Part shown: positions 1-61,793 of the stretch, in pieces | How positions within the stretch are numbered: the stretch's first letter is position 1 | How the letters are laid out: each line of letters opens with the position of its first letter | Origin: a bacterium | GTDB lineage: Bacteria; Patescibacteriota; Minisyncoccia; 1-14-0-10-42-19 | DNA length: 61,793 nt | NCBI GenBank assembly: GCA_030690215.1 | Contig: JAUYHD010000022.1 | Location: 1 to 61,793 of the forward strand | Reading direction: 5' to 3' | Position numbers and translations under genes: made by a program | The notes under the pieces: model-generated | The model's input: the letters and a program-made list of their open reading frames with translations, nothing else | What the model was told of the DNA's origin: nothing | Database searches by the model: none

Positions 1-136
1 AGTAAGTACTTAAAATCGCAAGGGATTTCGAACCTCCGTTTGGCCGCGCGCGAAGCGCGCGGAAACCCCATTTTGCCGTATGAGGCGGCGCAACGCGCCG
101 CCGAATTAGTCGGGGAAAAATCTGAAAGTTTGATAT

Positions 137-221
137 TGGTGCCGCCGGTCGGAGTCGAACCGACACGAGTTGCCTCACACGATTTTGAGTCGTGCGCGTC
201 TACCAGTTCCGCCACGGCGGC
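137..221 (-). tRNA. tRNA-Leu(CAA), type II with long variable arm, CCA encoded
   Basis: Minus strand reads GCCGCCG-TG-GCGG..CGC-G-CACGA-CTCAAAA-TCGTG-variable arm-GTCGG-TTCGACT-CCGAC-CGGCGGC-A-CCA. All stems pair by hand folding. Confidence 0.9.
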
Positions 222-227
222 ATTAAA

Positions 228-445
228 CGTACCCCACTTTTTGCTACGGGAAGTCGTGGTGAAATTGTATAAAATACAATTTCACCTACCGGTTCCGCCA
301 CTCCAGCATTTTGTACAGGAGGTCGTGGACAATGTATTTATCAAATACATTGTCCTACCATTTCACCACCTCGGCAAAATTGGTGGCGGGGTACATCTGC
401 CAGCTTGCCCCGAACACGGTCGAGGGGTTCCGCCACTCAGGCGAC
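228..445 (-). other. Three tandem tRNA-Leu-like 5' modules upstream of the intact tRNA-Leu, two with an AT-rich perfect hairpin replacing the D-arm 3' strand
   Basis: Minus strand has GCCGAGGTGGTGAAATGGTAG+hairpin(327-355)+CACGAC and GCTGGAGTGGCGGAACCGGTAG+hairpin(258-286)+CACGAC. A third unit, GAGTGGCGGAACCCC...CCCCGCCACCA, lies at 381-445. The intact gene reads GCCGCCGTGGCGGAACTGGTAGACGCGCACGAC. Confidence 0.6.
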
Positions 446-458
446 GTGTTGTGCTTTT

Positions 459-470
459 ATTGTATACCAA
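459..470 (-). promoter_or_regulatory. Extended -10 promoter (TGGTATACAAT) for the tRNA-Leu locus
   Basis: Reverse complement reads TTGGTATACAAT. The same TGGTAT-type motif precedes many units in this window. Confidence 0.45.
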
Positions 471-580
471 AAAAACATACAAAATCAAAACATTTGCACG
501 CTTGATGGGGGATGAATTTTTGCGTATACTGACTGCGGTTCTATATTTATACTTTTACAATATTTTTGAGAGGTGACGGA

Positions 581-1690
581 ATGCAGAGACTAACAGACGA
601 TACGGTGCGTAATCATCCGGATTTTGATAACCATATGATGGTTATTCATATTACTCGGGAGCGCTTCGGTTTGGAAGGAATAATCGCAATTCACGATACG
701 ACATTCGGAGACGCAACGGGCGGGACTCGCTTTTGGCCATACACATCCGTTTACGCCGCATTAAACGACGTGTTGCCGCTTTCACGCGATATGACATATA
801 AATCTGTCACTGCGAATGTGCCATGGGGCGGTGCAAAGTCGGTACTCATTGGGGACGCGGAGAAAGATAAAACGGAAGACATGGTTCGCGCGTACGCCTA
901 TTGTATCGAAAAGCTTCGCGGTCTTTTTAATACCGGGGAAGATATGGGGTTCCACGTACCTGATGTTGACATCATGGCAGAAATTACCAAGCATGTGTTC
1001 GGCCGTTCCGTAAAGGAGTATAAGGATGGCATCGTGGGAGGAGGCGATCCTTCGTTGAGCACAAAACACGGTGTTCTTTGCGGTATTCAGGTTGTTCTGG
1101 AGTTTTTATACGGAGATAAGAGTTTCAGAGGAAAGTCATTTTGCGTGCAAGGCGTTGGCGCTACCGGACTTCCTATCGCGAAAGCATTAAGCGAAGGCGG
1201 TGGGACGGTATTCATATCGGATATGAGCCAGCGGGCGATAGACAACGCGGTTAAAAATATAAACGCGCCAATCATCGTCGTGCCTCCAGGGATCGCGCAT
1301 AAAGTTTCCTGTGATGTGTTCGTGCCATGTGCCGGTGGGCGCGTTATAAATGAAAAAACGGTTGATGAATTTGATTGTCGAGCAATCGCGGGTTCCGCAA
1401 ATTGTATATTTACCAAATCAACCGCGCCATCCGCTGATTATTTGCATGCGATACGAAATATTCTTGTCGCGCCCGCGTATGTTATTAACGGCGGCGGGCT
1501 TATCCATATTTATCATGAGAAGATTGGATTTAATGCCGCAGCGGTACGGCGGGATGTTGAAAAAATAAGAGACCGCTTGATCCACATCTTTAAAGAAAGC
1601 GCATTACTCGGAAAGCCCCCGTACAAGATATCGGATGAGATAGTAGAGCGTAAGCTCCACGAAGAAGAAAGCAGACACATGAAACTGTAA
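581..1690 (+). CDS. Leu/Phe/Val dehydrogenase (Glu/Leu/Phe/Val dehydrogenase superfamily)
   Basis: IAIHDTT..GGTR, the catalytic-lysine region GGAKSVLIGD and the Rossmann motif VQGVGATG are collinear with leucine dehydrogenases as I recall them. GAGAGG RBS before ATG 581; the track start at 566 is a TTG. Confidence 0.85.
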   Translation: MQRLTDDTVRNHPDFDNHMMVIHITRERFGLEGIIAIHDTTFGDATGGTRFWPYTSVYAALNDVLPLSRDMTYKSVTANVPWGGAKSVLIGDAEKDKTEDMVRAYAYCIEKLRGLFNTGEDMGFHVPDVDIMAEITKHVFGRSVKEYKDGIVGGGDPSLSTKHGVLCGIQVVLEFLYGDKSFRGKSFCVQGVGATGLPIAKALSEGGGTVFISDMSQRAIDNAVKNINAPIIVVPPGIAHKVSCDVFVPCAGGRVINEKTVDEFDCRAIAGSANCIFTKSTAPSADYLHAIRNILVAPAYVINGGGLIHIYHEKIGFNAAAVRRDVEKIRDRLIHIFKESALLGKPPYKISDEIVERKLHEEESRHMKL

Positions 1691-1714
1691 ATAGATATTC
1701 ATGACAGCAGAAAG

Positions 1715-1737
1715 ACCTCCTTCCAGGAGGTTTTTTA
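1715..1737 (+). terminator. Intrinsic terminator
   Basis: ACCTCCT-TCC-AGGAGGT followed by a T run. Confidence 0.7.
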
Positions 1738-1912
1738 TTATCTGCCCGCACTACTGCGCGGTTTGCAGATAATAAACCCAGCACATAACTTTTAGGATAT
1801 TACCTTATTGCTTTGATAACCATGGAACATACGCACAAGATTTCAGTATGAGTCTCTATATTTGAGTTATGTGCTGGGTGGAATAACCGCACAACCGCAA
1901 TCAGCGCGGATA

Positions 1913-1962
1913 CCGCACTACTTGCTCGCCTCGCCTTCGCTTCGGCGAAGCGGGTGGTGCGG
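1913..1962 (+). repeat. GC-rich structured repeat, copy A (CTCGCCTCGC...AGCGGG core closed by CCGCAC/GTGCGG)
   Basis: Shares its core with copies at 6493-6542 (minus), 22626-22660 and 34766-34831. The closing stems differ but stay complementary. Confidence 0.6.
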
Positions 1963-2088
1963 TTATTCATTTGTTTTTTGAGTGAAAGGAAAATAGTCCG
2001 TGCCCTGTGCCGTGTCTTACATGGCCCGAAAAAAGATTGACCCCATTAGATAGGGCGTTGCAAAGCCCGCCCATTTCCTACGGCGCGG

Positions 2089-2116
2089 TTGACAAAGTCC
2101 CATTTTTCTGTATAAT
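2089..2116 (+). promoter_or_regulatory. Sigma70-type promoter TTGACA-N16-TATAAT
   Basis: Consensus hexamers at 2089-2094 and 2111-2116. Confidence 0.65.
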
Positions 2117-2265
2117 AGAGGGGATTATGAGCTCTTTGAAAGGAGGTGATTATAGCGAAGCAGAGGATGTAGACGCGTTGTTTGTATCGGTTGTATTGGT
2201 TTCTACACGCAACGGTTTGTGTATGCGTGTTCTTGCATAAAATTTTTTTTACAAGGAGGTGCCGC

Positions 2266-4647
2266 ATGGCACAAGAAAGCAAAGGATTTAATACGCCTTT
2301 CAAGAATACGTTGAAGGGCGTTACAGGAAGGGACGCATCCGAATCTGTCCCCGAGGTGCCCAAGGAAGAAACGCGTGAGGTAAAGAAACATTCTCCAGCC
2401 TCAACGCTTCCGGGCAAGAAGAGAACCATTTCTAAGAAAACAAGAAACAAAGAAATAGGATCTTCAGAGCAGGAGCAGAAAGTCGTACAGGCGTATGAGG
2501 AGAAGGAAGACTTCGCGTTGCTTGAGCTTTTCTCAAAGAGTTTTGATTCTAAAAAATCGCGCGAAGAATCAAGACAAGAGTTTGAAGAAGAGTGCAAGAA
2601 GGCGGATATGTCTGTCGCGGCCCGCGTGTCGTTGTATATCAAGATGTTTGACGTCGCCGAGCAGATGAAGAAGAAGATTGAAGAAACCGAAAATATCGGA
2701 CAGCTAGATCCGAAGTATCAGTCTCTTATTCAGGAAGATCTTTCGAGGCTTCCTGAATTCAGAAGCAGGCTTGAGCAGGCGGAGAAAGCAAAAGAGTACG
2801 CAAGAACTCACCCATATCTTAAGGAGGAAGTTCAAGCACGACTTCTCTTCCATGAAAAAACGGCACGCATCGTATCCGATCTCGCTGGAGCAAAAGGGCT
2901 TGGCAGGCGGGCATACGAAGATTCGCTTATAGGTGTCATGGAGAAGTTCGCGGGTGTGCGCGAAGGCGGAAGCCAGCTTACTGCGTTTCCGGCGCATAAC
3001 GATGACGCTCTTATGATTAGGATCGGAGGGAAAAAGTATATTCCTTCCGGTTTTACCCAAGAGGACAAGGTGCTGTCTGAATTATGGAATAAGCTTCATG
3101 CGTATTACCGGTCCATCATCTCAATGCGCGTTGGAGAACTTATGCCGGAATTCGAAAGAATAAAGGCGTATTTCTTTGAGTGTGACGAGAATAAGGACGC
3201 CGTGTATCTAGTCGGTTCAAAGGACGCTCCAGACGAGGTTGATTTCGTGCCGGCCAAGGCGTTTATTACGCCGCGAGAGTTTGCTGAAATGATGGTTGGC
3301 GACAGGCCTCTTTCTGGCGATGGATATGTTGCCGTCCTTCTGGATATTGTCGCGGAGCGGCACATGCAGGGTGGCAAAAAAGAAGAATTCCATTACGGGA
3401 AAATGCTCGTCATTGCCGATCGTGTTGCGGACGGTAAGATGGAAACCATTGTGCAGGGTGTTATGAAGCACGATGATGACTATTATTTTAAGCAGGACAT
3501 TATCGCCGCAGAAAAGATTTACGCACGAAAACGCAAGGACGGCAGCAGGTTTGTGTATGAGTGGGATACTGATATGCCTACATACACCATAACCCCGAAT
3601 GGCGATCTGAGCGTTATTTCGCACCGTGTAGTTCGCAGCTCCTTTGAGCATGTGATAGCGGGCTACGAGCGGGAAAAAACGCAAGTAGCGAAAGAAAAAG
3701 CACGGAAACAAAGGACGAAAGCTTTCTATGAAAAGCTTGAAGCGTTTTCCAGTCTTGGGGATGTCGAGCAGCCGATTCCTTTCGCGGAGCTCTTGAGAGG
3801 GACTCCCGGTACATGGGTTTTTGACAGACCCAACTGGGAAGGAAAGCGGGTTCGCGGCTATCTCCACATACGTGAAGGGCGTGTTGCGGTATACGAATCT
3901 GTATCCGGTACGAATTATGATGATAGGGAAAAACTTAGCATTACGTTTTTCTCATCACCGGGCAAGGAAATGCCTCTCGGCGGCCTTCTCTCAAACTCGG
4001 GATTTAAGGCATTCGCACGGGATAATCTTCTTGAGCAAAAACTTCAAAAGCTATTTCGCGAGAAGAAGTTTAATGTTCAGGATATTACAGTATTATTCCC
4101 TGACACTAACGCTCTTCCGTCCGAGAATGCTTCATTCTCCGTATTCGGTTTTGAATCGGGGAAAAAGGTTGAATACGTTTTTGTATACAACTCCCACGAG
4201 AAATCGATTCGGTGGGTAAAAGCAAACGATGCTTTTGCCTATCGCATGGCGGAGAGAGTGCTTGCAATGGAAAAAGGCAAAGGATATGACATATCCGATC
4301 TGCCTGTTCCTACGCGGTATTTTCTTAGGAAAGCATGGGTAAAGAGAACAGGAAGAGAGATCAACGAGGCGCCGATATATTTTCAGCCTCCCGGTCTTGC
4401 CGAGAAGATGATGATGTCTTCGGAGCAAGCCCCGGAAACGAGGACTGAAGAGACAGAAGAGATCCATACTGTTCCCGAGACAACGGTCCCCATTGTGACG
4501 GAGACGCCAGTCGTTTCAAGTCGTATTTCTAAGATACTTTCTGCTGCCGGAGTGTCTATTGAGAAAGCTCGCGAGATGTCAGACAACGAGCTTTTGGATA
4601 TAGAGGGCCTCGGCAAGAAAGCGCTTGAGGAAATACGGAAAACGTAA
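2266..4647 (+). CDS. Hypothetical large protein with K/E-rich N-terminus and C-terminal helix-hairpin-helix (RNAP alpha-CTD-like) motif
   Basis: AAGGAGG RBS before ATG 2266. Long ORF. C-terminus reads ..SDNELLDIEGLGKKALEEIRK. No other domain recognised. Confidence 0.6.
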   Translation: MAQESKGFNTPFKNTLKGVTGRDASESVPEVPKEETREVKKHSPASTLPGKKRTISKKTRNKEIGSSEQEQKVVQAYEEKEDFALLELFSKSFDSKKSREESRQEFEEECKKADMSVAARVSLYIKMFDVAEQMKKKIEETENIGQLDPKYQSLIQEDLSRLPEFRSRLEQAEKAKEYARTHPYLKEEVQARLLFHEKTARIVSDLAGAKGLGRRAYEDSLIGVMEKFAGVREGGSQLTAFPAHNDDALMIRIGGKKYIPSGFTQEDKVLSELWNKLHAYYRSIISMRVGELMPEFERIKAYFFECDENKDAVYLVGSKDAPDEVDFVPAKAFITPREFAEMMVGDRPLSGDGYVAVLLDIVAERHMQGGKKEEFHYGKMLVIADRVADGKMETIVQGVMKHDDDYYFKQDIIAAEKIYARKRKDGSRFVYEWDTDMPTYTITPNGDLSVISHRVVRSSFEHVIAGYEREKTQVAKEKARKQRTKAFYEKLEAFSSLGDVEQPIPFAELLRGTPGTWVFDRPNWEGKRVRGYLHIREGRVAVYESVSGTNYDDREKLSITFFSSPGKEMPLGGLLSNSGFKAFARDNLLEQKLQKLFREKKFNVQDITVLFPDTNALPSENASFSVFGFESGKKVEYVFVYNSHEKSIRWVKANDAFAYRMAERVLAMEKGKGYDISDLPVPTRYFLRKAWVKRTGREINEAPIYFQPPGLAEKMMMSSEQAPETRTEETEEIHTVPETTVPIVTETPVVSSRISKILSAAGVSIEKAREMSDNELLDIEGLGKKALEEIRKT

Positions 4648-4676
4648 TCACCATATCACCATCTTTTTTAAAAAAT

Positions 4677-4716
4677 GCCCCCGCGTTTCGGATGAAATGC
4701 GGGGGCTTTACTTTTT
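4677..4716 (+). terminator. Intrinsic terminator
   Basis: GCCCCCGC..GCGGGGGC stem followed by a T-rich tract. Confidence 0.7.
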
Positions 4717-4726
4717 AAAAAAATAA

Positions 4727-4735
4727 TGGTATAAT
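4727..4735 (+). promoter_or_regulatory. Extended -10 promoter TGGTATAAT
   Basis: Exact TGnTATAAT motif 67 nt upstream of the TTG start at 4802. Confidence 0.55.
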
Positions 4736-4801
4736 CGGGGAAATTCAAAAAACCCTACATCATCCAGCTGAAAGCGGGATGATCGGGCAAGGAGGTGTTC
4801 T

Positions 4802-6037
4802 TTGACAGAACTCAATAAAGATGAAAGCTTGTATGACGTAGATGTGGCGGGGAGAAAGATTTCTGGGGGTACTCACAACGGTCCTCATGGGGAAGAGATA
4901 TATTGTCTTATTCTGCTCTATCTTGCAGGGCGGTTGTTCAAGGGCATAGGGGCGTTTCTTGATGTATACGCGCCCGATAATACAATTTATTTTGGCGTGC
5001 GGAACGGTCCGTTTGACGAGCATCCTCCGTATGCAAATGAAGAAGAGCGTAAGAAAAAAGAAAATGCCTGCGCCTTAACGCTTTTTGCGGATGCGTTAAA
5101 GGAATTCGGTTTTGACGTTATGTCTCTGCCTGCTGTAAAAGCAACAGTAGAGCATCTTCTTGAGATGGATTCTCGCGCGAAAGCGCACGCGCTTGATATA
5201 ACGAATATCATAAAGGAGATGCATAGGTATTATAGAGACCATGCTATGGAGCCAAAAACCATTGCATGGGCGTTTAAAGGATTTTTGGCAAAACTTCATG
5301 AAGATCCGGATTCATCCGAAATAACAAACTTTAATATTGACTATATTGGACTGGGTCTTATGAAAGGGTTGCCCGAAGTTTTTCCCGAGCCGGACGCGGG
5401 ACAACAGTGGTATGCTCAAGGATTGGAGGCGCATACGTATTCTCACGAGACGCTGTATCAGGAAGCCAGGTGTGAATACAAACAAAAAGTCACAGTCACC
5501 ATGAAAGGGTGGGTAGATATTGAAGCATATTTTGAGAAACACGCGCCGGTAGAAGGATTTCGGATGATGCGAAAGGTGAAGCGACAACATATGGGCGATT
5601 TATTTGTACCGATTGTATTTATCCAGTCGAATAATGTGCTTGTCGGGCGGTACGCGCGCTCAAAAGAAGCGCGTAAACTAGGGATACACGCGGGAATTCT
5701 TATTCAAAGAAACTCAAGGGACCAATACTTCATCAATTTTGACAACAAGATTGAAGAGAATGGTTTCCAGCGGTTTCCCATTGAGGGAAGTCTTGTCGTT
5801 GCTCTGTTGCGGAATGAATACCGGAAAAAAGATGGGTTGAAGCAGTTGCAGATGGGGAATAAGCGATTATATGTAGTGGGTGAAAGCGCTGATGCTCCCG
5901 ACATGTTTTATTCCAAAAAAGACACGGAGAGTATTTTGAACGGCTCCGAGACGCGTCCACATGCCAAGCCGTTACCGTTTATGCCGCCAAAAGTGTTGCT
6001 TTGCGTTATTCGCGGCGTAAGAGAACAGCGACGCTAA
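4802..6037 (+). CDS. Hypothetical protein (orphan)
   Basis: AAGGAGG RBS 7 nt before TTG 4802. 411-aa ORF with no recognised domain. Shares an LYxVG..DAPD motif with the upstream protein. Confidence 0.55.
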   Translation: MTELNKDESLYDVDVAGRKISGGTHNGPHGEEIYCLILLYLAGRLFKGIGAFLDVYAPDNTIYFGVRNGPFDEHPPYANEEERKKKENACALTLFADALKEFGFDVMSLPAVKATVEHLLEMDSRAKAHALDITNIIKEMHRYYRDHAMEPKTIAWAFKGFLAKLHEDPDSSEITNFNIDYIGLGLMKGLPEVFPEPDAGQQWYAQGLEAHTYSHETLYQEARCEYKQKVTVTMKGWVDIEAYFEKHAPVEGFRMMRKVKRQHMGDLFVPIVFIQSNNVLVGRYARSKEARKLGIHAGILIQRNSRDQYFINFDNKIEENGFQRFPIEGSLVVALLRNEYRKKDGLKQLQMGNKRLYVVGESADAPDMFYSKKDTESILNGSETRPHAKPLPFMPPKVLLCVIRGVREQRR

Positions 6038-6057
6038 ACAAAATATATACACACAAG

Positions 6058-6089
6058 AGGGCCTTCGTTTTGATACGGGGCCCTTTTTA
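6058..6089 (+). terminator. Intrinsic terminator
   Basis: AGGGCC..GGCCCT stem followed by TTTTT. Confidence 0.6.
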
Positions 6090-6492
6090 TTTGATTTATT
6101 GTTCCGCAAGGAAACTTCCCGTATGCGTATACAACGCAAAAACTCCTACCGTACTATTAACGGTGGTGAAGCGTATGGACAACCATGCTGTTTTCTACAA
6201 ACGGGGTTTGACCCCGTAGAGCAATATCGCATGATGCATTCTTATACGTCATTTTACCCCGCACCAGAAAGCTCCGAGCATAAGCTCGAGGGATAAACCC
6301 CGTTAGAAGTCTTCGGCAGAAAAATTTGTACTCAAATTTTTCTTTTACGCACAAAGATGGATTTTCTCATAACACATAAACCAAACCCTCTTTATCCTTT
6401 GTGAGGATATGCCAAACTTCTAACGGGGTGAATGGTATAAAACGAGCTTTCGGTGCGGGATTTCGCGCAACGAAAGCTCAAAAGGGTTGACA

Positions 6493-6542
6493 CCCCGAGC
6501 GCCCGCTCCGACTCGCGTCGAGCGAGGCGAGCAAGCTCGGGG
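6493..6542 (-). repeat. GC-rich structured repeat, copy D (closed by CCCCGAGC/GCTCGGGG)
   Basis: Reverse complement reads CCCCGAGCTTGCTCGCCTCGCTCGACGCGAGTCGGAGCGGGCGCTCGGGG. Confidence 0.6.
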
Positions 6543-6646
6543 AGCGCTTCACAAAACAACGTTTTTGGAAAAGCAAGAAAACAAATCAATACGTGTGTAG
6601 TAAGCGGCGAACGCATGACGTATTATGCGATATTGCCTTACGGGGT

Positions 6647-6675
6647 TTGACCTCATTCGTTTTCTTCAGTATTAT
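6647..6675 (+). promoter_or_regulatory. Promoter TTGACC-N17-TATTAT for ftsH
   Basis: Hexamers at 6647-6652 and 6670-6675. The predicted transcription start falls at or next to ATG 6683. Confidence 0.55.
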
Positions 6676-6682
6676 GACAAAT

Positions 6683-8536
6683 ATGAAATTCTTCACAAAA
6701 AATGTTGCAATCGCAATTCTTATTTTTGTTTCGTTTGCTCTCGTGTGGTCGTTTTTTTCCAATGAACTGCGCGGAATTGAGCAGATAACTATTTCGCAAT
6801 TAGTGAACGATATCAACGCGGGTATCGTAGAAACAATTGTTGTAGAGGGGAATGAAGTGCGGGTAACGACTATTGATGGGACGGTAAAGCGCGCGAAAAA
6901 GGAATCTGATATTTCTCTTTTTGAGTCACTTACTAATTACGGCGTTTCTCCCGAACTGCTACGCCACATGTCCATTGAAATAAGCGAACCGTCAGGATTT
7001 TTATTCTGGGTAGGGGCGTTGCTCCCGTTTTTGATACCATTTCTTTTGATAATCGGATTTTTTTGGTTTGCGACACGCAATGTCCAGCGCTCCAATCTGC
7101 AAGCATTCAATTTTGGGCAGTCCCGCGCGCGCATCATCATGCCGGATGACAAAAAACAGCGCGTGACATTTGAAGATATCGCGGGGGTTGAGGAAGCAAA
7201 AGAGGAGCTCCGCGAAATAGTTGATTTTTTAAAAAATCCAACAAAGTTTACAAACATCGGCGCGCGGATTCCAAAAGGAGTGCTTTTAATGGGCGCCCCG
7301 GGAACCGGCAAAACGCTTCTTGCGCGCGCGGTTGCGGGGGAGGCGGCTGTCCCATTTTATTACTTGTCGGCTTCGGAGTTTGTTGAAATGTTCGTGGGAG
7401 TCGGCGCTTCGCGCGTACGCGATTTGTTTAAAATGGCGAAGCATTCAGCTCCTTCTATTATATTTGTTGATGAGATTGACGCGGTCGGGCGACACAGAGG
7501 AGCGGGTTTTGGCGGAGGGCATGACGAACGCGAACAGACATTAAACCAAATTCTTGTTGAACTAGACGGATTTGAACCTCACGAGTCAGTTATAGTAATG
7601 GCGGCAACTAACAGACCTGATGTTCTTGATCCTGCGCTTTTGCGTCCCGGGCGGTTTGATAGGCGCGTTGTTCTTGATTTGCCTGATATCAAAGATAGAG
7701 AGGCGATACTCAAAATTCATGCCCGAAATAAGAATTTGGAAAAAAGTGTTATTTTGCGGCGTGTTGCGGAACGCACTCCCGGATTTTCCGGCGCAGACCT
7801 GCAAAATCTCATTAATGAATCCGCCATTTTAGCTGCACGTAAAAATCGACGGCATATTACGCAGGAAGATATACTCAATTCTATTGAAAAAGTTCTTTTG
7901 GGTCCGGAACGAAAGGGCAGAATCATTTCTGAAGAAGAGAAAAAAATTACCGCCTATCATGAAGCAGGACACGCATTAATTGCCGCAGTATTGCCCGAAG
8001 CGGATCCGGTGCACAAAGTTACCATCATTTCGCGCGGGCGCGCGGGGGGCTACACCTTAAAGCTCCCGAGCCACGATAGGCGGCTTATCACAAAAACGCA
8101 TTTTGAAGGTGAGCTTGCGGTTGCTTTGGGCGGGTATGCCGCCGAGAAAATTGTATTTAAAGAATTAACGACTGGCGCATCAAACGATTTGCAGAACGCA
8201 ACCGATATTGCTCGCAGTCTTGTTACGCGGTATGGTATGTCTGATAAAGTGGGGCCGGTTGTGTTTGGGAACAGGGAAGAGTCAATATTTTTAGGAAAGG
8301 AGATGGGTATGCATGAGCGCGATTATTCCGAAGCGATTGCGAGCGTGATTGATAGCGAGGTTTCAAGTTTTATGAAGCGCGCGTTTAAACAGGCGCAGGT
8401 TATTATCACAAAATATCGCACTGTCTTGGATGCCATCGCGCACAAATTGATAGAGCAAGAATCTCTTGAACGAGAAGAATTCAATAAACTCATCAAGTCA
8501 TTTGGCATCAAACCAAAGCCGATTGTTTCCTCATAA
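6683..8536 (+). CDS. ftsH: ATP-dependent zinc metalloprotease FtsH
   Basis: N-terminal TM segments, Walker [12 protein letters not shown] second region of homology and the zinc motif HEAGHA. Start is uncertain (ATG 6674 or 6683); the track start at 6593 overlaps the promoter and repeats. Confidence 0.93.
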
Positions 8537-8555
8537 CTATTTGAACGGGCGATAT

Positions 8556-8585
8556 GGGAGTGTAGCTCAATGGTAGAGCACAGAG
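8556..8585 (+). other. tRNA-Ile-like 5' half (acceptor 5' strand, D-arm, anticodon-stem 5' strand)
   Basis: GGGAGTGTAGCTCAATGGTAGAGCACAGAG differs from the intact gene at 8602 only in the acceptor strand. Confidence 0.7.
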
Positions 8586-8601
8586 TCCCGAAAATGAATA
8601 T

Positions 8602-8673
8602 GCGCCTGTAGCTCAATGGTAGAGCACAGAGCTTATACCTCTGCGGTTCTAGGTTCGACCCCTAGCAGGCGCA
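8602..8673 (+). tRNA. tRNA-Ile(UAU)
   Basis: GCGCCTG-TA-GCTC-AATGGTA-GAGC-A-CAGAG-CTTATAC-CTCTG-CGGTT-CTAGG-TTCGACC-CCTAG-CAGGCGC-A. Anticodon is TAT. No CCA encoded. Confidence 0.85.
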
Positions 8674-8733
8674 TATTCATTTTCGAGGATCCTCGATATT
8701 TCAATAATATTTTTTTGATAAAGTATATCGGGA

Positions 8734-8816
8734 CTTATACCTCTGCGGTTCCGGGTTCGCCCGATTATTCAATCGGGCGACCGGTCGAATGACCGGTCGA
8801 GTCCTAGCAGGCCGCA
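8734..8816 (+). other. tRNA-Ile-like 3' half (anticodon loop to acceptor 3' end) carrying a 40-nt T-loop insertion
   Basis: CTTATACCTCTGCGGTTCCGGGTTCG + 40 nt + AGTCCTAGCAGGCCGCA. It is followed by a second copy of the 24-nt downstream flank TAT(T/G)CATTTTCGAGGATCCTCGAT. Confidence 0.7.
8760..8799 (+). repeat. 40-nt double-hairpin T-loop insertion, copy 1
   Basis: CCCGAT-TATTCA-ATCGGG followed by CGACCGGTC-GAAT-GACCGGTCG, inserted in GGTTCG^AGTCC. Confidence 0.75.
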
Positions 8817-8885
8817 TATGCATTTTCGAGGATCCTCGATTCCGTTCAAAACGGGGTCGGGATATAGCTGTCATTCAATCTTTGC

Positions 8886-8918
8886 AAATAGCACACTAGT
8901 GTGCTATTTTGTTTTTGA
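8886..8918 (+). terminator. ACTAGT-centred 24-nt perfect palindrome plus T run (terminator of the tRNA-Ile locus)
   Basis: AAATAGCACACTAGTGTGCTATTT followed by TGTTTTTG. Confidence 0.6.
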
Positions 8919-8945
8919 AAATCAAAAATGTAGGAGGAGATAACG

Positions 8946-9398
8946 GTGCAGCAATATATTGTATATGCGGTTCTCGCAGGTGTTGCGTGGGGTGTAGGAG
9001 GTTACTTTGAAAAATCTGGTTTACAATCAATGGGGTTGCCGCCCATCATAGGGATTGTGTTGCGTACCGCAGTTGCTCTCATCATACTTGGAGCGTTTTC
9101 TATACCTGTATGGAAGTCAGCCATAAACCAATTGGATATGAAAGCGTTGCTGGCGGTAATTATAGGTGGGGGTGTTATAGCAGGAAGCTTAGGAATGTGG
9201 AGTTTTTATTCAGCGCTTTCAGTTTCAGAAAATCTTGGTGTTACGCTCGCCATAGCTTTTGCATGTTCTCCGGTTGCGGGGACCATCATAGGGCTTCTTA
9301 AAGGAAATCAGTATATTGATTTTAAGATAGGACTTGGTATTCTTGCTATCATTATTGGGATTATTTTGATCCAGCTTTCTCATAAGCCTATACAATAA
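8946..9398 (+). CDS. Small EamA/DMT-like membrane protein
   Basis: AGGAGGAG RBS before GTG 8946. 150 aa, almost entirely hydrophobic helices. Confidence 0.55.
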   Translation: MQQYIVYAVLAGVAWGVGGYFEKSGLQSMGLPPIIGIVLRTAVALIILGAFSIPVWKSAINQLDMKALLAVIIGGGVIAGSLGMWSFYSALSVSENLGVTLAIAFACSPVAGTIIGLLKGNQYIDFKIGLGILAIIIGIILIQLSHKPIQ

Positions 9399-9407
9399 AT
9401 ATAATTT

Positions 9408-9436
9408 CAGGGACATATATGCTCCCTGATTTTTTA
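9408..9436 (+). terminator. Intrinsic terminator
   Basis: CAGGGA..TCCCTG stem followed by TTTTTT. Confidence 0.65.
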
Positions 9437-9584
9437 TTATAGTTTTACGCTACCTATAATGCCTCTAATTTTTGGGGTTTTCCTTATATATTTGTCTACG
9501 CATTGCTCAACTTCAAGAACGGGGTTGACTCCCTCTTATATTAGTAGCCGACTATGTCGGCTTTTGAGTGTTCATTTGCAAAAG

Positions 9585-9593
9585 TGGTACAAT
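9585..9593 (+). promoter_or_regulatory. Extended -10 promoter TGGTACAAT upstream of prkA
   Basis: TGnTACAAT motif about 50 nt before ATG 9645. Confidence 0.5.
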
Positions 9594-9644
9594 AGACGAG
9601 TATAAAAGTTTTTTTAAAAATAGAATACGCAACGGGAGGCATAG

Positions 9645-11744
9645 ATGGCTGATAACAAGATTAATAAACATGGCCAAGGATCAAAAGTCGTGATCCAAGA
9701 TAACATGCGGTTGCCGTTTCATATCCGGGAGGTCTTGGGAAATAAGCGGCGTTTTGAAAATGCCGCCCAAGCTGTTTCCAGAATGATTCTGGAAAAAAAG
9801 GTGAACAGGATCGTCCGAGCGGGAAAAAGCGCTTACGATTTTGAATTTTTTAGGGCAGACAAAAAACATATCATCGGCTGGTTTGATGAGATAAATGAAT
9901 TTGTGCATTTTGTGAAAGATGCGGCGGAAGGAGGATCGGCAAAAGAAATGGCGATCGTTCTTGTCGGAGAGGCAGGCAACGGAAAGACATTTTTTGTCGA
10001 TTTTCTTTGTTCAAAGTTCAGGGAATTTCTTTCACGGCCGGATAATACAAAATATACATTTGAATTTGTAGACATTAATGAATTGGGAAGTTATGGGAAC
10101 ATAACAGTGATCCAGTCGCAAACCTTCGAGGACCCCATGGTTCTTGCCATGAATGTATTTGATTCTAAAGATGAAACAAAGGAATTTCTTGGGAAGAACG
10201 GTTTTAGCGACCGACGGATAGAGTCCCTTTTCGGGAATTATCGTCCCTTGGGCGCCTGTTCTGAATATATATGGAAAAGCATCCGTAATTTTTGCAGCGG
10301 CGATCTGGATAAGATGCTTGAATTTATAAGGATCGTGCCGGTGCCGATGAGTGAAAGTCTCGGTACTGTTACCGGAAAATATTCGGCGCGGGATAAGATC
10401 ACTTCATCCGCGGTTGACCTATTAGGCGAAGAATCCATGTTCCGTTTGTTGAATATCGTTGATACCGATAATCCCTATAAACTGGATGTACGAAGAGGCG
10501 CGCTCGCCCGAGTTGCGGGCGGAGGAATCCATTTCTCTGACGAGATCTTTAAGAATAAGAAAGATCTTGTGCAGATCTATCTTCAAGTGATCCAGAACAG
10601 GAATATCGAGCTTGACGGTTTCAAGTGGCCCATTGATACATTGATAATCGCTACGAGCAATAACTGGGAATATAATCGGTTTGTTTCGGAAAAGGAAGAA
10701 GCGCCTATTAAGGACAGATGCCGTCTTTGTTATGTCGCGCACAATACGGATTATAAACTGCAGAGAGAATTGACCGACTACGCTATTGGGAGCGAAAAAA
10801 AGAGCACTATTTCAGGCGATCAAATGCATGAAGACCCTAATTTGAATTATGCCGCTTCAGTCAGCGTTGTTTTATCGCGTCTTCCTCATTCTGAAAAACT
10901 CACTCCGATTGAGACCATGAAGCTGGAAGCCGGAGAAATCGCAGGCGAAAAAGGCGTAAAAACCCTTGTTGAAGTAAAAGAGATGTCAAATGCAAATCCT
11001 GATGTGACTCGGAGATGGGGCCAAAAAGGGCTTGGGCATCGTGATCTCGGCAGATCCCTTCAGATATTAGGATCTCTTGCCGAATCAAATGAAGGCAAGT
11101 GTTTATTTGCGAAAGATATCTTTAAGGCTCTTGAGCGTATCATTCTTGATTACGTTATTGAAGCGACAGACCGCGATAAATTTTTTGCGGATTTGAAGAT
11201 CGCAAAAAAACTTTATCGCGAGCAAGTTAAAACCGTCATCTTTAACGCATATCGCGATGATCCGCAAGCAATCCGTAAAGATGTTTTGACCTACGTTAAT
11301 ATGATTATTGGGATGGACGCAGAACATCTTGGCCCCGATAAAATGTGGCGATATAAGGATCCGCAGACAAGGGAGTTAAAATCAATAAAGATAGACGATA
11401 AATACATCAACTCGGTCGAGGATAGGCTGGGCCTTGCTAATAAGGAACGCAAAGAATCATTCCGTAATTCGATTAGGAAGATCTACGGCCAAAAGATTTC
11501 TATCGATCCGGCATATGATTTTATGGACAATCAGGAATTAGTGAAAGCGGTTACTGATGTCCGTCTAGAGTCTGATGTTGCCGGAGCGGGTTCTTTGGTC
11601 GGCGCATTGGCGAACCGTACAAACGAAGAAAACCTCAAGGTGTATAGCCGTATGATTGATACCATGCTCCAAAAGATGGGTCATTGTCTGACATGCGCGC
11701 AAAAAACAATCGAGTATTTTTGCGAAAAAGAAGACGAACATTAA
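9645..11744 (+). CDS. prkA: PrkA family serine protein kinase (YeaG-like AAA+ protein)
   Basis: P-loop VLVGEAGNGKTF. Length and N-terminal layout match YeaG/PrkA. Followed by DUF444 and SpoVR genes. Confidence 0.85.
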   Translation: MADNKINKHGQGSKVVIQDNMRLPFHIREVLGNKRRFENAAQAVSRMILEKKVNRIVRAGKSAYDFEFFRADKKHIIGWFDEINEFVHFVKDAAEGGSAKEMAIVLVGEAGNGKTFFVDFLCSKFREFLSRPDNTKYTFEFVDINELGSYGNITVIQSQTFEDPMVLAMNVFDSKDETKEFLGKNGFSDRRIESLFGNYRPLGACSEYIWKSIRNFCSGDLDKMLEFIRIVPVPMSESLGTVTGKYSARDKITSSAVDLLGEESMFRLLNIVDTDNPYKLDVRRGALARVAGGGIHFSDEIFKNKKDLVQIYLQVIQNRNIELDGFKWPIDTLIIATSNNWEYNRFVSEKEEAPIKDRCRLCYVAHNTDYKLQRELTDYAIGSEKKSTISGDQMHEDPNLNYAASVSVVLSRLPHSEKLTPIETMKLEAGEIAGEKGVKTLVEVKEMSNANPDVTRRWGQKGLGHRDLGRSLQILGSLAESNEGKCLFAKDIFKALERIILDYVIEATDRDKFFADLKIAKKLYREQVKTVIFNAYRDDPQAIRKDVLTYVNMIIGMDAEHLGPDKMWRYKDPQTRELKSIKIDDKYINSVEDRLGLANKERKESFRNSIRKIYGQKISIDPAYDFMDNQELVKAVTDVRLESDVAGAGSLVGALANRTNEENLKVYSRMIDTMLQKMGHCLTCAQKTIEYFCEKEDEH

Positions 11745-11757
11745 GAATACCTATAAG

Positions 11758-11786
11758 GCCGGGCACTGTGCTCCGGCTTTTTTTTA
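11758..11786 (+). terminator. Terminator-like hairpin between prkA and yeaH
   Basis: GCCGG..CCGGC stem followed by TTTTTTTT. Confidence 0.5.
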
Positions 11787-11892
11787 TGATCTTATCTATT
11801 TCAGTTGTATCGTATCTTTGAGGGCAAAGGTAAAAATGCTACTATGGATACGAATAAGAATTGACAAATAAATATAAAAAGAGGTGTGTACT

Positions 11893-13170
11893 ATGAAAGG
11901 AAAGCATGTAACTGATTTGGATATTGAAGGAATGAAGTTGCGGATGAAATCGAAATTCGGCCGAATGAATAATATCCCCGCGTGCGCAGTCACGCCGATG
12001 CCGGCGCTCATATCCTTTGAAGACCTTCTGAAGAAGGATAAAGAAAGGGAAAAGGACGGTTTTAAAAGAAAAATAAAGATCAGAAAGATTCTTGCGGGAT
12101 CAGATAGAATTATTGTTGTGCCGTACGCGGAAGAAGAAAAGTTAGTCCATGGGGGTGTTAAGCCCCAAAATGAGAACGGCGATCTCGGAGAAGAAGTTGG
12201 CCATGGCGATTATGCGGTCGGAGACGTGATCGGACAATTTCCGTTATTTGGTGAAGACGGGGATGACGGAGACGGTGATGAAGGCGAAGGGGAAGGGGGA
12301 AAAGGCGACGAAGACCACAGTATTGAATCTGCAGCCTATGAATTAGGTAAAGAGCTTGCCGAGCGGTTTCAGCTTCCGAACCTGAAAGATAAAGGCAAAA
12401 AGGTGCCTACGAATGAGTATATTTATGATTTGACTGACAAACATCAGGGATCCGGGCAGGTGTTAGATAAAAAAGCAACATTAAAGAAAATAGTTACCAC
12501 CAATATTGCTCTTGGCCGGCTGGATAAGGATGCCGTTGATACGTCAAAGCTCATAGCTGCCCCCCGGGATAAGATCTTTCGCGTCCTTTCAAGGGAAAAG
12601 GTCTGGAAATCTCAGGCGATAGTTTTTTTTGTAAGGGATTATTCAGGCTCCATGTGGGGTGAGCCTACGAAAGCGATAGTAAATCAGCATCTCATGATCT
12701 ACGCCTGGCTTTTGGTGCAGTATGAAAAATTGGTAGTTCCGCGGTTTATCGTTCATGACCACGATGCGCACGAAGTAACTGTTGATGATTATTTTACCAA
12801 GAAAGCGTCGGGTGGAACGTATATTGCTTCGGCGTACAAGAAAATAAATGAGATCGTTGAAGGCGAAGCGCTTGAGCGGGACTATAATATATATGTTTTT
12901 CAGGGTACCGATGGCGAAGACGGTGATACTGCTGACGGCGATGCGGCACTTCCGGAATTACGAAAAATTCTGCGTTATGTCAATCGCATGGGAGTGAGCG
13001 TTCTTCGGCATGCGGCCTATGGCACGTCAGAAAGCCGTTTTGAAGAGTATCTAAAAAAAGGCGGCATTCTCGATCTTACGGATATTTTCCGGATGCACTC
13101 AATGCCGAGCGCGGGAGTCACCGAAGAAGAGAACGTAGAAGCGATTCGCACCATCATTTCACAGGACTAG
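11893..13170 (+). CDS. yeaH: YeaH/YhbH family protein (DUF444, vWA-like)
   Basis: Acidic G/D/E-rich tract, FFVRDYSGSMWG (the DxSGSM motif of DUF444) and a C-terminal metal-site-like FQGTDGEDGD. ATG 11893 follows AGAGG. Confidence 0.85.
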   Translation: MKGKHVTDLDIEGMKLRMKSKFGRMNNIPACAVTPMPALISFEDLLKKDKEREKDGFKRKIKIRKILAGSDRIIVVPYAEEEKLVHGGVKPQNENGDLGEEVGHGDYAVGDVIGQFPLFGEDGDDGDGDEGEGEGGKGDEDHSIESAAYELGKELAERFQLPNLKDKGKKVPTNEYIYDLTDKHQGSGQVLDKKATLKKIVTTNIALGRLDKDAVDTSKLIAAPRDKIFRVLSREKVWKSQAIVFFVRDYSGSMWGEPTKAIVNQHLMIYAWLLVQYEKLVVPRFIVHDHDAHEVTVDDYFTKKASGGTYIASAYKKINEIVEGEALERDYNIYVFQGTDGEDGDTADGDAALPELRKILRYVNRMGVSVLRHAAYGTSESRFEEYLKKGGILDLTDIFRMHSMPSAGVTEEENVEAIRTIISQD

Positions 13171-13179
13171 GAGGGAGCC

Positions 13180-14886
13180 ATGGAATTAATTGATCAAAAA
13201 ACAAAGAAAATAATGGAAGAATGCAAAGAAAAGGCGAAAATTGCAGGGTTGGAAGTTCGCGGAGAGACGCTTGAATATATTACCACAAATCAGGATCTTC
13301 TTGAGCTTTCACCGAAAGCAATGATACCCACTCTCTATGACTATTGGATCGACGATATTGATGTTATTCGTGGCAAGTGGCTGTATTCAATATATCCACA
13401 TAATCCGTATGAGACAGTCATAAATACAAGGCCCGCGATATCATTTTATAATGATAATAATCCGGATTGGTTTAACGTGATGATCTTTTACCATGTGCTG
13501 GGTCATATTCATTATTTCCAGAATAATATCTTCTTCAGAAATACATGGGCAGATGATTTTTGCGGGCAGGCGTTGGCTGATAAAAGATTGTTGAATAGGA
13601 TCCGGGAAGAAATGGGTGCGGAAAAACGATGGGTTGATTATGCCATAGAATTTGCACGAGGTATCGATAATCTTGTCGGCTATTACCCGGAGCTTGAAGC
13701 TGCTGATGCGGGCTGTGCGCATGCTCCGTACGGCGACTTATCTCAAAAGGCAGATTTTTATTTTGGCGAATTTTTGCGGCGTTTGTTTGAAGAAGGGTCG
13801 CTCACGATGAAGTTTTACCATCAGGAGATTGATCGTTATAATGCGTGCCAACGGACATTCGGCAAAGAACAGGCTGAAGATCTGTTTTTCAACAGTAATG
13901 ATCTTTTGAGCAAATTCCCGGAATTCAATGGAGTATTTGAAAAGAGTAAACAGATTCAGAAAACGGGAACAAGGGATATTTTCGATTATCTTATGCAGCA
14001 TTCGACATTTATGAATACGGCTGAAAATCGCTGGATGAAGGATGTGATGAGCATAGTGCGGAGGACTTCCCTCTTTTTTCAAGCACAAATCCGCACGCAT
14101 AGCAGTAATGAAGGCTATGCGAGTTACTGGCATGAGAAATTATTTCTTGGCGATGATGCGCTCAAGAGCCATGAAGTGGATTATGCGCGGGTAAATTCAG
14201 CCGTTGTTGCGAACCCGAAAATAGGATTTAATCCTTATGCGGTGTACAAGCACTTGTTTGAATTTATTGAAGATATGGCCGTAAAAGGAAAATTGTCCCA
14301 TAATTTTCAGCTGATACAAGACCGTGAGTTAAGAAAGCGATTCGATCAGCGGTGCGGGGCAGAGTACGGCAAGGATGTCTTGCTGCATGCAGCAAAGTAT
14401 TGCGATGACGCGCAGTTGGTGAATTTTCTTTCGGACGATGATTTTCAGGAATTCGTCGACAGATATAAATTATTTGTCGCCGGTGCCCGCATTCATCCTG
14501 AAAAATTTGGATATGCGGAAGTGTATGTCAAGTCAAGAAGCGGCAAAGACTATCGAAAAATGCTCAATGAGAGGTTGTATCATCCGCCGTATATTGTCAT
14601 CAACGAAGCAAAAGCCAAAAAGGGGGAGCTGTATCTTGACCATGTCTATGAAAAGCGGACTCTTGTAACGCGATATGTGCCCGCCGTACTTATTGGCCTC
14701 TCTTATCTTTTTGGCGAAACTGTCAAACTTGAAACAACAGAGTTTGAGATGGATAGCGTAGATATCTGGGATAGGTTCAATAATCCTGACGAAAAGCCGG
14801 AAGTTACAACATCACGCGTGCTATATACGTGTAAAAATAAGAGCATCCAAAGACAGGTCCTTGCGTATGTTAAGGAGGAAGAATGA
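13180..14886 (+). CDS. spoVR: SpoVR family protein
   Basis: Size and the conserved FYHVLGHIHYF and NEGYASYWHE motifs are typical of SpoVR/YcgB. GGAGGGAG RBS. Confidence 0.85.
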   Translation: MELIDQKTKKIMEECKEKAKIAGLEVRGETLEYITTNQDLLELSPKAMIPTLYDYWIDDIDVIRGKWLYSIYPHNPYETVINTRPAISFYNDNNPDWFNVMIFYHVLGHIHYFQNNIFFRNTWADDFCGQALADKRLLNRIREEMGAEKRWVDYAIEFARGIDNLVGYYPELEAADAGCAHAPYGDLSQKADFYFGEFLRRLFEEGSLTMKFYHQEIDRYNACQRTFGKEQAEDLFFNSNDLLSKFPEFNGVFEKSKQIQKTGTRDIFDYLMQHSTFMNTAENRWMKDVMSIVRRTSLFFQAQIRTHSSNEGYASYWHEKLFLGDDALKSHEVDYARVNSAVVANPKIGFNPYAVYKHLFEFIEDMAVKGKLSHNFQLIQDRELRKRFDQRCGAEYGKDVLLHAAKYCDDAQLVNFLSDDDFQEFVDRYKLFVAGARIHPEKFGYAEVYVKSRSGKDYRKMLNERLYHPPYIVINEAKAKKGELYLDHVYEKRTLVTRYVPAVLIGLSYLFGETVKLETTEFEMDSVDIWDRFNNPDEKPEVTTSRVLYTCKNKSIQRQVLAYVKEEE

Positions 14887-17057
14887 CAAAGGGAACAGAC
14901 GAAGCCTTACGGGCATTGAAACTGTATGTTGAAAACAAGGAAAGAAGAACGACTTTGAACTTTGAGCAGTATCTTGCTGATGTTCAGCAGAACCCGCAGC
15001 GATTGTTAAGGAATATTTTTCAGCTGGTGTATGATATGGTGAAAACCTCGGTCGCAGAGGGGAAAGATGAATATCCTGATGACCCCGAACGGATTGGTTT
15101 TGTGAAATATGATTGTTCAAAACTGTTCGTTGAAGGATCAGACAATCCTTTTTTTGCAGACAGGCTTTTTGCGAACAGATTGATGCGCCAAGTGGAGTCT
15201 TTGAAGCACGGATCCCAGCAGAACCGGGTGCATATCTATGAAGGCGCTCATGGATGCGGCAAAAGCACGTTCTTAAATAGTTTTCTTCGAAAATTTGAGG
15301 ATTATACTCAATCTCGAGAGGGGCAGATACATGAGATTTGCTGGGCAATAGACATGGAGGAGGGGAAATGTAATGTTTCCTGTCCGAGCCACGACCATCC
15401 CATGCTTATAATTCCAAAGCCATATCGCATCGAATTTCTGCAGGAATTATTGTCAACTAGCCCGGATGAGATCCAAAAGAAGGTTTTTCATGAAAAAGAG
15501 TACGAATGGCTTATGCGGAGGGATGTATGCACAATATGCAGATCCCTTTTTACAGCACTCTTGGATAGACTTGGATCTTTTGAAAAGGTTCTCGGCATGG
15601 TAAAGGCCCGGCCGTATGTCTTTGACAGGCGTTTAGGAGAAGGGATAAGTATTTTTAACCCTGGCGATAAACCGATGAAGGACTTGTATGTGTCAGACCG
15701 GCAACTCCAGGCAAAGCTTGATAAGATATTTGGCGCCAACCTCATCAAATATGTATATTCCCATCACGCAAAGACTAATAACGGAATTTATGCGCTTATG
15801 GATATCAAATCCCACAATAAAGAACGGCTCTTGGAGCTTCATAACATCATTAGTGAGGGAGTTCATAAGGTAAACGGGACCATTGAAGAGGAGATAAATT
15901 CGCTGTTTATAGCGCTTATGAACCCCGAAGACAAGACATCCCTTGAATCAGAGAATCTCATGGAGTCATTCCGTGAAAGGATCCAATATAACAAAATTGC
16001 CTATGTGATGGAAGTGCAGACGGAGATCCAGATCTACCAAAATACATTTGGAGACCAGATCAAGCAGCGATTCCTGCCACGCGTAATTGAAAATTTCGCG
16101 CGTGTGATTATTTCATCACGGATGAAGCCCGATTCCAAAATCCCTAAGGAATGGATCCCCAATATGGGGAAATATAAAAAATACTGCGATGAGGCAGGGC
16201 TCTTGTTACGAATGGAAATATTCGGGGGTATTATACCGGAATGGCTTTCTGAAGAAGATAAAAAGAATTTTACCCGAGCGATCAGAAGAAATATAATTGC
16301 CAATGCCGAAGACGAAGGTGGTATAGGATTTTCGGGGAGAGATTCGATCAGGCTTTTTGGAGATTTTTTCAAATCGCGTGGGTCACAACCGAATTTGATC
16401 ACTATGAATGACGTGGCTGTATATTTCAAAAAAGGCATCGGCAGAAAAAAAAGAGATGATTTTATACCGAAAAATTTTTTGGCGTCTCTTATAGATTGGT
16501 ATGATTATACGGTTTTGAATGAAGTAAAAGAAGCTCTTTATTTTTACAATCAAGAGCAGATATCCGAAGATATCCTGAATTATATGTCCGCTGTCAATTA
16601 CGATGTCGGAAGCAAGACCAAATGTAAATTTACGGGTAAGAGTATTCATGTTACGGCTAAATTTTTGAAGCACATGGGGTCTGCAATTACGGGAGAAGAG
16701 ATGAGCGATAATGACGCGTTGCGCTATGCCCAGCATATCCAGAAAAAATTTGTGAATATTATGGCCCAGGACCAGAATGCGGAGATTACGGAAACAGAAT
16801 TGTATCTTGAATTGTATGGGTCATACGCAAGGCACTTGAAAGAAAAGGTATTCCAGCCGTTTCTTAACAATGAGAATTTCCGCGAGGCAGTAAAATCTTT
16901 CGGGTCCGAAGATTTTGAAATTTTCGATACCCGGTTAAAAGAGCATATTGTCTACATGATCAGTAATCTTGCGGAAAAATTCGGCTATACGGAACAGGGG
17001 GCAAAAGAAATTTGTCTCTATGTGGTAGACCAGGCATTGGTAAAGAAATTCGCGTAA
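14883..17057 (+). CDS. Second, divergent PrkA-like P-loop protein
   Basis: ATGA overlap with the spoVR stop. P-loop EGAHGCGKSTF. N-terminal layout (LNFEQYL...) resembles YeaG. 724 aa. Confidence 0.6.
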   Translation: MTKGTDEALRALKLYVENKERRTTLNFEQYLADVQQNPQRLLRNIFQLVYDMVKTSVAEGKDEYPDDPERIGFVKYDCSKLFVEGSDNPFFADRLFANRLMRQVESLKHGSQQNRVHIYEGAHGCGKSTFLNSFLRKFEDYTQSREGQIHEICWAIDMEEGKCNVSCPSHDHPMLIIPKPYRIEFLQELLSTSPDEIQKKVFHEKEYEWLMRRDVCTICRSLFTALLDRLGSFEKVLGMVKARPYVFDRRLGEGISIFNPGDKPMKDLYVSDRQLQAKLDKIFGANLIKYVYSHHAKTNNGIYALMDIKSHNKERLLELHNIISEGVHKVNGTIEEEINSLFIALMNPEDKTSLESENLMESFRERIQYNKIAYVMEVQTEIQIYQNTFGDQIKQRFLPRVIENFARVIISSRMKPDSKIPKEWIPNMGKYKKYCDEAGLLLRMEIFGGIIPEWLSEEDKKNFTRAIRRNIIANAEDEGGIGFSGRDSIRLFGDFFKSRGSQPNLITMNDVAVYFKKGIGRKKRDDFIPKNFLASLIDWYDYTVLNEVKEALYFYNQEQISEDILNYMSAVNYDVGSKTKCKFTGKSIHVTAKFLKHMGSAITGEEMSDNDALRYAQHIQKKFVNIMAQDQNAEITETELYLELYGSYARHLKEKVFQPFLNNENFREAVKSFGSEDFEIFDTRLKEHIVYMISNLAEKFGYTEQGAKEICLYVVDQALVKKFA

Positions 17058-17098
17058 GAGAACGGTATACACACCATATAATGATATGTAACCAAAGC

Positions 17099-17127
17099 GT
17101 CCCGAAAGCAATTTCGGGACTTTTTTA
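17099..17127 (+). terminator. Intrinsic terminator
   Basis: GTCCCGAAA-GCAA-TTTCGGGAC followed by TTTTTT. Confidence 0.75.
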
Positions 17128-17175
17128 TAGAAAAAATTGATATGGCGTGGAAGGCGGACAAAAAAAACGCGCATA

Positions 17176-17205
17176 AAGTCCGGCACACAACGCCGGACTT
17201 TTTTA
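17176..17205 (+). terminator. Second intrinsic terminator
   Basis: AAGTCCGGC..GCCGGACTT followed by TTTT. Confidence 0.65.
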
Positions 17206-17250
17206 ACAGGTAAAAGTATTCCGCATAGCAAGAGATGGTATACTATATAT

Positions 17251-17547
17251 ATGATAGTTTTTGACGCGGTTATAGGATATTTTGTTTCTCATTTTTTTGC
17301 CGGCAAAAAGCCCGGCCAGCGCGGGCGCCTGCCGTCGTTCCGGTTTCGCGTAAAAAGAAACTATATCGTCCATCTCCACCACTGGTTTTTGTGCAGTATC
17401 GCGCTTATAAGCTTATCCGTTATTGATCTCTATAACACGCTTTTGTATGGGCTTCTTATGGGTTTTACTCTTCAGGGACTTACCTATAAGGATTTTTATA
17501 AATTGATTTACAGGCACAAAAAAGAGACCGACGAAGCATCCGTTTGA
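17251..17547 (+). CDS. Small membrane protein, hypothetical
   Basis: TGGTATACT extended -10 at 17236-17244 sits just before ATG 17251, so the start may be leaderless. Hydrophobic segments present. Confidence 0.4.
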   Translation: MIVFDAVIGYFVSHFFAGKKPGQRGRLPSFRFRVKRNYIVHLHHWFLCSIALISLSVIDLYNTLLYGLLMGFTLQGLTYKDFYKLIYRHKKETDEASV

Positions 17548-17639
17548 AAAAGATTGCCGTTGGCGTTATGGTAAATAATGTTCCGCTTTGGGTGCGGTAG
17601 TTCAATACGGCCTAGGGTTGTACCCCGGGCTTTTATTAT

Positions 17640-19172
17640 ATGCGGCAGGAATTTCTTCATATTGTCTCACATAGTGATTTTACGGGTCGTGATAGGATTG
17701 TGTATCGCTTTTTTGAAATGGTGCCGGGGCTTTTGGCGTGGGGTACTATTGCGGGCGTCATTCTTTTGTCGTGGCTCTGGCCCTTAGGAGTGGCCATTTT
17801 CATCATTCTTTTTAGCATCTACTGGGTTATTCGGACGTTTTATTTGCTTGTGCACTTGCGCGTAAATTGGGGGCGTATACGACGCTTCCAGAAAACAGAT
17901 TGGGAAAAGCGTATGCGCAATTTAAAATGGGATGGGTTGTGGCAGCTTGTGCTTTTGCCGGCGTATCACGAACCGTATGATGTCATCCGCGAAACCCTTG
18001 AACATCTGAAAGAAGCGCGTTGGCCGCGCCAACGCTTTATTGTTGTACTTGCGCTTGAGGAGCGCGCGGGGGCGGAGATAGAAAAGCAGGCGGAGCGATT
18101 ACGAGAAGAATTCAAAGATTCATTCCGTTTTTTTGAAGTAACCAAGCATCCGGCGAACCTCTCGGGAGAAATCCCCGGGAAGGGTTCCAACTCCTCATGG
18201 GCGCTCGCGCAAGTTCGGCGCGATATCATTGATAAAGAAGCAATTCCGTACGAAGACATACTGGTCTCCGCGTTTGATGTGGACACGCAGGTCTTTCCTG
18301 ATTATTTTTATTGCCTTGCCTACCATTTTTTAACTGCGGAAAAACCCCATCGTTCTTCCTACCAGCCGGTCCCGCTGTACAACAATAATATGTGGGACGC
18401 GTCATTTTTGTCGCGCGTGGTCGCAAGCTCAAATACGTTCTGGCAGATGATGGAGCAGGAACGGCCCGAACGATTAGTTACGTTTTCGTCGCATTCCATG
18501 AGCTTTAAGATGCTTGTTGAGGTCGGGTATTGGCAAAAAAATATTGTGTCTGAAGATTCGCGTATTTTTTGGAACAGCTTGTTACATTATGATGGCGATT
18601 ACCGGGTAGTACCGCTTTCGTATCCTGTGAGCATGGATGTAAATGTCGGCGCGGGTTTTTGGCAGACGGCAAAGCAGGTATATCGCCAGCAGAGGCGCTG
18701 GATGTGGGGAGTAGAAAATATTCCATACATCATGTTTTGTTTTTGGAAAAATAAAAAAATTCCCGGCAGGCAAAAAGCGCATTATATATTCGCGCAACTC
18801 GAAGGATTTTGGTCGCTTGCGACAAACCCGCTTTTGCTTTTTGCGGTCGGGTGGATGCCCCTGCTTCTTGGCGGACAGGAGTTTAATAACACGCTTCTTT
18901 CGTATAATCTTCCGCGCACGCTTCAGATATTGATGACGCTCGCGCTCGGAGGATTGTTGGTGCTTGTTCCTATCTCGTGGTCTTTTTTGCCGAAACGGCC
19001 CGCAGGAAGAAGCATGTTCGGTTCTCTTTTGATGATTCTTCAATGGGCGTTTATTCCCATCACCATCATTCTTTTCGGCTCAATCCCCGGGATTGAGGCA
19101 CAGACCCGTCTTATGCTAAACAAACCCCTTGGATTTTGGGTCACGCCGAAGCATCGGAACCCTGGAAGCTAG
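17640..19172 (+). CDS. Membrane-embedded family 2 glycosyltransferase (processive synthase-like)
   Basis: N- and C-terminal TM helices flank a GT-A domain with FDVDT, SEDSRIF and QQRRWMWG (a QxxRW-type motif). Confidence 0.75.
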   Translation: MRQEFLHIVSHSDFTGRDRIVYRFFEMVPGLLAWGTIAGVILLSWLWPLGVAIFIILFSIYWVIRTFYLLVHLRVNWGRIRRFQKTDWEKRMRNLKWDGLWQLVLLPAYHEPYDVIRETLEHLKEARWPRQRFIVVLALEERAGAEIEKQAERLREEFKDSFRFFEVTKHPANLSGEIPGKGSNSSWALAQVRRDIIDKEAIPYEDILVSAFDVDTQVFPDYFYCLAYHFLTAEKPHRSSYQPVPLYNNNMWDASFLSRVVASSNTFWQMMEQERPERLVTFSSHSMSFKMLVEVGYWQKNIVSEDSRIFWNSLLHYDGDYRVVPLSYPVSMDVNVGAGFWQTAKQVYRQQRRWMWGVENIPYIMFCFWKNKKIPGRQKAHYIFAQLEGFWSLATNPLLLFAVGWMPLLLGGQEFNNTLLSYNLPRTLQILMTLALGGLLVLVPISWSFLPKRPAGRSMFGSLLMILQWAFIPITIILFGSIPGIEAQTRLMLNKPLGFWVTPKHRNPGS

Positions 19173-19258
19173 CGGCTTACTCAAGGTGTATTGATTTTTT
19201 GATACGGATGAGTACTTCGATACATCGCTGTATCGAAGTATCTGTTTTGCATACAATT

Positions 19259-19285
19259 TCGGAAGTCGGACTTCCGATTTTTATT
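19259..19285. terminator. Hairpin between the convergent GT2 and recG genes
   Basis: TCGGAAGTC-G-GACTTCCGA followed by TTTTTATT. A second 11-bp hairpin lies at about 19213-19240. Confidence 0.55.
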
Positions 19286-21419
19286 CAAAATGTATATGAG
19301 AATCTCCGAGCGTGTCCGCTTTTTCTTTGAGAAGCGGATATTTTTTTAGTTCAAAGTCTTCCGTCAGGAGATTGCGAGCTTCGGTGCGCGCGGCTTCTAC
19401 CATTTTGAGATTTTGGAGTGCCATCATGCCGACATCCGAAATACCCCACTGTTTGATTCCCGTAAGTTCTCCCGCACCTCTAAATTGCAAATCGTATTCG
19501 GCAAGCTCAAATCCGTTTTTTGCGTTTACAAGCGCTTGCAAGCGTTCCTGTGTTTTTTGCGACGCAGAATCGGTAAAAATAAAACAATATGGCTGATGCG
19601 TTCCTCGCAGTACGCGTCCGCGAAGCTGGTGGAGCTGGGCTAACCCGAAGCGTTCAGCGCCCTCGATCATCATAATGGTAGCGTTCGGCACATTTACTCC
19701 CACCTCAATGACTGATGTTGCCACAAGCACCTGCGTTTTGCCTTGCCGGAATGCATTCATTGCTTTTTCTTTTTCTTTGGGGTTCATCTGCCCATGGAGC
19801 ATGCCGATAGAAAGCTCGGGGAAAATGTCTTTTGAAAGTTTTTTGTACTCCGCTTTTACCGACTTCATATCCAAAAACATAGGATTGTCTGTACGCGCTT
19901 CTTCCGCAATTCGCGGGCAAACCACAAATGCCTGTCTCCCATTTTGGATTTCTTTGCGCATAAACTCATAGGCATCGTTTCGTTTGTCCGGTTCTACGAT
20001 TGTTGTTTTGATTTGTTTTCGGCCGGGGGGCATTTCGTCCAAAAGGGTCAAATCAAGGTCGCCATATATGGTGAGCGCGAGTGTGCGCGGGATTGGGGTT
20101 GCGGTCATGCTCAGCAAATGCGGCAACATTTGCTGCGCGGACTTACGCCGGCCAACGAGCATTGCTCGTTGGCGTATCCCAAAGCGATGCTGTTCATCAA
20201 TGACCGCGAGCGCCAAGTTTTTGAATGTTACATTCTTTTGGATGAGCGCGTGTGTCCCAACAAGAATGTTTATTTCGCCGGACGCCACCCATTTGAGCAG
20301 TTGGCTTTTTGAGATGTGCGTATCGGGCTCGTAGCTGACTTTTGATGGGAATTTTCGGCATTCAGATGAAGTAATAAGCCCGATGTATATGCGCTTATTT
20401 TTGAACAGCGTTTGGAGTTCCTGGTAGTGCTGGCGCGCGACCACTTCGGTTGGCGCCATGAATGCCGCCTGCAGTCCTTCTTCAAGCACCGCATTAATTG
20501 CGCTTGCAGCCACCACCGTTTTGCCTGATCCTACATCTCCTTCCAGGAGGCGTGCCATTGGCGTTTCGTCTGTGAGATTTTTAAAAATAATGTCAATTGC
20601 TTTTGTCTGTGCGCCGGTTAACGAAAACGGAAGCGCGCTTAAAAAATTCGGAAGCGTTTTTTCGGGAGAGCCAAGCATGAAGGATGGATGGCTTTTGCGT
20701 TCCAGTCGTTCGCGCTGGCGCAACAGCTGGATAAAAAATATTTCTTCAAACGCAAAGCGCTTGCGCGCGGTTTCTATATGCGTATGTTTTTTGGGAGAAT
20801 GGATTGCGCTTAATGATTGGAGTATGTCCGGGAGTTTGTAGCGCGCACGCATATCGTCGGGAAGGGGATCGACGAGCGCTATATTATTTTTTTCTATCGC
20901 TTTGAATATTTTTTGGAGAGTGAATGCTATCCATCGCGACGAAATGCCTTTTGTTTCGGGATAGAAGGGGACGAGCTGGTCTCCTTTTTCAATGATGACT
21001 TCTTTTTCTTTGGTAAACGGCGTTTTGCTTTCAAAGCGGGGGTTTGCCATAAAAAGCCCTTTTTTGTCGCGTTGTACTTTACCCGAGAATGTATGCATGG
21101 CACCACCCGACAAAATATTTGCCATATACGGCTGGTTAAACCATACGATGCGGATGGAAGCAGTCCCGTCCGAAACAACGGTGCGCGCGATATTCATTTT
21201 CCGTTTCCATGTTTTTTCCGCTTTCGCGCTTATGACGCGCCCCTGGATGGTTGCTTCTTCGCCTTCCGAAAGATCGGCGATGGCTTTTTGGTCTTCAAAC
21301 GATTTGTATCGGATAGGGAAGTGGTAGAGTAAGTCGCGCACCGTTTTTATGCCCAAATGCGAAAGCGCGCGCTCATGTTGAGGTGTTATATTGAGGTGGT
21401 TTGAAAGCGGGCTCTTCAT
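19281..21419 (-). CDS. recG: ATP-dependent DNA helicase RecG
   Basis: OB/wedge N-terminus, helicase motifs GDVGSGKT and DEQHRFG, and the QLHQLRGRV motif. Confidence 0.95.
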   Translation of the reverse strand: MKSPLSNHLNITPQHERALSHLGIKTVRDLLYHFPIRYKSFEDQKAIADLSEGEEATIQGRVISAKAEKTWKRKMNIARTVVSDGTASIRIVWFNQPYMANILSGGAMHTFSGKVQRDKKGLFMANPRFESKTPFTKEKEVIIEKGDQLVPFYPETKGISSRWIAFTLQKIFKAIEKNNIALVDPLPDDMRARYKLPDILQSLSAIHSPKKHTHIETARKRFAFEEIFFIQLLRQRERLERKSHPSFMLGSPEKTLPNFLSALPFSLTGAQTKAIDIIFKNLTDETPMARLLEGDVGSGKTVVAASAINAVLEEGLQAAFMAPTEVVARQHYQELQTLFKNKRIYIGLITSSECRKFPSKVSYEPDTHISKSQLLKWVASGEINILVGTHALIQKNVTFKNLALAVIDEQHRFGIRQRAMLVGRRKSAQQMLPHLLSMTATPIPRTLALTIYGDLDLTLLDEMPPGRKQIKTTIVEPDKRNDAYEFMRKEIQNGRQAFVVCPRIAEEARTDNPMFLDMKSVKAEYKKLSKDIFPELSIGMLHGQMNPKEKEKAMNAFRQGKTQVLVATSVIEVGVNVPNATIMMIEGAERFGLAQLHQLRGRVLRGTHQPYCFIFTDSASQKTQERLQALVNAKNGFELAEYDLQFRGAGELTGIKQWGISDVGMMALQNLKMVEAARTEARNLLTEDFELKKYPLLKEKADTLGDSHIHFE

Positions 21420-21507
21420 CTCTTTATGATGCGGAAAAGCTAGCTAAAAGACAAACAAATAAAAAACCCGCCAAATGTGCCTGCCTAAAACACTCGAGAG
21501 AAAATGA

Positions 21508-21825
21508 TCAGGATAGCCAATGTTCCCTCAAATTTTTTATATCAGGGCGTTTTTCTTTTATCTCCTTTCTCAGCGCTTCATAGGAAAGCGGATTACGTTG
21601 AAACGAATGTAATTTGGTTTTGATTTCTTCTCTGGTGCCATGTTCTACAAGAAATCCCCTCATGAGATCACGTTCCTCAAGTGTAATGTTTTTTTCATTT
21701 CCGTTCAGATAGTTTCCCCATTTTTCTTTTGCTTCAATGCGAAAATGTTTCACGAAGCTTTCATCGTTTTCTTCATATGGCAATTCTTGTTCTTGCGGTT
21801 GCTCTTGGGATGATGGTTTTTCCAT
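21508..21825 (-). CDS. Hypothetical protein
   Basis: 105-aa ORF in the same orientation as recG. No recognised domain. Confidence 0.4.
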   Translation of the reverse strand: MEKPSSQEQPQEQELPYEENDESFVKHFRIEAKEKWGNYLNGNEKNITLEERDLMRGFLVEHGTREEIKTKLHSFQRNPLSYEALRKEIKEKRPDIKNLREHWLS

Positions 21826-21841
21826 AGATGAAATTTATTAA

Positions 21842-21913
21842 TGCGCCCGCGAAGAATCGGACTTCGATCTTGGGTTCCGCAAACCCACACTCTATCCATT
21901 GAGCTACGGGCGC
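21842..21913 (-). tRNA. tRNA-Arg(GCG)
   Basis: GCGCCCG-TA-GCTC-AATGGATA-GAGT-G-TGGGT-TTGCGGA-ACCCA-AGAT-CGAAG-TCCGATT-CTTCG-CGGGCGC-A. The T-loop reads TCC instead of TTC. Confidence 0.78.
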
Positions 21914-21937
21914 AAAATGATTTTATGCCGTTACCTT

Positions 21938-21966
21938 AATATAGCCATCTGATACTATTTTTTCAA
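21938..21966 (-). promoter_or_regulatory. Promoter TTGAAA-N17-TATATT for tRNA-Arg
   Basis: Reverse complement gives TTGAAA (21961-21966) and TATATT (21938-21943). Confidence 0.5.
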
Positions 21967-22058
21967 TATAATCTTTCCGTTTAAAATTAAAAAAAGATGC
22001 TCGTCCGCCGAAGCTCAGATGCAATATGAGCGAAGGAGGAAACGACGAGGGCAATATA

Positions 22059-22532
22059 TTAGAATCTGAGATACCGTCCCAATGTATCGGCAAATGCTTC
22101 TTCTTGCTGTTCTTCGCGTATGTATTTAATAAGAGTGTTTCGAACTTCGTTCGGGTCTGCATTTCCCAAAGGCACCGAAAGGCGCGGCATGATGCCTTTT
22201 CTAAAAATGATAGTCATCTCTTTGGGCCGCGGGGGGCCGTCATTTACCCAGAACGATTTTATATTCTCGTATGGATACAAGCGGTCTTCAATCCGCAAAC
22301 CTTGAACGGTGATTCCAAAAATGACTATTTTTGGCCGGCGCGCGCCGTATAGGGCAAGCGCAAAGGATGACACTATAATTAATACTCCAAATAAAAAATT
22401 ATTCAAGAGGTACGCAAGAACAAGTAGTATAAGGGTAAGCCCCCCTAAAGCGGCATACCACCCGCCCCCTTTTTGATAATACAGGTATTCGGGCGCTTGC
22501 CACGAAAATAGTGTTTTCATTTCGGTTGCCAT
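22059..22532 (-). CDS. Hypothetical membrane protein
   Basis: Two TM helices, then a soluble domain. Start set at the internal Met (MATEMKTLF..) because the longer ORF runs into the tRNA promoter region. Confidence 0.5.
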   Translation of the reverse strand: MATEMKTLFSWQAPEYLYYQKGGGWYAALGGLTLILLVLAYLLNNFLFGVLIIVSSFALALYGARRPKIVIFGITVQGLRIEDRLYPYENIKSFWVNDGPPRPKEMTIIFRKGIMPRLSVPLGNADPNEVRNTLIKYIREEQQEEAFADTLGRYLRF

Positions 22533-22579
22533 AAAGATAGTATAGCGCATCAAAACGTCTAGAAAAAACTCATATTTTT

Positions 22580-22591
22580 TGGTACTATAAT
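22580..22591 (+). promoter_or_regulatory. Extended -10 promoter TGGTACTATAAT for the tRNA-Ser locus
   Basis: TATAAT at 22586-22591, about 7 nt before GGTGGGG. Confidence 0.55.
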
Positions 22592-22597
22592 GAAACA

Positions 22598-22760
22598 CGG
22601 TGGGGTGGCCGCCTGTCCGCTAAAGCTCTCGCCTCGCCGGAGCCTTCGGCGTAGCGCGGGTTAGCGTCGGCGGAAGTGGTTGAAGGCGAGAGTCTTGTTA
22701 CCGATTTGCCTGCGAGCAAAGCGAGTAGTCGCAAATCGCAATCCCGTTCCACATTTCTAT
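22598..22760 (+). other. tRNA-Ser-like 5' module with a GC-rich insertion of about 62 nt in the D-loop and a non-tRNA 3' part
   Basis: GGTGGGGTGGCC + insertion (holding GC-rich repeat copy B, 22626-22660) + AAGTGGTTGAAGGCGAGAGTCTTG. The intact gene reads GGTGGGGTGGCTGAGTGGTTGAAGGCGACAGTCTTG. Confidence 0.55.
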
Positions 22761-22873
22761 CGGAAAAAAAACGGAGGCGTGGCTGAGCGGTTGAAGGCAC
22801 CGGTCCTGTCCTCCGGAGGAGGATCCGCCTCTGGCGGAAAAACTTATTTACAAAAGTATATTTTCTTTCTTGC

Positions 22874-22963
22874 GGTGGGGTGGCTGAGTGGTTGAAGGCG
22901 ACAGTCTTGAAAACTGTTGTACTCGCAAGGGTACCGTGAGTTCGAATCTCACCCCCACCGCCA
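22874..22963 (+). tRNA. tRNA-Ser(UGA), CCA encoded
   Basis: GGTGGGG-TG-GCTGAGTGGTTGAAGGC-G-ACAGT-CTTGAAA-ACTGT-long variable arm-GTGAG-TTCGAAT-CTCAC-CCCCACC-G-CCA. Confidence 0.9.
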
Positions 22964-23010
22964 GGAAGAAAATATAAAAGTTTAGTATCCGCAAGAGTGC
23001 CGTGAGTTCG

Positions 23011-23050
23011 CCCGATCATCCGATCGGGCGCCCAGTCGAATGACTGGGCG
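23011..23050 (+). repeat. 40-nt double-hairpin T-loop insertion, copy 2
   Basis: CCCGATC-ATCC-GATCGGG followed by CGCCCAGTC-GAAT-GACTGGGCG, inserted in GAGTTCG^AATCC. Confidence 0.75.
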
Positions 23051-23084
23051 AATCCTCTCGCTTCCGTTTTCGGATAATAAGAAT

Positions 23085-23468
23085 ATGACTCAACGAGAAT
23101 TTGAAACGATAGTCGCCGATATCGGACTTTCTGCGGTACCGGAAAAATTAAGGGACAGGATTAAAAATGTCGCTTTCATTATTGAGTATGAACCAAGCAA
23201 AGAAACCCGCAAAAAGCAGGGATTGCGTCATAACCAGACGCTCCTTGGTTTATATCACGGCATTCCTCAAAGCGTGCGCGGTGTAAACTACGGGGTAGGG
23301 AATGTCTTGCCTGATACGATTACGCTCTACCAAAAACCTATTGAAGAAGCAGGCGGGGGAGATCCCGTAAAAATCCGGGAGGTTATTAAAAACACCATTT
23401 GGCATGAAGTGGCTCACCACTTCGGTCTTGACCATAAAGAAATCGCAAAACGAGAACGAAAAGTATAG
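23085..23468 (+). CDS. Metallopeptidase family protein (Zincin_1/DUF1025-like)
   Basis: HEVAHHFG zinc motif near the C-terminus of a protein of about 127 aa. Start set at the Met after the tRNA locus. Confidence 0.65.
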   Translation: MTQREFETIVADIGLSAVPEKLRDRIKNVAFIIEYEPSKETRKKQGLRHNQTLLGLYHGIPQSVRGVNYGVGNVLPDTITLYQKPIEEAGGGDPVKIREVIKNTIWHEVAHHFGLDHKEIAKRERKV

Positions 23469-23538
23469 CTTCTTTCATTTGCGCTCATACATGTGAATTA
23501 GCATTGTACGGGGGTTTGATTTTACATATTATATAGAT

Positions 23539-26500
23539 ATGGATGAGATTGCGAACCCAGACATATCCGTTACTCCTAAAAAGGAAATATCGCAAGCGGG
23601 CGGCATTTCAGGCGGTGGCGGCAAGAAAGACAATTTCCTTTCTTTTTTTTCTCAATATAAAAAAAATATCGGGATAATCCTTTTTATACTGGTTGTTGCC
23701 GGTCTTTTTTATTTTTCGGGAGTTGTAGAAAAATTCGGCAGTCCCCGGTATGAAGAGCCCTATACGCTAGTGCCTGAAAAAATATCACAAAGCGCCGCTA
23801 TCCTTGTGCGCTTGCCCGAAGGCATTCGTATGGACGCAGACCAAGCTGTAGAAAAAATCACGTTTGAGCCCGTGATTGCGGGTGAATGGATAAGCGGTAA
23901 AAATGATTCTGAGCTTATTTTTCGGCCGAAGACAAAGTTAGAATTTGGTAAATATTATTCCGTTATTCTTGCGGCTGATGAAATTCGTCTTGAAAAAGAT
24001 TTTCTTATTGATGAGGACCCCAGGGTTATTTCTGTGTTTCCGGATGGGGGTTCCGAAGCATCCGAATATTCCAGCATCACCATTGTATTTAATAGGCCTA
24101 TGGTTCCTTTGACTACGCTTGATGTTCTTGCCAAAGAAAATGTTCCGGTTGAAATTTTGCCGCAAACGCCAGGGCGTTTTAAATGGATCACAACAAGGAA
24201 TTTACAATTTATTCCCGAGACGCGCTTGCAACGCTCTTCAAGTTACATCGTACGAATTAAGCAGGGTCTTGTTTCGCTCGACGGTCTTTCGGTTGCCGAA
24301 TTGGAACATAGATTTACGACAAGGCCGCTTCGTTATGAAGACGGACAGCAGGGACGTAGGCGGGGTGTTTCAAAAACGCTGTATAGCCAGCCAATCCGCA
24401 TTTTTTTTAATCAGCCTGTTGATATCGAAAGAACAAAGCAAGAGTTTGAGCTTACCCAAGTTAGTAGAGGCAGAGTTGATTTTACTGCCACATATGGAGT
24501 CCGCTCGATCTATAACGAAGAGACAAGAAAATATGAGCACAAGCTCGATAAATCAATTTTAGAAATTTATAACGCCCAAGACCGCCATGGCCGAAAAGGG
24601 TTTTGGGATTTTAATACCAATTATTCATATGTGCTTAAAAAAGCATATCCTCTTGAGGGGGACATTGATCTGCGCCAATCGATTGCCGGATCAATTGCAA
24701 CCACCGATATTATTGACACTCTTTCTGCGGAATCTCCGCGTACAGAGTTTGCCGAACCCGACCTCTTTGATCCACAGGGAAAATTATGGGTGACATTTTT
24801 TGAAGATATAGACAAGGACGCAAGTTCTATTGATGCCGATTTGCTTAAAGAAATTGGTTATGGAGAAAAGTGCAGAGAGCCGGAAGAGGGAGAGGAGGTT
24901 TCTTACGGAAAGGATTGCGAGAAGGTTACCGATTATAAACGGCTTTCGTTCACTTTTGATGAAAGCAAGTTCAAGCGCGGGCAACAGATATCATTGGAAT
25001 TTAAGAAAATTTTCAACAGGGCGGGACTTCGTTTAAATGCGGAGACGGTTACGCGTTCTGTAACCGCGTATCCCGAACTTGTGGTGTATAAAACGGTGCC
25101 TGCGGAAGGATCGCTTGACGCTGCTCTGACCGGAATGACTTTGTGCACATCAAATCCGCTTGCTGTGCCGGATGAAACAACTTTTTATGAATGGGTAAAA
25201 AGCAATGTTACTATCGGTCTTTGGAATTGGTACCCGCCTTTTCGGGTTCGGAGTGCGAATAGTAATTCTCTCTGTTCGCCGGGCCAATTTCAAAATACAA
25301 TTCGTTACGGTCTTGTCCCGGAATTCCCATATAAGATTGCGCTTTCTGTTGTTGATGATTTTGGCCAAAAAATTTCCAGAGAAGTTAATTTTACCAGTGG
25401 GAAATTATCTTCGTTTTCTCGGAACTTTTTTCATATGCAGGGACGGTATAATGTGACCTCTCCCGAACGAACAAAGCTGACATTTGCGGTAGACAATTTG
25501 GAATATGTGGATATGCATATTTGTAAAATTTCTGCCGAAACCATGCTGTCGTATATTGAAAAAAGACCGAACATAAGCTCTTCGCCCGCAAGCTTGAATT
25601 GCGAACAGGTTTTTGAGAAACGGATTGATTTGCCGAAGCGATATTGGTCCCGTGTATATTTTCAGGCAAATCTTAACGATTATGTTACGAGCCCGCTTGG
25701 GCATTATGTAGTTACGTTTAGTCATCCTGATTATCGCAGGGTCAGTCGTGAATGGAACTCTGCGAGCAGGCAGTATGTTGAACGGGTTGAGGGGCAACTC
25801 TATGAAAAATCCCTACTTACGGTAACGAAACTTGCGGTACAGGAAAAAAAGATTGACCGTCCTGAATTGGATATCCGGACAGAATTGGATAATGCGGTTT
25901 TGTCCCAATTTCCCCAGAATCTTTATTGGGTTACGGAGTTTGGCACTCTAGCATCGGTTATAGGCGCCAAAGTAGATTTATATAGGAAAGGACAGGAACG
26001 GGTTGGTTCATACAGTACGGATAGCGATGGCATCGCGCTTACCGATACATTTGAGGGCTTGGTAGGAGCTGTTGTGCGAAAAGATGGCGATAGCGCTATC
26101 GTGTCGTCCGGTATTGATCGATTGCAGTGGGGTTCTTCGGCTGTAGGCGTTGAGCGGACCTATCTTTATACTGACCGGCCAATTTATCGTCCCGGAGACA
26201 AGGTGTCTATTAAGGGCCTGTATCGTATCGGATATGATGCCCAATATGAAATTTTCCGGGATAATGATGCAACGATTGAGATTCGGGATAGTAATTATGA
26301 TGTTGCTTTGAAGAAGCAGGTTTCCATAAGCGATTACGGCACCTTTATTACTGAATTTACGCTTGATGCGCATGCGCCTCTTGGTACATATTCAATGGCA
26401 GCGCTTGATGGTTATGTGACGTTTGATGTAGAAGAATATGTTCCCGCGGCTTTTAAAGTGGAGACAAATGCCGATAAAGAGGAATATATTGCCGGGGGCA

Positions 26501-29500
26501 TGGCAAAGATTTCCGTGAACGCCGAATATTATTTTGGCGTACCGGTGGAGGGCGGAGAAGTGGAATATTCCGTTACTACCCAGAACTATTATTTTGATCG
26601 CTATCATGATGGATATTTCCGCTTTGGCAATGATTGGTATTACGATTTTGACGGATATTATGGCGATACGTTTATTTCTCGCGGGAAGGTCCCGTTAAAT
26701 AAAGGCGGGAAGGCATCGATTGAACAACAGCTTGATTTTGCGAAACTATTTAAGGAGGAAGACGGTGAGAAGAGTAAAATATTCACGGTGAATATTACGG
26801 TAAAAAATAAGAATGGAGAATCCATTTCATCCCAAAAATCTTTCATTGTTCATCGCGGAACTTTTTACGCGGGTATTAATAGTGATAAGAACTTTTTAGG
26901 AAAAGGGGAGAAAACATCGTTGCGTATTAAAACTGTTGATATAAACGGCAAAGAAATATCGGCAAATAATATTCTTCTCGAGATAAAAAAGATCCGATGG
27001 GAATCGTATAAGCGCCTTGAGGTTGACGGCAATTATTATTATCGTACGGAGCAGAAAAAAGAAACCGTGCAAAAAGATACGCTCCACACCGATCGGAGCG
27101 GTAATGCGTCGTACGAGTTTGCTCTCAACGATCCGGGAGAATATGAGGCCTCTGTAAGCGTAGAGGACGCCGATGGTAACCCCATAAAAGCGACGTATGA
27201 CGTGTATGTGTCAGGGACCGGCAGTGTTACGATACGGCCTACAAATAATGAAACGCTTGATCTCGCAACCGACAAAGGGAAAGTGGATGTGGGCGAAAAG
27301 ATAAAAATTATTATTAAATCTCCGTTTGAACGCGCAAAGGCGCTTATAACTCTTGAGCGGGGCAAGATATTTAAATACGACATTATTTCTCTTACCAGCA
27401 ATTTGGTAGAGTACACATTTCAGGTCGCGAAAGAACACATCCCAAATTTATTTGCGTCCGTGTTGCTTATTTCACCTGATCCCGAAGTTAAATATGGCCA
27501 TATTGAATATCAGGTAAATACGGCAGAGCGGGAGTTGGATATTACCGTGCGTTCACACAAGAATAATTATCTTCCCGGAGAAGAAGTGTGGCTTGAAGTA
27601 GAAACAAGGGATAAAAAGGGCAACCCTGTAGGGTCCGAAGTCTCTCTTGCGGTTGTCGATATGAGTGTTCTTGCGCTTAAGGGCAACCCAAAGAAGGACC
27701 CCGTCCTCTTTTTCTATAACGGCAGTCCTTTGACGGTGAGCACTGCCTCTAACATTAAAAATATACTTCATGAGGCGGATATCCCTACGGGGACTAAAGG
27801 TGGCGGTGGCGGCAGCGAAGATTTGGCGAAGAAAAAACGAGGGGTGTTTAAGGATACCGCATTTTGGGAAGGGGTAGTCCATACCGATGCAAATGGCAAG
27901 ACGAAGGTTTCATTTGTGCTTCCTGACAATTTAACTACGTGGCAGATTGAGTCTGTCGGTATAACAAAAGATACAAAAGTAGGCGTTGGGTATGAGGAGT
28001 TTAAGGCGCAGAAAGACCTTATGGTGGTTCCGTTGCGCCCAAGATTTATTATCCCTGGAGACCAGTTTTTTGTTGGCGCAAAAATATTCAATGAAACGCC
28101 GTCCCGCCAGAAATTAAAGATAGATATTATGAGCGATACGCTTTTGCTCACCGGAAAGCGCGAAATTTCTGTGAGCATTGAGCCGCATGATACTATGACC
28201 GTGTATTTCCCGGCTGAAGCTCCCCAAAATATACAAGACGGCGAACATGTATTTACTCTTTCCGCAAAAAACAACGACTATGAAGATACTGTTGAAAATT
28301 CAATTAAGATTACGCGCAATAATACATACGAATCAGTTGCTACAGCGTCATACACAAACGCGGAAGTAACTCGTGAGTATGTATATCTTCCGCCGAATGT
28401 TCTTGCTGACCGCGGCGGTCTGGAAATTAAAACGAGCGCGACGCTGGCAGTATTTCTTTCCGATGCTTTGAACTACCTTGTTGAGTATCCGTACGGGTGC
28501 AGCGAACAAATCGCAAGCAAGTTAAGCGCATTGGGCATTCTTAAGCGCGGTCTTAATTTAAAAAATATTGCAGATGCCTTTACGTTGAAAGATGTTGAAT
28601 TTGAGGGGCAAGCATATACTCCCGATGATGTTGTAAGAATAGGCCTTGCAAGGCTCTACGAAAACCAAGATGAAGACGGAGGATTTGCTTACTATAAAGG
28701 CATGGAGCCGAATTATTATTTAACGCTTCATATTGCGGGAGCTTTGATGGATCTTAAGGATGCAGGATATGAGGTGGAAGACGAGCGTATTGAAAACGCA
28801 AAAGAGTACATAGTGCGGGAATTAAAACAGAAACAGCAATTGTTGCAGGATAAAGACCTCCTTATTCTTGTAGGATACACGCTTTTCCGGATTGACGGGG
28901 CAGCGTATGATCCGAATGTAAAAAATAGGATTATGTCCGTCGCTCAAGATGAGGCATTTATCCAAGAAAAAATTTCTAATGTAGGCCTTTCATACCTTGC
29001 TATTTTGATTGCAAATGATGACGCGGCAGATTCTTTGGAGGAAGATGTTTTTGATACTCTCGAAAATAGATTAGTGATCGATTCGCGGGGGGCTTCATTG
29101 CGTCCTCAAGGAGACAATTATGTGTATCAATTTTATGAGACTCCCATCAAAGATACGGCGCTAATGATAAAGGCGCTCGCAAAGAGCGAGCGTGAAAATC
29201 CGGTGCTTGATAAAATGTTGCGATGGATTCTTAGAAGCAGGGCAAAAGACGGAGCGTGGGGGTCAACGAATAATACCGTTACTGTTATAGACGCGCTTAC
29301 CGATTTTCTTGTTTGGAAGAAAGAGAATGAGTCTCAATTTGATCTTGCTCTTGTGGTTGACCAGAATGCGCTTGGCGAGTTTTCTTTTGATAAAAATTCA
29401 ATATTAAAAACATTCGAAAAATTTGTTCCAATCCAAGAGATCGGCTTAGGAAAATTGCGTTCATTGGTGTTCACCAAAACGAACAAGAATACCGCGCCTA

Positions 29501-30186
29501 ATAATTATTATTATGATGCGATGCTTAAGTACTATTTGCCTGTTGAAAAAATTTCTTCTCGCGACGAAGGGTTTTCAATCACGCGGGAACTGTATCGGGC
29601 TGATGACGAAAAACGTAGCAAGCCGGTCAGTGAGGCGAAGCAGGGGGATGTATTGAGGGTTCGTCTTGTTATTACCACTCCAACAGTAAGGAATTTTGTT
29701 TCTGTGGAAGATTACATCCCTGCCGGAATGGAAATTGTTAATCTTCGGCTTGCGACCGAGGATCAATCTCTCCGCGAACAAAATCCCGGATATGATGATT
29801 TGTATCGGCCTTATTACTATTATGAAGACGGCGCCGGTGCAGTGCGCGGTTTTAATCTTGCGGGCGCAGGTTCGTTTTTGCGCCAGTTTTTTGGAGGCGT
29901 TTCTCCCATTACTCCAGCAACTGACGGAGAACTTGAAGATGATTTTTATGGGAAGCAGGTTAACGTTGTCGCTCCTTTCTGGCCGGATGCCAATGAGCTT
30001 CACGATGACCGGGCGTTCTTATTTAAAGAACGGTTGCTACCGGGCGTATATGAATATGAATACTTTGTGCGTGCCCTTGTCCCCGGAACGTTCCATCATT
30101 TACCCGCTGTAGTAAATGAGATGTATTTTCCTGAAAATTTTGGCAGAACGCGAGGAGATATTTTTATGGTCAAAGAAGCTCAATAG
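23539..30186 (+). CDS. Alpha-2-macroglobulin family protein with thioester motif, N-terminally membrane-anchored
   Basis: 2215 aa. TM helix near residue 45, repeated MG-like beta-sandwich segments, the thioester site YPYGCSEQ and a C-terminal receptor-binding-like domain. PBP1C is adjacent. Confidence 0.9.
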   Translation: MDEIANPDISVTPKKEISQAGGISGGGGKKDNFLSFFSQYKKNIGIILFILVVAGLFYFSGVVEKFGSPRYEEPYTLVPEKISQSAAILVRLPEGIRMDADQAVEKITFEPVIAGEWISGKNDSELIFRPKTKLEFGKYYSVILAADEIRLEKDFLIDEDPRVISVFPDGGSEASEYSSITIVFNRPMVPLTTLDVLAKENVPVEILPQTPGRFKWITTRNLQFIPETRLQRSSSYIVRIKQGLVSLDGLSVAELEHRFTTRPLRYEDGQQGRRRGVSKTLYSQPIRIFFNQPVDIERTKQEFELTQVSRGRVDFTATYGVRSIYNEETRKYEHKLDKSILEIYNAQDRHGRKGFWDFNTNYSYVLKKAYPLEGDIDLRQSIAGSIATTDIIDTLSAESPRTEFAEPDLFDPQGKLWVTFFEDIDKDASSIDADLLKEIGYGEKCREPEEGEEVSYGKDCEKVTDYKRLSFTFDESKFKRGQQISLEFKKIFNRAGLRLNAETVTRSVTAYPELVVYKTVPAEGSLDAALTGMTLCTSNPLAVPDETTFYEWVKSNVTIGLWNWYPPFRVRSANSNSLCSPGQFQNTIRYGLVPEFPYKIALSVVDDFGQKISREVNFTSGKLSSFSRNFFHMQGRYNVTSPERTKLTFAVDNLEYVDMHICKISAETMLSYIEKRPNISSSPASLNCEQVFEKRIDLPKRYWSRVYFQANLNDYVTSPLGHYVVTFSHPDYRRVSREWNSASRQYVERVEGQLYEKSLLTVTKLAVQEKKIDRPELDIRTELDNAVLSQFPQNLYWVTEFGTLASVIGAKVDLYRKGQERVGSYSTDSDGIALTDTFEGLVGAVVRKDGDSAIVSSGIDRLQWGSSAVGVERTYLYTDRPIYRPGDKVSIKGLYRIGYDAQYEIFRDNDATIEIRDSNYDVALKKQVSISDYGTFITEFTLDAHAPLGTYSMAALDGYVTFDVEEYVPAAFKVETNADKEEYIAGGMAKISVNAEYYFGVPVEGGEVEYSVTTQNYYFDRYHDGYFRFGNDWYYDFDGYYGDTFISRGKVPLNKGGKASIEQQLDFAKLFKEEDGEKSKIFTVNITVKNKNGESISSQKSFIVHRGTFYAGINSDKNFLGKGEKTSLRIKTVDINGKEISANNILLEIKKIRWESYKRLEVDGNYYYRTEQKKETVQKDTLHTDRSGNASYEFALNDPGEYEASVSVEDADGNPIKATYDVYVSGTGSVTIRPTNNETLDLATDKGKVDVGEKIKIIIKSPFERAKALITLERGKIFKYDIISLTSNLVEYTFQVAKEHIPNLFASVLLISPDPEVKYGHIEYQVNTAERELDITVRSHKNNYLPGEEVWLEVETRDKKGNPVGSEVSLAVVDMSVLALKGNPKKDPVLFFYNGSPLTVSTASNIKNILHEADIPTGTKGGGGGSEDLAKKKRGVFKDTAFWEGVVHTDANGKTKVSFVLPDNLTTWQIESVGITKDTKVGVGYEEFKAQKDLMVVPLRPRFIIPGDQFFVGAKIFNETPSRQKLKIDIMSDTLLLTGKREISVSIEPHDTMTVYFPAEAPQNIQDGEHVFTLSAKNNDYEDTVENSIKITRNNTYESVATASYTNAEVTREYVYLPPNVLADRGGLEIKTSATLAVFLSDALNYLVEYPYGCSEQIASKLSALGILKRGLNLKNIADAFTLKDVEFEGQAYTPDDVVRIGLARLYENQDEDGGFAYYKGMEPNYYLTLHIAGALMDLKDAGYEVEDERIENAKEYIVRELKQKQQLLQDKDLLILVGYTLFRIDGAAYDPNVKNRIMSVAQDEAFIQEKISNVGLSYLAILIANDDAADSLEEDVFDTLENRLVIDSRGASLRPQGDNYVYQFYETPIKDTALMIKALAKSERENPVLDKMLRWILRSRAKDGAWGSTNNTVTVIDALTDFLVWKKENESQFDLALVVDQNALGEFSFDKNSILKTFEKFVPIQEIGLGKLRSLVFTKTNKNTAPNNYYYDAMLKYYLPVEKISSRDEGFSITRELYRADDEKRSKPVSEAKQGDVLRVRLVITTPTVRNFVSVEDYIPAGMEIVNLRLATEDQSLREQNPGYDDLYRPYYYYEDGAGAVRGFNLAGAGSFLRQFFGGVSPITPATDGELEDDFYGKQVNVVAPFWPDANELHDDRAFLFKERLLPGVYEYEYFVRALVPGTFHHLPAVVNEMYFPENFGRTRGDIFMVKEAQ

Positions 30187-32303
30187 TTTTTTTCTTTGAC
30201 GATATCAATTTTTACTTTTTGGGTCTTTTGATTCGCTCCGCGTGCGGTTATCAGGTAGATACCCGCTGCGGAGGGGCTCCATGAGATGCGATTTCCTGTG
30301 CCAAGAAAGGTATCGTTGACGCTCCAGTCCACTGTTTCATTTGCGATAAGCGGTATGGTCATTCCATTTTCAAAATACAGAGTATCGTTATGGTGCGGTT
30401 GTGTTACGAGGGCATTATTTTTTAGAATACCGCGAGCAAATGCGTAATCATCTCCCTTGAGCCCATATTCCAATATGCCGTTTTCCGGGTATTCGGCAAT
30501 GGAATTAAAGCTAAATTCGCGCCCGGTATTGTATTCTCCGTTGAGTAAAATGGCCATAACGTCATGCCATATTTTTCCGGCTCCTACGGAGCCGGAAAGC
30601 TGTTGCATCGCGGTATTGTCGCTATTGCCGAGCCACACGCCGACTACAAAATCAGGAGTATATCCGATTGTCCAGCTATCATGATAATCATACGTTGTGC
30701 CTGTCTTTACCGCATAATTCGGTGAGGGCAGGTTGAGGTTGCTTTTGAGGCCGAATTGGCCAACGCCGGTACTGCGATCCGAAAGAATTTTCGTAACCAG
30801 TTCGGTATATGCCGGGTCAAAAATTTGTTTTTCGGTGTTCGGCTGTGTGCTCATGGGAAGTTCCGGGTATTGATTTTCAGTAATGATAAGAGGTTTAAGG
30901 ACTCCATTGTTCGGGAAAATGGAAAAATAATTTGCGAGACTTAATAAATCCATTTCAAGACCGCCAAGCGCGATGCTTAATTGGTATTGTTCAAGCGGTT
31001 GTTGCGGCCTAAATTCCAGATCTTTAGTAAGAAATTGTGCAAAATGTTCGAGCCCAACATATTCGAGTACTCGTACTGCAGGCACGTTCAAGCTATTTGC
31101 TAGGGCGTAATGAAGAGTCACTTCGCCTTGGTATTTCCCATCATAATTTTTAGGATAAAAAGCAAAACCAGTGCCGATTTCGTATTTGTATTCTGTGTCG
31201 TCCACGATCGTATAGGGGCGGGCGCCTTGTTTGAATGCCTCTGCGTAAATAAAGGGTTTCCAGGTAGACCCAATGGGGCGCGGTTTTAATGCCATATTGA
31301 TTTGATGTCCGCTTTGCGTGCTGTAGGGATACGGTGATCCAACGATTGCGAGTATTTCGTTTGCCGTTTTTGTCTTGTCGGTGCGCAATACAACAATGGC
31401 GCCATTGTGTACGCTTTGGAACGCAGGGCTTGCCAAGTTTTTTTGGAGCACCCCCCGTAATAACGCGCTAAGATTACTGTCCACCGTAAGATTACATGCG
31501 GTATCGCATTGATACAGAGAGGAGAGCTCAAATGAATTTTCATTTTTTCTTTTGTAGGCGTAATCATTGTCGGCAGTACTTCGGTTTTCTTTCGTGATGG
31601 CGTTTTCATCCATTGAGATGCCAAATCGTTTCGCATATGCCCTGACCCGTTGGTCGTTCTTTACCGTATAGGGGATGTCGGCGGGGCGGCTAAGTGTTGC
31701 AAGAAGCTGTAACAATTGTGTGTCTGTGAGGGCTTCAGGGTCGCTATTAAAATATACACGCGACGCTTCAACGATTCCCCCTGTCTGTTCCCCAAAATAT
31801 GCAGTATCAGCATACATAGTTAGAATATCGTTTTTTGATTTATGAAGTTCGAGGCTGAATGCGTATATTGACTCAATAATTTTATTGAAAAACGTTCTTT
31901 TGTTTTCGTTTGCGAGAAGATTTTTTACGAGTTGTTGCGTTATAGTACTTGAGCCGCTAAAACGGCCGGTAAATATATATCCAAAAGAGCTGCGAAGAAT
32001 GCTCGCTGGGTTAATACCTACGTGATAGAAAAAGAAACGATCCTCCTTTCTTACCAGAAGATCTTTGAACCGTTCCGGCACGGCACCGGGGCGCATATAA
32101 TGACCCTTTATATTCGGCTGTATCAGGAGTTCCTCTCCTTTTCTGTCTTTGATTGTTATAGACAATTGATTTGCATAAAGGGTTTGAAGGCGCGAACTGA
32201 AGTAAAAGGAAATGCCGTATGCGAGCACAACAAAAAAAGCTATGCGCATAAGCGCGCGGCGGCTTCGGAGTCTTTTTACATATGTTAAAAAGGCACGCTT
32301 CAT
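30180..32303 (-). CDS. pbpC: Penicillin-binding protein 1C (glycosyltransferase + transpeptidase)
   Basis: GT51 motifs RKEDRFFFYHVG and GSSTITQQL. Transpeptidase motifs STWK, SLN and KTGT. C-terminal PBP1C-type extension. Confidence 0.88.
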   Translation of the reverse strand: MKRAFLTYVKRLRSRRALMRIAFFVVLAYGISFYFSSRLQTLYANQLSITIKDRKGEELLIQPNIKGHYMRPGAVPERFKDLLVRKEDRFFFYHVGINPASILRSSFGYIFTGRFSGSSTITQQLVKNLLANENKRTFFNKIIESIYAFSLELHKSKNDILTMYADTAYFGEQTGGIVEASRVYFNSDPEALTDTQLLQLLATLSRPADIPYTVKNDQRVRAYAKRFGISMDENAITKENRSTADNDYAYKRKNENSFELSSLYQCDTACNLTVDSNLSALLRGVLQKNLASPAFQSVHNGAIVVLRTDKTKTANEILAIVGSPYPYSTQSGHQINMALKPRPIGSTWKPFIYAEAFKQGARPYTIVDDTEYKYEIGTGFAFYPKNYDGKYQGEVTLHYALANSLNVPAVRVLEYVGLEHFAQFLTKDLEFRPQQPLEQYQLSIALGGLEMDLLSLANYFSIFPNNGVLKPLIITENQYPELPMSTQPNTEKQIFDPAYTELVTKILSDRSTGVGQFGLKSNLNLPSPNYAVKTGTTYDYHDSWTIGYTPDFVVGVWLGNSDNTAMQQLSGSVGAGKIWHDVMAILLNGEYNTGREFSFNSIAEYPENGILEYGLKGDDYAFARGILKNNALVTQPHHNDTLYFENGMTIPLIANETVDWSVNDTFLGTGNRISWSPSAAGIYLITARGANQKTQKVKIDIVKEKNY

Positions 32304-32365
32304 AAAATTAATTTTACCATATTGCCGAGACTAAGCATTATAAAAAAATGATATGATAGAAGCAT

Positions 32366-33892
32366 ATGGTTTCGGGCAATTTTGATGTAAAGGGGTTTAT
32401 TTTTTTTGTGCGACTTTTGGCATTTGTATTTATTTTTGTTGTGGCGGGGCACTATGGATCCCGATATGCCGTGAACATATTTTATGCGACGGAATATAAC
32501 ACTTCGCATATTGAACAGCGCATTGGTGAAATTCGTTTTGATCGCCTAAAACGAATCGCGGATCAAAATAGAATCCTTGATCCCCGCGTCACCCGCACCA
32601 TAGGAGTGGGCGACTATATTCCCATTGAAGGAAAATTTATTGCAGTGAATCTTGATAGCATGAAACTTGATTTGTATGAAGATGGAGAAATTGTGGGCGA
32701 GCTTGATGTTCTTTCTAAGGGCAGAGAGGGATCGTATTGGGAAACTCCAAGCGGATTATACAAAATTATGGCCAAAGAGGAGAGCCATTATTCTTCTATC
32801 GGGGGCGTGTATATGCCGTATAGCATGCAATTTTTTGGGAATTTCTTTATCCATGGATGGCCGTATTATCCGGGCAACACTCCCGTGGCGAGTTCGTATT
32901 CCGGAGGATGCGTGCGCCTTTCGACGGAAGATGCAAAAACGGTATACGAATTTGTTGATAATGGGACAAAAGTATTTGTATATGATGGAGAGCCGGCTCG
33001 TGGCTTTGCTATCGCTACAAAAATCAGAAATATACCAAAGCCTCTTATCTCGGCTCGCGCAGTATTGGTTGCTGATATGAATACGGGAAGTATATATTAT
33101 GAGCAAAATCCGGATCAGGATCTTCCCATAGCGTCTCTTACTAAGCTGATGACCGCAGCCGTTGCGAACGAAACTATTAGTTTTGATAAATTAGTGACTG
33201 TGCAAAATTATTCCGAATCTGAAGGGGACGATTCGGGCACGATTAAGTCCGGCGATTCGTTTTTTGTCGGCGAGCTTATCTATCCGTTGCTCATGGAGTC
33301 GAATAATGATGTTGCCCATTCGTTGTCGGCATATTATGGAGATAAGGAATTTATTTCCTGGATGAATACAAAAGCAGAAGCGCTTGGCATGGTTGCAACA
33401 AAATTTCACGATCCTTCAGGGCTTTCCGAGTTTAATGTTTCTACGGCAAGCGACCTTTTCCGGCTTGTACAGTATTTATACAACAAACAGTCTTTTGTTT
33501 TTGAGGCAAGCCGAGAAAAAACAAAGCGGATGATATCAAGCAGCGGGAGAGAATATTTGTTTCATAATTTTAATACATTTGTGGAGCAGGGTAATTTTGT
33601 TGCTGGGAAAACAGGGTTTACCAATGCTGCCCATCAGACCATGGCCTCGGTTTTTGACGTTCCTGTCGAAGATAGCACCTCGACTATAGCAGTTATTATT
33701 CTTGCCTCTGAAAATAGGGAACAGGACACCGCGGATCTTTTGCAATGGTTTTCTGTTGCCGCTGTTCCTGTAGACAAAGAGCCTTCGTTGTTTTCCCGCA
33801 GTGTGTGGAAATATATAGGAGCAGAAGCAGGCAAGGGAGCGAGAGATTCGCTTGCGTCAGTTTTTGGGGGGTTCTCGCCGTTTATTAAATAG
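32366..33892 (+). CDS. Fusion protein: L,D-transpeptidase (YkuD) domain + D-alanyl-D-alanine carboxypeptidase (S11) domain
   Basis: N-terminal TM, the YkuD catalytic motif HGW..SGGCVRL, then the S11 motifs ASLTKLMT (SxxK), ESNND (SxN) and KTGFT (KTG). Confidence 0.8.
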   Translation: MVSGNFDVKGFIFFVRLLAFVFIFVVAGHYGSRYAVNIFYATEYNTSHIEQRIGEIRFDRLKRIADQNRILDPRVTRTIGVGDYIPIEGKFIAVNLDSMKLDLYEDGEIVGELDVLSKGREGSYWETPSGLYKIMAKEESHYSSIGGVYMPYSMQFFGNFFIHGWPYYPGNTPVASSYSGGCVRLSTEDAKTVYEFVDNGTKVFVYDGEPARGFAIATKIRNIPKPLISARAVLVADMNTGSIYYEQNPDQDLPIASLTKLMTAAVANETISFDKLVTVQNYSESEGDDSGTIKSGDSFFVGELIYPLLMESNNDVAHSLSAYYGDKEFISWMNTKAEALGMVATKFHDPSGLSEFNVSTASDLFRLVQYLYNKQSFVFEASREKTKRMISSSGREYLFHNFNTFVEQGNFVAGKTGFTNAAHQTMASVFDVPVEDSTSTIAVIILASENREQDTADLLQWFSVAAVPVDKEPSLFSRSVWKYIGAEAGKGARDSLASVFGGFSPFIK

Positions 33893-34079
33893 AGGCATAG
33901 GTTTAAAAAAATAATCAGATTTTTTCAGGAGGGAGGGGCGCGTTAAAAGAAAAATTACAAGGGAAAATTTCTACGAGGTTGCCGCCGGAGCGTTGAGCTG
34001 CGGCGGGTGGCGGGGCGGGTCAGTTTCCCCCGAAAAAAGTTTGCGCAAAGGATATAATTTCACCGTTTTGTTCCTTTGG

Positions 34080-34207
34080 TATCAATTTATAGCGGGAAAA
34101 ACCGGAGTATCCGCAAGGATGGAAAGCAAAAGTTTTTGCTTTCCATGAGGTTCGCCCGATCGTCCGATCGGGCGCCCAGTCGAATGACTGGGCGAGTCCC
34201 CTCCCCT
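34080..34207 (+). other. Orphan tRNA 3'-like module (variable-arm-like and T-arm-like parts) with a T-loop insertion, flanked by 16-17 nt direct repeats
   Basis: GTATCCGCAAGGATGG..GAGGTTCG+40 nt+AGTCCCCTCCCCTCCG. Direct repeats CCGTTTTGTTCCTT(T)GG at 34063-34079 and 34208-34223. Confidence 0.6.
34155..34194 (+). repeat. 40-nt double-hairpin T-loop insertion, copy 3
   Basis: CCCGATC-GTCC-GATCGGG followed by CGCCCAGTC-GAAT-GACTGGGCG, inserted in GAGGTTCG^AGTCC. Confidence 0.75.
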
Positions 34208-34311
34208 CCGTTTTGTTCCTTGGATAGTATGTGGACTGTAAAAATTGAGAGAGAGAAATCGTTTAGAGATCCGGTTTCTCTTGAGGGCGTTATTAAATTG
34301 TATATTGTATT

Positions 34312-34752
34312 ATGAAAATTACGTTTCATCTCCGCGCACGGGCTCTTATATATCAAAAAAATAAAATTCTTTTAGCTCACGCAAAGGGCAAAGACAACAC
34401 ATTTCTTCCGGGCGGACACATTGAACCAGGCGAAAAAGCGGAAGATGCACTTGTGAGAGAAATCCAAGAAGAATTGGGGGTGGGTAGCGCTGTAACATCC
34501 TATCTAGGGACGATTGAAAATAGCTGGCTTGACGGAGTAATACGGCATCACGAAATAAACCTTATTTTTGAAGTAGCTATTAATCCCAATGCGGGGGCAG
34601 AGATTTTTTCCAACGAGGATCATATTGAATTTTTTTGGTCAGGGGTAGATGAATTAGATAAAAATAATTTGCTCCCAATTTCGCTTAAAAAATTTATCCC
34701 GGATTGGCTGAAGGGGAATAGGAAAGTTTGGTGGGGGAGCGAGTTTACATAA
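34312..34752 (+). CDS. NUDIX hydrolase
   Basis: Nudix box GGHIEPGEKAEDALVREIQEELG. Confidence 0.85.
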   Translation: MKITFHLRARALIYQKNKILLAHAKGKDNTFLPGGHIEPGEKAEDALVREIQEELGVGSAVTSYLGTIENSWLDGVIRHHEINLIFEVAINPNAGAEIFSNEDHIEFFWSGVDELDKNNLLPISLKKFIPDWLKGNRKVWWGSEFT

Positions 34753-34765
34753 TCGTTGCCTGCCC

Positions 34766-34831
34766 CGCTCCAGAAAGTCCTGAGCGCTCGCCTCGCTTTG
34801 CGAGAGCGAAGCGGGTACGCTCGCGGAGCGC
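34766..34831 (+). repeat. GC-rich structured repeat, copy C (nested closing stems CGCTCC/GGAGCG and GAGCG/CGCTC)
   Basis: Core reads GCTCGCCTCGCTTTGCGAGAGCGAAGCGGG. Confidence 0.6.
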
Positions 34832-34901
34832 CTTACTTGTTTAAAAAATATTTAGTATAATAAAACCGTGCATCCCAAATTCATTGAGAGATGCACCGTA
34901 T

Positions 34902-35129
34902 ATGCCTCCATGGAAAAGAAAAAAATTAACAGTCGGGAGATTTTTTCGGATATTTTCCGTTGTTGCCGGTTTGGTATTGATCTGGCGGGGGATTTGGTAT
35001 GTGCTTGATGGGTTTGACATGATGGTATTCGGCGGGAGCCACGCATGGACCGCGATAGGCGGTATTGTTCTTGGGTTTTTGATTTTGTGGTTACCCGACC
35101 ACGATTTAAAAGAAATTGAGAAATTATAG
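34902..35129 (+). CDS. Small two-TM membrane protein, hypothetical
   Basis: ORF with two hydrophobic helices. Start uncertain (TTG 34884 or ATG 34902). Confidence 0.35.
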   Translation: MPPWKRKKLTVGRFFRIFSVVAGLVLIWRGIWYVLDGFDMMVFGGSHAWTAIGGIVLGFLILWLPDHDLKEIEKL

Positions 35130-35224
35130 AGAATTACTGCCTTTGACATATTTATATAAAAGTATTAATCTCTGGGGAGGCAGTTTTTTTTATTTAAAAT
35201 CTAATGTAGAAGAGGAGAACTAGC

Positions 35225-35437
35225 TTGGACGAAGAAATAAAGGAAGCGCTTGAGGAAACGAAAGAAGTAACGAAAGAAGTGATGCGTATTTTTCTTGAAG
35301 ATGAAGAGTTTTTTGTTCTCATGGCAGAAACTTTGGGTAAGTCTCACGCCGCGCTTATGAAGGCGGGTTTTTCAAGAGAGGAAGCAACTAACATTGTTGC
35401 GCATCAGGCTGCCGCAGGAGTAGTACGGTCTCATTAA
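35225..35437 (+). CDS. Small acidic hypothetical protein
   Basis: GAGGAG RBS before TTG 35225. 70 aa. Confidence 0.35.
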   Translation: MDEEIKEALEETKEVTKEVMRIFLEDEEFFVLMAETLGKSHAALMKAGFSREEATNIVAHQAAAGVVRSH

Positions 35438-35465
35438 TTCTTTTTCTATTCATTGTAAATAAAAG

Positions 35466-35497
35466 TCCCACCCCGTTTTTAGCGGAGTGGGATTTTA
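35466..35497. terminator. Terminator between convergent genes
   Basis: TCCCAC..GTGGGA stem followed by TTTTATTATTTTTT. Confidence 0.6.
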
Positions 35498-35594
35498 TTA
35501 TTTTTTATTAACAAATGTACGGAGAAAGTTAACGCAATAAAAATAATACAAGAACATAAATCGCCATACCTCAAAAGAGTATGGCGATATTTTT

Positions 35595-36773
35595 TTATCG
35601 TTCTAATGTTCCGCGCAATTCTTGTTCGTGTTCTATGGACTCAAAAAGCGCTTTAAAGTTCCCGATGCCGAATCCTTTCGCTCCCATGCGCTGGATTATC
35701 TCAAAAAAGAGCGTTGGCCGATCTTCTTGCGGTTTGGTAAATACCTGCAGAAGGTACCCATCTTCATCCGCGTCTACAAGAATAGATAATTCCTGCAGTG
35801 ATTGTATATCTTCCTTGAACGAATCCTTATGCGCTCCCAAGCGTTGCGGTATTTCGTCATAATACGCTTGGGGCGGGCGGGAGAGAAATTCAACGCCTCG
35901 CGCGCGAAGCGCACGTACTGTTTTGATAATGTCATCGGTAGCTACCGCAATATGCTGGACGCCCGGGCCTTCGTAAAAATCGAGGTATTCTTCTATCTGC
36001 GACTTTTTCTTTCCTTGCGCCGGTTCATTAATAGGGAATTTGATACGGCCGTTGTTATTTGCCATCACCTTACTCATGAGCGCTGACCATTTGGTATGAA
36101 TCTGTTTGTCGTCAAACGTTAAGAAGTTCGCAAACCCCATAACGACTTCGTACCATTTTGCCCACACGACCATCTGTCCCAATTGCACGTTGCCTACCAT
36201 GTGGTCAATGAATTTTAAGCCGACCGGCGGAGGATTATAATCGGGTTTCCATTCTTTGTATCCTGGAAGAAAGGGGCCATTGTAGTTTTTGCGTTCTACA
36301 AAAACATGCACCGTGTCTCCGTAGGTATGGATTCCTGAACGAACCGTTCCCCCATACTCGTCTTTTTCAACGGTGGGCTCCATGTATGGTATTGCTCCAC
36401 GTTCGGTGGTTTCTTCAAACGCGCTACGCGCATCATCTACCCAGAGAGCAATTACTTTTACGCCGTCACCGTGCTTTTTTGCATGTTCACCTATGGGCGA
36501 ATCGCTATGGAGTGCCGAAGTAAACACCAATTTTATTTTATCCTGCGCTACAACGTATGAAGTCCTGTCGCGCATTCCTGTTTCAAGCCCCGCGTATGCA
36601 AGCGGTTGAAAGCCGAACGCAGTCTGGTAGTAGTACGCTGCTTGTTTGGCGTTACCCACATAAAACTCAACATAGTCAGTTCCCAAAAGCGGGAGAAAAT
36701 CCTTTGCTTCGGTGAATATTTTTTCTAAGCCGTATTCCACGTTTTTTATCTCGGGTGAAGATGTTTTTCCCAT
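35595..36773 (-). CDS. hppD: 4-hydroxyphenylpyruvate dioxygenase
   Basis: Two VOC modules. The C-terminal signature FFEIIQRMG..GFGIGNFKALFESIE is typical of HPPD. Confidence 0.92.
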   Translation of the reverse strand: MGKTSSPEIKNVEYGLEKIFTEAKDFLPLLGTDYVEFYVGNAKQAAYYYQTAFGFQPLAYAGLETGMRDRTSYVVAQDKIKLVFTSALHSDSPIGEHAKKHGDGVKVIALWVDDARSAFEETTERGAIPYMEPTVEKDEYGGTVRSGIHTYGDTVHVFVERKNYNGPFLPGYKEWKPDYNPPPVGLKFIDHMVGNVQLGQMVVWAKWYEVVMGFANFLTFDDKQIHTKWSALMSKVMANNNGRIKFPINEPAQGKKKSQIEEYLDFYEGPGVQHIAVATDDIIKTVRALRARGVEFLSRPPQAYYDEIPQRLGAHKDSFKEDIQSLQELSILVDADEDGYLLQVFTKPQEDRPTLFFEIIQRMGAKGFGIGNFKALFESIEHEQELRGTLER

Positions 36774-36913
36774 CTCTCCCTCCCTGTGAAGTTTTTAAAA
36801 TTCGTTCATACTGTAAAGAATATTGGTGATCGTGTCTATATTGACATAAGCAGAAACACGTGATACCCTTTCTGGGATAGCATTTTGAAAATTTTCTAGA
36901 TTAGGGAGGTTGT

Positions 36914-38179
36914 ATGTCTGCACTTTATTTTTCGACCGGGTCTTATCAAAAAAAGAGCATGGCTCGTAAGGGGTACGAGCATCTTTTGAAAAAAATGGAT
37001 GGGTCGCCGCGTGGGGATTTGTATGTAGGGAAGATTGGTTTTGCTACCGAACTCTATATGGAAAAACTGCCGACTCTTATCAAACGTGTATCTGAGATAG
37101 CGGATAGGGATTTTGAGATTAGGTTTGCGGAAGTAGAAAATAATCTTTCCCCGCAGGCGTTCAAAATCGCGCAACGGTTAAAAAAGAGGGAGACGCCATA
37201 TACTCTTCTCAGTACAGATGACCAGCAAATTACCATACGGGCTTGTGTTTTTGGTCCGTCGCGTCCTACGCTTCGTTTTTTGAATATGGATGCGGATAGC
37301 GTTTGGTTTGTGTATAAAGGGAGTGGTTTTTGTGATACTACCCTTGGGCGAATATTTTTTGAGTCAGGGGATTTTGTATATATCCCAGCCCGCATATGTT
37401 ATAAATTTAGCGCAATCGGCAACAAAGAAACGGATAAAGTTATTATGATAGGGATGGAAGGCGCTAGTGGTTTTCAAGAACCCCAGCCAAGAGTGTTTGA
37501 TAATAACGATATCCCATATTCTTATGAAGATATTCGTTTGCCTGACCCGTGTGATATGCGCGATCTTGATATGTATGATTGCGCGGAGCTTACTAGCAAG
37601 GTTGAGGATTTTTACGTTTTTGTAAAACGGAATCGCAGATGGAGCAGGGTAACGTATCCGTTTACGCCGTTTCAATGCGTCGCGTGGAAAGGAACGGTGT
37701 ATCCGTTTGCGGTGCACGAGAGCGATCTTCATTTTTCCTACACCACCGACATTCATCCCGACCCGTCTAATTTCGCGATGTTTGCTGCCAAAGATTTTTC
37801 TGCGGTGATTTCGGTTCTTAAGGGACGTTTTGTGCATAGTATTCCGTATAACCACCTCAACACGTTGGAAGAATTTCTTTTTTATGGGAAGGAATACGAA
37901 GCGCGTAAAGGCAGTGTGGTTGGCGAAGGAGGAGACGCAACACTCCATCCGCAGGGCGTGTGGCATGGACCACAGCCGAAAGCATTACGAGAATGGAAGC
38001 GCCCAGCATCTCCAAAGGACATACCCTTTGTCGATGATCTGGCGATTATGTTTGAAGCTTCAAAGCCATTGCTTTTGTGTGAAGATGGCGCTGACATAGC
38101 TGTTTCCGGGTATGAACGTTCTTGGTATGAAGATTGGGAAGAATACCAGGAACTGCAAGAAGAACATCAGGAATTGTAA
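36914..38179 (+). CDS. hmgA: Homogentisate 1,2-dioxygenase-like cupin protein
   Basis: Cupin core and a C-terminal ..ATLHPQGVWHGPQP resembling the HGD ..LH..M.PHGP. region. Lies divergent from hppD and upstream of an FAH-family gene. Assignment rests partly on context. Confidence 0.62.
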   Translation: MSALYFSTGSYQKKSMARKGYEHLLKKMDGSPRGDLYVGKIGFATELYMEKLPTLIKRVSEIADRDFEIRFAEVENNLSPQAFKIAQRLKKRETPYTLLSTDDQQITIRACVFGPSRPTLRFLNMDADSVWFVYKGSGFCDTTLGRIFFESGDFVYIPARICYKFSAIGNKETDKVIMIGMEGASGFQEPQPRVFDNNDIPYSYEDIRLPDPCDMRDLDMYDCAELTSKVEDFYVFVKRNRRWSRVTYPFTPFQCVAWKGTVYPFAVHESDLHFSYTTDIHPDPSNFAMFAAKDFSAVISVLKGRFVHSIPYNHLNTLEEFLFYGKEYEARKGSVVGEGGDATLHPQGVWHGPQPKALREWKRPASPKDIPFVDDLAIMFEASKPLLLCEDGADIAVSGYERSWYEDWEEYQELQEEHQEL

Positions 38180-38340
38180 AAAGAGAAAAAGCAAAATAGC
38201 ACCCCGTTAGATGAACGTCCCGTTAGATAGGCCAGCCGCCATCCCACGGGACTATCTAACGGGGTTTACTTTTTGTAGAAAGTATTGTATATAAAAGAAG
38301 GTGTTGTTTAAAATTGACACAGAAGGAGGTAGGGCTTGCT

Positions 38341-39135
38341 ATGGACACACGGTCCTTCATTGATAAGACAAACCGGCATCTGCGGGATTTTCTTGGTTTT
38401 GAGGAACATATGCGCCAGATCCGCAAACAGCGAGGGGATTCTGTCCCTGATGCGTGGTATCGTTTTCCCTATTATTACGAATTGTTGCTTGGAAAAGATA
38501 AAATGCGCCATTCCGGCGAGTTGCTTCGTTTCCCATCGTATGTTCAGAAAAAAGATTACGAATTTGAGATCGTCGGGATGTTCTTAAAGCCGATAAAAAC
38601 GACGGACAAAAAGGAAGCAATCGCACACATACGCGACCACATGGTCTTTTGTATCTTTAATGACGCGAGCTGCAGGGATTTTCAAGCACGCGATATGCTG
38701 TTGCCATTAGGCGTTTCTAATTCCAAAGGAATTGCCGACAAGAGTTTCGGTCCGCTTTGTCTGCAGGGCGGGGATATTCCTATGGACGAGAACGGCGTGT
38801 TCAATATTCCCATGAGCCTTCATGTAAACGACGAACTTCGCGCGTATACGAATTTTAATACGATCTATTTTACGCACCCGAAGACAGGAGAATTAAAAAA
38901 CTGGTCGTTTGCTGAAGCAGTAGTTTTTATGGGATATATGAACCAGGGATTTGAGGAGGGTTCGCTTATTGGTTCAGGAACGGTCGGCAATGGTTCCATT
39001 GCCGAGCATACGGATCGTTATCCGTGGCTTACAGACGGCGATCGTATATGTATGCACGCCAAAGGATTGGGAGATTTGGCGAATGTGGTAGAGATTGTTC
39101 CTATGGTTGACCCGATGGAAATATACAAAGAGTAA
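38341..39135 (+). CDS. Fumarylacetoacetate hydrolase (FAH) family protein
   Basis: DYEFEIV, FNDASCRDFQ..LG.SNSKG and GSGTVG segments match the FAH catalytic domain. AAGGAGG RBS 8 nt before ATG 38341. Confidence 0.78.
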   Translation: MDTRSFIDKTNRHLRDFLGFEEHMRQIRKQRGDSVPDAWYRFPYYYELLLGKDKMRHSGELLRFPSYVQKKDYEFEIVGMFLKPIKTTDKKEAIAHIRDHMVFCIFNDASCRDFQARDMLLPLGVSNSKGIADKSFGPLCLQGGDIPMDENGVFNIPMSLHVNDELRAYTNFNTIYFTHPKTGELKNWSFAEAVVFMGYMNQGFEEGSLIGSGTVGNGSIAEHTDRYPWLTDGDRICMHAKGLGDLANVVEIVPMVDPMEIYKE

Positions 39136-39144
39136 GGAGGGATT

Positions 39145-39807
39145 ATGCCAAAACATATCACTGTTGTGTCCGAGACGTTTGATCCGGATATCATGAAGGA
39201 GTTGCTGAAGACAGAAAGACTTTTTTTTGGAGATGCGCACGTATTGTATCCTGCCGATTGCGATGGGTCGCATCTTACCCGGTTTTTTATGGTAGAGAAG
39301 ATACTTTCGGGAGAAAATGATTTTTCATCGTTTATCGCGCTTGATATATACAACTGGATCAGGCGTGAAAAGATAGACTTTGATTTTGTTTTTGCGCCGG
39401 CACAACCTGGGGTAAAAGAAATCGCAAAAATAATTGCGCGGGAATTCAAAAAACAATACGCATTATGGGATTATTTTCCTACGGGAAGATTTGGCGATAT
39501 GGCGGCAAAAGATTCGCCGCCGATGATTCCTTTCGGTAGGGCTCTCATGTTTAACGGCATGAGCGCGCAAGGGAGATGTATCGGAGATCGTCTTCCGAGC
39601 TTTTTAAAACGATGCCAGGCATATCCGGTTGCAGCCGCTGTATTTGCGAAAGGAACGACTGGATTGGTGAATAAGGTGGAAGAAACATTTGGTTCAAGAT
39701 TTTATTCTACGATTCAGGTTGATATTCCTGTGTATACTCGTGGTACGTGTCCCAAATGCAAGAGCGGGGATGTTGCTAGCTTGCAAAGATGGACTGATCT
39801 TCAATAA
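39145..39807 (+). CDS. Hypothetical protein, possibly a degenerate phosphoribosyltransferase-like fold
   Basis: GGAGGG RBS. FDFVFAPAQPGV..IA and ALMFNGMSAQG resemble PRTase strands, but the acidic PRPP motif is absent. C-terminal CPKC. Confidence 0.4.
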   Translation: MPKHITVVSETFDPDIMKELLKTERLFFGDAHVLYPADCDGSHLTRFFMVEKILSGENDFSSFIALDIYNWIRREKIDFDFVFAPAQPGVKEIAKIIAREFKKQYALWDYFPTGRFGDMAAKDSPPMIPFGRALMFNGMSAQGRCIGDRLPSFLKRCQAYPVAAAVFAKGTTGLVNKVEETFGSRFYSTIQVDIPVYTRGTCPKCKSGDVASLQRWTDLQ

Positions 39808-39815
39808 ATATTAGA

Positions 39816-39850
39816 GCCGAGAACAGAAATGTTTTCGGCTTTTATTTTTG
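39816..39850 (+). terminator. Intrinsic terminator (left copy of a duplicated terminator-promoter cassette)
   Basis: GCCGAGAAC..GTTTTCGGC followed by TTTTATTTTT. Confidence 0.7.
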
Positions 39851-39898
39851 ATGATTGTGTGGTATTGTTCTAAAAAATTAAAAGGAGGAGTATTGAAT

Positions 39899-40306
39899 AT
39901 GCCCTTTGTTGATTTGGTGGACACGCTATTTGCGAAACTCGCAGACGGACAAACAGATAAATTTTTTGAACATGTGTGGGACAATGTGACATGGACGGTC
40001 CATGGGACTCATGCGCTGGCAGGCGTATATCGCGACAAAAATACTTTTTTGAAAAACGCACTTGGAGAGGTTCGCAAACGGCTTAAGGGAAATTGGACAT
40101 TAAAAATAAAAAATATAATTGTATCGAATTATTACGATACTGCAGTTGTGGAAATGGAATCATTGTCCGTCGCTCTGAATGGTAAGCCTTTCAATAATAC
40201 GTATTGTTGGATAGTTCATTTCCAGAGAGATGTCATTGTTCGGGTAGATGCATATGTTGATTCTGTGTTAGTCCAGCAATTGCTAGATGAAAATCCAATA
40301 GACTAA
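39899..40306 (+). CDS. SnoaL/NTF2-like (ketosteroid-isomerase-fold) protein
   Basis: About 135 aa. The pattern ..FFEHVWDNVTWTVHG..AGVYRDKNTFL.. is typical of SnoaL_2-type proteins. AAGGAGGAG RBS. Confidence 0.55.
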   Translation: MPFVDLVDTLFAKLADGQTDKFFEHVWDNVTWTVHGTHALAGVYRDKNTFLKNALGEVRKRLKGNWTLKIKNIIVSNYYDTAVVEMESLSVALNGKPFNNTYCWIVHFQRDVIVRVDAYVDSVLVQQLLDENPID

Positions 40307-40313
40307 TACTAAA

Positions 40314-40345
40314 GCCGAGAAGAATATTCTCGGCTTTTATTTTTG
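40314..40345 (+). terminator. Intrinsic terminator (right copy of the cassette)
   Basis: GCCGAGAA-GAATA-TTCTCGGC followed by TTTTATTTTT. Confidence 0.7.
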
Positions 40346-40438
40346 GTGATTTTGTGGTATCGTGCACATGGATAAATACACAAAAGACCCTTCTACGTTT
40401 CGCTTTTACGGAACTTTGAAGGGCGAGGGTCTTTGAAA

Positions 40439-42424
40439 ATGGCAGAGAAAACATATGCATGGGAGCCGAACGAATATTTTTTGAACGAATCGCGCATCGC
40501 GCGCTTTATGCAGAAATACGGAATTTCTTCATGGCAGGAGTTGATAGAACGATCAAATGACATTGATTGGTTTTGGCCACGAGCCTTGGATTTCCTGGGC
40601 ATTCAGTGGTTTACGCCGTATGCGGAACTGTATGATAATTCGCAAGGAATTTCGCATACCAAGTGGTTCATCGGCGGGAAGCTGAATATTTACGAAAATT
40701 GCATTGAGCGCAACATCAAGCGCGGGCTGGGAGACAAAACATGTATATTCTACGAGCACGAATCGGGCAAAGAAAGTAAAGCAACCTTTTCCGAATTCAA
40801 AGAGTTCATTGACGCAATTGCCTCATCCATGAAAGCAAACGGCATTAAGAAAGGTGATTTTGTAGGAATGTGCATGCCGATATCAATTGAATCTGCGGCA
40901 GTTATGTTTGCGTGTTTCAAGATTGGCGCGGTATGCATCCAAATGGCGCCGACCATCACGCAAGCCGGAGTAGAAGACATTATCAGCCACATTCAAATCA
41001 CAAAAGCGAAAATGCTTTTTATGGTTGATGAGTATATCTATAAAGGAAAAGAATATGCATTGAACGACATATACTACGGCTTGAGAGATATGCTTTGTTT
41101 GGAACACGTTGTTGTTTTGGGAAATACTGTTTCTTCACAGCATTTTTCTTCTTTTCTTATTGAAGAATATGGGAAAGGCGAACGAGAAGTGTTATGGGAA
41201 GATTTTTTAAAAAAGGGGATTGGGAAGAAGGTGCGCACCGAACGATGCAGTGCCGAGGATCTTGCACTCATGCTTTTTAGCTCGGGCACCACGGATACTC
41301 CCAAACGTATTCTTCATACCCACGGAGGCGTGCTTGCGCAGGTATGCAAGGAAGTTGGATTTGCCTTTGACTGCAAAGAAGATGATGTCTTTTACTGGAT
41401 GACAAATTTCGGTTGGATGATGGCGCCGTGGGAAATTATCGGCGCATTGTATTTCGGGGCGTCGCTTGTTTTTTTTGAAGGAGTGCCGATGCATCCGAAG
41501 GCAGATCGTGTCTTTGAAATTATACAAAAATACAGAGTTACGATTCTGGGTTCTACGCCGGGTCATATTACGGGATTTCGCGATGCAAATGTAACTGGAG
41601 AGGGATATGATCTCTCATCATTGCGGATACTGGGGTCTACTGGAGATACGCTCCATCCGGAAAATTGGATATGGTATTTCGAAATATTCGGGAAATGCAA
41701 ATGCCCGATTATAAATATCATAGGGGGGACAGAATTGATTGGATGCATATTTTCTCCTCTGGGTATCATGATATTGTATCCGGGCACCGTCGGTTCGTTC
41801 GCGTTAGGCATGGGAGCAGAAGTGGTGGATGACTATGGTAATCCGATTCGTAATCGCATGGGGCAAGTGGTATGCACAGTTCCTTTCCCATCAATGACAC
41901 GGAGTTTTTTTGAAGATGAAAAAGGATTTCAGGATACATACAAATTCAATCCCTATTGGAATCATTCTGATTTTGCCATCGCGGATGATAATGGTTTTGT
42001 ATACATGATGGGGCGAAGTGACGATGTTGTTCCTAAGGATGGGCATAAGTTTTCTCCCGCAAAAATAGAGGGAGCGCTTGTAAGTTATGGGGGGGCGGAT
42101 TTTCGAGTGATGGAAGCGGCGGCAATCGGCGTTTCAAATGCAATACTTTGTTTTGTGGTGGTCCAAGGGAAAAATATGCTTAGCGAAGCCGATGTATATG
42201 CCCTTAAAACACTCGTTGCAAAAATTGTTCATCCTGTTGCCAAGCCAGACAGGATCTATCCGGTAAAAGCACTGCCGAGAAATGCCGCGGCAAAAGTTCC
42301 GCATAAAGATATCAGGAAGGCATTTTCCGGGGAAGATATGAGCAACGTTAAATTATTAAACCCTGAATCGCTCAAGGCGATACAAGAATACGGAAAAGAA
42401 TTTTTTTCTGCCGATAATATATAA
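40439..42424 (+). CDS. Acetoacetyl-CoA synthetase-like AMP-forming acyl-CoA ligase
   Basis: AMP-binding motif FSSGTTDTPKRILHTHGG. The N-terminal region (..W.PNEYFLNESRIARFM..) and the length of about 660 aa resemble acetoacetate/acetate-CoA ligases. Confidence 0.75.
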   Translation: MAEKTYAWEPNEYFLNESRIARFMQKYGISSWQELIERSNDIDWFWPRALDFLGIQWFTPYAELYDNSQGISHTKWFIGGKLNIYENCIERNIKRGLGDKTCIFYEHESGKESKATFSEFKEFIDAIASSMKANGIKKGDFVGMCMPISIESAAVMFACFKIGAVCIQMAPTITQAGVEDIISHIQITKAKMLFMVDEYIYKGKEYALNDIYYGLRDMLCLEHVVVLGNTVSSQHFSSFLIEEYGKGEREVLWEDFLKKGIGKKVRTERCSAEDLALMLFSSGTTDTPKRILHTHGGVLAQVCKEVGFAFDCKEDDVFYWMTNFGWMMAPWEIIGALYFGASLVFFEGVPMHPKADRVFEIIQKYRVTILGSTPGHITGFRDANVTGEGYDLSSLRILGSTGDTLHPENWIWYFEIFGKCKCPIINIIGGTELIGCIFSPLGIMILYPGTVGSFALGMGAEVVDDYGNPIRNRMGQVVCTVPFPSMTRSFFEDEKGFQDTYKFNPYWNHSDFAIADDNGFVYMMGRSDDVVPKDGHKFSPAKIEGALVSYGGADFRVMEAAAIGVSNAILCFVVVQGKNMLSEADVYALKTLVAKIVHPVAKPDRIYPVKALPRNAAAKVPHKDIRKAFSGEDMSNVKLLNPESLKAIQEYGKEFFSADNI

Positions 42425-42497
42425 GAAAAGCAAGAGCCGTTTCGCATTATGCGGGCGGTTTTTTATTTTTTGTCCACAAAAAGCTTCTTCTCTAATG

Positions 42498-42533
42498 CTA
42501 ATAGAACCACAGACTAGTCTGTGGTTCTATTAG
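42498..42533. repeat. 36-nt perfect palindrome centred on ACTAGT, upstream of ileS
   Basis: CTAATAGAACCACAGACTAGTCTGTGGTTCTATTAG. All 18 pairs checked by hand. Confidence 0.85.
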
Positions 42534-42609
42534 GGAATTGGGCAGTGCAATGAAACCTGCTGATTTTCATGTATAAAAACGCTAGATTTAGTAGCTATTT
42601 TTCTATAGA

Positions 42610-45600
42610 ATGAAGGAAATGGCGGATATGGAGAAAAAAGAAGTACCGGCTCAAAAAACGATATTTCCTCAGATAGAAGAGGAAGTTCTTTCGTATTGGA
42701 CGAAAAACGATACATTCAAAAAAGTTCTTGCGAAAACAGCAAAGGGCAAGAAGTTTGTCTTTTATGAAGGCCCTCCCTATGCGAATGGCCGTCCGGGTAT
42801 TCACCATGTACTTGCGCGCGCCTATAAAGACGTTGTGTTGCGGTTTAAGACGATGCAGAGATATAGCGTGCCAAGAAAAGCTGGCTGGGATACGCATGGG
42901 CTCCCTGTAGAGATGGAGGTTGAGAAAAAATTGAATGTTCATTCTAAAAAAGAAATTGAGACATTGGGGATTGAAAAATTTATTGAAACTGCACGACATA
43001 GCGTTTTTGAGTATAAAAAGGATCATGAAAAGATGACACGACGCATGGGGTATTGGTTGGATTTGGAAAATGCATATGTCACAATGACCAACGAATATAT
43101 AGCGGGTTTGTGGCGGGTGTTTGGAGAGATCGCAAAGAATGGATATGTCTACCGTGATTACAAAGTGCTTCCGTGGTGTCCCCGGTGCGAGACCTCTCTT
43201 TCGTCGCACGAAGTTGCGCAGGGATATAAAAAGGTAAAAGACACCGCGATAACCGTAAAATTTCAAATTTCTAATTCTCAATTTCCAAACACATTTTTTT
43301 TGGCATGGACTACGACGCCGTGGACTTTGCCGGGGAATGTTGCATTGGCAATAAATTCGAAAGTTAGATATGTAAAAATAAAGCCACAAGACACAAATGA
43401 GATTTATATAGTAGCAAAAGATTTATTGCTTAAGGTTTTTCCAGAGTTTAATGGAGCAGATCTCGGGTTTATAAATGGGAAAGATTTAATTGGTTTAAAG
43501 TATGAACCATTGTACGAGACGAAGACTCAAGATAAAGAATCAAAGATATACGAAGTTATTGCGGGGGATTTTGTAACCACCGAAGACGGTACTGGTATTG
43601 TGCATATTGCGCCTGCGTTCGGAGCGGATGATCAGAAAGTGGGAAAGAAAAACAATTTGCCCACGCTCGTTACGGTTGGCGAGGATGGGAAAATGAAAAC
43701 GCCGGGATACGCATGGGACGGCAAAATGTTTTTTGAGGCAAATCCAATTATTATCAAAGATCTCGCCGAAAAAAAACTTCTTTTTAAAGAAAAAGTATAC
43801 GAGCATGATTACCCATATTGCTGGCGATGCAAGTCGGCACTCATGTATTACGCAAAAAATTCGTGGTTTTTAAAAACAACCGCGGTAAAAAGCGCGATGC
43901 AGAAAGAAAACGCAAAAGTAGATTGGCACCCCGATTTTATGGGAACAAATCGGTTTGGCGAATGGCTTCGTGAAAATGTTGATTGGGCGATTTCACGCGA
44001 GCGATATTGGGGCATGCCGCTTCCAATTTGGAAATGCGATGCGTGTGATTTGCATGAAATAGTTTCTTCTCTGGAAGATTTAGACAAGCGGGCAATGCCC
44101 GATACAACAGAGCTCTATGTAATGCGCCATGGCGAAGCGACACACAATGTAAATGGAGTTGTGGGACCTGCGATTCCTAAAACAGACAAGAAGAATGAGT
44201 TAACCGAAAAGGGTAAAGAGCAGGCAAAAAAAACCGCACAAACGCTCAAAGGAAAAATTGATGTTATCGTATGCTCGCCTTTGCGCCGCACAAAGGATAC
44301 GGCGCACATTGTATCTAAGGAATTAGGGGGACTTCCCGTGGAAGTGGAAGAAAGCATCCATGATATTGATGTTGGCGAATACACGGGGAAGAAAATCATA
44401 GAAGTTAATAAAATATTTCCGCGCGAAGAACGCTTTACGCATCCCTTTCCCAACGGTGAAAGCATGCGTGATGTCCGCGTTCGCATGATGAAAAATATTC
44501 GCGATATTCTTTTGCGTAACAAAGGCAAGCGGATACTTGTTATTTCTCATGGCGATCCGTTGTGGGAACTCTACGCCGCTCTTGAAGGAAAGAAAGAAGA
44601 AGATTATTTTGCCTCGTGGTATCCGAAAACGGGAGAAACAAAAAAATTAGATTTGCACAACTGGCCGTATAGCATGGAACGGGGCGAACTTGATTTTCAC
44701 CGGCCGTATATTGACGGTATTTTGCTTCAATGCAAAAAATGCAAAAAAGAGATGCGTCGTATCCCTGATGTCGCTGATGTCTGGTTTGATTCGGGCGCAA
44801 TGCCGTATGCGCAAAATTCAGATTCGTTACAAGTAATTGGAAATTGGAAATTGTCCTCCAAAGGCGGATCCGCCTCGGGCGGAAAAATTGAAAATTTGCG
44901 CAAGCATATAGATTATCCTGCTGACTATATTTGCGAGGGGGTTGACCAGACGAGGGGATGGTTTTATACATTGCTCGCGGTTGCCTCCCTCATGCATCTT
45001 CCGGTGCCGTACGAAAATGTAATAACGGTTGGTTTGGTTCTTGATAAAAAAGGCGAGAAGATGTCAAAATCGCGCGGTAACACTGTTGACCCGTTTTTAC
45101 TTTTTGAGCAGTATGGCGCGGATGCGGTGCGATGGTATTTTTATACGATTAATCAGCCATGGGACGAAAAATTATTTGATGAACGCGACGTGCAATCGGC
45201 CTCCCGTAAGTTTTTGATGATATTTTGGAATGTATTTCGGTATTGGGAAGGCATTACGCATAGCGCAAATTTAAAATTACAAATTCCAAAACCGAAATTA
45301 TTAATTAATATCTGGCTGTTGGCGCGCTTGCAAGAAGTTTCAATCTCTATAACAAAACACCTAGAAGAGTATGAAGTTGTAAAAGCGGCGCGTCTCCTTG
45401 AAGAATTTGTGGGAGAAGACATATCGCGCTGGTATGTGCGCCGTATCCGGGATGGTATGAAAATAGGAAAAGAAAACGAACGAAACGAGACCGATGCCGT
45501 GCTGGGTTTCGTACTGCGCGCAACTTCGCTTCTTGCAGCACCTTTCGCGCCGTTTATAAGCGAAGCGGTAGGAAGGCGTGCGGGCATACACCATAGCGTT

Positions 45601-46158
45601 CACGAAGAAACATGGCCGAAATATAAGGCGGTAGGCGTGAAGGAAAGGGTGTTGTTGGAAGACATGAAAGAAGCGCGGGGCATCGTTTCTTTGGCGTTGC
45701 AAGAGCGCGCAAAAGCCGGCATAAAAGTGCGCCAACCACTCGCTTCGCTTAAGCTCAAAGCTCAAAGCTCAAAGCTCAAAGCTGATAAAGAATTGCAAGA
45801 ATTAATAAAAGGAGAGGTGAACATAAAAGATATCGTATTTGATGCACATATAAAAAATTCAGTTGAGCTTGATACGGCGCTTACTCCGGAATTAAAACGA
45901 GAAGGATCGTTCCGCGAGCTTGTGCGGCGCATACAAGACATGCGCAAAGAAGCAGGTCTTACCCCCAAAGATTCAATTATTCTTCATATCGGAAGCGATG
46001 AAAAAGGAAAAGCATTTATTGATGAATACAAAAAAGATATTCAAACAGCGGTGACCGCGGAATCAATTGTTGAAGAGGCGCTTTCGCATCAGCTTTTTAT
46101 GAAGGCAGTCCTGCAGATTGATGATTACTATTTTGAAATTGGAATTATTAAAAAATAG
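42610..46158 (+). CDS. ileS: Isoleucine--tRNA ligase (type 2) with an inserted histidine-phosphatase domain
   Basis: PYANGRPGIHH (HIGH), CP1 editing motif TTTPWTLPGN, DWAISRERYWG, KMSKSRGN. Residues from about 500 to 690 carry RHGE, SPLRRT and SHG motifs. Confidence 0.95.
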   Translation: MKEMADMEKKEVPAQKTIFPQIEEEVLSYWTKNDTFKKVLAKTAKGKKFVFYEGPPYANGRPGIHHVLARAYKDVVLRFKTMQRYSVPRKAGWDTHGLPVEMEVEKKLNVHSKKEIETLGIEKFIETARHSVFEYKKDHEKMTRRMGYWLDLENAYVTMTNEYIAGLWRVFGEIAKNGYVYRDYKVLPWCPRCETSLSSHEVAQGYKKVKDTAITVKFQISNSQFPNTFFLAWTTTPWTLPGNVALAINSKVRYVKIKPQDTNEIYIVAKDLLLKVFPEFNGADLGFINGKDLIGLKYEPLYETKTQDKESKIYEVIAGDFVTTEDGTGIVHIAPAFGADDQKVGKKNNLPTLVTVGEDGKMKTPGYAWDGKMFFEANPIIIKDLAEKKLLFKEKVYEHDYPYCWRCKSALMYYAKNSWFLKTTAVKSAMQKENAKVDWHPDFMGTNRFGEWLRENVDWAISRERYWGMPLPIWKCDACDLHEIVSSLEDLDKRAMPDTTELYVMRHGEATHNVNGVVGPAIPKTDKKNELTEKGKEQAKKTAQTLKGKIDVIVCSPLRRTKDTAHIVSKELGGLPVEVEESIHDIDVGEYTGKKIIEVNKIFPREERFTHPFPNGESMRDVRVRMMKNIRDILLRNKGKRILVISHGDPLWELYAALEGKKEEDYFASWYPKTGETKKLDLHNWPYSMERGELDFHRPYIDGILLQCKKCKKEMRRIPDVADVWFDSGAMPYAQNSDSLQVIGNWKLSSKGGSASGGKIENLRKHIDYPADYICEGVDQTRGWFYTLLAVASLMHLPVPYENVITVGLVLDKKGEKMSKSRGNTVDPFLLFEQYGADAVRWYFYTINQPWDEKLFDERDVQSASRKFLMIFWNVFRYWEGITHSANLKLQIPKPKLLINIWLLARLQEVSISITKHLEEYEVVKAARLLEEFVGEDISRWYVRRIRDGMKIGKENERNETDAVLGFVLRATSLLAAPFAPFISEAVGRRAGIHHSVHEETWPKYKAVGVKERVLLEDMKEARGIVSLALQERAKAGIKVRQPLASLKLKAQSSKLKADKELQELIKGEVNIKDIVFDAHIKNSVELDTALTPELKREGSFRELVRRIQDMRKEAGLTPKDSIILHIGSDEKGKAFIDEYKKDIQTAVTAESIVEEALSHQLFMKAVLQIDDYYFEIGIIKK

Positions 46159-46160
46159 CC

Positions 46161-46757
46161 ATGTCTTCTCTCATATACCACACTGACGCTATTGTGCTTG
46201 ATTCTTTTGATGTGGGAGAAACCGACCGGATATACGCTGTGTTTTCAAAAGAATTCGGATTATTGCGCGTGTCGGCAAAAAGCATTCGCGCCCAGGCATC
46301 AAAATTAAGGGGGCACACAACGCTTTTTTCTCATAGCCGTATTTCATTTGTGTTGGGGAGGGCGTATATGCGTTTGATTGATGCTGAAGAACTGGAAAGG
46401 CGGAATTTTTCCGGCGAACGGTTTTTTGCAGCCGGGCATATGAGCCGTTTTCTTTTGCGTGTCATCCAGGGAGAAGAACGCGATACCCGTGTTTGGGAAA
46501 TCGTTTCTTCCGCGTTGCGATTTTTGGGCACGCTTGAATCTCAAAAGAGAAACGCGTATGAACGCGACGCGTTACTGTCTTTTGAACTTCTGTTTAGCGC
46601 GCGGCTGCTCTATGTGTTGGGGTATGTTGGAGAAGACAAAAAAGATATAGAAAAATTGCTCCATGCTTCGGAGTGGGATATTTCTTTTACAGATAATGAA
46701 AAAACAGCCCTTCGTTCACTGGTGGACAAAGGGATGCGCGCAAGCCATTTGTGGTGA
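46161..46757 (+). CDS. recO: DNA repair protein RecO (short form)
   Basis: The N-terminal OB-fold pattern (..DAIVLDSFDVGETDRIYAVFSKEFG..) is typical of RecO. 198 aa. Confidence 0.7.
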   Translation: MSSLIYHTDAIVLDSFDVGETDRIYAVFSKEFGLLRVSAKSIRAQASKLRGHTTLFSHSRISFVLGRAYMRLIDAEELERRNFSGERFFAAGHMSRFLLRVIQGEERDTRVWEIVSSALRFLGTLESQKRNAYERDALLSFELLFSARLLYVLGYVGEDKKDIEKLLHASEWDISFTDNEKTALRSLVDKGMRASHLW

Positions 46758-46797
46758 TATATCGTCTTTAGGTAATTTTTTATATAATGAATATATA

Positions 46798-48750
46798 ATG
46801 TCTGCAGATAACGAAAGATTTGATAATAATAATTCCAACCACGCATCTGATGATGCGCTTGGGCGTTTGCGAAAACGTATTTATGGAAGGGAAGAAACGT
46901 ATGGGAAAGGACGCATCCAGCGTCCTGAGCTCTCGCCGTTGCGCGACCGGGTATCTCATGATTGGCACACGGTGGAAGAAGAAGAAATGACGCAGAAAAA
47001 AAATCGTCCGTCAAAAAAAATGTCATATCTCGTGCTTTTTTTGATAGGGAGCGGCGTTCTCGCGGTCATTACTGTTAGTGTCGCGGCATGGCTTATACTT
47101 TCGGGCGCGGGCGGCATTTCATTGGAAGGCGCAGAAGTATCTATTGACGCGCCTCGCGAAATTGCGGGTGGTGATTTTGTGACATGGGAAGTGCATGTGC
47201 GCAATAACGTTGGAAGCGATCTGGAAATCGCCGACCTTATTTTTGTGTATCCTGATGGCGCGCGTCCGGCGGTAGAAGAAGACAGAAAGACATTACGAAG
47301 GCGTATTTCCTTGGGGCCGCTGCGCCAAGGCGAAGAAATAACAAAAACATTTGAAGGTTTTTTGTTCGGAGAAAAAGACAGTATCAAGACCGCGCGCGCG
47401 ACATTTGAATATCGGGTGGCAGGAGCAAACGTGATTCTCGCGAATGAAGCTGAGGGAAAAACAAAAATTACTCAATCTCCGCTCGCGGTATTCATACAAG
47501 GCCCCGATATTATTAATTCAGGGGATGAAGCGCAGTTTATGGTAGAAATTTCTTCTCATGCCGATGACGTGCTTGAAAGCGCAGTACTTGTGCTCCAGTA
47601 TCCGGAAGGATTTTCATTTCTTGAAGCAACTCCGGCGCCGTCATTCGGCGACAATAAATGGATACTGGGCACTATTGGGCGCGGCGAATCAATACGCATT
47701 ACATTCCGCGGCATTATTTCGGGGGGTGAACAAGAAAATAAATTATTCCGCGCTGATATCGGGCAGGAAAAAAACAATGTTCTTTCGGTGTTGTATGGCG
47801 TTGACAGCGCGTCCGTGACGATTGCAAAATCATTTCTTGATTTTTCATATCTCGTGAATGACGGCACCCCGAATGTGCTTGCGCCGAATAGTTTTGTTGA
47901 TGTGCAGATTCGCTGGAAAAACAATCTTTCAGTGCCCATAGAGAATGCCGTGTTCCGCATGCACTTTGAAGGAAAGGGGTACACCGAATCATCCGTCATT
48001 GCGCCGAACGGGTCATATCGCGGTACGGACCAGACTATTACGTGGAACGCGTCTTCATACGCGCCGTTTGCGTTCCTTGAACCCGGAGAACAAGGAACGT
48101 TTAATTTTCGTTTTCGCGTGCCGCAGTCATTTCCAATCCACTCCGTATCGGATTCCAATTTTTTTGTTCGATTTGACGGCACATTAGAGGCGCTCAATCG
48201 TCCGCCGGGGTTTGAAAACACCGATATTTCTATACAGAAGCAGTATGAAATAAAAATAAACACTGATTTGCAGGTTGTACGCAAGGCGTTATATTTTGAT
48301 ACCGTGTTGCCGGGTACGGGGCCTTTGCCGCCTGAAGTGGGGCGGGAGACGATTTATACTATTGTTTGGTCTCTTGTGAATTCGTCAAATGATATTAGGA
48401 ATCTCACCGTAAAAGCATCGCTTCCCTCGTATATTATTTGGAAAGGAAGGGTAGATCCGCAGGGTTCGGGAATAACATATGATCCCGTAACGAACCAGAT
48501 AACGTGGTCTATAGATACGCTTCCGCAAGGGACAGGTATTATACGGCCGGTTCGCGAAATATATTTTCAAGTCGGGTACATTCCCGCAACAGGAGACGTG
48601 GGACAGCGTCCGATTATTTTGTCGGAGGTGGTTGCCGAAGGCATTGATGTGTTCACAGAAGCGTTGATCCGCGAAACTGCAGCTGCGCAAAATACAGAAC
48701 TTCGTTTTGACACGGGAACAGGACAGGACGACTGGCGGGTGGTGCCGTAG
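46798..48750 (+). CDS. Membrane-anchored hypothetical protein with repeated beta-sandwich-like segments
   Basis: TATAAT-like box immediately upstream of ATG 46798. One TM helix, then repetitive segments of about 110 aa. No catalytic motif seen. Confidence 0.5.
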   Translation: MSADNERFDNNNSNHASDDALGRLRKRIYGREETYGKGRIQRPELSPLRDRVSHDWHTVEEEEMTQKKNRPSKKMSYLVLFLIGSGVLAVITVSVAAWLILSGAGGISLEGAEVSIDAPREIAGGDFVTWEVHVRNNVGSDLEIADLIFVYPDGARPAVEEDRKTLRRRISLGPLRQGEEITKTFEGFLFGEKDSIKTARATFEYRVAGANVILANEAEGKTKITQSPLAVFIQGPDIINSGDEAQFMVEISSHADDVLESAVLVLQYPEGFSFLEATPAPSFGDNKWILGTIGRGESIRITFRGIISGGEQENKLFRADIGQEKNNVLSVLYGVDSASVTIAKSFLDFSYLVNDGTPNVLAPNSFVDVQIRWKNNLSVPIENAVFRMHFEGKGYTESSVIAPNGSYRGTDQTITWNASSYAPFAFLEPGEQGTFNFRFRVPQSFPIHSVSDSNFFVRFDGTLEALNRPPGFENTDISIQKQYEIKINTDLQVVRKALYFDTVLPGTGPLPPEVGRETIYTIVWSLVNSSNDIRNLTVKASLPSYIIWKGRVDPQGSGITYDPVTNQITWSIDTLPQGTGIIRPVREIYFQVGYIPATGDVGQRPIILSEVVAEGIDVFTEALIRETAAAQNTELRFDTGTGQDDWRVVP

Positions 48751-48799
48751 CGCAAGTCTTGTAGCATGGAGTGCACATCATGTAGTATGTAATGCATAT

Positions 48800-50134
48800 A
48801 TGGAGCAGGAAAAAATGGAACATATAATACGTTTTGCGAAGCGACGGGGATTTATATTCCCCGGTTCTTCGTTGTATGGGGGGCTGGCAGGCACGTGGGA
48901 TTACGGTCCCCTGGGGTTTCGTCTGAAAGAGAATATTCGGCGAGCGTGGCTTTCCTTTTTTGTGGATACGCGCGAACACATGCACGCCATAGATGCGCCC
49001 ATTTTGCTTCATCCGAGAGTGTGGGAAATGTCAGGGCATATAAAAGAATTTACCGATCCGCTCGTTGATTGTAAAAGCTGTAAAGGCAGATTTCGCGCAG
49101 ACCACATACAAGGGAATACATGTCCTACATGCGGTAAGAAAGAGCTGACCGATGCGCGACCCTTTAATATGCTTTTTAAAACATGGGCGGGCCCCCTTGA
49201 AGAAGAATCTTCGCAAGTATATTTGCGTCCGGAACATGCGCAGGGAATTTTTATTAATTTTAAAAATGTCATGGATACAGTGCACCCGAAATTGCCGTTT
49301 GGTATTGCGCAGATTGGGAAAGTATTCAGAAATGAAATTTCTCCGGGGGAATTCTTATTCCGCTCTCGTGAGTTTGAGCTCATGGAATTCGAATATTTTG
49401 TGCGTAAGGAGGATTGGAAGAACGCATTTGAATATTGGTTAGAAGAAATGTTGAAGTGGACGGATGTGCTCGGCCTTCCTCGTAAAAAAATTCATGCCAA
49501 TGATTTGCCTGACGGCGAGCGCGCGCATTATTCGTCTCGTACAGTTGATTTTGAATACGAATATCCGTCCGGAACGAAAGAGCTTATGGCGATTGCGTAT
49601 CGGGGCGATTACGATATGAAGCGGCATATGGAAGGGAGTAGTGTGGATATCCGTTATTTTGACGAAGAAAAAAAGGAGCACGAACTCCCGCATGCCGTAG
49701 AGCCGACATTCGGGCTTGACCGCGCGTTTCTTGCTGTACTTGCCCAATCATATGCCGAAGAACAAATCAACTCTGCTCGGGGTAAACAGGAAAAAGAAAA
49801 AGACACGCGGATTGTATTGAAGATCCCAAAGAAACTCGCGCCATTCCAAGCAGCGGTATTTCCGTTGGTTGCGAATAAAAAAGATATCACCGAAAAAGCT
49901 CGCGCAATATACGAACGATTGCAAGGTGAAATTGCTGTCGCATGGGATGATATCGGCAATATCGGCAAGCGCTATCGCAGGCAAGACGAGATTGGCACGC
50001 CCTGGTGTATTACAATTGATTACGATACGCTTGAGAACGGCACGGTAACCATACGCGACAGAGATACCATGGAACAAGAACGGGTATCTGCCGACGACAT
50101 CGTATTGTATATACGGGGAAAATTAAACACATAA
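48800..50134 (+). CDS. glyQS: Glycine--tRNA ligase (dimeric class II, GlyQS type)
   Basis: RRGFIFPGSSLYGGLAGTWDYGPLG, FRNEISP and a zinc-knuckle-like CKSCKG..CPTCG insertion. C-terminal anticodon-binding domain. Confidence 0.92.
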   Translation: MEQEKMEHIIRFAKRRGFIFPGSSLYGGLAGTWDYGPLGFRLKENIRRAWLSFFVDTREHMHAIDAPILLHPRVWEMSGHIKEFTDPLVDCKSCKGRFRADHIQGNTCPTCGKKELTDARPFNMLFKTWAGPLEEESSQVYLRPEHAQGIFINFKNVMDTVHPKLPFGIAQIGKVFRNEISPGEFLFRSREFELMEFEYFVRKEDWKNAFEYWLEEMLKWTDVLGLPRKKIHANDLPDGERAHYSSRTVDFEYEYPSGTKELMAIAYRGDYDMKRHMEGSSVDIRYFDEEKKEHELPHAVEPTFGLDRAFLAVLAQSYAEEQINSARGKQEKEKDTRIVLKIPKKLAPFQAAVFPLVANKKDITEKARAIYERLQGEIAVAWDDIGNIGKRYRRQDEIGTPWCITIDYDTLENGTVTIRDRDTMEQERVSADDIVLYIRGKLNT

Positions 50135-50138
50135 CCAT

Positions 50139-51434
50139 ATGAAAAAGAAAAAATTATCTTTCAAAAAAACGCTTCCGAATGGCCTTCGCATTATTGTTGC
50201 CCCCATGAGAGCAACGCAGGCAGTAACGCTTTTGGTGCTGGTAAAAACCGGTTCAAAATATGAAACAAAACGTACAAACGGCGTATCGCATTATTTGGAG
50301 CATCTCTTTTTTAAAGGAACGACGAAGCGCCCCCGCCCAGAACAAATTGCGCGCGAGCTTGATAGGATGGGCGCGCAATTTAACGCGTTTACTCTTCGTG
50401 AGACTACGGGGTACTGGGTAAAGAGCGCTACAAAGCATTTTGATACATCTTTGGATATCATTGCGGATATACTCCTTGATCCGCTGTTTGAAAAAGAAGA
50501 AATAGAAAAGGAGCGCGGAGTTATTGCCCAGGAATTAATGATGTATGAAGACATGCCTCAGCGCAAAGTGTTTGACGTATGGGAAGAGCTTTTGTACGGC
50601 AACCAGCCTGCAGGATGGCCTATCGGGGGAACGGTAGATACTATGCGGGGGATTACGCGTAATGACATTATGAAGTATCGCGAAAGCCAATACGTTGGTA
50701 CAAATACGGTTATTGTTGTTGCGGGGAACATTGATCCTTCTGTCGCATTTCAGAAAATCGGGAAAGCGTTTGCTTCGTTTAAGCGCGGCCACCCAAAAGG
50801 GAAACACGGCGTGAAGGAACGGCAGATAAAACCCGCACAAAAAATATTCCATAAAAAAACCGAACAGTCGCATGTAGTTGTAGGTGTCCGGGCGTATGAT
50901 ATGTATGATGATCGCAGATATGCATTGGGGCTTTTGAGCGCTATTTTGGGGGGCACTATGTCATCCCGTCTTTTTGTTGAAATTCGTGAACGGCTTGGGC
51001 TTGCCTATTACGTGCAATCAGGCGTTGAGTCGTATACGGACTCGGGGTACATTATTGCCCGTGCGGGAGTTAAGCATGATTCAGTTGCGCTTACGACCAA
51101 TAAAATTTTGGAACAATTTTTTGATATGCGGCTAAAAGGGCCCACTGATGAAGAAGTATCATTTGCGAAAGATCACCTCCGCGGATCGCTTGCCCTGTCA
51201 TTTGAGTCGTCTGACGAAATTGCCCAATTTTACGCCGAACGGGAACTTTTTTACAATGATAGTAAAACGCCGGAAGAAATAGTAAGGCGGTTTGAGAAAG
51301 TAACCAGGAATGATATTATACAGGTAGCGCGCGATGTGTTTGATTCTAAAAAAATAAACTTTGCGCTTGTAGGACCGCAGAAAGGTATTCATCTCTCAAC
51401 TCTTATTAAAGATGCTTCGCGGTACAAAAAATAA
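50139..51434 (+). CDS. M16 family (pitrilysin-like) zinc peptidase
   Basis: Inverted zinc motif HYLEH followed by ..E. Confidence 0.85.
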   Translation: MKKKKLSFKKTLPNGLRIIVAPMRATQAVTLLVLVKTGSKYETKRTNGVSHYLEHLFFKGTTKRPRPEQIARELDRMGAQFNAFTLRETTGYWVKSATKHFDTSLDIIADILLDPLFEKEEIEKERGVIAQELMMYEDMPQRKVFDVWEELLYGNQPAGWPIGGTVDTMRGITRNDIMKYRESQYVGTNTVIVVAGNIDPSVAFQKIGKAFASFKRGHPKGKHGVKERQIKPAQKIFHKKTEQSHVVVGVRAYDMYDDRRYALGLLSAILGGTMSSRLFVEIRERLGLAYYVQSGVESYTDSGYIIARAGVKHDSVALTTNKILEQFFDMRLKGPTDEEVSFAKDHLRGSLALSFESSDEIAQFYAERELFYNDSKTPEEIVRRFEKVTRNDIIQVARDVFDSKKINFALVGPQKGIHLSTLIKDASRYKK

Positions 51435-51463
51435 TCCACTGCTGTATACGCAGTAGCACATGT

Positions 51464-52498
51464 ATGGGTACTTCTAAACAGATAATTGAAATAGGGAGCG
51501 GTACGATTTTACGCGTCATTCTTTTTTTGTTGCTATTGGCGTTTTTGTATTTTATACGCAACATTCTTGCAATCGCGATTTTTTCCGTTGTAATTGCATC
51601 GGCCGTTGAGCCGGCAGCCGCCTGGTTTGCCCAGAGGAAAATCCCCCGCGTTATAGGGGTGCTTATTACGTATATTGCGGCATTTATTGTATTGACTGCC
51701 GCATTTTCGTTGGTTGTGCCGCCGCTTTTCTCCCAGTTTTCAAGTTTAGCAACGGACATCCCCGCGTTTATTGAAAACGTAACGGAACCTACGGTGCTTG
51801 CGGAGTATTTTCCTTCATTGCCTTCGTCCATCGGGAATCTTCTTGGGTCAATCGGGCAGGATCTCTCGCAGGCAATCTCCGGACTTTCGGGCGATTTTTT
51901 TCAGACAGCTTCGGGGGTATTCGGCGGGGCACTTTCTCTTTTTATCATTATTGTGCTTTCGTTTTATCTCTCGGTGCAGGAAAACGGAATTGAAAGTTTT
52001 TTACGCGTTGTAACGCCTCTTCATTATGAAGAATATGTGTTGAGTGTGTGGAGGCGCTCAAAACGGAAAATCGGGCGTTGGATGAGGGGGCAGATTTTAT
52101 TAGGCGTGCTTGTAGGGGTTATGAGTTTTTTGGGCCTCGCTATTTTGCAGGTTGATTTTGCGTTGTCCCTGGCGATACTTGCCGGGGTTTTTGAATTGAT
52201 TCCCATGTTTGGAGCAACGCTCGCGGCGATTCCTGCCGTTATTCTCGCATTTCTCCAAGAACCGATTTTGGGTTTGCTGGTTCTCGCGCTCTATATTATT
52301 ATTCAGCAGATTGAAAATAATTTGATATATCCCATTGTTATGCGCAAAGCCATAGGTGTGCATCCCGCGCTCGTTATTCTTTCAATGATTATCGGCGCGC
52401 AGATGGGGGGAGTTGCGGGGGTGCTTCTCGCAGTCCCTATTGTTGTTGTGCTTGTAGAAATATCAAATGATATCATTGCCGAAAAGCACACGACATAA
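51464..52498 (+). CDS. AI-2E family transporter (PerM/UPF0118)
   Basis: About 8 TM helices in the layout typical of the family. 344 aa. Confidence 0.8.
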   Translation: MGTSKQIIEIGSGTILRVILFLLLLAFLYFIRNILAIAIFSVVIASAVEPAAAWFAQRKIPRVIGVLITYIAAFIVLTAAFSLVVPPLFSQFSSLATDIPAFIENVTEPTVLAEYFPSLPSSIGNLLGSIGQDLSQAISGLSGDFFQTASGVFGGALSLFIIIVLSFYLSVQENGIESFLRVVTPLHYEEYVLSVWRRSKRKIGRWMRGQILLGVLVGVMSFLGLAILQVDFALSLAILAGVFELIPMFGATLAAIPAVILAFLQEPILGLLVLALYIIIQQIENNLIYPIVMRKAIGVHPALVILSMIIGAQMGGVAGVLLAVPIVVVLVEISNDIIAEKHTT

Positions 52499-52587
52499 GC
52501 TCAAAGCGTAAAACGAAAAGCTCAAAGCAAACGTTTAGTACAAGATTGGTTTTGAGTTTTACGTTTTGAACTTTTAGTTTTTATACT

Positions 52588-54153
52588 ATGGAGAAATTCT
52601 ATATAACCACTTCTCTTCCGTATGTAAACGCTCCTCCCCACATAGGATTTGCGTTGGAGGCCGTACAAACAGATGTCGTTGCACGATGGAGACGCATCAA
52701 GGGAGATGATGTCTTTTTTTTGTCGGGCACGGATGAGCACGGCGCAAAAATAGTGCGGAGCGCTGAAAAAGCGGGGAAAACGCCGAAAGCGCTTGTTGAC
52801 GACAATGCCGCGTTATTCAAGCGTCTCCTTTCGGAACTTTATATTTCAAATAACGATTTTATCCGTACATCCGACCAGACGCGCCATTGGCAGGGAGCGC
52901 AGGCGCTCTGGAAAGCGATTGCAGAGAAGGGGGATTTGTATAAAGCAACATATAAAGGATTGTATTGCGTGGGGCATGAAGCATTCATTACTGAAAAAGA
53001 TTTGGTTGACGGGAAATGCACCGATCACAACCAAGCACCTGAACTATTGGAGGAGGAAAATTATTTTTTTCGTCTTTCAAAATATTCTCAAAAAATAAAA
53101 GAGCTTATTTCCAAAGACGAAATAAAAATATACCCCGATTTTCGCAAGAACGAAATTATGGCGCTCTTGGAAGAGGGGTTGCAGGATATCAGTTTTTCAC
53201 GGCCGTCAAAAGATATTTCGTGGGGTGTGCCGGTACCGGGCGACTCTTCGCAGACAATGTATGTATGGTGCGATGCGCTTTCAAACTACGTCTCCGCACT
53301 CGGATTTGGGGGTAGTAACAATTCCCATTTCAAAAAGTATTGGCCTGCAGATCTTCATGTTATAGGAAAAGATATTCTTCGGTTTCATGCGGCAATCTGG
53401 ATAGGAATGCTTTTGTCGGCGGGGCTTCTTTTGCCGAAAGTTATTTTTGTCCATGGATTTATTACTTCGGGAGGTAAGAAAATGTCAAAAACGATAGGCA
53501 ATGTCGTTGATCCATTTGATCTTATTCGCCGTTTTAGCGCGGATGCGTTACGATATTTTTTACTCCGTGAAGTCCAGCCGTTTGAGGATGGCGATTTTAC
53601 GGAGGAACATTTTGTGCAAGCGTATAACGCCAATCTTGCCAACGGGCTTGGAAATTATATTTCGCGCGTTTCTAAAATGATAGTGCAATATTTTGGGGAA
53701 GATTTTGAAAAGCCCGCCGAATCATTTTTGGATTCGGTCCCACTGCAGGCGCATTCCGAATTGTTGCGAATTCAAAACAAAGACGGAGGTAATATAGAAA
53801 CATTCAGTGTTCCGTTTTCATATGAGCAGTATGTGTACCCGCAATATAAAAAGGCGCTTGATGCCTACCAATTTTCACGCGCGCTTGATATAACATGGGG
53901 CTTTTTGGGAGAACTTGACCGATATATACAGCACTACGAGCCGTTTAAGCTTATAAAAACCGATAAAGAAAAAACCCACGCGGTATTATGGCAAACGGCA
54001 TACGGAGCGCTTGCATGCGCTGATATGCTTCGGCCGTTTCTTCCCGAAACCGCAAAAAAGATTTTTGAAATATTCGGAACAACTCCGGATGGATACCAGA
54101 ACAAAAAATCATTCAATATTACGCCCGGGGAAGGGCTTTTCCCAAGAAAATAA
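52588..54153 (+). CDS. metG: Methionine--tRNA ligase (short form, no C-terminal tRNA-binding domain)
   Basis: YVNAPPHIGF (HIGH-type motif), KMSKTIGN (KMSKS) and an anticodon-binding helical domain. Confidence 0.93.
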   Translation: MEKFYITTSLPYVNAPPHIGFALEAVQTDVVARWRRIKGDDVFFLSGTDEHGAKIVRSAEKAGKTPKALVDDNAALFKRLLSELYISNNDFIRTSDQTRHWQGAQALWKAIAEKGDLYKATYKGLYCVGHEAFITEKDLVDGKCTDHNQAPELLEEENYFFRLSKYSQKIKELISKDEIKIYPDFRKNEIMALLEEGLQDISFSRPSKDISWGVPVPGDSSQTMYVWCDALSNYVSALGFGGSNNSHFKKYWPADLHVIGKDILRFHAAIWIGMLLSAGLLLPKVIFVHGFITSGGKKMSKTIGNVVDPFDLIRRFSADALRYFLLREVQPFEDGDFTEEHFVQAYNANLANGLGNYISRVSKMIVQYFGEDFEKPAESFLDSVPLQAHSELLRIQNKDGGNIETFSVPFSYEQYVYPQYKKALDAYQFSRALDITWGFLGELDRYIQHYEPFKLIKTDKEKTHAVLWQTAYGALACADMLRPFLPETAKKIFEIFGTTPDGYQNKKSFNITPGEGLFPRK

Positions 54154-54180
54154 AAAACGACCCGGGGGTCGTTTTTTTTG
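54152..54180. terminator. Bidirectional intrinsic terminator
   Basis: AAAAAACGACCC-GG-GGGTCGTTTTTTTT. Confidence 0.8.
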
Positions 54181-54585
54181 TTAGGCAACCTTTATATCGG
54201 TTGTGAAAATTTTTTTTATCACTATTTTCATTTTTGTTTCTACAAACTCATTCAGTTCATCGCCGCTCAATCCCGCTGAAGCACCCCAAACATAAATTTT
54301 TTTTTCTATATTTATCAGCATGGCTCGATCTCCGTCGTTCCACCCAAGAAATTTATCACTTTCCATCAGGATTACGTCTTTTATGAAGACCCCTTCTCCC
54401 CGTATCATTTCAATTTGTTCTCCGGTTGGGTCCACAAAAATCTCAAGCAGAAGTCCTTTCTCATTTTTAATCGCGAAGGATGAATTTTTTGGCTGGCGTA
54501 TTGCGAGCAATACGCCGGTGTCCGTTTCTTGGCATTCAATATCGCCTGGGCAAGCCCAAGTTTTTAGTGGTTCTTGCTTTCTCAT
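54181..54585 (-). CDS. Hypothetical protein (134 aa)
   Basis: AGGAGA RBS. Its start lies 10 nt downstream of the upstream ORF's stop, and its RBS overlaps that stop. No recognised domain. Confidence 0.45.
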   Translation of the reverse strand: MRKQEPLKTWACPGDIECQETDTGVLLAIRQPKNSSFAIKNEKGLLLEIFVDPTGEQIEMIRGEGVFIKDVILMESDKFLGWNDGDRAMLINIEKKIYVWGASAGLSGDELNEFVETKMKIVIKKIFTTDIKVA

Positions 54586-54594
54586 ACTTTTCTC

Positions 54595-54978
54595 CTAACC
54601 GTCCCAATCCGGATCCCAGTCATCTTTTTCTTCCATAATATAAAATATTATTGCCACATATTCTCTTCTCTTATAATGGATTATGTCTGCGCGTGCGCGG
54701 GCGTTTTCTCCATACACTGCTTTGATATAATCCCGTAAAGAGGGAATAAGCAACCGTTCTAGCGCATTCTGGATAGTTCGCAACAAAATGGTTCCCGTTC
54801 TTCTTCCAAAAAAGTATTTTGTTGTTTTATTTTGAATAAAATGACACTCTTTTTTAGAGAACAAAAATCGTGTCCCATCACAACCTAGCTTAAATAGTTT
54901 TAATTTTATAGCACTTAGAAGGGAATCTTCAGGATCAATATGTATGATTTCCGTGTTGTCCTTTTTTAATATTATCAA
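54595..54978 (-). CDS. Hypothetical protein (127 aa)
   Basis: AGGAG RBS 6 nt before a TTG start. No recognised domain. Confidence 0.45.
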   Translation of the reverse strand: MIILKKDNTEIIHIDPEDSLLSAIKLKLFKLGCDGTRFLFSKKECHFIQNKTTKYFFGRRTGTILLRTIQNALERLLIPSLRDYIKAVYGENARARADIIHYKRREYVAIIFYIMEEKDDWDPDWDG

Positions 54979-55028
54979 AGACGGTCTCCTTTCATTTTAT
55001 CTCTTAATTTTATATCATAATTTTATGT

Positions 55029-55871
55029 ATGAAGCAACCGCGATTGATTGATTCCCACACACACATGCAGTTCGCTGCTTTTAAGGACGATATGCCGGAA
55101 GTTATTCGGCGTGCGCTTGAACATGGAGTTTGGATGGTAAATGTCGGGACGCAGAAAGACACCTCGAGACAAGCAATTACGCTTGCCGAAATGTATGATG
55201 AGGGGGTGTATGCAGCGGTTGGGCTTCATCCGATTCATGCCGATAAATCTTTTCATGATACAGACGAACTCGGAGGAGACGCAGGATTTGAAAGCAGGGG
55301 AGAAGAATTTGATGTTGATTATTATACAAACTTGGCACAGCGCAAAAAAGTGGTTGCCGTCGGTGAATGCGGATTAGATTATTTTCGGGTTGAGGGTGAT
55401 GCGGAGTCAATAAAAATAAAACAAAAAGAAATATTTAAAAAACACATAGATGTCGCCCGCGCTATCGGCAAGCCCCTCATGATTCATTGCAGGCCCTCAA
55501 AACACAATGACGCATATGAAGATATCATCGCGCTATTGCAAGAGAGGCATGTTGCGGGTGGAGTCGTTCATTTTTTTGTCGGGTCTATAGATATTGCCGA
55601 AAAATTTCTTGCTCTTGGTTTTTCGTTTACGTTTGGGGGAGTGATTACCTTTGTGCACGATTACGACAAGGTGGTGCGGTATATTCCCTTAGATCGGATA
55701 CTAACCGAAACAGATGCGCCGTATGTTACTCCCGCTCCGTACAGAGGCAAGCGGAACGAACCGTCTTATGTAGAAGAGGTTGCAAAAAAAATAGCGGAGT
55801 TGAAAGGAGTGTCATTTGAGGAAGCAGCAAGGCAAACGGTATTGAATGCGAAAAAGATTTTTAATATATGA
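55029..55871 (+). CDS. tatD: TatD family metal-dependent hydrolase
   Basis: N-terminal IDSHTH, GECGLDY and the C-terminal ETDAPY motif. Confidence 0.9.
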   Translation: MKQPRLIDSHTHMQFAAFKDDMPEVIRRALEHGVWMVNVGTQKDTSRQAITLAEMYDEGVYAAVGLHPIHADKSFHDTDELGGDAGFESRGEEFDVDYYTNLAQRKKVVAVGECGLDYFRVEGDAESIKIKQKEIFKKHIDVARAIGKPLMIHCRPSKHNDAYEDIIALLQERHVAGGVVHFFVGSIDIAEKFLALGFSFTFGGVITFVHDYDKVVRYIPLDRILTETDAPYVTPAPYRGKRNEPSYVEEVAKKIAELKGVSFEEAARQTVLNAKKIFNI

Positions 55872-55932
55872 GAGAGTGCAGCATATAAAAAAGGACTACT
55901 GTAATAAGTGGTCCTTTTTGTGTGGATTTTTT

Positions 55933-56946
55933 CTATTGTCTTTCCGCAATCGGTTTTAAATAAGAATCAAGTAACGCGTCCATATGCTTAAACGATTCGC
56001 AGACAAAAAATATCGGGTTGAAGGCATATACAGTTTTGGGAATACGTGCGATGGTTTCTACGTCAAACGGCGCGAGTATTACTCCGCCTCCGAAATAGCC
56101 GCGACGGGCAATGTTTAATTTGGTATACAGGGAATCCATTACATTCCATCCCGCTTCTGGAGACGACATATTTCCTTGTTCGTGCAGCTCATTGACGCCG
56201 TCAGTGATGCGATATATGTCGCTCTTATGTGCGGCGAACTGATCGGTAAGCTGGTTGAATATGTCTTTTGTATAATCAATCATGTTGTCGCGGGAAAGCC
56301 GATAGAACTCCATGATGGTGTTTGCAAGTTCCGCACGGCCAGAAAGGATTCCCGCACCGAATATCTTGAAGCGATTTTCTTCTATGACCAATCCGAACTC
56401 GGTACTGTACCATGCAAGACGCTTGATAACTTCCTTTTCTTCCGGTGTCGCTTTCAGGTATGCGGGAGCGAATTTATCTTCAATATCGGCATAGAATTTC
56501 TGTGTTAGGTATGGCAAGTGCCCGAAAATATCATGGAACATGTCTGGTTTTGGTGTAAACTCCATCTCATTGCGATCCCGCAAATAATCGGTAACAAGAA
56601 AAATGCGTTTTGCAAATTTCGGATACCAATTATCCCCTTCGGTGTATCGCACGATCGTGCGTTCTACTTTCCATCCCGTGCGAGAGGCAATGTGTCTGTT
56701 GAGGTGGGCAACAGTAGGGATGCGGCGCGGTTCGAGTTCTAGCAGAGGTAATCCATTTTTGAACTCCCGACAGATATGTTCCAATATATATGGCTGATGA
56801 ATGCCCGCGTATAAATCTGCCCAAATCGCGTGTTGTTCTGGGGAAAAATCAATTTCCTGGTTAAGAGCGGTGTACTCTTTTGTCGGATCAATATCCTGAT
56901 GAGCAATATCGCCTGTATAGAACGGCTCTTTTTTTTCTTCGGTCAT
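55933..56946 (-). CDS. phhA: Phenylalanine 4-monooxygenase (aromatic amino acid hydroxylase)
   Basis: Iron-binding region PDMFHDIFGHLPYL and ..WYSTEFGL... GAGGAGGG RBS before ATG 56946. The longer track ORF crosses the divergent promoter region. Confidence 0.85.
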   Translation of the reverse strand: MTEEKKEPFYTGDIAHQDIDPTKEYTALNQEIDFSPEQHAIWADLYAGIHQPYILEHICREFKNGLPLLELEPRRIPTVAHLNRHIASRTGWKVERTIVRYTEGDNWYPKFAKRIFLVTDYLRDRNEMEFTPKPDMFHDIFGHLPYLTQKFYADIEDKFAPAYLKATPEEKEVIKRLAWYSTEFGLVIEENRFKIFGAGILSGRAELANTIMEFYRLSRDNMIDYTKDIFNQLTDQFAAHKSDIYRITDGVNELHEQGNMSSPEAGWNVMDSLYTKLNIARRGYFGGGVILAPFDVETIARIPKTVYAFNPIFFVCESFKHMDALLDSYLKPIAERQ

Positions 56947-57116
56947 ACTATAATCCCTCCTCGCAATCGGTGATTGCAAAGCCCAATATGATGATACAAT
57001 TTTTAAAGATTGCAAGGTCATGGTATCACCGGAAAAAAAGCAGGTCAACAGAAGAGCGTACAAAAATTCCCAATCATTTCTATATGCGCGCGGGGCTTTT
57101 CTTTTGGAAAAAATTG

Positions 57117-57125
57117 TGGTATTAT
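57117..57125 (+). promoter_or_regulatory. Extended -10 promoter TGGTATTAT
   Basis: TGnTATTAT motif about 50 nt before ATG 57176. Confidence 0.45.
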
Positions 57126-57175
57126 GCAAACGATGTTTTTTGAAAAATAAAAATAAACCCGCCCTTGTTAACACT

Positions 57176-58426
57176 ATGGCGAGGCGGAGAAGGACTCACA
57201 CGATGAAAATACTAGATTGGCTTGGAGTTGATCCCATGGGTTGGTTTTTGGGCGACAAGGATGTTGCATCTCGCTTGATACAGATGACCATGATTGTTTC
57301 TCAAACGAATGATCCGGACGATATTAAAAAAGCATTTTTCGGATTACTTGAACCGGTAAAAGATAAATTACCGCGGATATTTTCTCTCCTGTTTCTTTCG
57401 GGGAAAATGTCGTCGGCATTGCTTGCGTATGAACTGCATATAGGATTTCGGATATTTGCCGGGCGCTTTATTGGGGGGAACGATATGCCAAGCATTGTGC
57501 GTACCATTCGTTCATATCACGCAAAAGGCATAAAGGTAAATTTGGATATTTTGGGAGATGCGGTATTTTCCGAAAAAGAAGCTCAAAAATATATTGACGA
57601 CTATTGTCTTTTGTTTTCCGAGCTTCCAAAATACGGAATTAATGCGTCGCATGATGTGAGCGCGTCAATAAAAATTTCGGCTGCGTATTCGCAAATTGAT
57701 CCATCTAATCCCGACTATTCTGTTGGCGTGATATGCAATCGTCTTGAACCATTTTTTGTGCTAGCGCAAAAATTTGGATTCAATATCTATTTTGATGCGC
57801 TTGAACGGGAGTATCGGGAGATTCAATTTCGCGTCTTTGAGCGGATGCATAAAAAATATGGCGATACCGCGCGGTTTGTGGTGCAGTCATATTTCAAAGA
57901 TTCGCTCGGCATGATAGACCGTCTTGCGGAAATGCGGGTGCGGCACGGCAGTCCTGTGTGGGTGCGCTTGGTGCTTGGCGCCTACCACTCCTTTGAGCAA
58001 TATACCGCGCGCATTCGCGGACAGGATATTCCTGTGTGGACCGTAAAAGAGGACACGAATCGTAATTTTCGAGCGTGTTTTAGCGAGGGAGTACGTCGAA
58101 GTCTTTGTATGGTGTCAGGCACACAAAATGCGGATCATATTCTGTATGCGCTGAAAAACGGTTCGTCCGGGACCCAGCTATTACGGGGTATGGGTGAACC
58201 GTATGCGTTCGGTGCGCTTGTCCCACAGGGGTTCCCGGTATGTTTTTATGTTCCGGTGGTCCTTACTAAGAGCTTTGCCCAGGGCATAGGATTTTTGATA
58301 CGGCGGGTTGATGATAATACCGGCCCCGAAAGTTTTCTTGCGCGTTATTTTGGCAGAAAAATGAAAGGAGCCGTCCGCACTCTCAAAGAAGGCATAGAGG
58401 AAATTGAATGGAGGAAAGCAGCATGA
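57176..58426 (+). CDS. Proline dehydrogenase (monofunctional)
   Basis: PRODH barrel motifs ..SIKISA.., ..VVQSYFKD.. and ..VRLVLGAY... Followed by a P5C dehydrogenase gene with an ATGA overlap. Confidence 0.72.
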   Translation: MARRRRTHTMKILDWLGVDPMGWFLGDKDVASRLIQMTMIVSQTNDPDDIKKAFFGLLEPVKDKLPRIFSLLFLSGKMSSALLAYELHIGFRIFAGRFIGGNDMPSIVRTIRSYHAKGIKVNLDILGDAVFSEKEAQKYIDDYCLLFSELPKYGINASHDVSASIKISAAYSQIDPSNPDYSVGVICNRLEPFFVLAQKFGFNIYFDALEREYREIQFRVFERMHKKYGDTARFVVQSYFKDSLGMIDRLAEMRVRHGSPVWVRLVLGAYHSFEQYTARIRGQDIPVWTVKEDTNRNFRACFSEGVRRSLCMVSGTQNADHILYALKNGSSGTQLLRGMGEPYAFGALVPQGFPVCFYVPVVLTKSFAQGIGFLIRRVDDNTGPESFLARYFGRKMKGAVRTLKEGIEEIEWRKAA

Positions 58427-60087
58427 TGATACAAAACGAATATTTCAGAAATGAACCACAGGAAGATTTTTCCGATCCGCACATTATCGCAAAGATAGAG
58501 CAGGGGATTAAGGCGTTTGAATCTAAGTGGTTTGGCGTGATGAAGCCTCGTCCGGTAATTATTGGCGGAGACGAAGACAATACGGGCGATTATATGGATA
58601 TATATGATCCCGCAAGGCGTTTTCGGTTGTTGGGGCGCGTACGCATTGCGACTCCCGACAATGTTGAAAAAGCCTGCCTGGTAGCCCACAGGGCGTTCCA
58701 AAAAAGTTTAGAATTTTTCTGGGATGATTTTGACGGGTGGCTTTTGGGACGGAAACGCGTTATCCAAAAAGCGCTCGAGCTTATCCGCGAGGAGCGCTAT
58801 ATTATTGCGCCATTAATTTCGTGCGAAGTTTCAAAATCGCTGAAAGGTTCTTTCGGAGAAATAGAAGAAGCGATTGATTTTGGCGAATATTATCTTTCGC
58901 AGGTTGATGCTTTATTTGAGCGGGTTCGCACTCGTTCGGATATAGAGACAGAAAAGAATATGCGTATTCCTGTTCCAAGGGGACCCACCGTAGCAATAAA
59001 AGTTTGGAATTTCCCACTCTCGCTTTCGTTTGAAAGCATAGGCGCGTCCTACCTTGCAGGGTGCCCGGTCCTTTTTAAGCCGGCGGAGCAATCGTCATTG
59101 GTTGGGTATTATCTTGTTGATCTTTTGTTGCGTGCGGGTATGGAATCTGATTTTATTTCGTATCTTCCCGGGTATGGAGACATAGGTGAAGCGCTTGTGA
59201 AAAATCCATATACAGCCCACATTTGTTTTACGGGCTCCATGGAAGTAGGGCACAAGATAAATGTTGCTGCAGCCGTTGCTGTTGCCGAAAACCCATATGC
59301 GTATCCATGTGGCACGAAACGAATTGAGGGAGAGCTTGGCGCGAATAATCCTATGATTGTGACGCGAAGCGCGAATATTGACGATGTAGTAAAAGCGATT
59401 CTTGTTTCCAAATGGAATCAGGAGGGAAGAAAATGTTCTGCGTTGCAGCGCTTATTTATTGTAGCGTCACCGGAACACGAATTTTCCAAGGCTCTTATGT
59501 CGCGGGTGATCGGAGGAGCTTCTTCGTTTGAATATGGCCATCCGGTATTCGGCAAGAAAAGATACAGCAATAATGCGGTCATTGATGGGGAGGCTTTTAA
59601 GCGGATCAAAGATCGCATCAATGAATGCAGAAAGATAAAAGAACCATTGCTTGAAGTTGATTTGTCGGATATGGAAGAAGACGGATATTTTATCGGTCCT
59701 GTAATTTTTGAGGGTATCCCTCATGATTCATCACTCGTACGAGAAGAAATATTCGGTCCGGTGCTGTTTATCTTTTTTGTAGACTCGCTTGAAGAAGCGA
59801 TCCGCATGGCCAACATGTATCCTCATATTACTACAGGCATTTTTACGCAGGACGCGAAAGAAAAAGGGCAGTTCATCCGCGGGATGATGACGGGAGGGAA
59901 AAGCGGTTTAATATACGTAAACCGCGAAATTGTCGGAGCGGTAGCAGGACAGCATCAATTCGGCCCTATCAATCAATCGGGGAGCGGATATAAGCTTGCA
60001 ACGCCGAATCGCATGAGACTCTTTGTAAATGAAGTGGGGGTCTCGGAAAACTTCTTATCTCAGGGTGTTCTTTTTAAAAATGAATAA
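58423..60087 (+). CDS. L-glutamate gamma-semialdehyde (P5C) dehydrogenase, aldehyde dehydrogenase family
   Basis: N-terminal F.NEP..DF, FTGS, ELGANNP, catalytic GRKCSA and EEIFGPV. Confidence 0.83.
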   Translation: MMIQNEYFRNEPQEDFSDPHIIAKIEQGIKAFESKWFGVMKPRPVIIGGDEDNTGDYMDIYDPARRFRLLGRVRIATPDNVEKACLVAHRAFQKSLEFFWDDFDGWLLGRKRVIQKALELIREERYIIAPLISCEVSKSLKGSFGEIEEAIDFGEYYLSQVDALFERVRTRSDIETEKNMRIPVPRGPTVAIKVWNFPLSLSFESIGASYLAGCPVLFKPAEQSSLVGYYLVDLLLRAGMESDFISYLPGYGDIGEALVKNPYTAHICFTGSMEVGHKINVAAAVAVAENPYAYPCGTKRIEGELGANNPMIVTRSANIDDVVKAILVSKWNQEGRKCSALQRLFIVASPEHEFSKALMSRVIGGASSFEYGHPVFGKKRYSNNAVIDGEAFKRIKDRINECRKIKEPLLEVDLSDMEEDGYFIGPVIFEGIPHDSSLVREEIFGPVLFIFFVDSLEEAIRMANMYPHITTGIFTQDAKEKGQFIRGMMTGGKSGLIYVNREIVGAVAGQHQFGPINQSGSGYKLATPNRMRLFVNEVGVSENFLSQGVLFKNE

Positions 60088-60093
60088 CAAAAA

Positions 60094-60123
60094 GCCTCGT
60101 ACCAAGCGTACGGGGCCTTTTTA
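60094..60123 (+). terminator. Intrinsic terminator
   Basis: GCCTCGTAC..GTACGGGGC followed by TTTTT. Confidence 0.7.
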
Positions 60124-60325
60124 TTGCTATAATATGAATAATGGGTTATTTTATGCATTGATTATATGACTAATTTCTTATAACTCATAACATATAACTT
60201 TTTACAATGAATCCCGTTAGAGATCGCGGACGCGCAATATAAAGTCAGATTTTATAAAATGTTTAAATATCTTATTAAAAAATGTAGTACGTGGAATACT
60301 AAGTCCGCGTCCTATCTCTAACGGG

Positions 60326-61793
60326 ATGAAACGAGTTCCCAAAAAAAATGTTTCCTTAGTCCTGCATGATGTACGGCCGCCCGAGGGAGTAACGCTTCGT
60401 CCGGCGCCGTCTGCGCTAAACGCTATTCCCGCGACGCCTAAAAAAAACCATATTCTCTACACCCGCGTAGAAAATTCTACGGTGCGTTTTGCGTCGGTTC
60501 GTGATATTGCGCCGCAAGCGAGAAATAAAAAAGAAGCCCAGAAATTTTTGCGCCATAAAAAAAATAATCTCGAACTGCCTAGCAGGTTATCTTACCGAAC
60601 CGGCAATAAATGGTGGAAGAAAGTGGCGATCGCGATCTCTTTCGCGGTATTTATTTTGGGCGTAGTCTACGGGGTCGGTATTTTGAATTTTAAACGCGAT
60701 AGCGTCGCCTCGCTTCGGAGCATATACGGCGATTTCCAGTCTTCGGTTCAGTCTTTTAAAAATTGGCGTCCGGAGGCGGCGAAGACATCTTTGCTTCAAG
60801 CGGATGCCAAACTTTCAGGCTTAACCAATGGCGCCAATCGTTATGGGTTGTTTCAGCTCTCCGATATTCTTGATTCGATTATTCCGGCCTTTGGGGCTGT
60901 GCCATCAGTGTTTAAAAATTTAGGCAGCTTTACCAACTCGCTCTTGGAGGCTGCGGGCGCGCTCCATGAGCTTAAAACTTCCGGCCTAAGTTATTTTATC
61001 TCCGGAGACGGCGATAAGTTTCTCGCGCTTCTAAGGACGCTCCAAAAGAATAGCGACGAGATTACTCATAGCAGTACTGACCTAATAAACGAAGCCAATA
61101 CTTTAAAAAATTTGCCTCTGGGCAAGGAATTTCTGAATGTTAGTTTGGCAGAAAATTTGCCTATGCTAACTGAACTTTATTCCGCTAAAGATCTTTTGCG
61201 GAGCTTAATAACGCTCTTAGAAAAACCTGACGGCTTTCACTTCGCGCTTTTTTTCCAAAACCCTTCGGAGATGCGCCCATCAGGCGGTTTTATTGGTTCT
61301 TACGCTGACCTGTTTGTAGAGAACGGCGCGATAAAAAATATTGACGTACGCGACATTTACGATCCAGACGGCCAGTTGGATTTAAAAGTTGTTCCGCCCA
61401 AACCTCTTCAAGGTACGACGGTGAGCTGGGGCGCGCGGGATGCCAATTGGTTCTTTGATTTTCCTAAAACCGCGGCCAAGGTACTGGGCTTTCTCCAGGT
61501 TTCTAAAATCTATTCGGAAAAAAATGTGACATTTGAGGGCGCGGTTGCTTTAAATACCGACCTCATTGAAGGCATTTTAGGCATTACCGGACCTATCGCG
61601 CTTCCCGATTACAACCTCGCGCTTGCTAAGGATAATTTTTTAACCGAGGTTCAGAAAGAAGTGGAGACCGGCACGAATAAGGAGTTACATCAGCCAAAAA
61701 AAATTTTAAAAGATTTCATGCCGCTTTTTTTGGCGTCGCTCAAAAATTTGAATGATGATGGCAAAGAAAAACTGCTTGAGCTTGTTGCCGGCC
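60326..61793 (+). CDS. DUF4012 domain-containing membrane-anchored protein (3' partial, runs off the window)
   Basis: Hand-translated open frame from ATG 60326 to the window end with no stop. It is absent from the ORF track because it is open-ended. One TM helix, then ..PSGGFIGSYADLFVENGAIKNIDVRDIYDPDGQLD.., as I recall for DUF4012. Confidence 0.7.
   Translation, partial: MKRVPKKNVSLVLHDVRPPEGVTLRPAPSALNAIPATPKKNHILYTRVENSTVRFASVRDIAPQARNKKEAQKFLRHKKNNLELPSRLSYRTGNKWWKKVAIAISFAVFILGVVYGVGILNFKRDSVASLRSIYGDFQSSVQSFKNWRPEAAKTSLLQADAKLSGLTNGANRYGLFQLSDILDSIIPAFGAVPSVFKNLGSFTNSLLEAAGALHELKTSGLSYFISGDGDKFLALLRTLQKNSDEITHSSTDLINEANTLKNLPLGKEFLNVSLAENLPMLTELYSAKDLLRSLITLLEKPDGFHFALFFQNPSEMRPSGGFIGSYADLFVENGAIKNIDVRDIYDPDGQLDLKVVPPKPLQGTTVSWGARDANWFFDFPKTAAKVLGFLQVSKIYSEKNVTFEGAVALNTDLIEGILGITGPIALPDYNLALAKDNFLTEVQKEVETGTNKELHQPKKILKDFMPLFLASLKNLNDDGKEKLLELVAG

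Follow-up and report, generated by a model that had tools for sequence, protein, structure and literature searches.

A tRNA-Leu(CAA) locus of an ultra-small groundwater bacterium that looks like layered remains left by mobile elements around a single functional gene

Fragments of tRNA genes left by integrating elements are well known and can mislead annotation (van der Gulik et al. 2023, PMC9897764), and for tRNA duplicates at attachment (att) sites Reiter 1989 and Williams 2002 are cited in that paper. In phage T4, SegB is a free-standing GIY-YIG homing endonuclease in a tRNA gene cluster, which promotes the inheritance of its own gene together with flanking tRNA sequence (PMC2330249), and split and permuted tRNA genes are present in Archaea (PMC3218864). 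In the literature searched, no description was found of nuclease/hairpin/tRNA cassettes in candidate-phyla-radiation (CPR) bacteria, nor of recombinases docking on tRNA CCA ends. Large serine integrases serve phages and integrative elements, including phiC31, Bxb1 and A118.

The locus compared here with these systems lies at the start of the window, meaning the whole stretch of 61,793 nucleotides that was analysed (GCA_030690215.1, JAUYHD010000022.1:1-61793). In this ultra-small groundwater bacterium, mobile elements seem to have left layer upon layer of remains around a single functional gene, so that the locus looks as if an essential gene had been invaded repeatedly. The minus-strand order is a promoter-like site, unit 1, unit 2, unit 3, the tRNA-Leu(CAA) gene and 136 nt to the window edge. 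The tRNA-Leu(CAA) (137-221, minus strand), with the acceptor stem GCCGCCG/CGGCGGC and an encoded CCA, was found by ARAGORN and by Rfam (RF00005, 57.9 bits), and is the sole complete gene of the locus. The sigma-70-like promoter TTGATT-18-TACAAT (488-459, minus strand; 9/12 matches) includes the TGGTATACAAT of the initial annotation, which lies at 469-459. No second promoter-like site stands upstream of the units, and no terminator-like site was found in window positions 1-700. All three units are 5' parts of tRNA-Leu, 0-37 nt apart, with no ORF between them. They are broken after position 16 (unit 1) or at about position 21 (units 2 and 3), and their acceptor 5' strands are all unlike, being GCCTGAG in unit 1 (relic A), GCCGAGG in unit 2 (relic B), GCTGGAG in unit 3 (relic C) and GCCGCCG in the intact gene, while the D-arm is conserved. 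The initial annotation had claimed three truncated tRNA-Leu-like 5' units in one orientation between a single promoter and a single intact gene; this was confirmed, and the coordinates that it states are all correct.

Other identities were considered for the module region. A T-box or riboswitch was rejected, with no match, and a coding gene was rejected as well, the minus strand holding short ORFs only and the long plus-strand frame being the untranslated run-on of a spare arm that is described below.

Unit 1 (376-445, minus strand) begins with the 5' piece GCCTGAGTGGCGGAAC (442-427), broken in the D-loop, and continues with a tail (426-376) made of an imperfect CCCC..GGGG hairpin and CCGCCACCA. 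The pairing segments GTGGCGG (436-430) and CCGCCAC (389-383), followed by CA, are present as first described. The 5' piece is identical in 16/16 bases to the intact tRNA-Leu(CAA) of Candidatus Niyogibacteria CG10 (L124:9675-9690), the genome that also has the one close homologue of the leucine dehydrogenase (LeuDH) next to the window locus (77% identity), on a contig syntenic with the window for LeuDH, two unknown genes, FtsH, tRNA-Ile(TAT), PrkA, DUF444 and SpoVR. Because it matches a gene that is still intact in a syntenic relative, unit 1 is of the ancestral type, a relic of the ancestral gene front left beside the promoter. The present intact gene differs from the L124 type at three acceptor positions, and both acceptor strands, the T stem and the variable arm are changed, indicating that the whole resident gene was exchanged. 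A further relative, from run X5, has a little-changed copy of 395-536.

No counterparts of units 2 and 3 were found at the tRNA-Leu locus of L124, the closest syntenic relative. Downstream of the L124 tRNA-Leu there are instead GC hairpins (TCCCGC..GCGGG type), a T-arm piece in inverted orientation, and the tRNA 3' end with its trailer, directly repeated. Since L124 lacks units 2 and 3 but bears other debris, the locus is labile, being struck more than once and in different ways in each lineage. With respect to LeuDH, the tRNA-Leu locus (137-445 versus L124:9675-9890) also has opposite orientations in the two genomes, and the orientation of unit 1 is that of the present gene.

Unit 2 (308-375, minus strand) consists of the 5' piece GCCGAGGTGGTGAAATGGTAG (375-355), a hairpin (355-327) and the tail ACGACCTCCTGTACAAAAT (326-308), and unit 3 (222-307, minus strand) consists of the 5' piece GCTGGAGTGGCGGAACCGGTAG (307-286), a hairpin (286-258) and the tail ACGACTTCCCGTAGCAAAAAGTGGGGTACGTTTAAT (257-222), which is the leader of the intact gene. 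Both hairpins (258-286 and 327-355) are perfect and AT-rich, with 13-bp stems and 3-nt loops, and are among the longest of the window, in which 44 hairpins of at least 9 bp were observed versus 1.35 in shuffles. Each has a D-loop piece, ...GGTAG, immediately before it and (C)ACGAC behind it. In unit 3, GTGGCGGAACCGGTAG (286-301) matches the GTGGCGGAACTGGTAG of the gene in 15/16 bases with one mismatch; matches of the GTGGCGGAACTGGTAG type with up to three mismatches numbered 2, versus 0.21 expected. The layout first drawn for unit 2 holds, except that the CTCC..GGAG hairpin assigned to its end overlaps the start of unit 3, whose 22-nt 5' piece occupies 307-286. Likewise, CACGAC does follow the hairpins, but it may equally be the anticodon-stem 5' strand, as had been claimed, or sequence of an inserted element, as in L077, where a tRNA-Leu relic is followed by a hairpin and then CACGAC and where the anticodon stem of the gene itself differs.

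The two units are homologous end to end and head to tail, sharing the 5' piece, the hairpin core TGTATTT, CACGAC and YTCCYGTA-CAA...AAT, and have diverged by about 30-50%, yet both hairpins are perfect. Unit 3 differs from the intact gene at 4/7 acceptor positions and at 1/15 D-arm positions. Functional genes from different lineages show this combination of high acceptor and low D-arm divergence, which neutral local decay is not expected to give, indicating that unit 3 derives from a functional gene. A BLAST search of about 230 other loci found no homologues of units 2 and 3.

The segments GATGTACCCCGC (397-386, unit 1 tail) and GTGGGGTACGTT (237-226, unit 3 tail) form a 12-bp inverted repeat, with G-T pairs allowed, which flanks units 2 and 3 and pairs in the predicted RNA fold; it could be due to chance or mark the ends of an inserted block. 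The AGGACAATGTATTT of unit 2 resembles the RBS and start of the L221 nuclease gene, AGGAACAATGTATTT, a resemblance of little weight in AT-rich sequence.

The same layout was observed in other genomes, both with and without a nuclease gene. In the nuclease-bearing cassettes a perfect hairpin interrupts a loop of a dead tRNA copy, whose intact counterpart lies beside it on the same strand, with an 80-aa GIY-YIG gene (PF01541) between the two. Nuclease-bearing cassettes of the 5' type were found in L206 (Ser), L215 and L221 (Tyr) and L220 (Ser), and those of the 3' type in L145, L224, L226 and L229; their hairpins are GC-rich with stems of 6-8 bp. Among the contexts of GIY-YIG homologues, cassettes were found at tRNA-Ser and tRNA-Tyr, and none at tRNA-Leu. 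On the Patescibacteria contig L220 (1059-1864), two tRNA-Ser genes are each accompanied by a 14-nt 5' piece and the same double-hairpin segment, with 340 nt to the intact gene in the copy that carries an 83-aa GIY-YIG gene and 93 nt in the copy without it. Since the same double-hairpin cassette occurs there in both forms, the nuclease-free cassette of L220 derives from a nuclease-bearing one.

Nuclease-free relics that break off where the D-loop ends lie in front of tRNA-Leu in L077 (Peribacteria) and L002 (Parcubacteria) and in front of tRNA-Ile in L179, and a nuclease-free relic also precedes tRNA-Leu in L072 (Bacteroidota). In the latter, a Phaeodactylibacter sp., an exact 30-nt duplicate of the leader and the tRNA 5' part, broken after GGTAGAC, lies 150 nt upstream of tRNA-Leu(CAA), and because of this duplicate the phenomenon reaches beyond CPR. 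Breaks cluster in the D-loop, as seen in the window units, L220, L206, L221, L179 and L077. In a 20-nt scan partial copies were found for 8/95 tRNAs of CPR loci versus 1/134 of non-CPR loci, and with a 12-nt seed for 9/106 of CPR loci, in a comparison whose CPR loci were chosen through the mobile-element arm and are a biased sample. A scan of genome contigs with the tRNA-Leu(CAA) pattern covered mostly Proteobacteria and about ten CPR loci.

On balance, the locus is probably explained by serial replacement of the gene through hairpin-capped cassettes, with the units as its stacked relics. Transcription from the promoter at 488-459 would read through about 225 terminator-free nt, RNase P would free the mature 5' end at G221, and units 1-3 would be discarded leader, neither tRNA halves nor independent genes. 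Each unit would be the front of an earlier resident tRNA-Leu gene, of type A (GCCTGAG, the intact type of the nearest relative), B (GCCGAGG) or C (GCTGGAG), severed in or just after the D-loop and displaced upstream on the arrival of a hairpin-capped cassette with a fresh tRNA-Leu. The replacement series is predicted to run from A to B to C to the present gene. Units 2 and 3 may stem from nuclease cassettes whose nuclease genes have since been lost, and the relics may persist because they are placed between the only promoter and the gene. Serial replacement predicts an allele in which units 2 and 3 are absent and the promoter and GCCTGAGTG lead straight into an intact gene of the GCCTGAG type. 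The dead 3' parts that it also predicts would be invisible here because the LSR (large-serine-recombinase) element described below and the window edge intervene.

Several observations stand against serial replacement. No nuclease gene or remnant is present in the locus, and neither a motif scan nor a profile search seeded with the L145 protein found a GIY-YIG gene or recognisable fragment in the window. The hairpins are AT-rich with 13-bp stems, as opposed to the GC-rich 6-8-bp stems of the nuclease cassettes, and no other copy of them was found. The leader is not duplicated, unlike in L220, L077 and L072. In addition, hairpins that are perfect despite the divergence of their units point to selection for pairing or to two recent independent insertions, as old neutral relics should show mismatches. 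A tentative variant, which we regard as doubtful, is that selection still acts on the 29-nt hairpins of units 2 and 3 as cis sites, which would form a hairpin subfamily not yet described and be recognised in trans by a structure-specific nuclease, with the essential tRNA gene being repeatedly overwritten by minimal selfish cassettes that carry their own replacement copy; if so, the locus remains a live target.

The same lack of a nuclease gene, the hairpins unlike the GC hairpins of nuclease cassettes, and the head-to-tail homology of units 2 and 3 throughout their length would also fit an origin by in-place tandem duplication or slippage of the 5' part of the gene, with the hairpins added by a small, unrelated palindromic insertion element or by fold-back repair of a break, and no replacement cassette or foreign copy involved. 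Such an origin is unlikely, however. The four acceptor 5' strands differ while the D-arm is conserved, which argues for four functional source genes and not for one decaying gene. The intact gene is unlike the ancestral type in both acceptor strands and the T stem, which argues for exchange of the whole gene, and in L220 a nuclease-free cassette of the same layout is shown to derive from a nuclease-bearing one.

Pairing selection on the two 13-bp hairpins, which their perfection despite strong unit divergence resembles, would be expected as well if the units were maintained RNA parts, either as scaffolds for processing or stability, giving RNase III, RNase E or RNase P a site of entry or shielding the RNA by a hairpin, or as decoys for a tRNA-Leu-specific protein. 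All units lie in sense orientation in one transcription unit with no terminator, the X5 relative retains the unit 1 tail, and the 231-nt leader folds far better than shuffles (z = -4.6). But this z-score comes almost wholly from the two palindromes, on which a permissive Rfam search gave chance miRNA-like matches and nothing else, and the sense orientation is automatic under serial replacement too. The units also have no counterpart in the closest syntenic relative and no homologue in about 230 loci, and they are missing in a second sample with an identical flank. The modules at 225-433 occur in run X1 only, and a search for RNA runs containing the stretch had no hits; in run X2 of the same study a contig is identical over 434-1200 and ends at 434, inside unit 1, and nothing at least 90% similar to 225-433, the present tRNA or the arm was found in that run. 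This suggests a strain difference between X2 and X1, with a strain without the modules, low coverage being the alternative. A maintained RNA function is accordingly quite improbable.

Split or trans-spliced tRNA halves joined to 3' halves elsewhere, as in Nanoarchaeum, are scarcely credible here: the units do end near tRNA structural boundaries, and at the Ile locus of the window a 5' half and a 3' half bear complementary TCCCGA and TCGGGA beside the break, but an intact gene with the same anticodon is present, no T-arm with a complementary acceptor 3' strand for units 1-3 was found in the 61.8-kb window, the stretch taken for a 3' module downstream is the arm of a recombinase element, and the host is bacterial (FtsH, RecG, sigma-70-type promoters), bacteria to our knowledge lacking the archaeal splicing endonuclease. 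The proposal of functional 5' modules awaiting their 3' halves thus failed, with units 2 and 3 absent from the relative and from other loci, no 3' halves in the window, and the modules in run X1 only.

The initial annotation had also extended the organisation of one intact gene plus partial copies to the Ile and Ser loci of the window, and an independent scan does find partial 5' copies at both; the same scan found no partial copy for the window tRNA-Arg. A TTTTTTGGTACTATAAT similar to the tRNA-Leu promoter lies upstream at the Ser locus. The intact tRNA-Ile, in the window as in L179 (complement of 2243-2319), is enclosed by a long helix of leader and trailer that prolongs the acceptor stem; in the window CGAAAATGAATAT pairs with ATATTCATTTTCG (8588-8600, 8674-8686). 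This helix may be a processing stem or a cassette boundary.

The segment downstream of the intact gene is a terminal arm of an LSR mobile element, of the 'spare arm' type (1-141, plus strand), whose frame 1 reads SKYLKSQGISNLRLAAREARGNPILPYEAAQRAAELVGEKSESLILV. A peptide search with SKYLKSQGISNLRLAAREARGNPILPYEAAQRAAELVGEKSESLILV gave at least 131 relatives in JGI metagenomes at 66-94% amino-acid identity; an exact 39-mer from the downstream hairpin region had no match in JGI metagenomes. Positions 1-136 had been proposed as a tRNA 3' module, which was not borne out, as they are a conserved LSR arm in the plus-strand frame: the two GC hairpins (84-102 and 44-62) and the T-loop-like GGAGGTTCGAAATCCC (22-37) all lie inside the arm, the hairpins encoding AAREARG and AAQRAAE and the motif encoding GISNLR. 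The arm is joined to the tRNA 3' end in a shared core TGGTG (137-141), exactly at CCA. In several relatives the arm abuts tRNA-Leu, Arg, Lys, Ala or Tyr, and the TGGTG-core junction was also observed at tRNA-Leu(GAG), tRNA-Leu(TAA), Arg, Ala and Tyr. Free arms run on as ...TGGTGCGTTTGTTTGACGAAATCCGAACC, a mimic of an antisense-read tRNA 3' end, and tRNA-adjoining arms switch to tRNA sequence within TGGTG. Contig pieces covering 12-68 and 40-141 were found in other runs without this organism, and in the source sample these pieces also occur in the free-arm context.

In L202 and L201 the arm forms the C-terminus of a Resolvase + Recombinase + Zn_ribbon_recom protein, whose frame runs antisense into the tRNA. 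The complete anatomy is seen in L195, where a tRNA-Arg lies on the plus strand and a 503-aa recombinase (Resolvase, Recombinase and Zn_ribbon_recom domains) on the minus strand, its C-terminus ...KEIFGSNLRL...ESLILVRP abutting the tRNA, and where an inverted 'spare' arm (FLIRQSKYLKSQGISNLRL...ESLILVRLFDEIRTFFERN) stands directly upstream of the recombinase start. The window arm aligns to this spare arm and starts with SKYLKSQGI, the spare-arm form, in the same configuration as in L134, L179 and L181. From these alignments, an LSR element appears to have integrated exactly at the CCA end of tRNA-Leu, seen here as an arm only, with its gene expected to the left of position 1.

These LSR elements have two inverted arms, namely the C-terminal end of the recombinase gene and the 'spare' arm (window 1-141; L195:4397-6183). 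In the window, L134, L179 and L181 it is the spare arm that meets the tRNA; in L195 and L201-L204 it is the gene arm. Such a two-arm arrangement resembles an inversion switch by which the enzyme would lose or regain its last 14 or so residues. Beyond the junction, plus-strand frame 1 remains open for 147 codons, to 574, just before the LeuDH start (window 1-576), crossing the antisense tRNA, units 3 to 1 and the promoter (shuffle test, P = 6.5e-4); the run-on in other integrated copies is 5-40 codons.

If serial replacement is right, even single essential tRNA genes of streamlined CPR genomes act as hot spots where mobile DNA of at least two kinds settles, a hairpin-capped replacement cassette and a recombinase element docking on the CCA end. 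The dead fronts would preserve the order of replacement because they are trapped between promoter and gene, so that selfish-element turnover and horizontal exchange of tRNA genes would become directly readable. Annotators may take such relics for split tRNAs, tRNA-like regulatory RNAs or extra tRNA genes.

Compared with the known systems, the locus shares with att-site fragments the partial dead tRNA copies beside an intact copy, as a by-product of mobile DNA. Classical att fragments, however, are 3' parts lying kilobases away across an integrase-bearing island, whereas here three 5' parts are stacked 0-37 nt apart in the leader with no integrase between, and units 2 and 3 each bear a perfect hairpin. 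A classical att duplicate was itself tried as an identity and rejected (wrong tRNA end, no island). With archaeal split tRNAs the locus shares 5' pieces ending at structural boundaries, and differs from them in the presence of an intact gene, the lack of partner halves in the window, a bacterial host and no bulge-helix-bulge context. Descriptions of SegB, a multi-domain phage enzyme, mention neither hairpin caps nor nested dead tRNA copies, and nuclease action at the present locus is putative. With the GIY-YIG cassettes the locus has in common a dead copy of the same isotype broken mostly in the D-loop, a perfect hairpin at the break and an intact copy on the same strand; it differs in having no nuclease gene, AT-rich 13-bp stems, an unduplicated leader and three layers. 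The downstream element belongs to the same domain family (Resolvase, Recombinase, Zn_ribbon_recom) as phiC31, Bxb1 and A118 and likewise has a precise junction with a short shared core. Unlike them, elements of the window type have their attachment inside the 3' end of the recombinase gene and at the CCA ends of many tRNAs, and carry a second, inverted 'spare' arm, which in the window is the one joined to the tRNA.

Follow-up and report, generated by a model that had tools for sequence, protein, structure and literature searches.

The origin of interrupted, split and permuted tRNA genes is an old question that has been argued mostly from archaeal end-states. In bacteria, group I introns occur in the anticodon loops of tRNA genes (e.g. 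cyanobacterial tRNA-Leu and Azoarcus tRNA-Ile) and RNase III processing stems flank rRNAs and some tRNAs in precursor transcripts; single tRNA genes of bacteria are, to our knowledge, not regularly enclosed by leader-trailer duplexes. In the tRNA-dependent lysogeny of actinobacteriophages the host tRNA stays split, and its role passes to a newcomer of the same isotype (Guerrero-Bustamante and Hatfull 2024, PMC10865867). The att duplications of integrative elements also leave tRNA gene fragments (PMC9897764), a disruption model has been put forward for archaeal tRNAs (PMC3293823), and in Caldiarchaeum a 5' fragment has been reported upstream of an intact tRNA gene (PMC9897764, PMC3293823). Disrupted tRNAs of Archaea and red algae comprise non-canonical introns and split, tri-split and permuted genes, and intron transposition between tRNAs has been proposed for them (PMC4390854, PMC4090602, PMC3978253). 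Template-switch mutations, described for rRNA, give rise to RNA hairpins and keep them up (Monttinen and Loytynoja 2022, PMC8794818), but no account has derived nested gene copies from them.

The locus described here comes from an uncultured member of the Patescibacteria, in a contig of 61,793 nucleotides that was analysed as a whole and is henceforth called the window. Within it, the anticodon loop of an older tRNA-Ile copy holds a working gene, and the two halves of the older copy now flank this gene as relics. We found no description of a nested-tRNA pattern of this kind in the literature and rate it as a variation on known tRNA-gene disruption. It shares with tRNA-dependent lysogeny the order host 5' part, newcomer tRNA, host 3' part, but here neither prophage nor integrase is present, the linkers have shrunk to 16 and 60 nt, the junction positions are not constant, and the incoming tRNA is equipped with a leader-trailer stem in a pattern of several layers. 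Integrative elements likewise leave partial copies beside a complete gene, and these too are broken at the anticodon loop and T-loop; their fragments, however, bound kilobase-scale elements that encode a recombinase, usually with only the 3' part duplicated, whereas here the two sides fit into 300 nt, with nothing encoded in between. As in the disrupted tRNAs of Archaea and red algae, intervening sequences occur in anticodon, D- and T-loops and complementary linkers unite the halves. Those systems need a bulge-helix-bulge and a splicing endonuclease and their disrupted gene is functional, whereas this is a bacterium without the motif, the interrupted copy has mostly died and a complete tRNA takes the place of the 'intron'. 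An anticodon-loop insertion in a bacterial tRNA gene also recalls group I introns, which count tRNA-Ile among their hosts, but the 148-nt insert lacks the core, the 5' splice-site U, the terminal G and any Rfam match to them. Template switching makes perfect stems in one step and gives apparent compensatory changes, features that the leader-trailer stem and the relic hairpins resemble. A long leader-trailer duplex around a stable RNA, varying in sequence while keeping its pairing, is also like the RNase III stems, although cleavage by this enzyme is putative here.

The tRNA complex begins 4–20 nt past the stop codon of ftsH. The features of this unit are, in order:

6593–8536, forward strand: ftsH (from the list of open reading frames; matches FtsH homologues, the best named ones from Candidatus Niyogibacteria)
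8540–8548, forward strand: TTTGAACGG, the left arm of a perfect inverted repeat (9 bp) bracketing the complex (pair I11, partner 8842–8850)
8556–8585, forward strand: 5' relic, tRNA-Ile positions 1–31, ending at the 5' strand of the anticodon stem (repeat family D1)
8589–8601, forward strand: leader arm CGAAAATGAATAT, the reverse complement of the trailer, extending the inner acceptor stem (pair I1, 20 bp at 100%)
8602–8673, forward strand: working tRNA-Ile(UAU) gene, CCA not encoded (ARAGORN and Rfam tRNA)
8673–8685, forward strand: trailer arm ATATTCATTTTCG, which includes discriminator A73 and pairs with the leader (pair I1)
8684–8695, forward strand: 12-nt palindrome CGAGGATCCTCG in the trailer, present again at 8828–8839 and in the relative L162 (repeat family D2)
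8696–8733, forward strand: AT-rich spacer ending in TCGGGA (pair I13; L162 has another spacer with the same TCGGGA end)
8734–8759, forward strand: 3' relic part 1, with anticodon loop, 3' strand of the anticodon stem, variable loop, 5' strand of the T-stem and TTCG (repeat family D3; orthologous relics in L162 and L081)
8760–8799, forward strand: 40-nt double hairpin inside the T-loop of the 3' relic (pairs I8 and I14; family of three copies in the window)
8800–8816, forward strand: 3' relic part 2, with the remaining T-loop, 3' strand of the T-stem, 3' strand of the acceptor with one extra C, and discriminator (repeat family D6)
8817–8840, forward strand: second trailer copy, keeping an ancestral G also found in L162 (repeat family D2, 27/28)
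8842–8850, forward strand: right arm CCGTTCAAA of the bracketing inverted repeat (pair I11)
8886–8916, forward strand: terminator-like hairpin and T-run, end of the ftsH-tRNA unit

No promoter-like site was found in the interval between ftsH and the tRNA, and to judge from this layout the complex is probably co-transcribed with ftsH. The open reading frame upstream of ftsH shows a weak similarity to a LigT-domain protein of the relative L164, too weak to identify it as a LigT-like enzyme. For FtsH itself, exact look-ups of the protein with each of three alternative start codons gave no match.

The inner tRNA-Ile(UAU) is the sole intact gene at the locus. ARAGORN made a single call in the region (tRNA-Ile(tat), 8601–8674), the Rfam tRNA model scored 71.8 bits at 8602–8673 (threshold 29), and the gene has the cloverleaf and the conserved D- and T-loop bases of a bacterial tRNA. 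An earlier interpretation of this DNA from its letters alone (the sequence-only reading) had placed an intact tRNA-Ile(UAU) between two half-copies and proposed running tRNA finders and covariance models on it; ARAGORN and the Rfam models call only the inner gene and, together with the repeat search, bear the arrangement out. The whole region folds at -136 kcal/mol (z = -9.0 against shuffles).

The 5' relic is identical to the inner gene over bases 6–30 (25 nt) and differs in the first five acceptor bases; the repeat extends over 8552–8585 and 8598–8631 with a 91% match. On the 3' side, 8734–8762 matches 8632–8660 at 90% and 8797–8812 matches 8655–8670 at 88%. Each half occurs exactly twice in the 61.8 kb (window-wide search, at most three mismatches), and two matches were obtained in 0/100 shuffles. 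The 3' half, earlier taken to run from 8734 to the acceptor end, is indeed present (8734–8816), though interrupted by the 40-nt double hairpin, which had gone unnoticed. The duplication claimed for the 24-nt downstream flank is real and amounts to 27/28 nt (8813–8840 against 8670–8697), and TCGGGA appears again at 8857–8862 as the end of the second 3' repeat unit. Because the D-loop variant is common to relic and inner gene within each genome (T in the window, C in L162), we read the relic as converted by the live gene. Its interior is kept like the live gene by gene conversion, and its ends decay or retain an older allele. The motif GTCCCGCC/GGCGGGAC, tried as a genome-wide repeat, stays at chance level within the window, and the match of GTCGAATGAC in L026 is also due to chance.

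Leader and trailer form, with the acceptor stem, a perfect 20-bp inverted repeat (8589–8608 with 8666–8685), in which 13 bp of leader and trailer precede the 7 bp of the acceptor stem. The sequence-only reading had seen this helix and suggested testing it for covariation, but had given it only 11 bp. Across eight nested loci the leader-trailer cells are 94.8% paired, with two-sided changes at 11/12 pairs, against 41.7% in eight plain loci and 33–53% in slid controls. One such compensated pair separates the window (A-T) from L162 (C-G), and in nested inner genes the leader is almost always the reverse complement of the trailer; two nested loci, L165 and L166, have no stem. Pairing is maintained through compensation, as in a processing stem, and the leader-trailer stem is real and associated with nesting. 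The other helix of that reading, GTCCCGA with TCGGGAC, which was thought to bring the outer halves together, also exists and measures 8 bp (8584–8591 with 8728–8735), but we reject it as a functional element. It is by itself at chance level, because 601 bases contain 37 inverted pairs of 7 nt or longer, itself among them; it overlaps the first helix at 8589–8591, so that the two compete; and it is not found in the MFE or centroid folds of either the window or its orthologue L162.

The T-loop of the relic acquired a small double-hairpin repeat of its own, inserted as GGTTCG^...^AGTCC. Further copies lie at 23011–23050 and 34155–34194, where chance would give none, and all three follow the GGTTCG of a T-loop. 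Hairpin 2 shows two compensated changes between the copy in the tRNA-Ile relic and that of a tRNA-Ser relic. In copy number, hairpin conservation and defined target the insert qualifies as a candidate miniature inverted-repeat or REP-like element. The third copy resides in a lone relic:

34100–34210, forward strand: tRNA-like 3' relic holding the third insert copy; no tRNA is called in it and no working tRNA adjoins it

Two of the three other tRNA genes of the window (Ser and Leu) are accompanied by relics as well, and tRNA-Arg is without them:

22675–23066, forward strand: tRNA-Ser(UGA) complex of the same architecture, with two 5' relics, a working gene and a 3' relic
22675–22697 and 22772–22808, forward strand: tRNA-Ser 5' relics
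22874–22963, forward strand: working tRNA-Ser(UGA) gene with leader/trailer stem
22976–23066, forward strand: tRNA-Ser 3' relic carrying the T-loop insert
137–374, reverse strand: tRNA-Leu(CAA) complex, with the gene at 221–137 and at least two 5' relics upstream

The outer acceptor strands of the tRNA-Ser complex (GGAGGCG/CGCTTCC) pair and are extended by AAAAC/GTTTT. Each tRNA-Leu 5' relic carries a perfect 27-nt hairpin directly after GGTAG.

This layered, onion-like organization is thus found at other tRNAs of the genome, and also at the tRNA-Ile of many Patescibacteria. Repeat searches and reading of the sequences revealed relics at about half of some 24 distinct Patescibacteria tRNA-Ile loci adjoining ftsH. 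An intact tRNA-Ile between a 5' and a 3' relic was seen in L001, L005, L023, L030/L115, L081, L086, L089, L162 and L166 and 5' relics only in L006, L007, L017 and L165, and no relic copies were found in L002, L004, L009, L010, L013, L014, L016, L082, L102, L110 and L164. Junction positions differ by locus (31/32, 33/34, 35/36, or overlaps of 4–6 nt). The shells range from pristine to decayed: the outer halves of L089 and L086 are 100% identical to the inner gene, L086 in addition repeats its 3' half with spacer as a tandem pair of 59-nt units that are 100% identical, in L006 a tandem row of three 5' fragments occurs and the relics of L030/L115 carry perfect hairpins, while in the two closest relatives, L162 and L081, the outer 3' half is truncated past the 5' strand of the T-stem. 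L023 has lost the 3' strand of the outer D-arm, the outer T-stem of L001 is short by 3 nt and that of L005 pairs at only 3/5 positions. The content of the shells differs too. The orthologous shell of L081 holds another tRNA-Ile allele, different from that of the window at about 20/72 positions and with different linkers, and acceptor types are radically different among relatives whose FtsH is 72–87% identical to that of the window. Outer and inner acceptor stems of one locus may differ by fully compensated pairs (three in L001, two in L005, two in the window tRNA-Ser). In the window and L162, inner gene and shell are of the same allele type; downstream gene order in the window differs from that of the relatives.

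We lean, by a modest preference, towards reading the locus as a DNA-level scar of tRNA gene replacement with one working gene, and tRNA genes in these bacteria seem to be repeatedly overwritten from inside, not spliced. A tRNA copy flanked by hairpin arms, of a related or foreign allele, would enter the anticodon loop of the resident gene by recombination or through some element and then assume its function. The whole block would be transcribed together with ftsH, the leader-trailer stem would clamp the ends of the live tRNA so that the half-copies could not mispair with it, and might offer a double-stranded cleavage site (RNase III type) before RNase P, RNase Z and CCA addition, and the outer halves would stay unspliced. 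Replacement is preferred over slow divergence because of the differing allele in the shared shell of L081, the divergent acceptor types and the compensated changes between outer and inner stems; the closest relatives have indeed a common shell with differing cargo. Several observations count against it. No recombinase, transposase or reverse transcriptase was found among the 20 ORFs of the window that were scanned, and neither the cassette nor the T-loop insert has a match in viral contigs. The varying junctions are unlike those of a precise site-specific system, the same allele inside and outside together with the duplicated inner trailer (window, L162) suits a purely local duplication equally well, the outer copies of L089 and L086, with halves identical to the inner gene, may be spliced, and L165 and L166 are nested yet stemless.

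An origin by local replication errors only, without incoming DNA, is rather less probable in our estimation, the relics and perfect hairpins being neutral by-products on that account. The polymerase would stall in the anticodon loop and switch to the opposite strand just past the gene; backward copying of trailer and acceptor 3' strand would yield a leader that is their exact reverse complement; and after re-annealing at the acceptor 5' strand the gene would be copied anew, a separate slip duplicating the 3' half and trailer. Such a route fits the leader being exactly complementary from position -1, with the discriminator paired as well, the inner trailer duplicated past the 3' relic with both 3' units ending in TCGGGA, the identical tandem units of L086, the triple fragments of L006 and the perfect hairpins in the relics of tRNA-Leu and L030/L115. 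As is known from rRNA, one template switch suffices to give rise to a perfect RNA stem or to keep it up (PMC8794818), and a single event would account for the stem and the 5' relic occurring together. What it leaves unexplained is the different allele of L081 in the same shell, the outer acceptor stems that are fully paired yet two or three compensated pairs away from the inner ones, and the linker motifs conserved in L081, L089 and L005 beside a covarying helix; moreover, two or three switches or events are required per layer, yet both sides usually co-occur. The anticodon loop and T-loop are the classic crossover sublocations of tyrosine integrases, and we know of no phage tRNAs with leader-trailer stems. 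Both bear on the view that an integrative element or phage crossed into the host tRNA at its anticodon loop (and its T-loop), brought its own tRNA and was later deleted down to this tRNA, by then essential, and a few linker bases, which we hold to be improbable. The two breakpoints are in the expected loops, the lysogeny in which a phage tRNA of the same isotype complements the disrupted host tRNA sets a precedent (PMC10865867) that geometry and isotype here would suit, short overlaps occur at the junctions of L089, L086, L005 (TATA) and L115 (TTATAA), and the downstream gene order has changed. Yet no integrase was found among the 20 ORFs scanned and no island bounded by distal tRNA-Ile fragments exists in the 61.8-kb window; a 3' repeat such as att-site duplication would leave is present, but only 60 nt from the gene. 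The parts are 16 and 60 nt apart, which would need near-total deletion in many lineages; the junction positions vary; and exact-pattern scans of viral contigs for the T-loop insert, the L081/L089-type trailer and the window-type leader gave no match.

In the window the acceptor strands of the outer copy (GGGAGTG against CAGGCCGC) do not pair, as had been pointed out before; the T-stem strands CCGGG/CCTAG, which had also been called unpaired, do in fact pair at 4/5 positions once the insert is set aside (one G-U, one C-A mismatch). Exons that would join into a foldable tRNA with four stems are found only in L089 and L086, not in the window, L162 or L081, and no excision restores the outer copies of L162, L081, L023 and L001. 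An intron of the archaeal or eukaryal type does not apply, since inspection of the junctions shows no bulge-helix-bulge (3-nt bulges, 4-bp helix): the insert begins after the 5' strand of the anticodon stem (31/32) and passes directly into the 7-bp helix, and the T-loop insert junctions likewise have no 3-nt bulges 4 bp apart. A group I intron or other ribozyme does not apply either, with no match to Intron_gpI or a ribozyme model up to E = 10 or at the gathering score, a 5' exon ending in G and an insert ending in A; most of the insert is tRNA, and no known RNA family in Rfam is found in the linkers. The halves lie on one strand about 150 nt apart, and this is no split tRNA of the Nanoarchaeum type because there is no promoter-like site between them and their acceptor strands in the window are unpaired. 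In most loci the outer copy is, by its sequence, a pseudogene, and a functional intron-containing or split tRNA is therefore unsupported. Thus the sequence-only reading was right to place a whole tRNA at the point where the anticodon loop of another copy is opened and to find simple tandem duplication inadequate, while its functional outer tRNA falls away; the 'duplication or recombination scar' that it allowed for comes nearer to the truth but undersells a recurrent, layered scar with a conserved, covarying stem. That RNase P and RNase Z free the inner tRNA from a composite RNA, whose helix-held outer halves are ligated or spliced into a second tRNA, strikes us as very improbable. It would accord with the outer halves of L089 and L086, which would make a perfect tRNA, the paired outer acceptor strands of L001, L005, L023 and the window tRNA-Ser, the covarying linker helices with an internal-loop motif kept in L081, L089 and L005, and the T-loop insert, which occupies the same site in each of three relics and shows compensated changes; but besides the defects just listed, the outer anticodon equals the inner one and adds no decoding capacity, and the surplus tandem 3' halves of L086 make no sense for splicing. 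An assembly artefact, i.e. a chimeric path through strain variants with common tRNA k-mers, hardly comes into consideration. It is true that the short-read contigs L161, L163 and L165 break exactly in this region and that the left part (8540–8770) has no second identical assembly. The linkers, however, are unique sequence that must be in the reads, from 8771 on the window is reproduced without a difference by L161, an independent assembly of short reads, and the junctions CAG(A/C)G|TCCCGA and TCGGGA|CTTATAC recur in L162, which comes from a different sample. L166, L167 and L168 are independent and identical through the locus, differing by one copy of a 12-nt tandem repeat about 190 nt downstream, and the pattern is present in assemblies from JGI, NCBI, ENA and Logan.

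A bolder form of the replacement reading, which we put forward as a speculation more apt to fail than to hold, is that hairpin-flanked tRNA genes are a new small non-autonomous mobile cassette of Patescibacteria that homes into the anticodon loop of its cognate tRNA, kills it and replaces it (a 'cuckoo' tRNA), with companion mini-hairpins that target D- and T-loops and layered relics as a fossil record of successive take-overs. Such cassettes, if real, would be a living model of tRNA gene disruption. In any case, one bacterial lineage offers many intermediates together (pristine nested copies, decaying shells, swapped cargo and hairpin inserts in all three loops), and since these states occur side by side comparative genomics can date the process and put its steps in order, and RNA data can test it. 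Should the stem really shield the live tRNA, organisms with minimal RNA-processing machinery would here mature a tRNA from a precursor of unusual design. Layered relics also have a practical side, as they defeat tRNA finders and assemblers near these loci, where the three short-read contigs break. Finally, the arms of the 9-bp repeat that brackets the whole complex are paired in the MFE and centroid folds; taken alone it is near chance, an estimated 0.7 or so such pairs being expected in 600 nt, and it may be the remnant leader/trailer stem of the outer copy.

The sole tRNA called by ARAGORN and Rfam in the region is a tRNA-Ile(UAU) (8602–8673, 71.8 bits), the intact inner gene that the sequence-only reading had placed between two halves of another copy. 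Repeat analysis recovered both halves and the duplicated trailer, and the 3′ half does begin at the anticodon loop, but it does not run uninterrupted to the acceptor end as had been described. Once the insert that interrupts its T-loop is disregarded, the two outer T-stem strands, described as unpaired, do pair at 4 of 5 positions; the outer acceptor strands are indeed unable to pair. Searching the 61.8-kb window with up to 3 mismatches gave exactly two occurrences of each half, a number that no shuffled sequence reached, and the whole region folds far more stably than shuffled sequence (z = −9.0).

Features of the nested tRNA loci in the window
8556–8585: 5′ half-copy of tRNA-Ile; 25 consecutive bases equal the inner gene, only acceptor bases 1–5 differ (repeat analysis)
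From 8734: 3′ half-copy of tRNA-Ile, starting exactly at the anticodon loop (repeat analysis)
8760–8799: 40-nt double hairpin within the T-loop of the 3′ half-copy
8813–8840: second trailer copy of 24–28 nt, matching 8670–8697 at 27 of 28 positions (repeat analysis)
22675–23066: tRNA-Ser(UGA), built like the Ile locus; two 5′ relics, working gene, 3′ relic whose T-loop also carries the 40-nt insert
137–374, minus strand: tRNA-Leu(CAA) with at least two upstream 5′ relics; relics assessed on the upstream side, the window ending soon 3′ of the gene

The tRNA block begins a few bases 3′ of the ftsH stop codon. Since no promoter-like site was found between ftsH and the tRNA, and a terminator-like hairpin follows the block (8886–8916), it is probably the 3′-terminal part of the ftsH transcript. 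The order ftsH to tRNA-Ile(UAU) close downstream is conserved in this Patescibacteria group, the best named FtsH relatives of the organism being Candidatus Niyogibacteria. Directly 3′ of the locus (9645–17057) lie two PrkA-type kinases, a YeaH/DUF444-like gene (so labeled from its position and the annotation of L161, an independent assembly of the same region) and SpoVR, an unusual set for a Patescibacteria genome; in two relatives, L162 and L164, the corresponding place is taken by other genes (ThiF, JAB and small ORFs), so the tRNA locus marks a break in gene order. The gene just 5′ of ftsH has LigT/2H-phosphoesterase (2′-5′ RNA ligase-like) domains in the related contigs L163 (324–1994) and L164 (314–1960); the window ORF at this place (4802–6037) has no Pfam match and is weakly similar to these proteins. 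Elsewhere, 35595–39135 and 55933–58426 hold genes resembling aromatic amino-acid and proline catabolism (HPPD-like dioxygenase, fumarylacetoacetate-hydrolase family protein, biopterin-dependent hydroxylase, proline dehydrogenase), a rich complement for the phylum.

A comparison of about 24 distinct Patescibacteria loci in which tRNA-Ile adjoins ftsH (L005 and L084 being one locus) showed that such relics recur in many of them while others are plain. An intact gene between 5′ and 3′ relics was found in L001, L005, L023, L030/L115, L081, L086, L089, L162 and L166, 5′ relics only in L006, L007, L017 and L165, and no relic copies in L002, L004, L009, L010, L013, L014, L016, L082, L102, L110 and L164. 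The order is constant, 5′ pieces upstream and 3′ pieces downstream, at times in several layers, and the breakpoints fall in the three tRNA loops: the anticodon loop (31/32 in the window and L162, 33/34 in L081, 35/36 in L001, with junction overlaps of 4 nt, TATA, in L089, L086 and L005 and of 6 nt in L115), the T-loop/T-stem (window Ile and Ser, L001, L023, L086, L166) and the D-loop (window Leu relics, L030/L115).

Around the inner gene, the 11-bp leader/trailer helix proposed earlier proved longer, a perfect 20-bp inverted repeat (8589–8608 with 8666–8685) made up of the acceptor stem and 13 leader-trailer pairs, the discriminator among the paired bases. In an alignment of 8 nested loci, each comprising the tRNA with 12 nt on either side (leader and trailer), the 12 leader-trailer pairs were formed in 94.8% of cells, with two-sided changes at 11 of them; sliding the partners by 1–3 columns left 33–53% paired, and the same count on 8 plain loci gave 41.7%, i.e. 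chance. The window and L162 stems are one fully compensated pair apart (A-T versus C-G), and the window's second trailer copy retains the L162 state. The inner tRNA-Ser gene has a stem of the same kind, of about 17 bp; the stem is missing in the nested loci L165 and L166. The leader-trailer stem is real, associated with nesting, and maintained. The other proposed helix (GTCCCGA/TCGGGAC), thought to join the outer halves, fared worse: 600 nt hold 37 short inverted pairs, of which it is one, it has three bases in common with the longer stem, and it does not appear in predicted folds of the window or its orthologue L162.

Three genomes (the window, L162 and L081, the FtsH of the latter two each 87% identical to the window's) share orthologous outer shells. 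In L162 and L081 the 5′ relic directly follows the ftsH stop, and in the window it starts about 20 nt further on; the 3′ relic ...GGA|(CT)TATACCTCTG is common to all three. The window and L162 enclose the same cargo; the cargo of L081, within a shell of the window's allele type, is another tRNA-Ile allele that differs at about 20 of 72 positions and has different linkers. The 5′ relic agrees with the inner gene of the same genome in a D-loop variant (T in the window, C in L162), a sign that the relic interior has undergone gene conversion. Relatives at a greater distance (FtsH 72–80% identical to the window's) have yet other acceptor types, and one of them, L164, a plain gene. Outer and inner acceptor stems differ by 2–3 base pairs in L001, L005 and the window tRNA-Ser, all compensated, which drift in a dead copy could not bring about; the nested pair therefore appears to consist of two alleles that evolved separately.

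The outer copy itself is mostly dead. The 3′ relic ends after the T-stem 5′ strand in L162 and L081, the D-loop and D-stem 3′ strand are missing in L023, an insert replaces three T-stem bases in L001, and in L005 3 of the 5 T-stem positions pair. Only in L089 and L086 could the outer halves form a perfect tRNA, there 100% identical to the inner gene. As, in addition, no intron or ribozyme family match was found and no bulge-helix-bulge forms at the junctions, the suggested intron-containing or split outer tRNA is not supported for the window; it is barely possible in the pristine loci L089 and L086 alone.

The tRNA-Ile locus is best read as a scar left in the DNA by gene replacement or duplication, close to what the sequence-only reading had kept as its fallback: the resident gene would hold, in its anticodon loop, a tRNA copy flanked by hairpin arms, with this inner gene doing the work and the halves being relics. 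The stem would most likely be kept because it clamps both ends of the live tRNA to each other amid competing half-copies in the transcript, and because it would offer a double-strand cleavage site ahead of RNase P, RNase Z and CCA addition. Arrival of an incoming allele would account for different cargo inside one shell, for outer and inner acceptor stems that differ in a compensated way and for the fast allele turnover among relatives; a local replication error is favored by a leader exactly reverse-complementary to the local trailer, by the duplicated trailer, and by tandem 3′ units and perfect hairpins in relics, and template switching makes such stems (PMC8794818). The breakpoints would also fit a scar of classical integrase action or what tRNA-dependent lysogeny leaves behind (PMC10865867), but no integrase was found among the 20 window ORFs scanned, no island in the window and no match in the viral contigs. 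An assembly artefact is unlikely because the same junctions appear in independent samples and assemblies. Three short-read assemblies do break in or beside the tRNA region (the start of L161 at window 8771, the ends of L163 and L165); its repeats evidently defeat assemblers, and such loci would also escape surveys in this way.

A literature search found no account of a nested tRNA combined with a covarying stem and recurrence, and we know of no such combination. Already described are tRNA fragments beside tRNA genes, insertions in tRNA loops, and incoming tRNAs that replace a disrupted host tRNA (PMC9897764, PMC3293823, PMC4390854, PMC10865867). The combination for which no account was found comprises a complete tRNA nested at short range and in layers inside the halves of another, its covarying leader-trailer stem, and the recurrence across one bacterial phylum and across isoacceptors, which together offer a testable view of tRNA gene disruption.

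Some loci carry further linker structures. In L081 (4883–5027), L089 (5771–5934) and L005 (~5550–5697) one internal-loop motif recurs in the linkers around the inner tRNA, with YGAGGA as its 5′ side and GARUGAC as its 3′ side; in predicted folds tandem G-A faces G-A, and the motif adjoins a basal helix that covaries (sequence differs, pairing is retained). The motif, not present in the window, may be a k-turn-like protein-binding site. L089 (5714–5770) and L086 (~6195–6135, minus strand) share a stem-loop module of ~57 nt (ATTGGCAGTGAGGGAG... / ATGGCTAGTGAGGGAA...) between the 5′ relic and the tRNA-carrying hairpin, with TATA on either side in L089. Near 4268–4305 in L166, L167 and L168, a 12-nt tandem repeat (AATCCTTGAATT) has 2 or 3 copies between otherwise identical assemblies.

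The 40-nt insert belongs to a small repeat family: its double hairpin follows GGTTCG of the T-loop in the Ile and Ser relics and also in an isolated tRNA-like relic at 34.1 kb, giving three copies in the window against a chance expectation of none. The second hairpin differs between the Ile and Ser copies by two base pairs, both compensated, and the insert had no match in viral contigs. At the tRNA-Ser locus, which adjoins a 2215-aa ORF (23539–30186), the outer acceptor strands pair (GGAGGCG/CGCTTCC) and retain their own five-pair extension (AAAAC/GTTTT). Each tRNA-Leu 5′ relic has a perfect 27-nt hairpin directly after GGTAG, and there may be a third fragment near 441; the window tRNA-Arg is plain. 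Finally, 33925–34215 gathers tRNA-like fragments in a 'graveyard' that lacks a live tRNA and in which the third insert copy lies in a 3′ relic with a long variable arm, whose trailer (CCGTTTTGTTCCTTGG) is duplicated ~145 nt upstream and for which a matching GGAGGGG acceptor 5′ strand lies ~270 nt upstream.

Follow-up and report, generated by a model that had tools for sequence, protein, structure and literature searches.

A bacterial tRNA-Ser gene that lies intact between the two parts of a second, tRNA-Ser-like gene, and downstream of a third, disrupted copy, raises the question of whether such a locus is a composite gene requiring splicing or the trace of another process. We analysed this arrangement in a window of 61,793 nucleotides, the whole stretch of DNA under study, from a bacterium of the CPR/Patescibacteria. 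A first-pass annotation of the same sequence had proposed three elements followed by outer 3' parts, and had argued for a mechanism (processing, splicing or a targeted mobile element) rather than chance. All the proposed parts are present in the sequence, with small coordinate corrections (Table 1).

Table 1. Features of the tRNA-Ser locus and of related sites in the window.
Feature	Position	Strand	Remark
Promoter-like -10 region TGGTACTATAAT	22581..22592	+	common to the relative's orthologous locus
Element 1, disrupted pseudo-tRNA-Ser directly 3' of the promoter	22599..22753	+	
GC-rich nested-hairpin block, 64 nt, in the D-loop of element 1	22610..22673	+	contains CCGCTAAAGC
Element 2, 5' half of another tRNA-Ser allele (positions 1 to ~35)	22773..22808	+	
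Type-2 GC double hairpin, left junction	22809..22838	+	TCCTCC-GG-AGGAGGA then TCCGCC-TCT-GGCGGA
Helix 5' arm, extends the inner tRNA acceptor stem by 17 bp	22857..22873	+	17/17 identical in L151
Intact tRNA-Ser(UGA), encoded CCA	22874..22963	+	ARAGORN call; Rfam RF00005, 59.7 bits
Helix 3' arm, overlapping the discriminator base and CCA	22960..22976	+	
Outer relic 3' half: anticodon-loop 3' side (AAA GTTTA), variable-arm copy, T-stem 5' strand, TTCG	22977..23010	+	
Type-1 T-loop double hairpin H, 40 nt	23011..23050	+	CCCGATC-ATCC-GATCGGG, CG, CCCAGTC-GAAT-GACTGGG, CG
Outer relic: T-loop 3' side, T-stem 3' strand, acceptor 3' strand CGCTTCC (23059-23065), discriminator G	23051..23066	+	
Ile sister locus: intact tRNA-Ile(UAU) (8601-8674) inside remnants of another tRNA-Ile copy	8556..8830	+	
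Third relic, heavily disrupted tRNA-Ser-like gene	33929..34211	+	5' GGAGGGAGGGG, 3' CCCCTCCCCTCC-G
Type-2 GC double hairpin in the isoleucyl-tRNA synthetase ORF (42610-46158)	44854..44883	+	in frame

The inner tRNA-Ser(UGA) is the working gene and the only functional-looking one at the locus. ARAGORN and Rfam agree with its annotation as intact; it was the sole match in the Ser locus, where no other part reached an Rfam family, and over the whole window Rfam returned four tRNAs only, at the gathering cut-off and at E values up to 10. The arms that flank the gene form 15 Watson-Crick pairs and one G-U pair with one mismatch, which agrees with the 16 of 17 pairings first proposed, and the helix is coaxial with the acceptor stem. 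The minimum-free-energy fold includes it (z = -5.7). Among 247 tRNAs of the collected loci (those of other CPR genomes are designated L below), the acceptor stem is extended by 0-4 bp in 228 and by at least 9 bp in just 12, so the helix is not a chance pairing, and it appears to belong genuinely to the inner cassette. Such helices recur round cassette tRNAs, with unrelated sequences and preserved complementarity. The excess of G-U (19) over A-C (7) in these helices fits pairing at the RNA level. The helix is most likely an RNA processing stem that would release the tRNA from a composite transcript, for example as the substrate of a double-strand RNase, and to this extent it fits the 'processing' option.

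The pieces around the inner gene were compared with intact alleles. The promoter-like region (TGGTACTATAAT) aligns with GCTACTATTATG just 5' of the intact tRNA-Ser of L145 and with GGTATTGTAAAC in L151; in the window, a simple sigma-70 scan of the + strand at this region gave no full -35/-10 match. Element 1 occupies the position where L145 has its functional tRNA-Ser(UGA), and its 5' end and D/anticodon-stem parts are similar to the inner allele: GGTGGGGTGGC (22599-22609) repeats exactly the 11 nt with which the intact tRNA begins (22874-22884), and AAGTGGTTGAAGGCGAGAGTCTTG (22674-22697) matches 22887-22909 at 22 of 23 positions. Its tail AATCCCGTTCCAC is able to pair with its own 5' end. The D-loop insertion, first estimated at about 62 nt, is slightly longer, and ARAGORN found no tRNA in element 1 after this block had been removed. 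CCGCTAAAGC within the block is the motif of a third GC-hairpin family; in L016, a tRNA-Ser-like copy also has a block at this D-loop position, which is shorter and contains ACGCTAAAGCTTCGG. Element 2 (GGAGGCGTGGCTGAGCGGTTGAAGGCACCGGTCCTG, acceptor strand GGAGGCG) breaks in the anticodon loop, as annotated, the last bases being C(C)TG. Over 33 nt it shares 94% identity with the 5' part of the L054 tRNA-Ser(CGA), and its acceptor strand is that of the intact L052 tRNA-Ser(UGA).

On the 3' side, the degenerate variable-arm and T-stem copy (22985-23010) is identical to 22919-22944 of the inner tRNA at 22 of 26 positions, and the T-loop insertion that follows is exactly as long as annotated. The order of intact tRNA, short spacer and decorated 3' copy was found also in L128 and L052. 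The outer relic ends in AATCCTCT-CGCTTCC-G, and GGAGGCG (22773-22779) does pair with CGCTTCC at 7 of 7 positions, one of them G-U. From this, the first-pass annotation had concluded that the outer acceptor strands are kept complementary. GGAGGCG/CGCCTCC is the acceptor stem of the intact L052 tRNA-Ser(UGA), from which the window copy differs by one C-to-T change, and the pairing is better read as a relic. A 3' partner for the anticodon-stem strand CCGGT of element 2 is absent, as had been noted, since GTTTA does not pair with it. The outer Ser gene has a poor T stem, and removal of the insertions in silico produces the 'anticodons' tta, tag, agt or gta, never one for Ser; the outer Ile gene, treated in the same way, gave no tRNA.

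The Ile locus shares this architecture, as had been claimed. It has a perfect 12-bp flanking helix and a T-loop insert (H, 8760-8799) homologous to that of the Ser locus; the insertion is bounded by TCCCG...CGGGA. The third relic, with H at 34155-34194 (not in the first-pass annotation) and an extra hairpin at 34121-34144, has no intact tRNA inside, and ARAGORN found nothing in it after removal of H, tmRNA included. The nested layout recurs beyond the window's Ile locus, in L022 (Val), L128 (Ser), L071 and L149 (Ile) and L056 (Lys). It is not due to chance.

To characterize the T-loop insert H, we searched genomes, which gave 20 loci with 10 true hits, nearly all in CPR MAGs, and metagenomes, which gave at least 120 loci. 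Altogether, at least 145 copies were found in about 134 CPR loci and the window. Among the matches listed, 107 distinct sequences occur, with 99.1% of cells paired. Both sides have changed in 13 of 16 pairs, and none of 500 shuffles was equally good. The stems are almost purely Watson-Crick, G-U (7) being no commoner than A-C (5), and the loops ATNC and GNAT are mutual reverse complements; stems without G-U preference and reverse-complementary loops point to a DNA-level palindrome. In the collected loci, 250 of 274 type-1 hairpins lie within T-loop double hairpins, the remainder being nested in another hairpin or located in tRNA copies, in the D-loop or the anticodon loop; none was seen in a protein gene. 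A large serine recombinase att site, considered on account of the dyad and central CG of H, was rejected because no general co-occurrence with recombinase genes was found; the window itself gave only a spurious antisense match of a serine recombinase to a tRNA. A phage origin was also discarded, with no match in GenBank phages or IMG/VR.

The hairpins of the left junction (TCCTCCGGAGGAGGA, 22809-22823, and TCCGCCTCTGGCGGA, 22824-22838) belong to a different type, and the second of them is identical in L151. The pattern TCCGCC-N3-4-GGCGGA gives 66 strand-hits, and type-2 hairpins are found in coding sequence, between genes, and in pseudo-tRNAs at the D-loop and the anticodon loop. The window holds three type-1 and two type-2 copies. 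One type-2 copy encodes SSKGGSASGGK in a variable linker of the isoleucyl-tRNA synthetase (IleRS), which spans 31 aa between the conserved motifs MPYAQ and YPADYI vs 13 aa in PDB 8c9d. With this double hairpin in frame, the hairpins behave as DNA insertions. Weak Rfam matches of the hairpins to CRISPR-DR9 and miRNA families (E up to 10) were set aside as chance palindrome matches.

The copies of H are closely associated with intact genes. Among the matches listed, 104 of 145 adjoin an intact tRNA of any identity on the same strand, and one adjoins an intact tmRNA gene. We considered whether 'lone' decorated T-loops might be tmRNAs; after removal of H, ARAGORN gave a tmRNA in L103 alone, which has an intact tmRNA with the decorated piece as a downstream copy. 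The repeated 3' ends are 7-100 nt apart, and decorated copies in other genomes are often truncated, lacking the 5' body or the 3' acceptor strand. The displaced 3' end derives from a diverged allele in 49 of 74 pairs and is identical to the intact tRNA in the other 25, so that 'immunity by allele difference' is not general. L061 and L123 carry reciprocal Ile alleles. At L022, deleting the insertions turns the outer tRNA-Val into a perfect tRNA, and at L055 a tRNA-Ser(GGA) that stands alone at full length, bears H and has its own promoter is canonical after the same deletion; because of these two cases, H may be removed at the RNA level at some loci.

Among the matches listed, an ORF of ~85 aa encoding a predicted GIY-YIG nuclease of the UPF0213 type lies immediately 5' of the intact tRNA at 41 loci. 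These 47 ORFs match PF01541 above the curated cut-off, and their nearest solved structures are the UPF0213 proteins 1ywl and 1zg2. Most end between -1 and 47 nt before the intact tRNA, for which the chance expectation (ends within 50 nt of the tRNA start) is under 1%, and about 25 start 8-45 nt past a decorated T-loop. The cassette protein is a bare catalytic domain, without a DNA-binding domain, and has no match in PHROG. A tblastn search found no such ORF in the window, so that the link of the window to the nuclease rests on relatives; the window copies would be ORF-less derivatives.

Orthologous loci were found with the upstream membrane protein and FtsH as synteny anchors. The downstream gene Zincin_1 was tried and abandoned as an anchor, its closest homologues (87%, 67% and 64% identity) having other neighbours and no tRNA-Ser. 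In L145-147, a plain tRNA-Ser(UGA) begins where element 1 begins, with no relics, no H and no helix. The closer relative L151 contains the same inner cassette, nearly identical, with only one outer 5' half; this counterpart of element 2 is strongly diverged, far more so than the cassette. Between L151 and the window, the leader and the 5' helix arm are as conserved as the inner tRNA itself. The orthologous Ser locus is thus empty in L145-147, occupied by one layer in L151 and by more layers in the window. In L149, the orthologous Ile locus, a different inner allele with its own helix lies inside remnants of the window-type allele. Occupied and empty alleles with co-conversion of flanks, together with this Ile allele swap, are what a homing cassette should display, and the multi-copy, short hairpins with compensatory stem changes are what a palindromic repeat should display.

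Given the anatomy and recurrence of the locus, the covariation, the association with ORFs, and the presence/absence and allele turnover in relatives, we consider it probable that selfish DNA with tRNA genes as its targets has left this locus as a layered footprint, and that the locus is not a gene requiring splicing. Of the mechanisms first envisaged, the targeted mobile element is retained and splicing is not, the outer pieces never giving a tRNA-Ser. In other CPR genomes, the full element consists of a 5' remnant of the resident tRNA with a GC-hairpin cap, the GIY-YIG ORF, a complete replacement tRNA, often with an acceptor-extending inverted repeat, and then a short spacer, GGTTCG, the 40-nt double hairpin and the 3' end displaced from the resident tRNA. 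We infer the cutting activity, the precise cut sites and the origin of the hairpins as follows. The nuclease or another structure-specific activity would break the resident tRNA gene in a loop, at CTTG^AAAA (35/36) in the anticodon loop of tRNA-Ser(UGA) and at 57/58 or an adjacent position in the T-loop. The cassette would then be copied in by recombinational repair from a cassette-bearing donor; the cell would survive thanks to the intact tRNA that the cassette supplies, and the resident gene would remain as non-functional halves, which would decay and gather further palindromic hairpin insertions. The window would have passed through at least two such rounds and lost the ORF, leaving element 1, element 2 and the 3' half as relics, and the 17-bp flanking helix would be part of the cassette. 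Some cassettes have H at both junctions (L065), and the left junction of the window has a different hairpin type; a single insertion model cannot derive either situation.

Selfish cassettes targeting tRNA genes have to be weighed against explanations that dispense with a nuclease or with mobility. Partial tRNA duplications might arise through ordinary recombination, slippage or an integrase, with autonomous palindromic elements, similar to RPEs, GC clusters or MITEs, entering the redundant copies and the GIY-YIG ORFs merely favouring the same neighbourhoods. The window, with its relics and hairpins and no ORF, agrees with such a scenario, as do the type-2 hairpins of ordinary intergenic DNA and the one in frame within IleRS, the hairpin within a hairpin of L072, and the serine recombinase genes that abut the orthologous tRNA-Ser and two other H loci. 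We nevertheless find it rather unlikely: ORF position is extremely regular, most of the 47 ending less than 50 nt from the start of the intact tRNA; displaced ends often come from foreign alleles, an outcome that simple duplication would not yield; the distance between repeated 3' ends is too short for integrase-borne islands; and serine recombinases occur in only 5 of about 150 loci. Alternatively, the host could keep the decorated pieces as cis-acting RNA, whether as processing guides, 3'-end protection (REP-like), tRNA-operon spacers or decoys for tRNA-targeting nucleases. Many H fragments do lie between co-oriented tRNAs 16-70 nt apart, where they are probably co-transcribed, and the conserved leader and 5' helix arm and the G-U excess in the flanking helices can be read in the same sense. 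This proposal appears improbable to us, since H stems show no G-U preference, equivalent sites have anywhere between 0 and 5 copies, the orthologous locus functions with neither relics nor H, the outer 5' half decays fast, and fragments lack partner strands for tRNA-like folding.

The outer gene might still be a genuine interrupted tRNA-Ser, from which an endonuclease and a ligase would remove the hairpins and the inner tRNA as introns, or whose halves would act in trans like archaeal split tRNAs. Its fully paired acceptor strands, the location of every insertion in a loop and the canonical outer tRNA-Val (L022) and tRNA-Ser(GGA) (L055) that result from deletion speak in its favour. Against these stand the missing anticodon-stem partner, the poor T stem and the nonsense anticodons obtained by 'splicing' in the window, and also hairpins that are paired right up to their boundaries, with no 3-nt bulges and no bulge-helix-bulge. 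No Rfam intron matched, and a group I intron was rejected separately, with no Rfam match but tRNA (E up to 10) and insertions of 22-64 nt vs a core of at least 200 nt. The processing enzymes whose presence had been proposed as a check left no RNase III or RtcB signature motif in the window, which is weak evidence as its 62 kb cover little of the genome. Elsewhere, copies are commonly truncated, most listed decorated copies adjoin an intact tRNA, and in relatives the outer gene is missing (L145-147) or degraded (L151). Such splicing is, in our judgement, highly improbable.

The selfish cassettes resemble several known systems without coinciding with any of them. REP/BIME repeats with RAYT transposases and IS200/IS605 are hairpin-defined elements. 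They share with the CPR elements the hairpin-defined repeats in inverted pairs, the recognition apparently by structure and few conserved bases, and insertion beside a short fixed sequence (TTCG); unlike them, the CPR elements show no HUH/Y1 transposase and are tied to tRNA T-loops, not to gene 3' ends generally. Integrative elements with attachment sites in tRNA and tmRNA genes reportedly (Williams, writing in 2002) duplicate the 3' part of the gene. Here too, tRNA and tmRNA genes are hit in anticodon-loop and T-loop sublocations, a 3'-end direct repeat is left and the intact gene is regenerated, but there is no island between the closely spaced repeats and no general integrase, the hairpin pair sits inside the repeated T-loop, and orphan 5' halves occur. 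Endonuclease ORFs of fungal mitochondria, for example in Allomyces atp6, bring a replacement gene end and displace the resident one. Homing endonuclease genes of the GIY-YIG family can also be free-standing, such as segB in the tRNA gene cluster of phage T4 (PMC2330249). The common points are a small nuclease gene beside or inside an essential RNA or protein gene, a working copy that makes the host gene disruptable, a displaced resident fragment kept downstream, and presence/absence and allele replacement between relatives. The CPR cassettes differ in their bare UPF0213/YhbQ-type catalytic domain, whose cleavage is putative, in a cargo that is a whole tRNA, in the conserved GC hairpins at the junctions, and in their targets, which are loops within chromosomal tRNA and tmRNA genes of a cell.

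Rickettsia palindromic elements are short palindromic selfish repeats. Mitochondrial GC clusters, double-hairpin elements and repetitive hairpin-forming elements are of the same nature (PMC4478555, PMC2800124). The CPR hairpins are likewise GC-rich in an AT-richer genome, present in many copies per genome and built as two-hairpin units; their stems are kept via compensatory change, and they occur in RNA genes and in frame in protein genes. In contrast to such repeats, type-1 H lies almost exclusively in tRNA-like T-loops with fixed orientation, is made up of one hairpin type in two inverted copies whose loops are conserved, and is tied to the duplication of tRNA-gene parts and to a nuclease ORF. 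In archaea, disrupted tRNA genes of the multi-intron, split or permuted kinds are processed by a splicing endonuclease at bulge-helix-bulge motifs (PMC3241643, PMC9602550). They too have insertions at the D-, anticodon- and T-loops that look transposable among tRNAs, and complementary leader/trailer helices, whereas the present loci are bacterial, lack the bulge-helix-bulge, have incomplete outer genes and almost always an intact copy adjacent.

More tentatively, and with rather more doubt than confidence, we suggest that CPR/Patescibacteria may carry an undescribed class of mobile elements attacking the single-stranded loops of tRNA and tmRNA genes, which would combine a GIY-YIG nuclease of minimal UPF0213 type, a replacement tRNA whose processing helix prolongs the acceptor stem, and double hairpins of specific orientation capping the displaced halves. 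Insertion or removal of the hairpins at the RNA level would be a bolder sub-case. Full-text literature searches gave no description of these elements in CPR bacteria. We know of no role for the small UPF0213/YhbQ nucleases, whose structures have been solved; if the proposal is true, it would give this widespread family its first biological role, and it offers a testable substrate. tRNA genes are regarded as stable, passive landing pads for integrases. In this huge and poorly known bacterial radiation, they appear instead to be repeatedly replaced by cassettes bearing a copy. Such elements would explain tRNA-like fragments and GC-rich hairpins in AT-rich spacers of CPR genomes, odd peptide insertions in essential proteins and contig breaks at tRNA loci. 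Splicing should not be assumed when tRNA-like sequences annotated in bacteria are nested or 'interrupted'. The mobile class, if real, would drive a continual turnover of tRNA alleles. Amplification of H cassettes is recent, because L076 has five near-identical 70-nt units 3' of tRNA-Asp, L047 contains a tandem duplication of a decorated tRNA with its ORF, and L065 and L139 each have an ORF form together with an ORF-less form.

The tRNA-Ser locus of the window is an ORF-less, degenerate example of a cassette family, i.e. of proposed selfish units that carry a replacement tRNA and, in some loci, a GIY-YIG ORF. All the parts listed in the first-pass annotation are present at 22599-23066, and only the inner tRNA-Ser(UGA) scores as a tRNA (ARAGORN; Rfam 59.7 bits); a permissive Rfam scan revealed no other family at the locus. 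The fold of the whole region is much better than that of shuffled sequence (z = -5.7). The D-loop insertion of element 1, the tRNA-Ser-like 5' module, is GC-rich and parts two inner-tRNA-like stretches as described, but its size is 64 nt instead of about 62 nt; a third GC-hairpin family (loop ACGCTAAAGCTTCGG) contributes to this block. The second 5' part, element 2, indeed ends at a break within the anticodon loop, past which come two GC hairpins. The 17-nt arms around the inner tRNA, paired by hand at 16 of 17 positions, form 15 Watson-Crick pairs, one G-U pair and one mismatch, coaxial with the acceptor stem. On the 3' side lie a variable arm and T-stem copy (22/26 identical), TTCG, a 40-nt insertion and AATCCTCT-CGCTTCC-G, whose CGCTTCC pairs with GGAGGCG of element 2 at 7/7 positions, one being the G-U pair already reported. 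Neighbouring proteins point to CPR/Patescibacteria, near Candidatus Niyogibacteria and Paceibacteria.

Features of the tRNA-Ser locus and related elements in the window
Feature	Coordinates	Description
Element 1	start 22599	first 11 nt and stretch 22674-22697 common to inner tRNA
Third-family GC hairpin	22617	in D-loop block of element 1
Element 2	22773-22808	5' half of a different tRNA-Ser allele, acceptor strand GGAGGCG
Two GC hairpins	22809-22838	after element 2
Inner tRNA-Ser(UGA)	22874-22963	
Double hairpin H	23011-23050	40-nt insertion in T-loop
Ile locus	8556-8830	
tRNA-Ile (anticodon UAU)	8601-8674	
Disrupted tRNA-Ser-like relic	33929-34211	
Extra hairpin of relic	34121-34144	
Third H copy	34155-34194	within relic
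IleRS ORF	42610-46158	
GC double hairpin in IleRS	44854-44883	in frame

Copies of the third GC-hairpin family share the conserved loop (A/C)CGC(T/C)AA(A/G)GC(T)TCGG on variable stems. They were also seen in L016 (339), L082 (590 and 680), L043, L044, L012 and L010, L numbers denoting collected loci of relatives or other CPR bacteria; some lie within reading frames, as in L043 at the ORF start.

The 40-nt insertion is a double hairpin, H. A hairpin-1 pattern search matched 20 species-representative genome loci, ten of which hold the full H element; nearly all of these are CPR MAGs (Paceibacterales, Buchananbacteria, Moranbacteria, Saccharibacteria, Parcubacteria). The other ten, in which hairpin 2 is missing, are chance matches in high-GC sequence. 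A hairpin-2 pattern that left hairpin 1 free retrieved at least 120 metagenome loci. Genome loci, metagenome loci and the window contain at least 145 decorated T-loops, i.e. T-loops of tRNA-like sequences with H inside. The unit reads TTC-[G + 7-nt stem + ATNC + stem' + C]-[G + stem + GNAT + stem' + C]-G-A and consists of two inverted copies of one hairpin type. In 107 distinct sequences among the matches listed, 99.1% of cells pair and both sides change at 13 of 16 pairs; none of 500 shuffles came near this pairing and covariation. Hairpin 1, unconstrained by the search, has Watson-Crick pairs in 412 of 427 cases, G-U (7) being no commoner than A-C (5). This near-pure Watson-Crick pairing and the mirror-image loops suggest that a DNA-level palindrome fits H better than an RNA helix. 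Among the matches listed, 250 of 274 hairpins of this type belong to T-loop double hairpins. The remaining ones are single (18 nt plus 4 nt, CCTG or CTTG); tRNA copies carry them in the D-loop, the anticodon loop or the anticodon stem, or else they are nested within another hairpin's loop. Nothing similar was found in phage collections, which argues that the elements are not phage-borne. Two MAGs labelled 'uncultured Gammaproteobacteria' (L006, L012) also carry CPR-type decorated T-loops adjoining tRNAs; these may be misbinned contigs, or the element may extend beyond CPR.

An intact same-strand tRNA lies close to 104 of the 145 decorated T-loops among the matches listed, 16 more being too close to a contig end for judging. 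The commonest form (76 cases among these matches) consists of an intact tRNA of any identity, 3-100 nt, GGTTCG, H and a 3' T-stem plus acceptor strand, and its match to the tRNA before TTCG spans only 1-3 nt. Of 74 analysable pairs among the matches listed, 49 have a displaced 3' end that represents a diverged allele of the tRNA type concerned; a third of the displaced ends do not differ from the intact tRNA. Ile alleles occur reciprocally: allele 1 is intact and allele 2 displaced in L061, the opposite in L123. In the second form, a decorated 5' copy precedes an ORF of about 85 aa and the intact tRNA. Its product is a GIY-YIG catalytic domain (PF01541 match above cut-off); the UPF0213 proteins 1ywl and 1zg2 are nearest to it, and no phage family matched. 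Such ORFs number 47 among the matches listed, spread over 41 loci; the majority end -1 to 47 nt from the start of an intact tRNA, and about 25 start 8-45 nt past a decorated T-loop. L065 and L139 combine both forms, with decorated 5' copy, ORF, intact tRNA and decorated 3' fragment(s). In L076 (1303-1730), five tandem units of 70 nt come after tRNA-Asp; they are nearly identical and each is composed of spacer, GGTTCG, double hairpin and tRNA 3' end. L047 contains two identical units of decorated tRNA and ORF; we read both repeats as recent amplification. An intact tmRNA gene in L103 (~5730-6145; tag ANENLAFATA) is followed by an H-decorated duplicate of its 3' end, suggesting that tmRNA genes are also targets. 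Cassettes and hairpins are tied to tRNA and tmRNA genes, where the intact gene is regenerated beside displaced halves, with tandem growth and allele turnover.

Long acceptor-extending helices, which the first-pass annotation suggested looking for around other tRNAs, were found in 12 of 247 locus tRNAs (9-21 bp), the extension being 0-4 bp in 228. The twelve are cassette tRNAs that adjoin a GIY-YIG ORF or share a contig with a decorated fragment (15-230 nt away in most, ~1.1 kb in two tRNA-Asn loci). The arm sequences are unrelated between these tRNAs yet complementary within each, and G-U pairs (19) exceed A-C (7), a modest count under a helix-end definition that favours G-U. We consider with moderate confidence that this helix pairs in the sense RNA, and read it as a putative processing stem of the cassette tRNA.

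As claimed, the nested design recurs in the Ile locus, whose layout is that of the tRNA-Ser locus; it was also seen in L022, L128, L071 and L056. In L022, an intact tRNA-Val(UAC), framed by long inverted repeats, lies in the D-loop of an outer tRNA-Val(UAC), whose T-loop carries an insertion too. In the other three loci, the 5' remnant breaks off in the D-loop or anticodon region and is capped by hairpins; a spacer leads on to the intact tRNA and then to a decorated 3' fragment. At the left junctions the hairpins belong to a second type, with TCCGCC-N3-4-GGCGGA at its end, which also occurs in plain intergenic DNA and coding sequence. One second-type GC double hairpin, of the family found after element 2, lies in frame in the IleRS gene of the window; it encodes SSKGGSASGGK in the linker between the conserved motifs MPYAQ and YPADYI (31 aa, versus 13 aa in one solved IleRS), a behaviour like that of Rickettsia palindromic elements. 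The third H copy of the window sits in a tRNA-Ser-like relic that is heavily disrupted, ~190 nt of structured sequence having been inserted; its acceptor strands are similar to those of the L145 allele, and neither inside it nor nearby is there an intact tRNA.

Three relatives (L145-147, a 459-kb contig and two others; neighbour protein 76% identical) share with the window the gene order tRNA-Arg(GCG), membrane protein, tRNA-Ser(UGA). Their tRNA-Ser(UGA) is plain (acceptor GGAGGGG/CCCCTCC), without relics or H, and starts just past the same promoter-like TACTAT(A/T)AT box as does element 1 of the window. L151, with the same neighbour gene and from the same sample as the closest Zincin homologue, has after the promoter one decayed GGAGGG-type 5' half broken after CTTG, a different hairpin, then the same TCCGCCTCTGGCGGA hairpin, spacer and inner tRNA as the window, and its contig ends within the T-arm. 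The 5' arm of the 17-bp helix is identical in L151, and the helix is absent from L145-147. L151 and the window are nearly identical from the hairpin to the contig end, and differ at about a quarter of positions in the outer 5' half. At the Ile locus of L149 (FtsH 86% identical), remnants of the window-type allele enclose another inner allele, which has a 10-11-bp helix of its own. By sequence comparison, relatives display gain, layering and allele replacement at these loci, and the outer pieces are seen to evolve unconstrained. In L145-L147, large serine recombinase genes (4379-5950, 6613-8040) flank the tRNA-Ser/membrane protein/tRNA-Arg block, and the called ORF of 523 aa crosses the tRNA-Ser gene in antisense. 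L084 and L142 have homologues close to tRNAs.

Splicing, one of the mechanisms put forward for the outer tRNA-Ser, is not supported by in-silico deletion of its insertions, which never yields a tRNA-Ser: ARAGORN accepts some joins, with 'anticodons' tta, tag, agt or gta only, and recognizes no tRNA in element 1 or the Ile outer gene once insertions are deleted. As noticed before, nothing pairs with the anticodon-stem strand CCGGT; the outer gene also has a poor T stem. The outer acceptor strands, previously said to be kept complementary, match the stem of the intact tRNA-Ser(UGA) of L052 (GGAGGCG/CGCCTCC) with one C-to-T in the window, so that their pairing is best read as inherited, not maintained. 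Elsewhere, a perfect tRNA lies beneath the insertions in two cases, L022 Val and L055 Ser(GGA), so that H may at times be tolerated or removed. Archaeal-type introns or split tRNAs, group I introns and integrase att duplication were rejected by tests of their defining features. The tRNA-Ser(GGA) of L055 (935-1066) is stand-alone and full-length, with its own promoter-like TGGTATAAT box, H in the T-loop and single mismatches in T stem, acceptor stem and hairpin 1; this 1.5-kb contig carries no intact copy.

The breakpoints fall in loops: three Ser remnants are broken at CTTG^AAAA and Ile at 31/32, and the H breakpoint is in the T-loop. We propose that a loop-directed break would be made in the tRNA gene, possibly by the GIY-YIG protein, a relative of the structure-specific nucleases of the Slx1/UPF0213 branch. 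Repair would then use a cassette-bearing donor and bring in the ORF and the replacement tRNA, and the hairpins would either arrive as part of the cassette ends or be later insertions into copies no longer needed. This mechanism leaves unaccounted for the H at both junctions of some cassettes and the displaced ends identical to the intact tRNA. The same replacement-part logic is known from endonuclease genes of fungal mitochondria. Free-standing homing endonuclease genes (T4 SegB, PMC2330249) likewise sit among or inside essential genes and supply the replacement part. Rickettsia palindromic elements are similar to these hairpins, and so are mitochondrial GC clusters or double-hairpin elements (PMC4478555, PMC2800124). 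We rate the family as a variation on known kinds; our literature search found no prior description of it in CPR bacteria.

In the Ile locus, TCCCG...CGGGA delimits the insertion with the inner tRNA-Ile; the palindrome CGAGGATCCTCGAT lies within this insertion and recurs past the outer 3' end. In L056 (10880-11363), the 5' remnant of a tRNA-Lys carries an insertion built of the same motifs (TCCCGAT...CGAGGATCCACGAT...ATCGGGA), and such insertions may form a further small element family. The tRNA-Ile lies directly 3' of ftsH in many Paceibacteria-like contigs (window, L013, L061, L071, L123, L149, L150). Many FtsH homologues from the protein search are partial, some (P0140, P0143) being cut at the contig end, which might reflect assembly breaks at repeat-rich tRNA loci.

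Follow-up and report, generated by a model that had tools for sequence, protein, structure and literature searches.

An orphan gene lying directly behind a fumarylacetoacetase-type hydrolase (FAH) gene in a Patescibacteria (CPR) genome may well encode, at a rough probability of 0.55, a glutathione-free maleylacetoacetate cis-trans isomerase that uses a cysteine of its own, as genomic context and a family-specific motif suggest. Many organisms without glutathione carry homogentisate dioxygenase (hmgA) and FAH genes yet no known isomerase, and the orphan family is proposed here as a common, small, single-domain candidate with a named catalytic residue. If true, the assignment would add new chemistry to the phosphoribosyltransferase (PRT) fold and correct existing orotate phosphoribosyltransferase annotations.

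A homogentisate cluster in a Patescibacteria genome

The window, i.e., the whole stretch of 61,793 nucleotides that was analysed, belongs to a genome that is 96% complete, and the closest named homologue comes from Ca. Niyogibacteria. The six open reading frames of the cluster lie at the positions and in the order given in the initial annotation (Table 1), and its reading as a homogentisate pathway is borne out by the presence of hppD, an hmgA with all iron ligands, an FAH-type hydrolase, and an acyl-CoA ligase in one cluster. Judged by sequence, the cluster is predicted to be a nearly complete oxygen-dependent route for phenylalanine and tyrosine breakdown. The product of hppD passes its family model (TIGR01263, 445 bits against a cut-off of 277), and the gene occupies the same position at same-genus loci in neighbourhood comparisons. 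Outside the cluster, a phenylalanine hydroxylase-like gene (PF00351, E 1e-32), which is also present in genome G002, scores 168 bits with the NCBIfam phenylalanine 4-monooxygenase model, under the cut-off, and an amino-acid dehydrogenase is a possible source of 4-hydroxyphenylpyruvate. One Patescibacteria genus would hold three oxygen-using enzymes in a single catabolic route (phenylalanine hydroxylase, HPPD, and homogentisate dioxygenase), and no heme-copper oxidase was found in the Patescibacteria genome.

The pathway is indeed unusual for a CPR genome of 1.02 Mb, as had been remarked from the window. Among 401 genomes from the class, homogentisate dioxygenase turned up in four, and a survey of 587 CPR genomes reported HPPD from one Paceibacteria genome only (PMC12577380). 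Contamination is unlikely because a same-genus genome carries the cluster at the equivalent site before ileS-recO, with cluster proteins 60-75% identical to their counterparts, similar to ileS at 74%. A literature search, which covered few subscription journals, found no publication on the orphan family and none on homogentisate breakdown in CPR.

Table 1 Features of the homogentisate cluster and related genes in the window
Feature	Position	Strand	Basis or remark
Glu/Leu/Phe/Val-type amino-acid dehydrogenase	566..1690	+	PF02812 and PF00208; outside the cluster
hppD, 4-hydroxyphenylpyruvate dioxygenase, 392 aa	35595..36773	-	TIGR01263; divergent from hmgA
Divergent homogentisate 1,2-dioxygenase (hmgA, cupin), 421 aa, predicted	36914..38179	+	Invariant columns, profile against structures
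Short fumarylacetoacetase-type hydrolase (FAH), 264 aa, predicted	38341..39135	+	PF01557, alignment
Orphan, predicted OPRT-type fold, candidate maleylacetoacetate isomerase, 220 aa	39145..39807	+	Model, fold matches, neighbourhoods
N137-G138 codons, in place of the PRPP-loop acidic pair	39553..39558	+	Alignment
C145 codon, family-specific cysteine, proposed nucleophile	39577..39579	+	Starts the helix after the phosphate loop
41-nt direct repeat, first copy (terminator hairpin end and downstream motif)	39828..39868	+	Before the SnoaL gene
SnoaL/NTF2-like gene, 135 aa, local insertion	39899..40306	+	Missing from related loci
41-nt direct repeat, second copy	40323..40363	+	After the SnoaL gene; copies 88% identical
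Acyl-CoA ligase (probable acetoacetyl-CoA synthetase), 661 aa	40439..42424	+	Family models, Acs alignment
Phenylalanine hydroxylase-like gene, upstream pathway step	55933..57174	-	PF00351; outside the cluster

Dioxygenase, hydrolase, and ligase

On its own, the cupin protein scores only 38 bits with TIGR01015 (E 7e-10) against a cut-off of 511, and the Thermoplasmata homogentisate dioxygenases score low on this model as well (62 bits). A profile built from 15 homologues nevertheless matches the structures of homogentisate 1,2-dioxygenase from human (1ey2, E 4e-21) and Pseudomonas (3zds, E 8e-17), and H281, H314, E320, H345, and H351, invariant among the 15 homologues, align with human H292, H335, E341, H365, and H371. 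These include the His-Glu-His iron ligands (H314, E320, and H351, equivalent to human H335, E341, and H371), while P284, which forms the substrate His/Pro motif with H281, is invariant and aligned to human P295. The cupin thus belongs to the homogentisate dioxygenase family, as first proposed, and represents a divergent subfamily like that of Thermoplasmata with predicted ring-cleaving activity.

The FAH gene, counted from the ATG at 38341, matches PF01557 (E 9e-22), and its product scores 16 bits with TIGR01266 against a cut-off of 375, being a short form that lacks the N-terminal domain; in a profile comparison, mouse FAH is covered from its residue 125 onwards. Across 17 aligned rows D16, H23, E74, E76, D108, R112, Q115, K129, and T214 are invariant, including the D-x6-H and R-x2-Q motifs, a set that we take to be equivalent to the catalytic residues of fumarylacetoacetase. 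The protein is therefore predicted to be a fumarylacetoacetase-type hydrolase with putative fumaryl specificity.

The ligase directly follows the orphan in the same genus, and this linkage was seen within the genus only. It scores 378 bits with Acs and 354 bits with acetoacetate-CoA ligase, both under cut-off; the two acetoacetyl-CoA synthetase models give 354 against 639 and 303 against 521 bits, slightly less than the Acs models. Alignment to Salmonella Acs shows a Gly replacing the Trp of the acetyl pocket and a GWMM motif, which presumably are, through an enlarged acyl pocket, diagnostic of acetoacetyl-CoA synthetases. The original assignment as acetoacetyl-CoA synthetase is probably right, with moderate support from the motifs and from linkage within the genus.

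Fold and residues of the orphan protein

The orphan begins 9 nt past the FAH stop codon, and its product has no Pfam match, hence no PF00156, and scores 13.5 bits with TIGR01367 against a cut-off of 150. Its structure model (pLDDT 92) shows an orotate phosphoribosyltransferase (OPRT)-type fold, and the top Foldseek and VIA matches were all OPRTases (Foldseek E 1e-7, VIA Z 14.8), so that the modelled protein is predicted to have a PRT fold, in agreement with its first description as PRTase-like. The acidic pair and the TG(x)T/S of the PRPP-binding loop are not conserved: the core family has N137-G138 and Q-G-R-C, and the Nitrospira relatives N-D and R-G-N-C. Position 138 is D in 68 of 69 outgroup proteins and G, A, S, or T in the core family. 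In the same region G143 is invariant, R144 is usual, and the model places a helix at 144-156. C145 is found in 23 of 24 core proteins, 120 of 120 Nitrospira relatives, and 0 of 69 outgroup proteins (other PRT-fold proteins); these counts are restricted to protein-search matches because some loci were selected by a pattern containing the cysteine, and such loci were left out. Together with the new cysteine, D67, W71, and W216 are common to the archaeal and bacterial orphan clades. H32, H43, C202, and C205 were already present in the parent family; their probable role is to bind a structural metal.

In a quick tree, a branch with SH-aLRT 91 separates the core family together with the Nitrospira relatives from the other proteins. 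The Nitrospira form has about 850 matches among database proteins, many of which carry an automatic annotation as orotate phosphoribosyltransferase. A working PyrE is ruled out for the orphan by its PRPP loop, scores, and genomic context. Other PRT-domain genes are present in the orphan hosts, as seen in a loose check for a separate PyrE.

Distribution and linkage

In 86 of the 93 loci fetched from CPR, Thermoplasmata, Melainabacteria, and Chloroflexota, the orphan lies immediately beside the FAH gene; in six others it comes after hmgA where the contig ends, and one is without context. The gene order is hmgA-FAH-orphan in CPR and Nitrospira, hmgA-orphan-FAH in Thermoplasmata, and FAH-orphan with hmgA elsewhere in Melainabacteria. 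One divergent family member does not adjoin FAH, and the orphan was never in a pyrimidine context among the loci seen. Of 33 genomes with the orphan, 27 show an HgmA_C match, and in another hmgA adjoins the orphan. The GST-zeta isomerase, reported missing from the window, is missing throughout the 96% complete host genome, with zero matches to TIGR01262 (maiA), GST_N, and MDMPI_N. Likewise, maiA was found in 0 of 36 genomes tested and, above its cut-off, MDMPI_N in 0 of 37; the 20-kb loci of Nitrospira were without maiA too. In genomes that have no known isomerase, the orphan is thus associated with hmgA and FAH, and this tight co-occurrence in four or more phyla strengthens its earlier nomination as a replacement. 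Conversely, Parcubacteria locus L012 encodes a dioxygenase of the same type (49% identity) and a hydrolase of the same type together with a true maiA (262 bits against a cut-off of 171), and the orphan is missing from its surroundings. In the genomes tested, most of which are drafts and the related ones not independent, the orphan and maiA are mutually exclusive.

Clusters with neither the orphan nor the second candidate family described below also exist. In 6 of 20 assessable Thermoplasmata with the same cluster type hmgA is directly followed by FAH, and five of these six have no orphan in the wider locus and no fahA-upstream family in the genome. The genes hppD, FAH, and hmgA also occur without an adjoining orphan in eight Thermoplasmata loci whose hmgA is of a different type, in a cluster of Bacillus thuringiensis, and in CPR genome G049. 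The orphan gene is dispensable in relatives.

The SnoaL-like gene within the cluster is distributed differently. Of five genomes searched, only the host has it, the four related genomes being without it, and neither the same-genus cluster nor any other locus examined contains the gene. Its product matches SnoaL_2 weakly (E 0.004, below cut-off), and the gene is bracketed by a duplicated terminator cassette, with terminator-like stems at 39813 and 40311. It is a local insertion outside the conserved unit.

Proposed reaction and alternative explanations

It is proposed that the orphan was recruited from an orotate-phosphoribosyltransferase-like scaffold and that its former phosphate-binding loop (G143, R144) would hold the carboxylate of maleylacetoacetate. 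C145 may then add to the enone double bond, allowing the bond to rotate before the thiol leaves to give fumarylacetoacetate, so that a protein thiol would take the role of glutathione in MaiA. A single thiol would do, since the 4-keto group would take up the charge. FAH would convert fumarylacetoacetate to fumarate and acetoacetate, the ligase would activate the latter to acetoacetyl-CoA, and from this acetyl-CoA would be formed by a thiolase encoded at another genomic site. A mevalonate fate of acetoacetyl-CoA was discarded, as no HMG-CoA synthase was found in five CPR genomes. We know of no PRT-fold isomerase. The broader idea, that a PRT scaffold became a cofactor-free single-cysteine cis-trans isomerase for tyrosine breakdown in Nitrospira, Thermoplasmata, Melainabacteria, and CPR, and that in the Patescibacteria genome it completes an oxygen-consuming phenylalanine-to-acetyl-CoA route, stands at about even odds.

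A second candidate bears on the leading alternative. An unnamed family upstream of fahA (Priestia, Streptomyces, Pseudonocardia, and Rhodococcus) resembles the orphan in lying beside fahA where maiA is missing, yet no sequence relation was seen and the distributions are largely complementary. It occurs in 32 of 42 hmgA-positive Vampirovibrionia without the orphan. Of 37 genomes with the orphan, 26 do not have the fahA-upstream family, among them every CPR and Thermoplasmata genome tested; the other 11, all Obscuribacterales, carry both families. In 10 of these 11 the orphan is under strong purifying selection (median dN/dS 0.029, FAH 0.031), a result that shows no relaxed selection and is not predicted by simple redundancy. 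The single orphan copy lacking N137 as well as C145 occurs in a genome having the fahA-upstream family. Such selection beside a second candidate, together with the clean loss of the orphan from some clusters, would fit a pathway-linked damage-control role, in which C145 isomerises or removes reactive side products (maleylacetone, for example) or strips thiol adducts, while thiols acting without an enzyme, or another isomerase, carry the main flux. A precedent is a non-enzymatic glutathione-dependent bypass reported for mice (cited in PMC10970868). This role is nonetheless unlikely, as the orphan is the sole candidate found in CPR, Thermoplasmata, and several Melainabacteria, and the exchange of maiA for the orphan in CPR points to the main step.

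Rather improbable is direct hydrolysis of maleylacetoacetate by FAH to maleate and acetoacetate, leaving the orphan to act, for example, on maleate or in ribosyl transfer to an unusual acceptor. HbzF hydrolyses maleylpyruvate directly (PMC5658364), and clusters with hppD, hmgA, and FAH only are common. However, FAH retains the fumarylacetoacetase residues, and the same FAH type stands beside the true maiA in L012; ribosyl transfer conflicts with the loss of the PRPP acidic pair in the core family, and acting on maleate would leave the orphan a cysteine cis-trans isomerase. Slightly more doubtful still is a purely regulatory role, in which the orphan would have no catalysis of its own and would control FAH or the operon as a partner protein or by sensing a ligand, in the manner of PyrR and PurR, PRT-fold regulators of nucleotide pathways. 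Both regulators turned up in the fold search, the orphan has lost the catalytic acidic pair, and it stays with FAH even where hmgA and hppD lie elsewhere, but it has no DNA-binding domain, the invariant cysteine with D67, W71, and W216 fits a catalytic site better, and the same short FAH type is present without the orphan in many genomes. Finally, the SnoaL/NTF2-like protein, which the initial annotation had also listed as a replacement isomerase on a fold that some isomerases employ, sits within the cluster in the host genome, but it is rejected as a very remote candidate that its distribution (one of five genomes, zero related loci) and flanking cassettes have already largely refuted.

Comparison with known systems

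The proposed glutathione-free isomerase would share its reaction and its place beside hmgA and FAH with MaiA/HmgC/GSTZ1 (zeta-class GST, EC 5.2.1.2, TIGR01262), and possibly also the thiol addition-elimination chemistry; the order hmgA-FAH-isomerase is presumably that of hmgABC in Pseudomonas putida. MaiA has a GST fold, whereas the orphan has a predicted PRT fold in a genome without a TIGR01262 match, and MaiA uses glutathione, whereas the orphan thiol would be a protein cysteine in a host without glutathione synthetase, which was not found in the five CPR genomes searched. The fold is common with PyrE of the Thermus/Helicobacter type (TIGR01367; PDB 4paw; Foldseek E 1e-7, VIA Z 14-15), and PyrE-like outgroup proteins also have the hood histidines and the CPxC motif at the C terminus, yet the orphan is only 8-16% identical to PyrE, its acidic PRPP pair is changed to N-G, and the Ser/Thr/Gly of the loop is changed to Cys. 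The mechanism of maleate cis-trans isomerase runs through an enzyme cysteine. This enzyme (EC 5.2.1.1, Asp/Glu racemase superfamily; PMC4996985) performs a cofactor-free cis-trans isomerisation, as proposed for the orphan, but with a different fold, two catalytic cysteines, and maleate as substrate. Finally, the mycothiol-dependent maleylpyruvate isomerase NCgl2918 (DinB/YfiT; PMC5790435) offers a non-GST answer to a similar step without glutathione; unlike the orphan, it has a DinB fold, requires mycothiol, and serves the gentisate pathway.

Cluster composition and host

All six open reading frames described in the initial annotation were found in the window, which is one entire 61.8-kb contig from a genome of 1.02 Mb (96% complete). 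The host is CPR-like, as had been suggested, with the nearest named homologue of the 220-aa orphan coming from Ca. Niyogibacteria. The hppD product passed the curated cut-off. The cupin scored low against HmgA models; a profile built from 15 homologues matched the solved homogentisate dioxygenases of human, Pseudomonas and a third structure, and in the profile alignment its invariant H281, H314, E320, H345 and H351 corresponded to human H292, H335, E341, H365 and H371. Because both the profile and these residues match, its proposed membership of the dioxygenase family stands. The hydrolase retains fumarylacetoacetase-typical residues, including an N-terminal D-x6-H motif common to its profile and mouse FAH. 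The ligase scored between Acs and acetoacetate-CoA ligase models, and the alignment places Gly at the position of the Acs pocket Trp, presumably favouring a larger acyl group. At the hppD position, Nitrospira, Thermoplasmata and two CPR clusters encode single-domain "half" HPPD-like proteins (193-280 aa), which match only the C-terminal HPPD domain, keep the His, His, Glu iron motifs and are possibly a minimal HPPD.

Both genomes of the genus have the cluster ahead of ileS, and its divergence between them is close to that of ileS itself; this favours inheritance within the genus over a stray contig. Across the class the cluster is scarce, with four real matches among 401 genomes. Two further enzymes are encoded on the same contig, namely a phenylalanine hydroxylase-like protein and a dehydrogenase that, among NCBIfam models, came closest to tryptophan dehydrogenase ScyB, with a score below cut-off. 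A thiolase and a class IV aminotransferase are encoded on another contig of the genome (C8), where they lie near each other with two oligopeptidase-looking genes and ATP synthase genes, a set that suggests peptide-fed catabolism. The hydroxylase and thiolase are also present in the same-genus genome. Glutathione synthetase, HMG-CoA synthase and heme-copper oxidase subunit I were not found in genome searches. Elsewhere in the window, four large adjoining genes resemble, from their translations alone, a PrkA-type kinase, YeaH-like and SpoVR-like proteins and a second PrkA-type protein (one NCBIfam scan gave no match), and a 2215-aa gene convergent with a 707-aa penicillin-binding protein 1C lookalike has, by eye, what looks like the layout typical of bacterial alpha-2-macroglobulin loci.

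Coordinates of the features discussed (L-prefixed positions refer to loci fetched for comparison, all others to the window)
Feature	Location	Strand
hppD	35595-36773	-
Cupin	36914-38179	
FAH-family hydrolase	38341-39135	
Orphan	39145-39807	+
SnoaL/NTF2-like gene	39899-40306	
Ligase	40439-42424	
Glu/Leu/Phe/Val-type dehydrogenase	566-1690	
Phenylalanine hydroxylase-like protein	55933-57174	
Hydroxylase-like gene divergent from split proline dehydrogenase/P5C dehydrogenase pair	55933-60087	
IleRS with inserted histidine-phosphatase domain (same in same-genus copy)	42610-46158	
PrkA/YeaH/SpoVR-like genes	9645-17057	
2215-aa gene and penicillin-binding protein lookalike	23539-32303	
"Half" HPPD-like genes	L145:7261-7842; L006:6826-7665; L008:11713-12438; L133:7236-8225	
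C8 thiolase region	L148:244-9405	
Divergent orphan-family member	L142:5943-6650	
Orphan-FAH pair beside heme genes	L143:3583-8421	
Rhodanese-like gene	L032:6562-6981	
Extended Nitrospira clusters	L145:10848-20756; L146:10770-20756	
Lone dioxygenase gene	L132:1768-2988	

The orphan as candidate isomerase

The orphan very probably belongs to the homogentisate pathway and, on comparative sequence evidence, would most likely be its isomerase (probability about 0.55). The usual GST-zeta isomerase, noted earlier as missing from the window, is absent from the whole genome, in which no GST or maiA match was found. Two neighbouring genes had been offered as its replacement; the orphan has gained strong comparative support, whereas the SnoaL half of the proposal is read as a local insertion.

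The orphan does co-occur with the pathway: an FAH gene directly adjoins it in 86 of 93 genomic and metagenomic loci (in six others, at contig ends, it is directly preceded by hmgA, and the remaining one lacks context), and 27 of 33 orphan-bearing genomes have an HgmA_C match. The gene order is hmgA-FAH-orphan in CPR and Nitrospira and hmgA-orphan-FAH in Thermoplasmata; Melainabacteria and others have FAH-orphan or orphan-FAH, with hmgA elsewhere. The linked dioxygenases and hydrolases belong to differing subtypes, and the link to the orphan has therefore outlasted rearrangement. No maiA was found in any of 36 genomes tested. One contig from Parcubacteria, on which the dioxygenase and hydrolase are of the same types as in the window, does have a true maiA, and the orphan is not present within 17 kb of the cluster. 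Among the fetched loci, one orphan-FAH pair directly follows three heme-biosynthesis genes, and in Melainabacteria a small rhodanese-like gene (family by eye) is divergently upstream of FAH-orphan in L032 and 21 other loci. Two Nitrospira clusters run on into genes for a 2-oxoacid dehydrogenase complex, a thiolase, a 3-hydroxyacyl-CoA dehydrogenase and a B12 mutase, so that this nitrifier has an extensive operon for amino-acid catabolism.

The structure model of the orphan (pLDDT 92) has orotate phosphoribosyltransferases as top matches (Foldseek E 1e-7; VIA Z 14.8), with an rmsd of 3.8 over 176-182 residues and 8-16% identity. An exhaustive profile search returned a compact family followed by a tail of PyrE-like proteins, and Atlas pointed to a related Nitrospirota family, of which 854 proteins were found. 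In a quick, midpoint-rooted tree, the core family and the Nitrospira family each had support of 100, and a branch with support of 91 set the two together apart from the rest. H32, H43, C202 and C205 are common to the PyrE-like outgroup and therefore inherited. Two features of the phosphate loop are new: the acidic pair has become N-G in the core family and N-D in Nitrospira, and the closing Ser/Thr/Gly has become Cys (C145), found in 23/24 core and 120/120 Nitrospira proteins, both taken from protein searches, and in 0/69 outgroup proteins. One divergent member of the family retains the cysteine but has no FAH in its vicinity; the gene before it is squalene/phytoene-synthase-like.

Alternative solutions

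Among 201 Vampirovibrionia genomes not picked for the orphan, hmgA was found in 52 and the orphan in 13, 10 of these with hmgA. Most hmgA-positive members thus lack the orphan, and these have the same-type FAH alone; maiA above cut-off was found in none of the 201. In Thermoplasmata with the matching cluster type, the orphan follows hmgA in 14 of 20 assessable cases and is missing from six, five of which were examined further and yielded neither the orphan nor the other candidate described below. No candidate was found beside the pathway genes of CPR genome G049 or a Bacillus thuringiensis cluster. Because related genomes do not count as independent samples and the assemblies are mostly drafts, no p-value is given for these comparisons. 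Direct hydrolysis, as by HbzF (PMC5658364), and a non-enzymatic bypass, described in work cited in PMC10970868, are known non-GST solutions; candidate-less clusters may therefore work in these ways, which sustains both as rivals to the orphan as isomerase. In another CPR genome, G187, the dioxygenase gene stands by itself; searches found neither HPPD nor the orphan nor a GST.

The other candidate is a family represented by six unannotated genes upstream of fahA, from which a profile was built. It occurs in 32 of 42 hmgA-positive, orphan-less Vampirovibrionia. Among 37 orphan-bearing genomes 11 have it, each from the Melainabacteria sample, and it was not found in the CPR or Thermoplasmata tested. 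Two families that solve one step in alternative ways would be expected to be distributed like this, but the separation is imperfect: the orphan is strongly conserved where both occur, except for one copy that has lost N137 and C145.

The SnoaL protein is an unlikely replacement isomerase: the same-genus cluster lacks its gene and has the ligase directly after the orphan, and the gene was not found in four related genomes or any fetched locus. It is bracketed by two 41-nt repeat copies (88% identical), each overlapped by a terminator-like hairpin, and a local insertion is the most plausible reading.

Proposed mechanism and known systems

In MaiA, the glutathione thiolate adds to the maleyl double bond, the bond rotates and the thiol is released. 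C145 is the single new cysteine of the orphan, at the start of the helix after the anion-binding loop, and no glutathione synthetase was found in five CPR genomes tested. Judging from motif and context, we hypothesise that C145 may stand in for the glutathione thiol, with the loop holding a substrate carboxylate. A mycothiol-dependent DinB-fold enzyme is a further known non-GST solution (PMC5790435); its domain, MDMPI_N, was not found in genome searches. The searched literature held no report of the orphan's scaffold or of a CPR host for the homogentisate pathway; the pathway and the isomerase reaction are already known.
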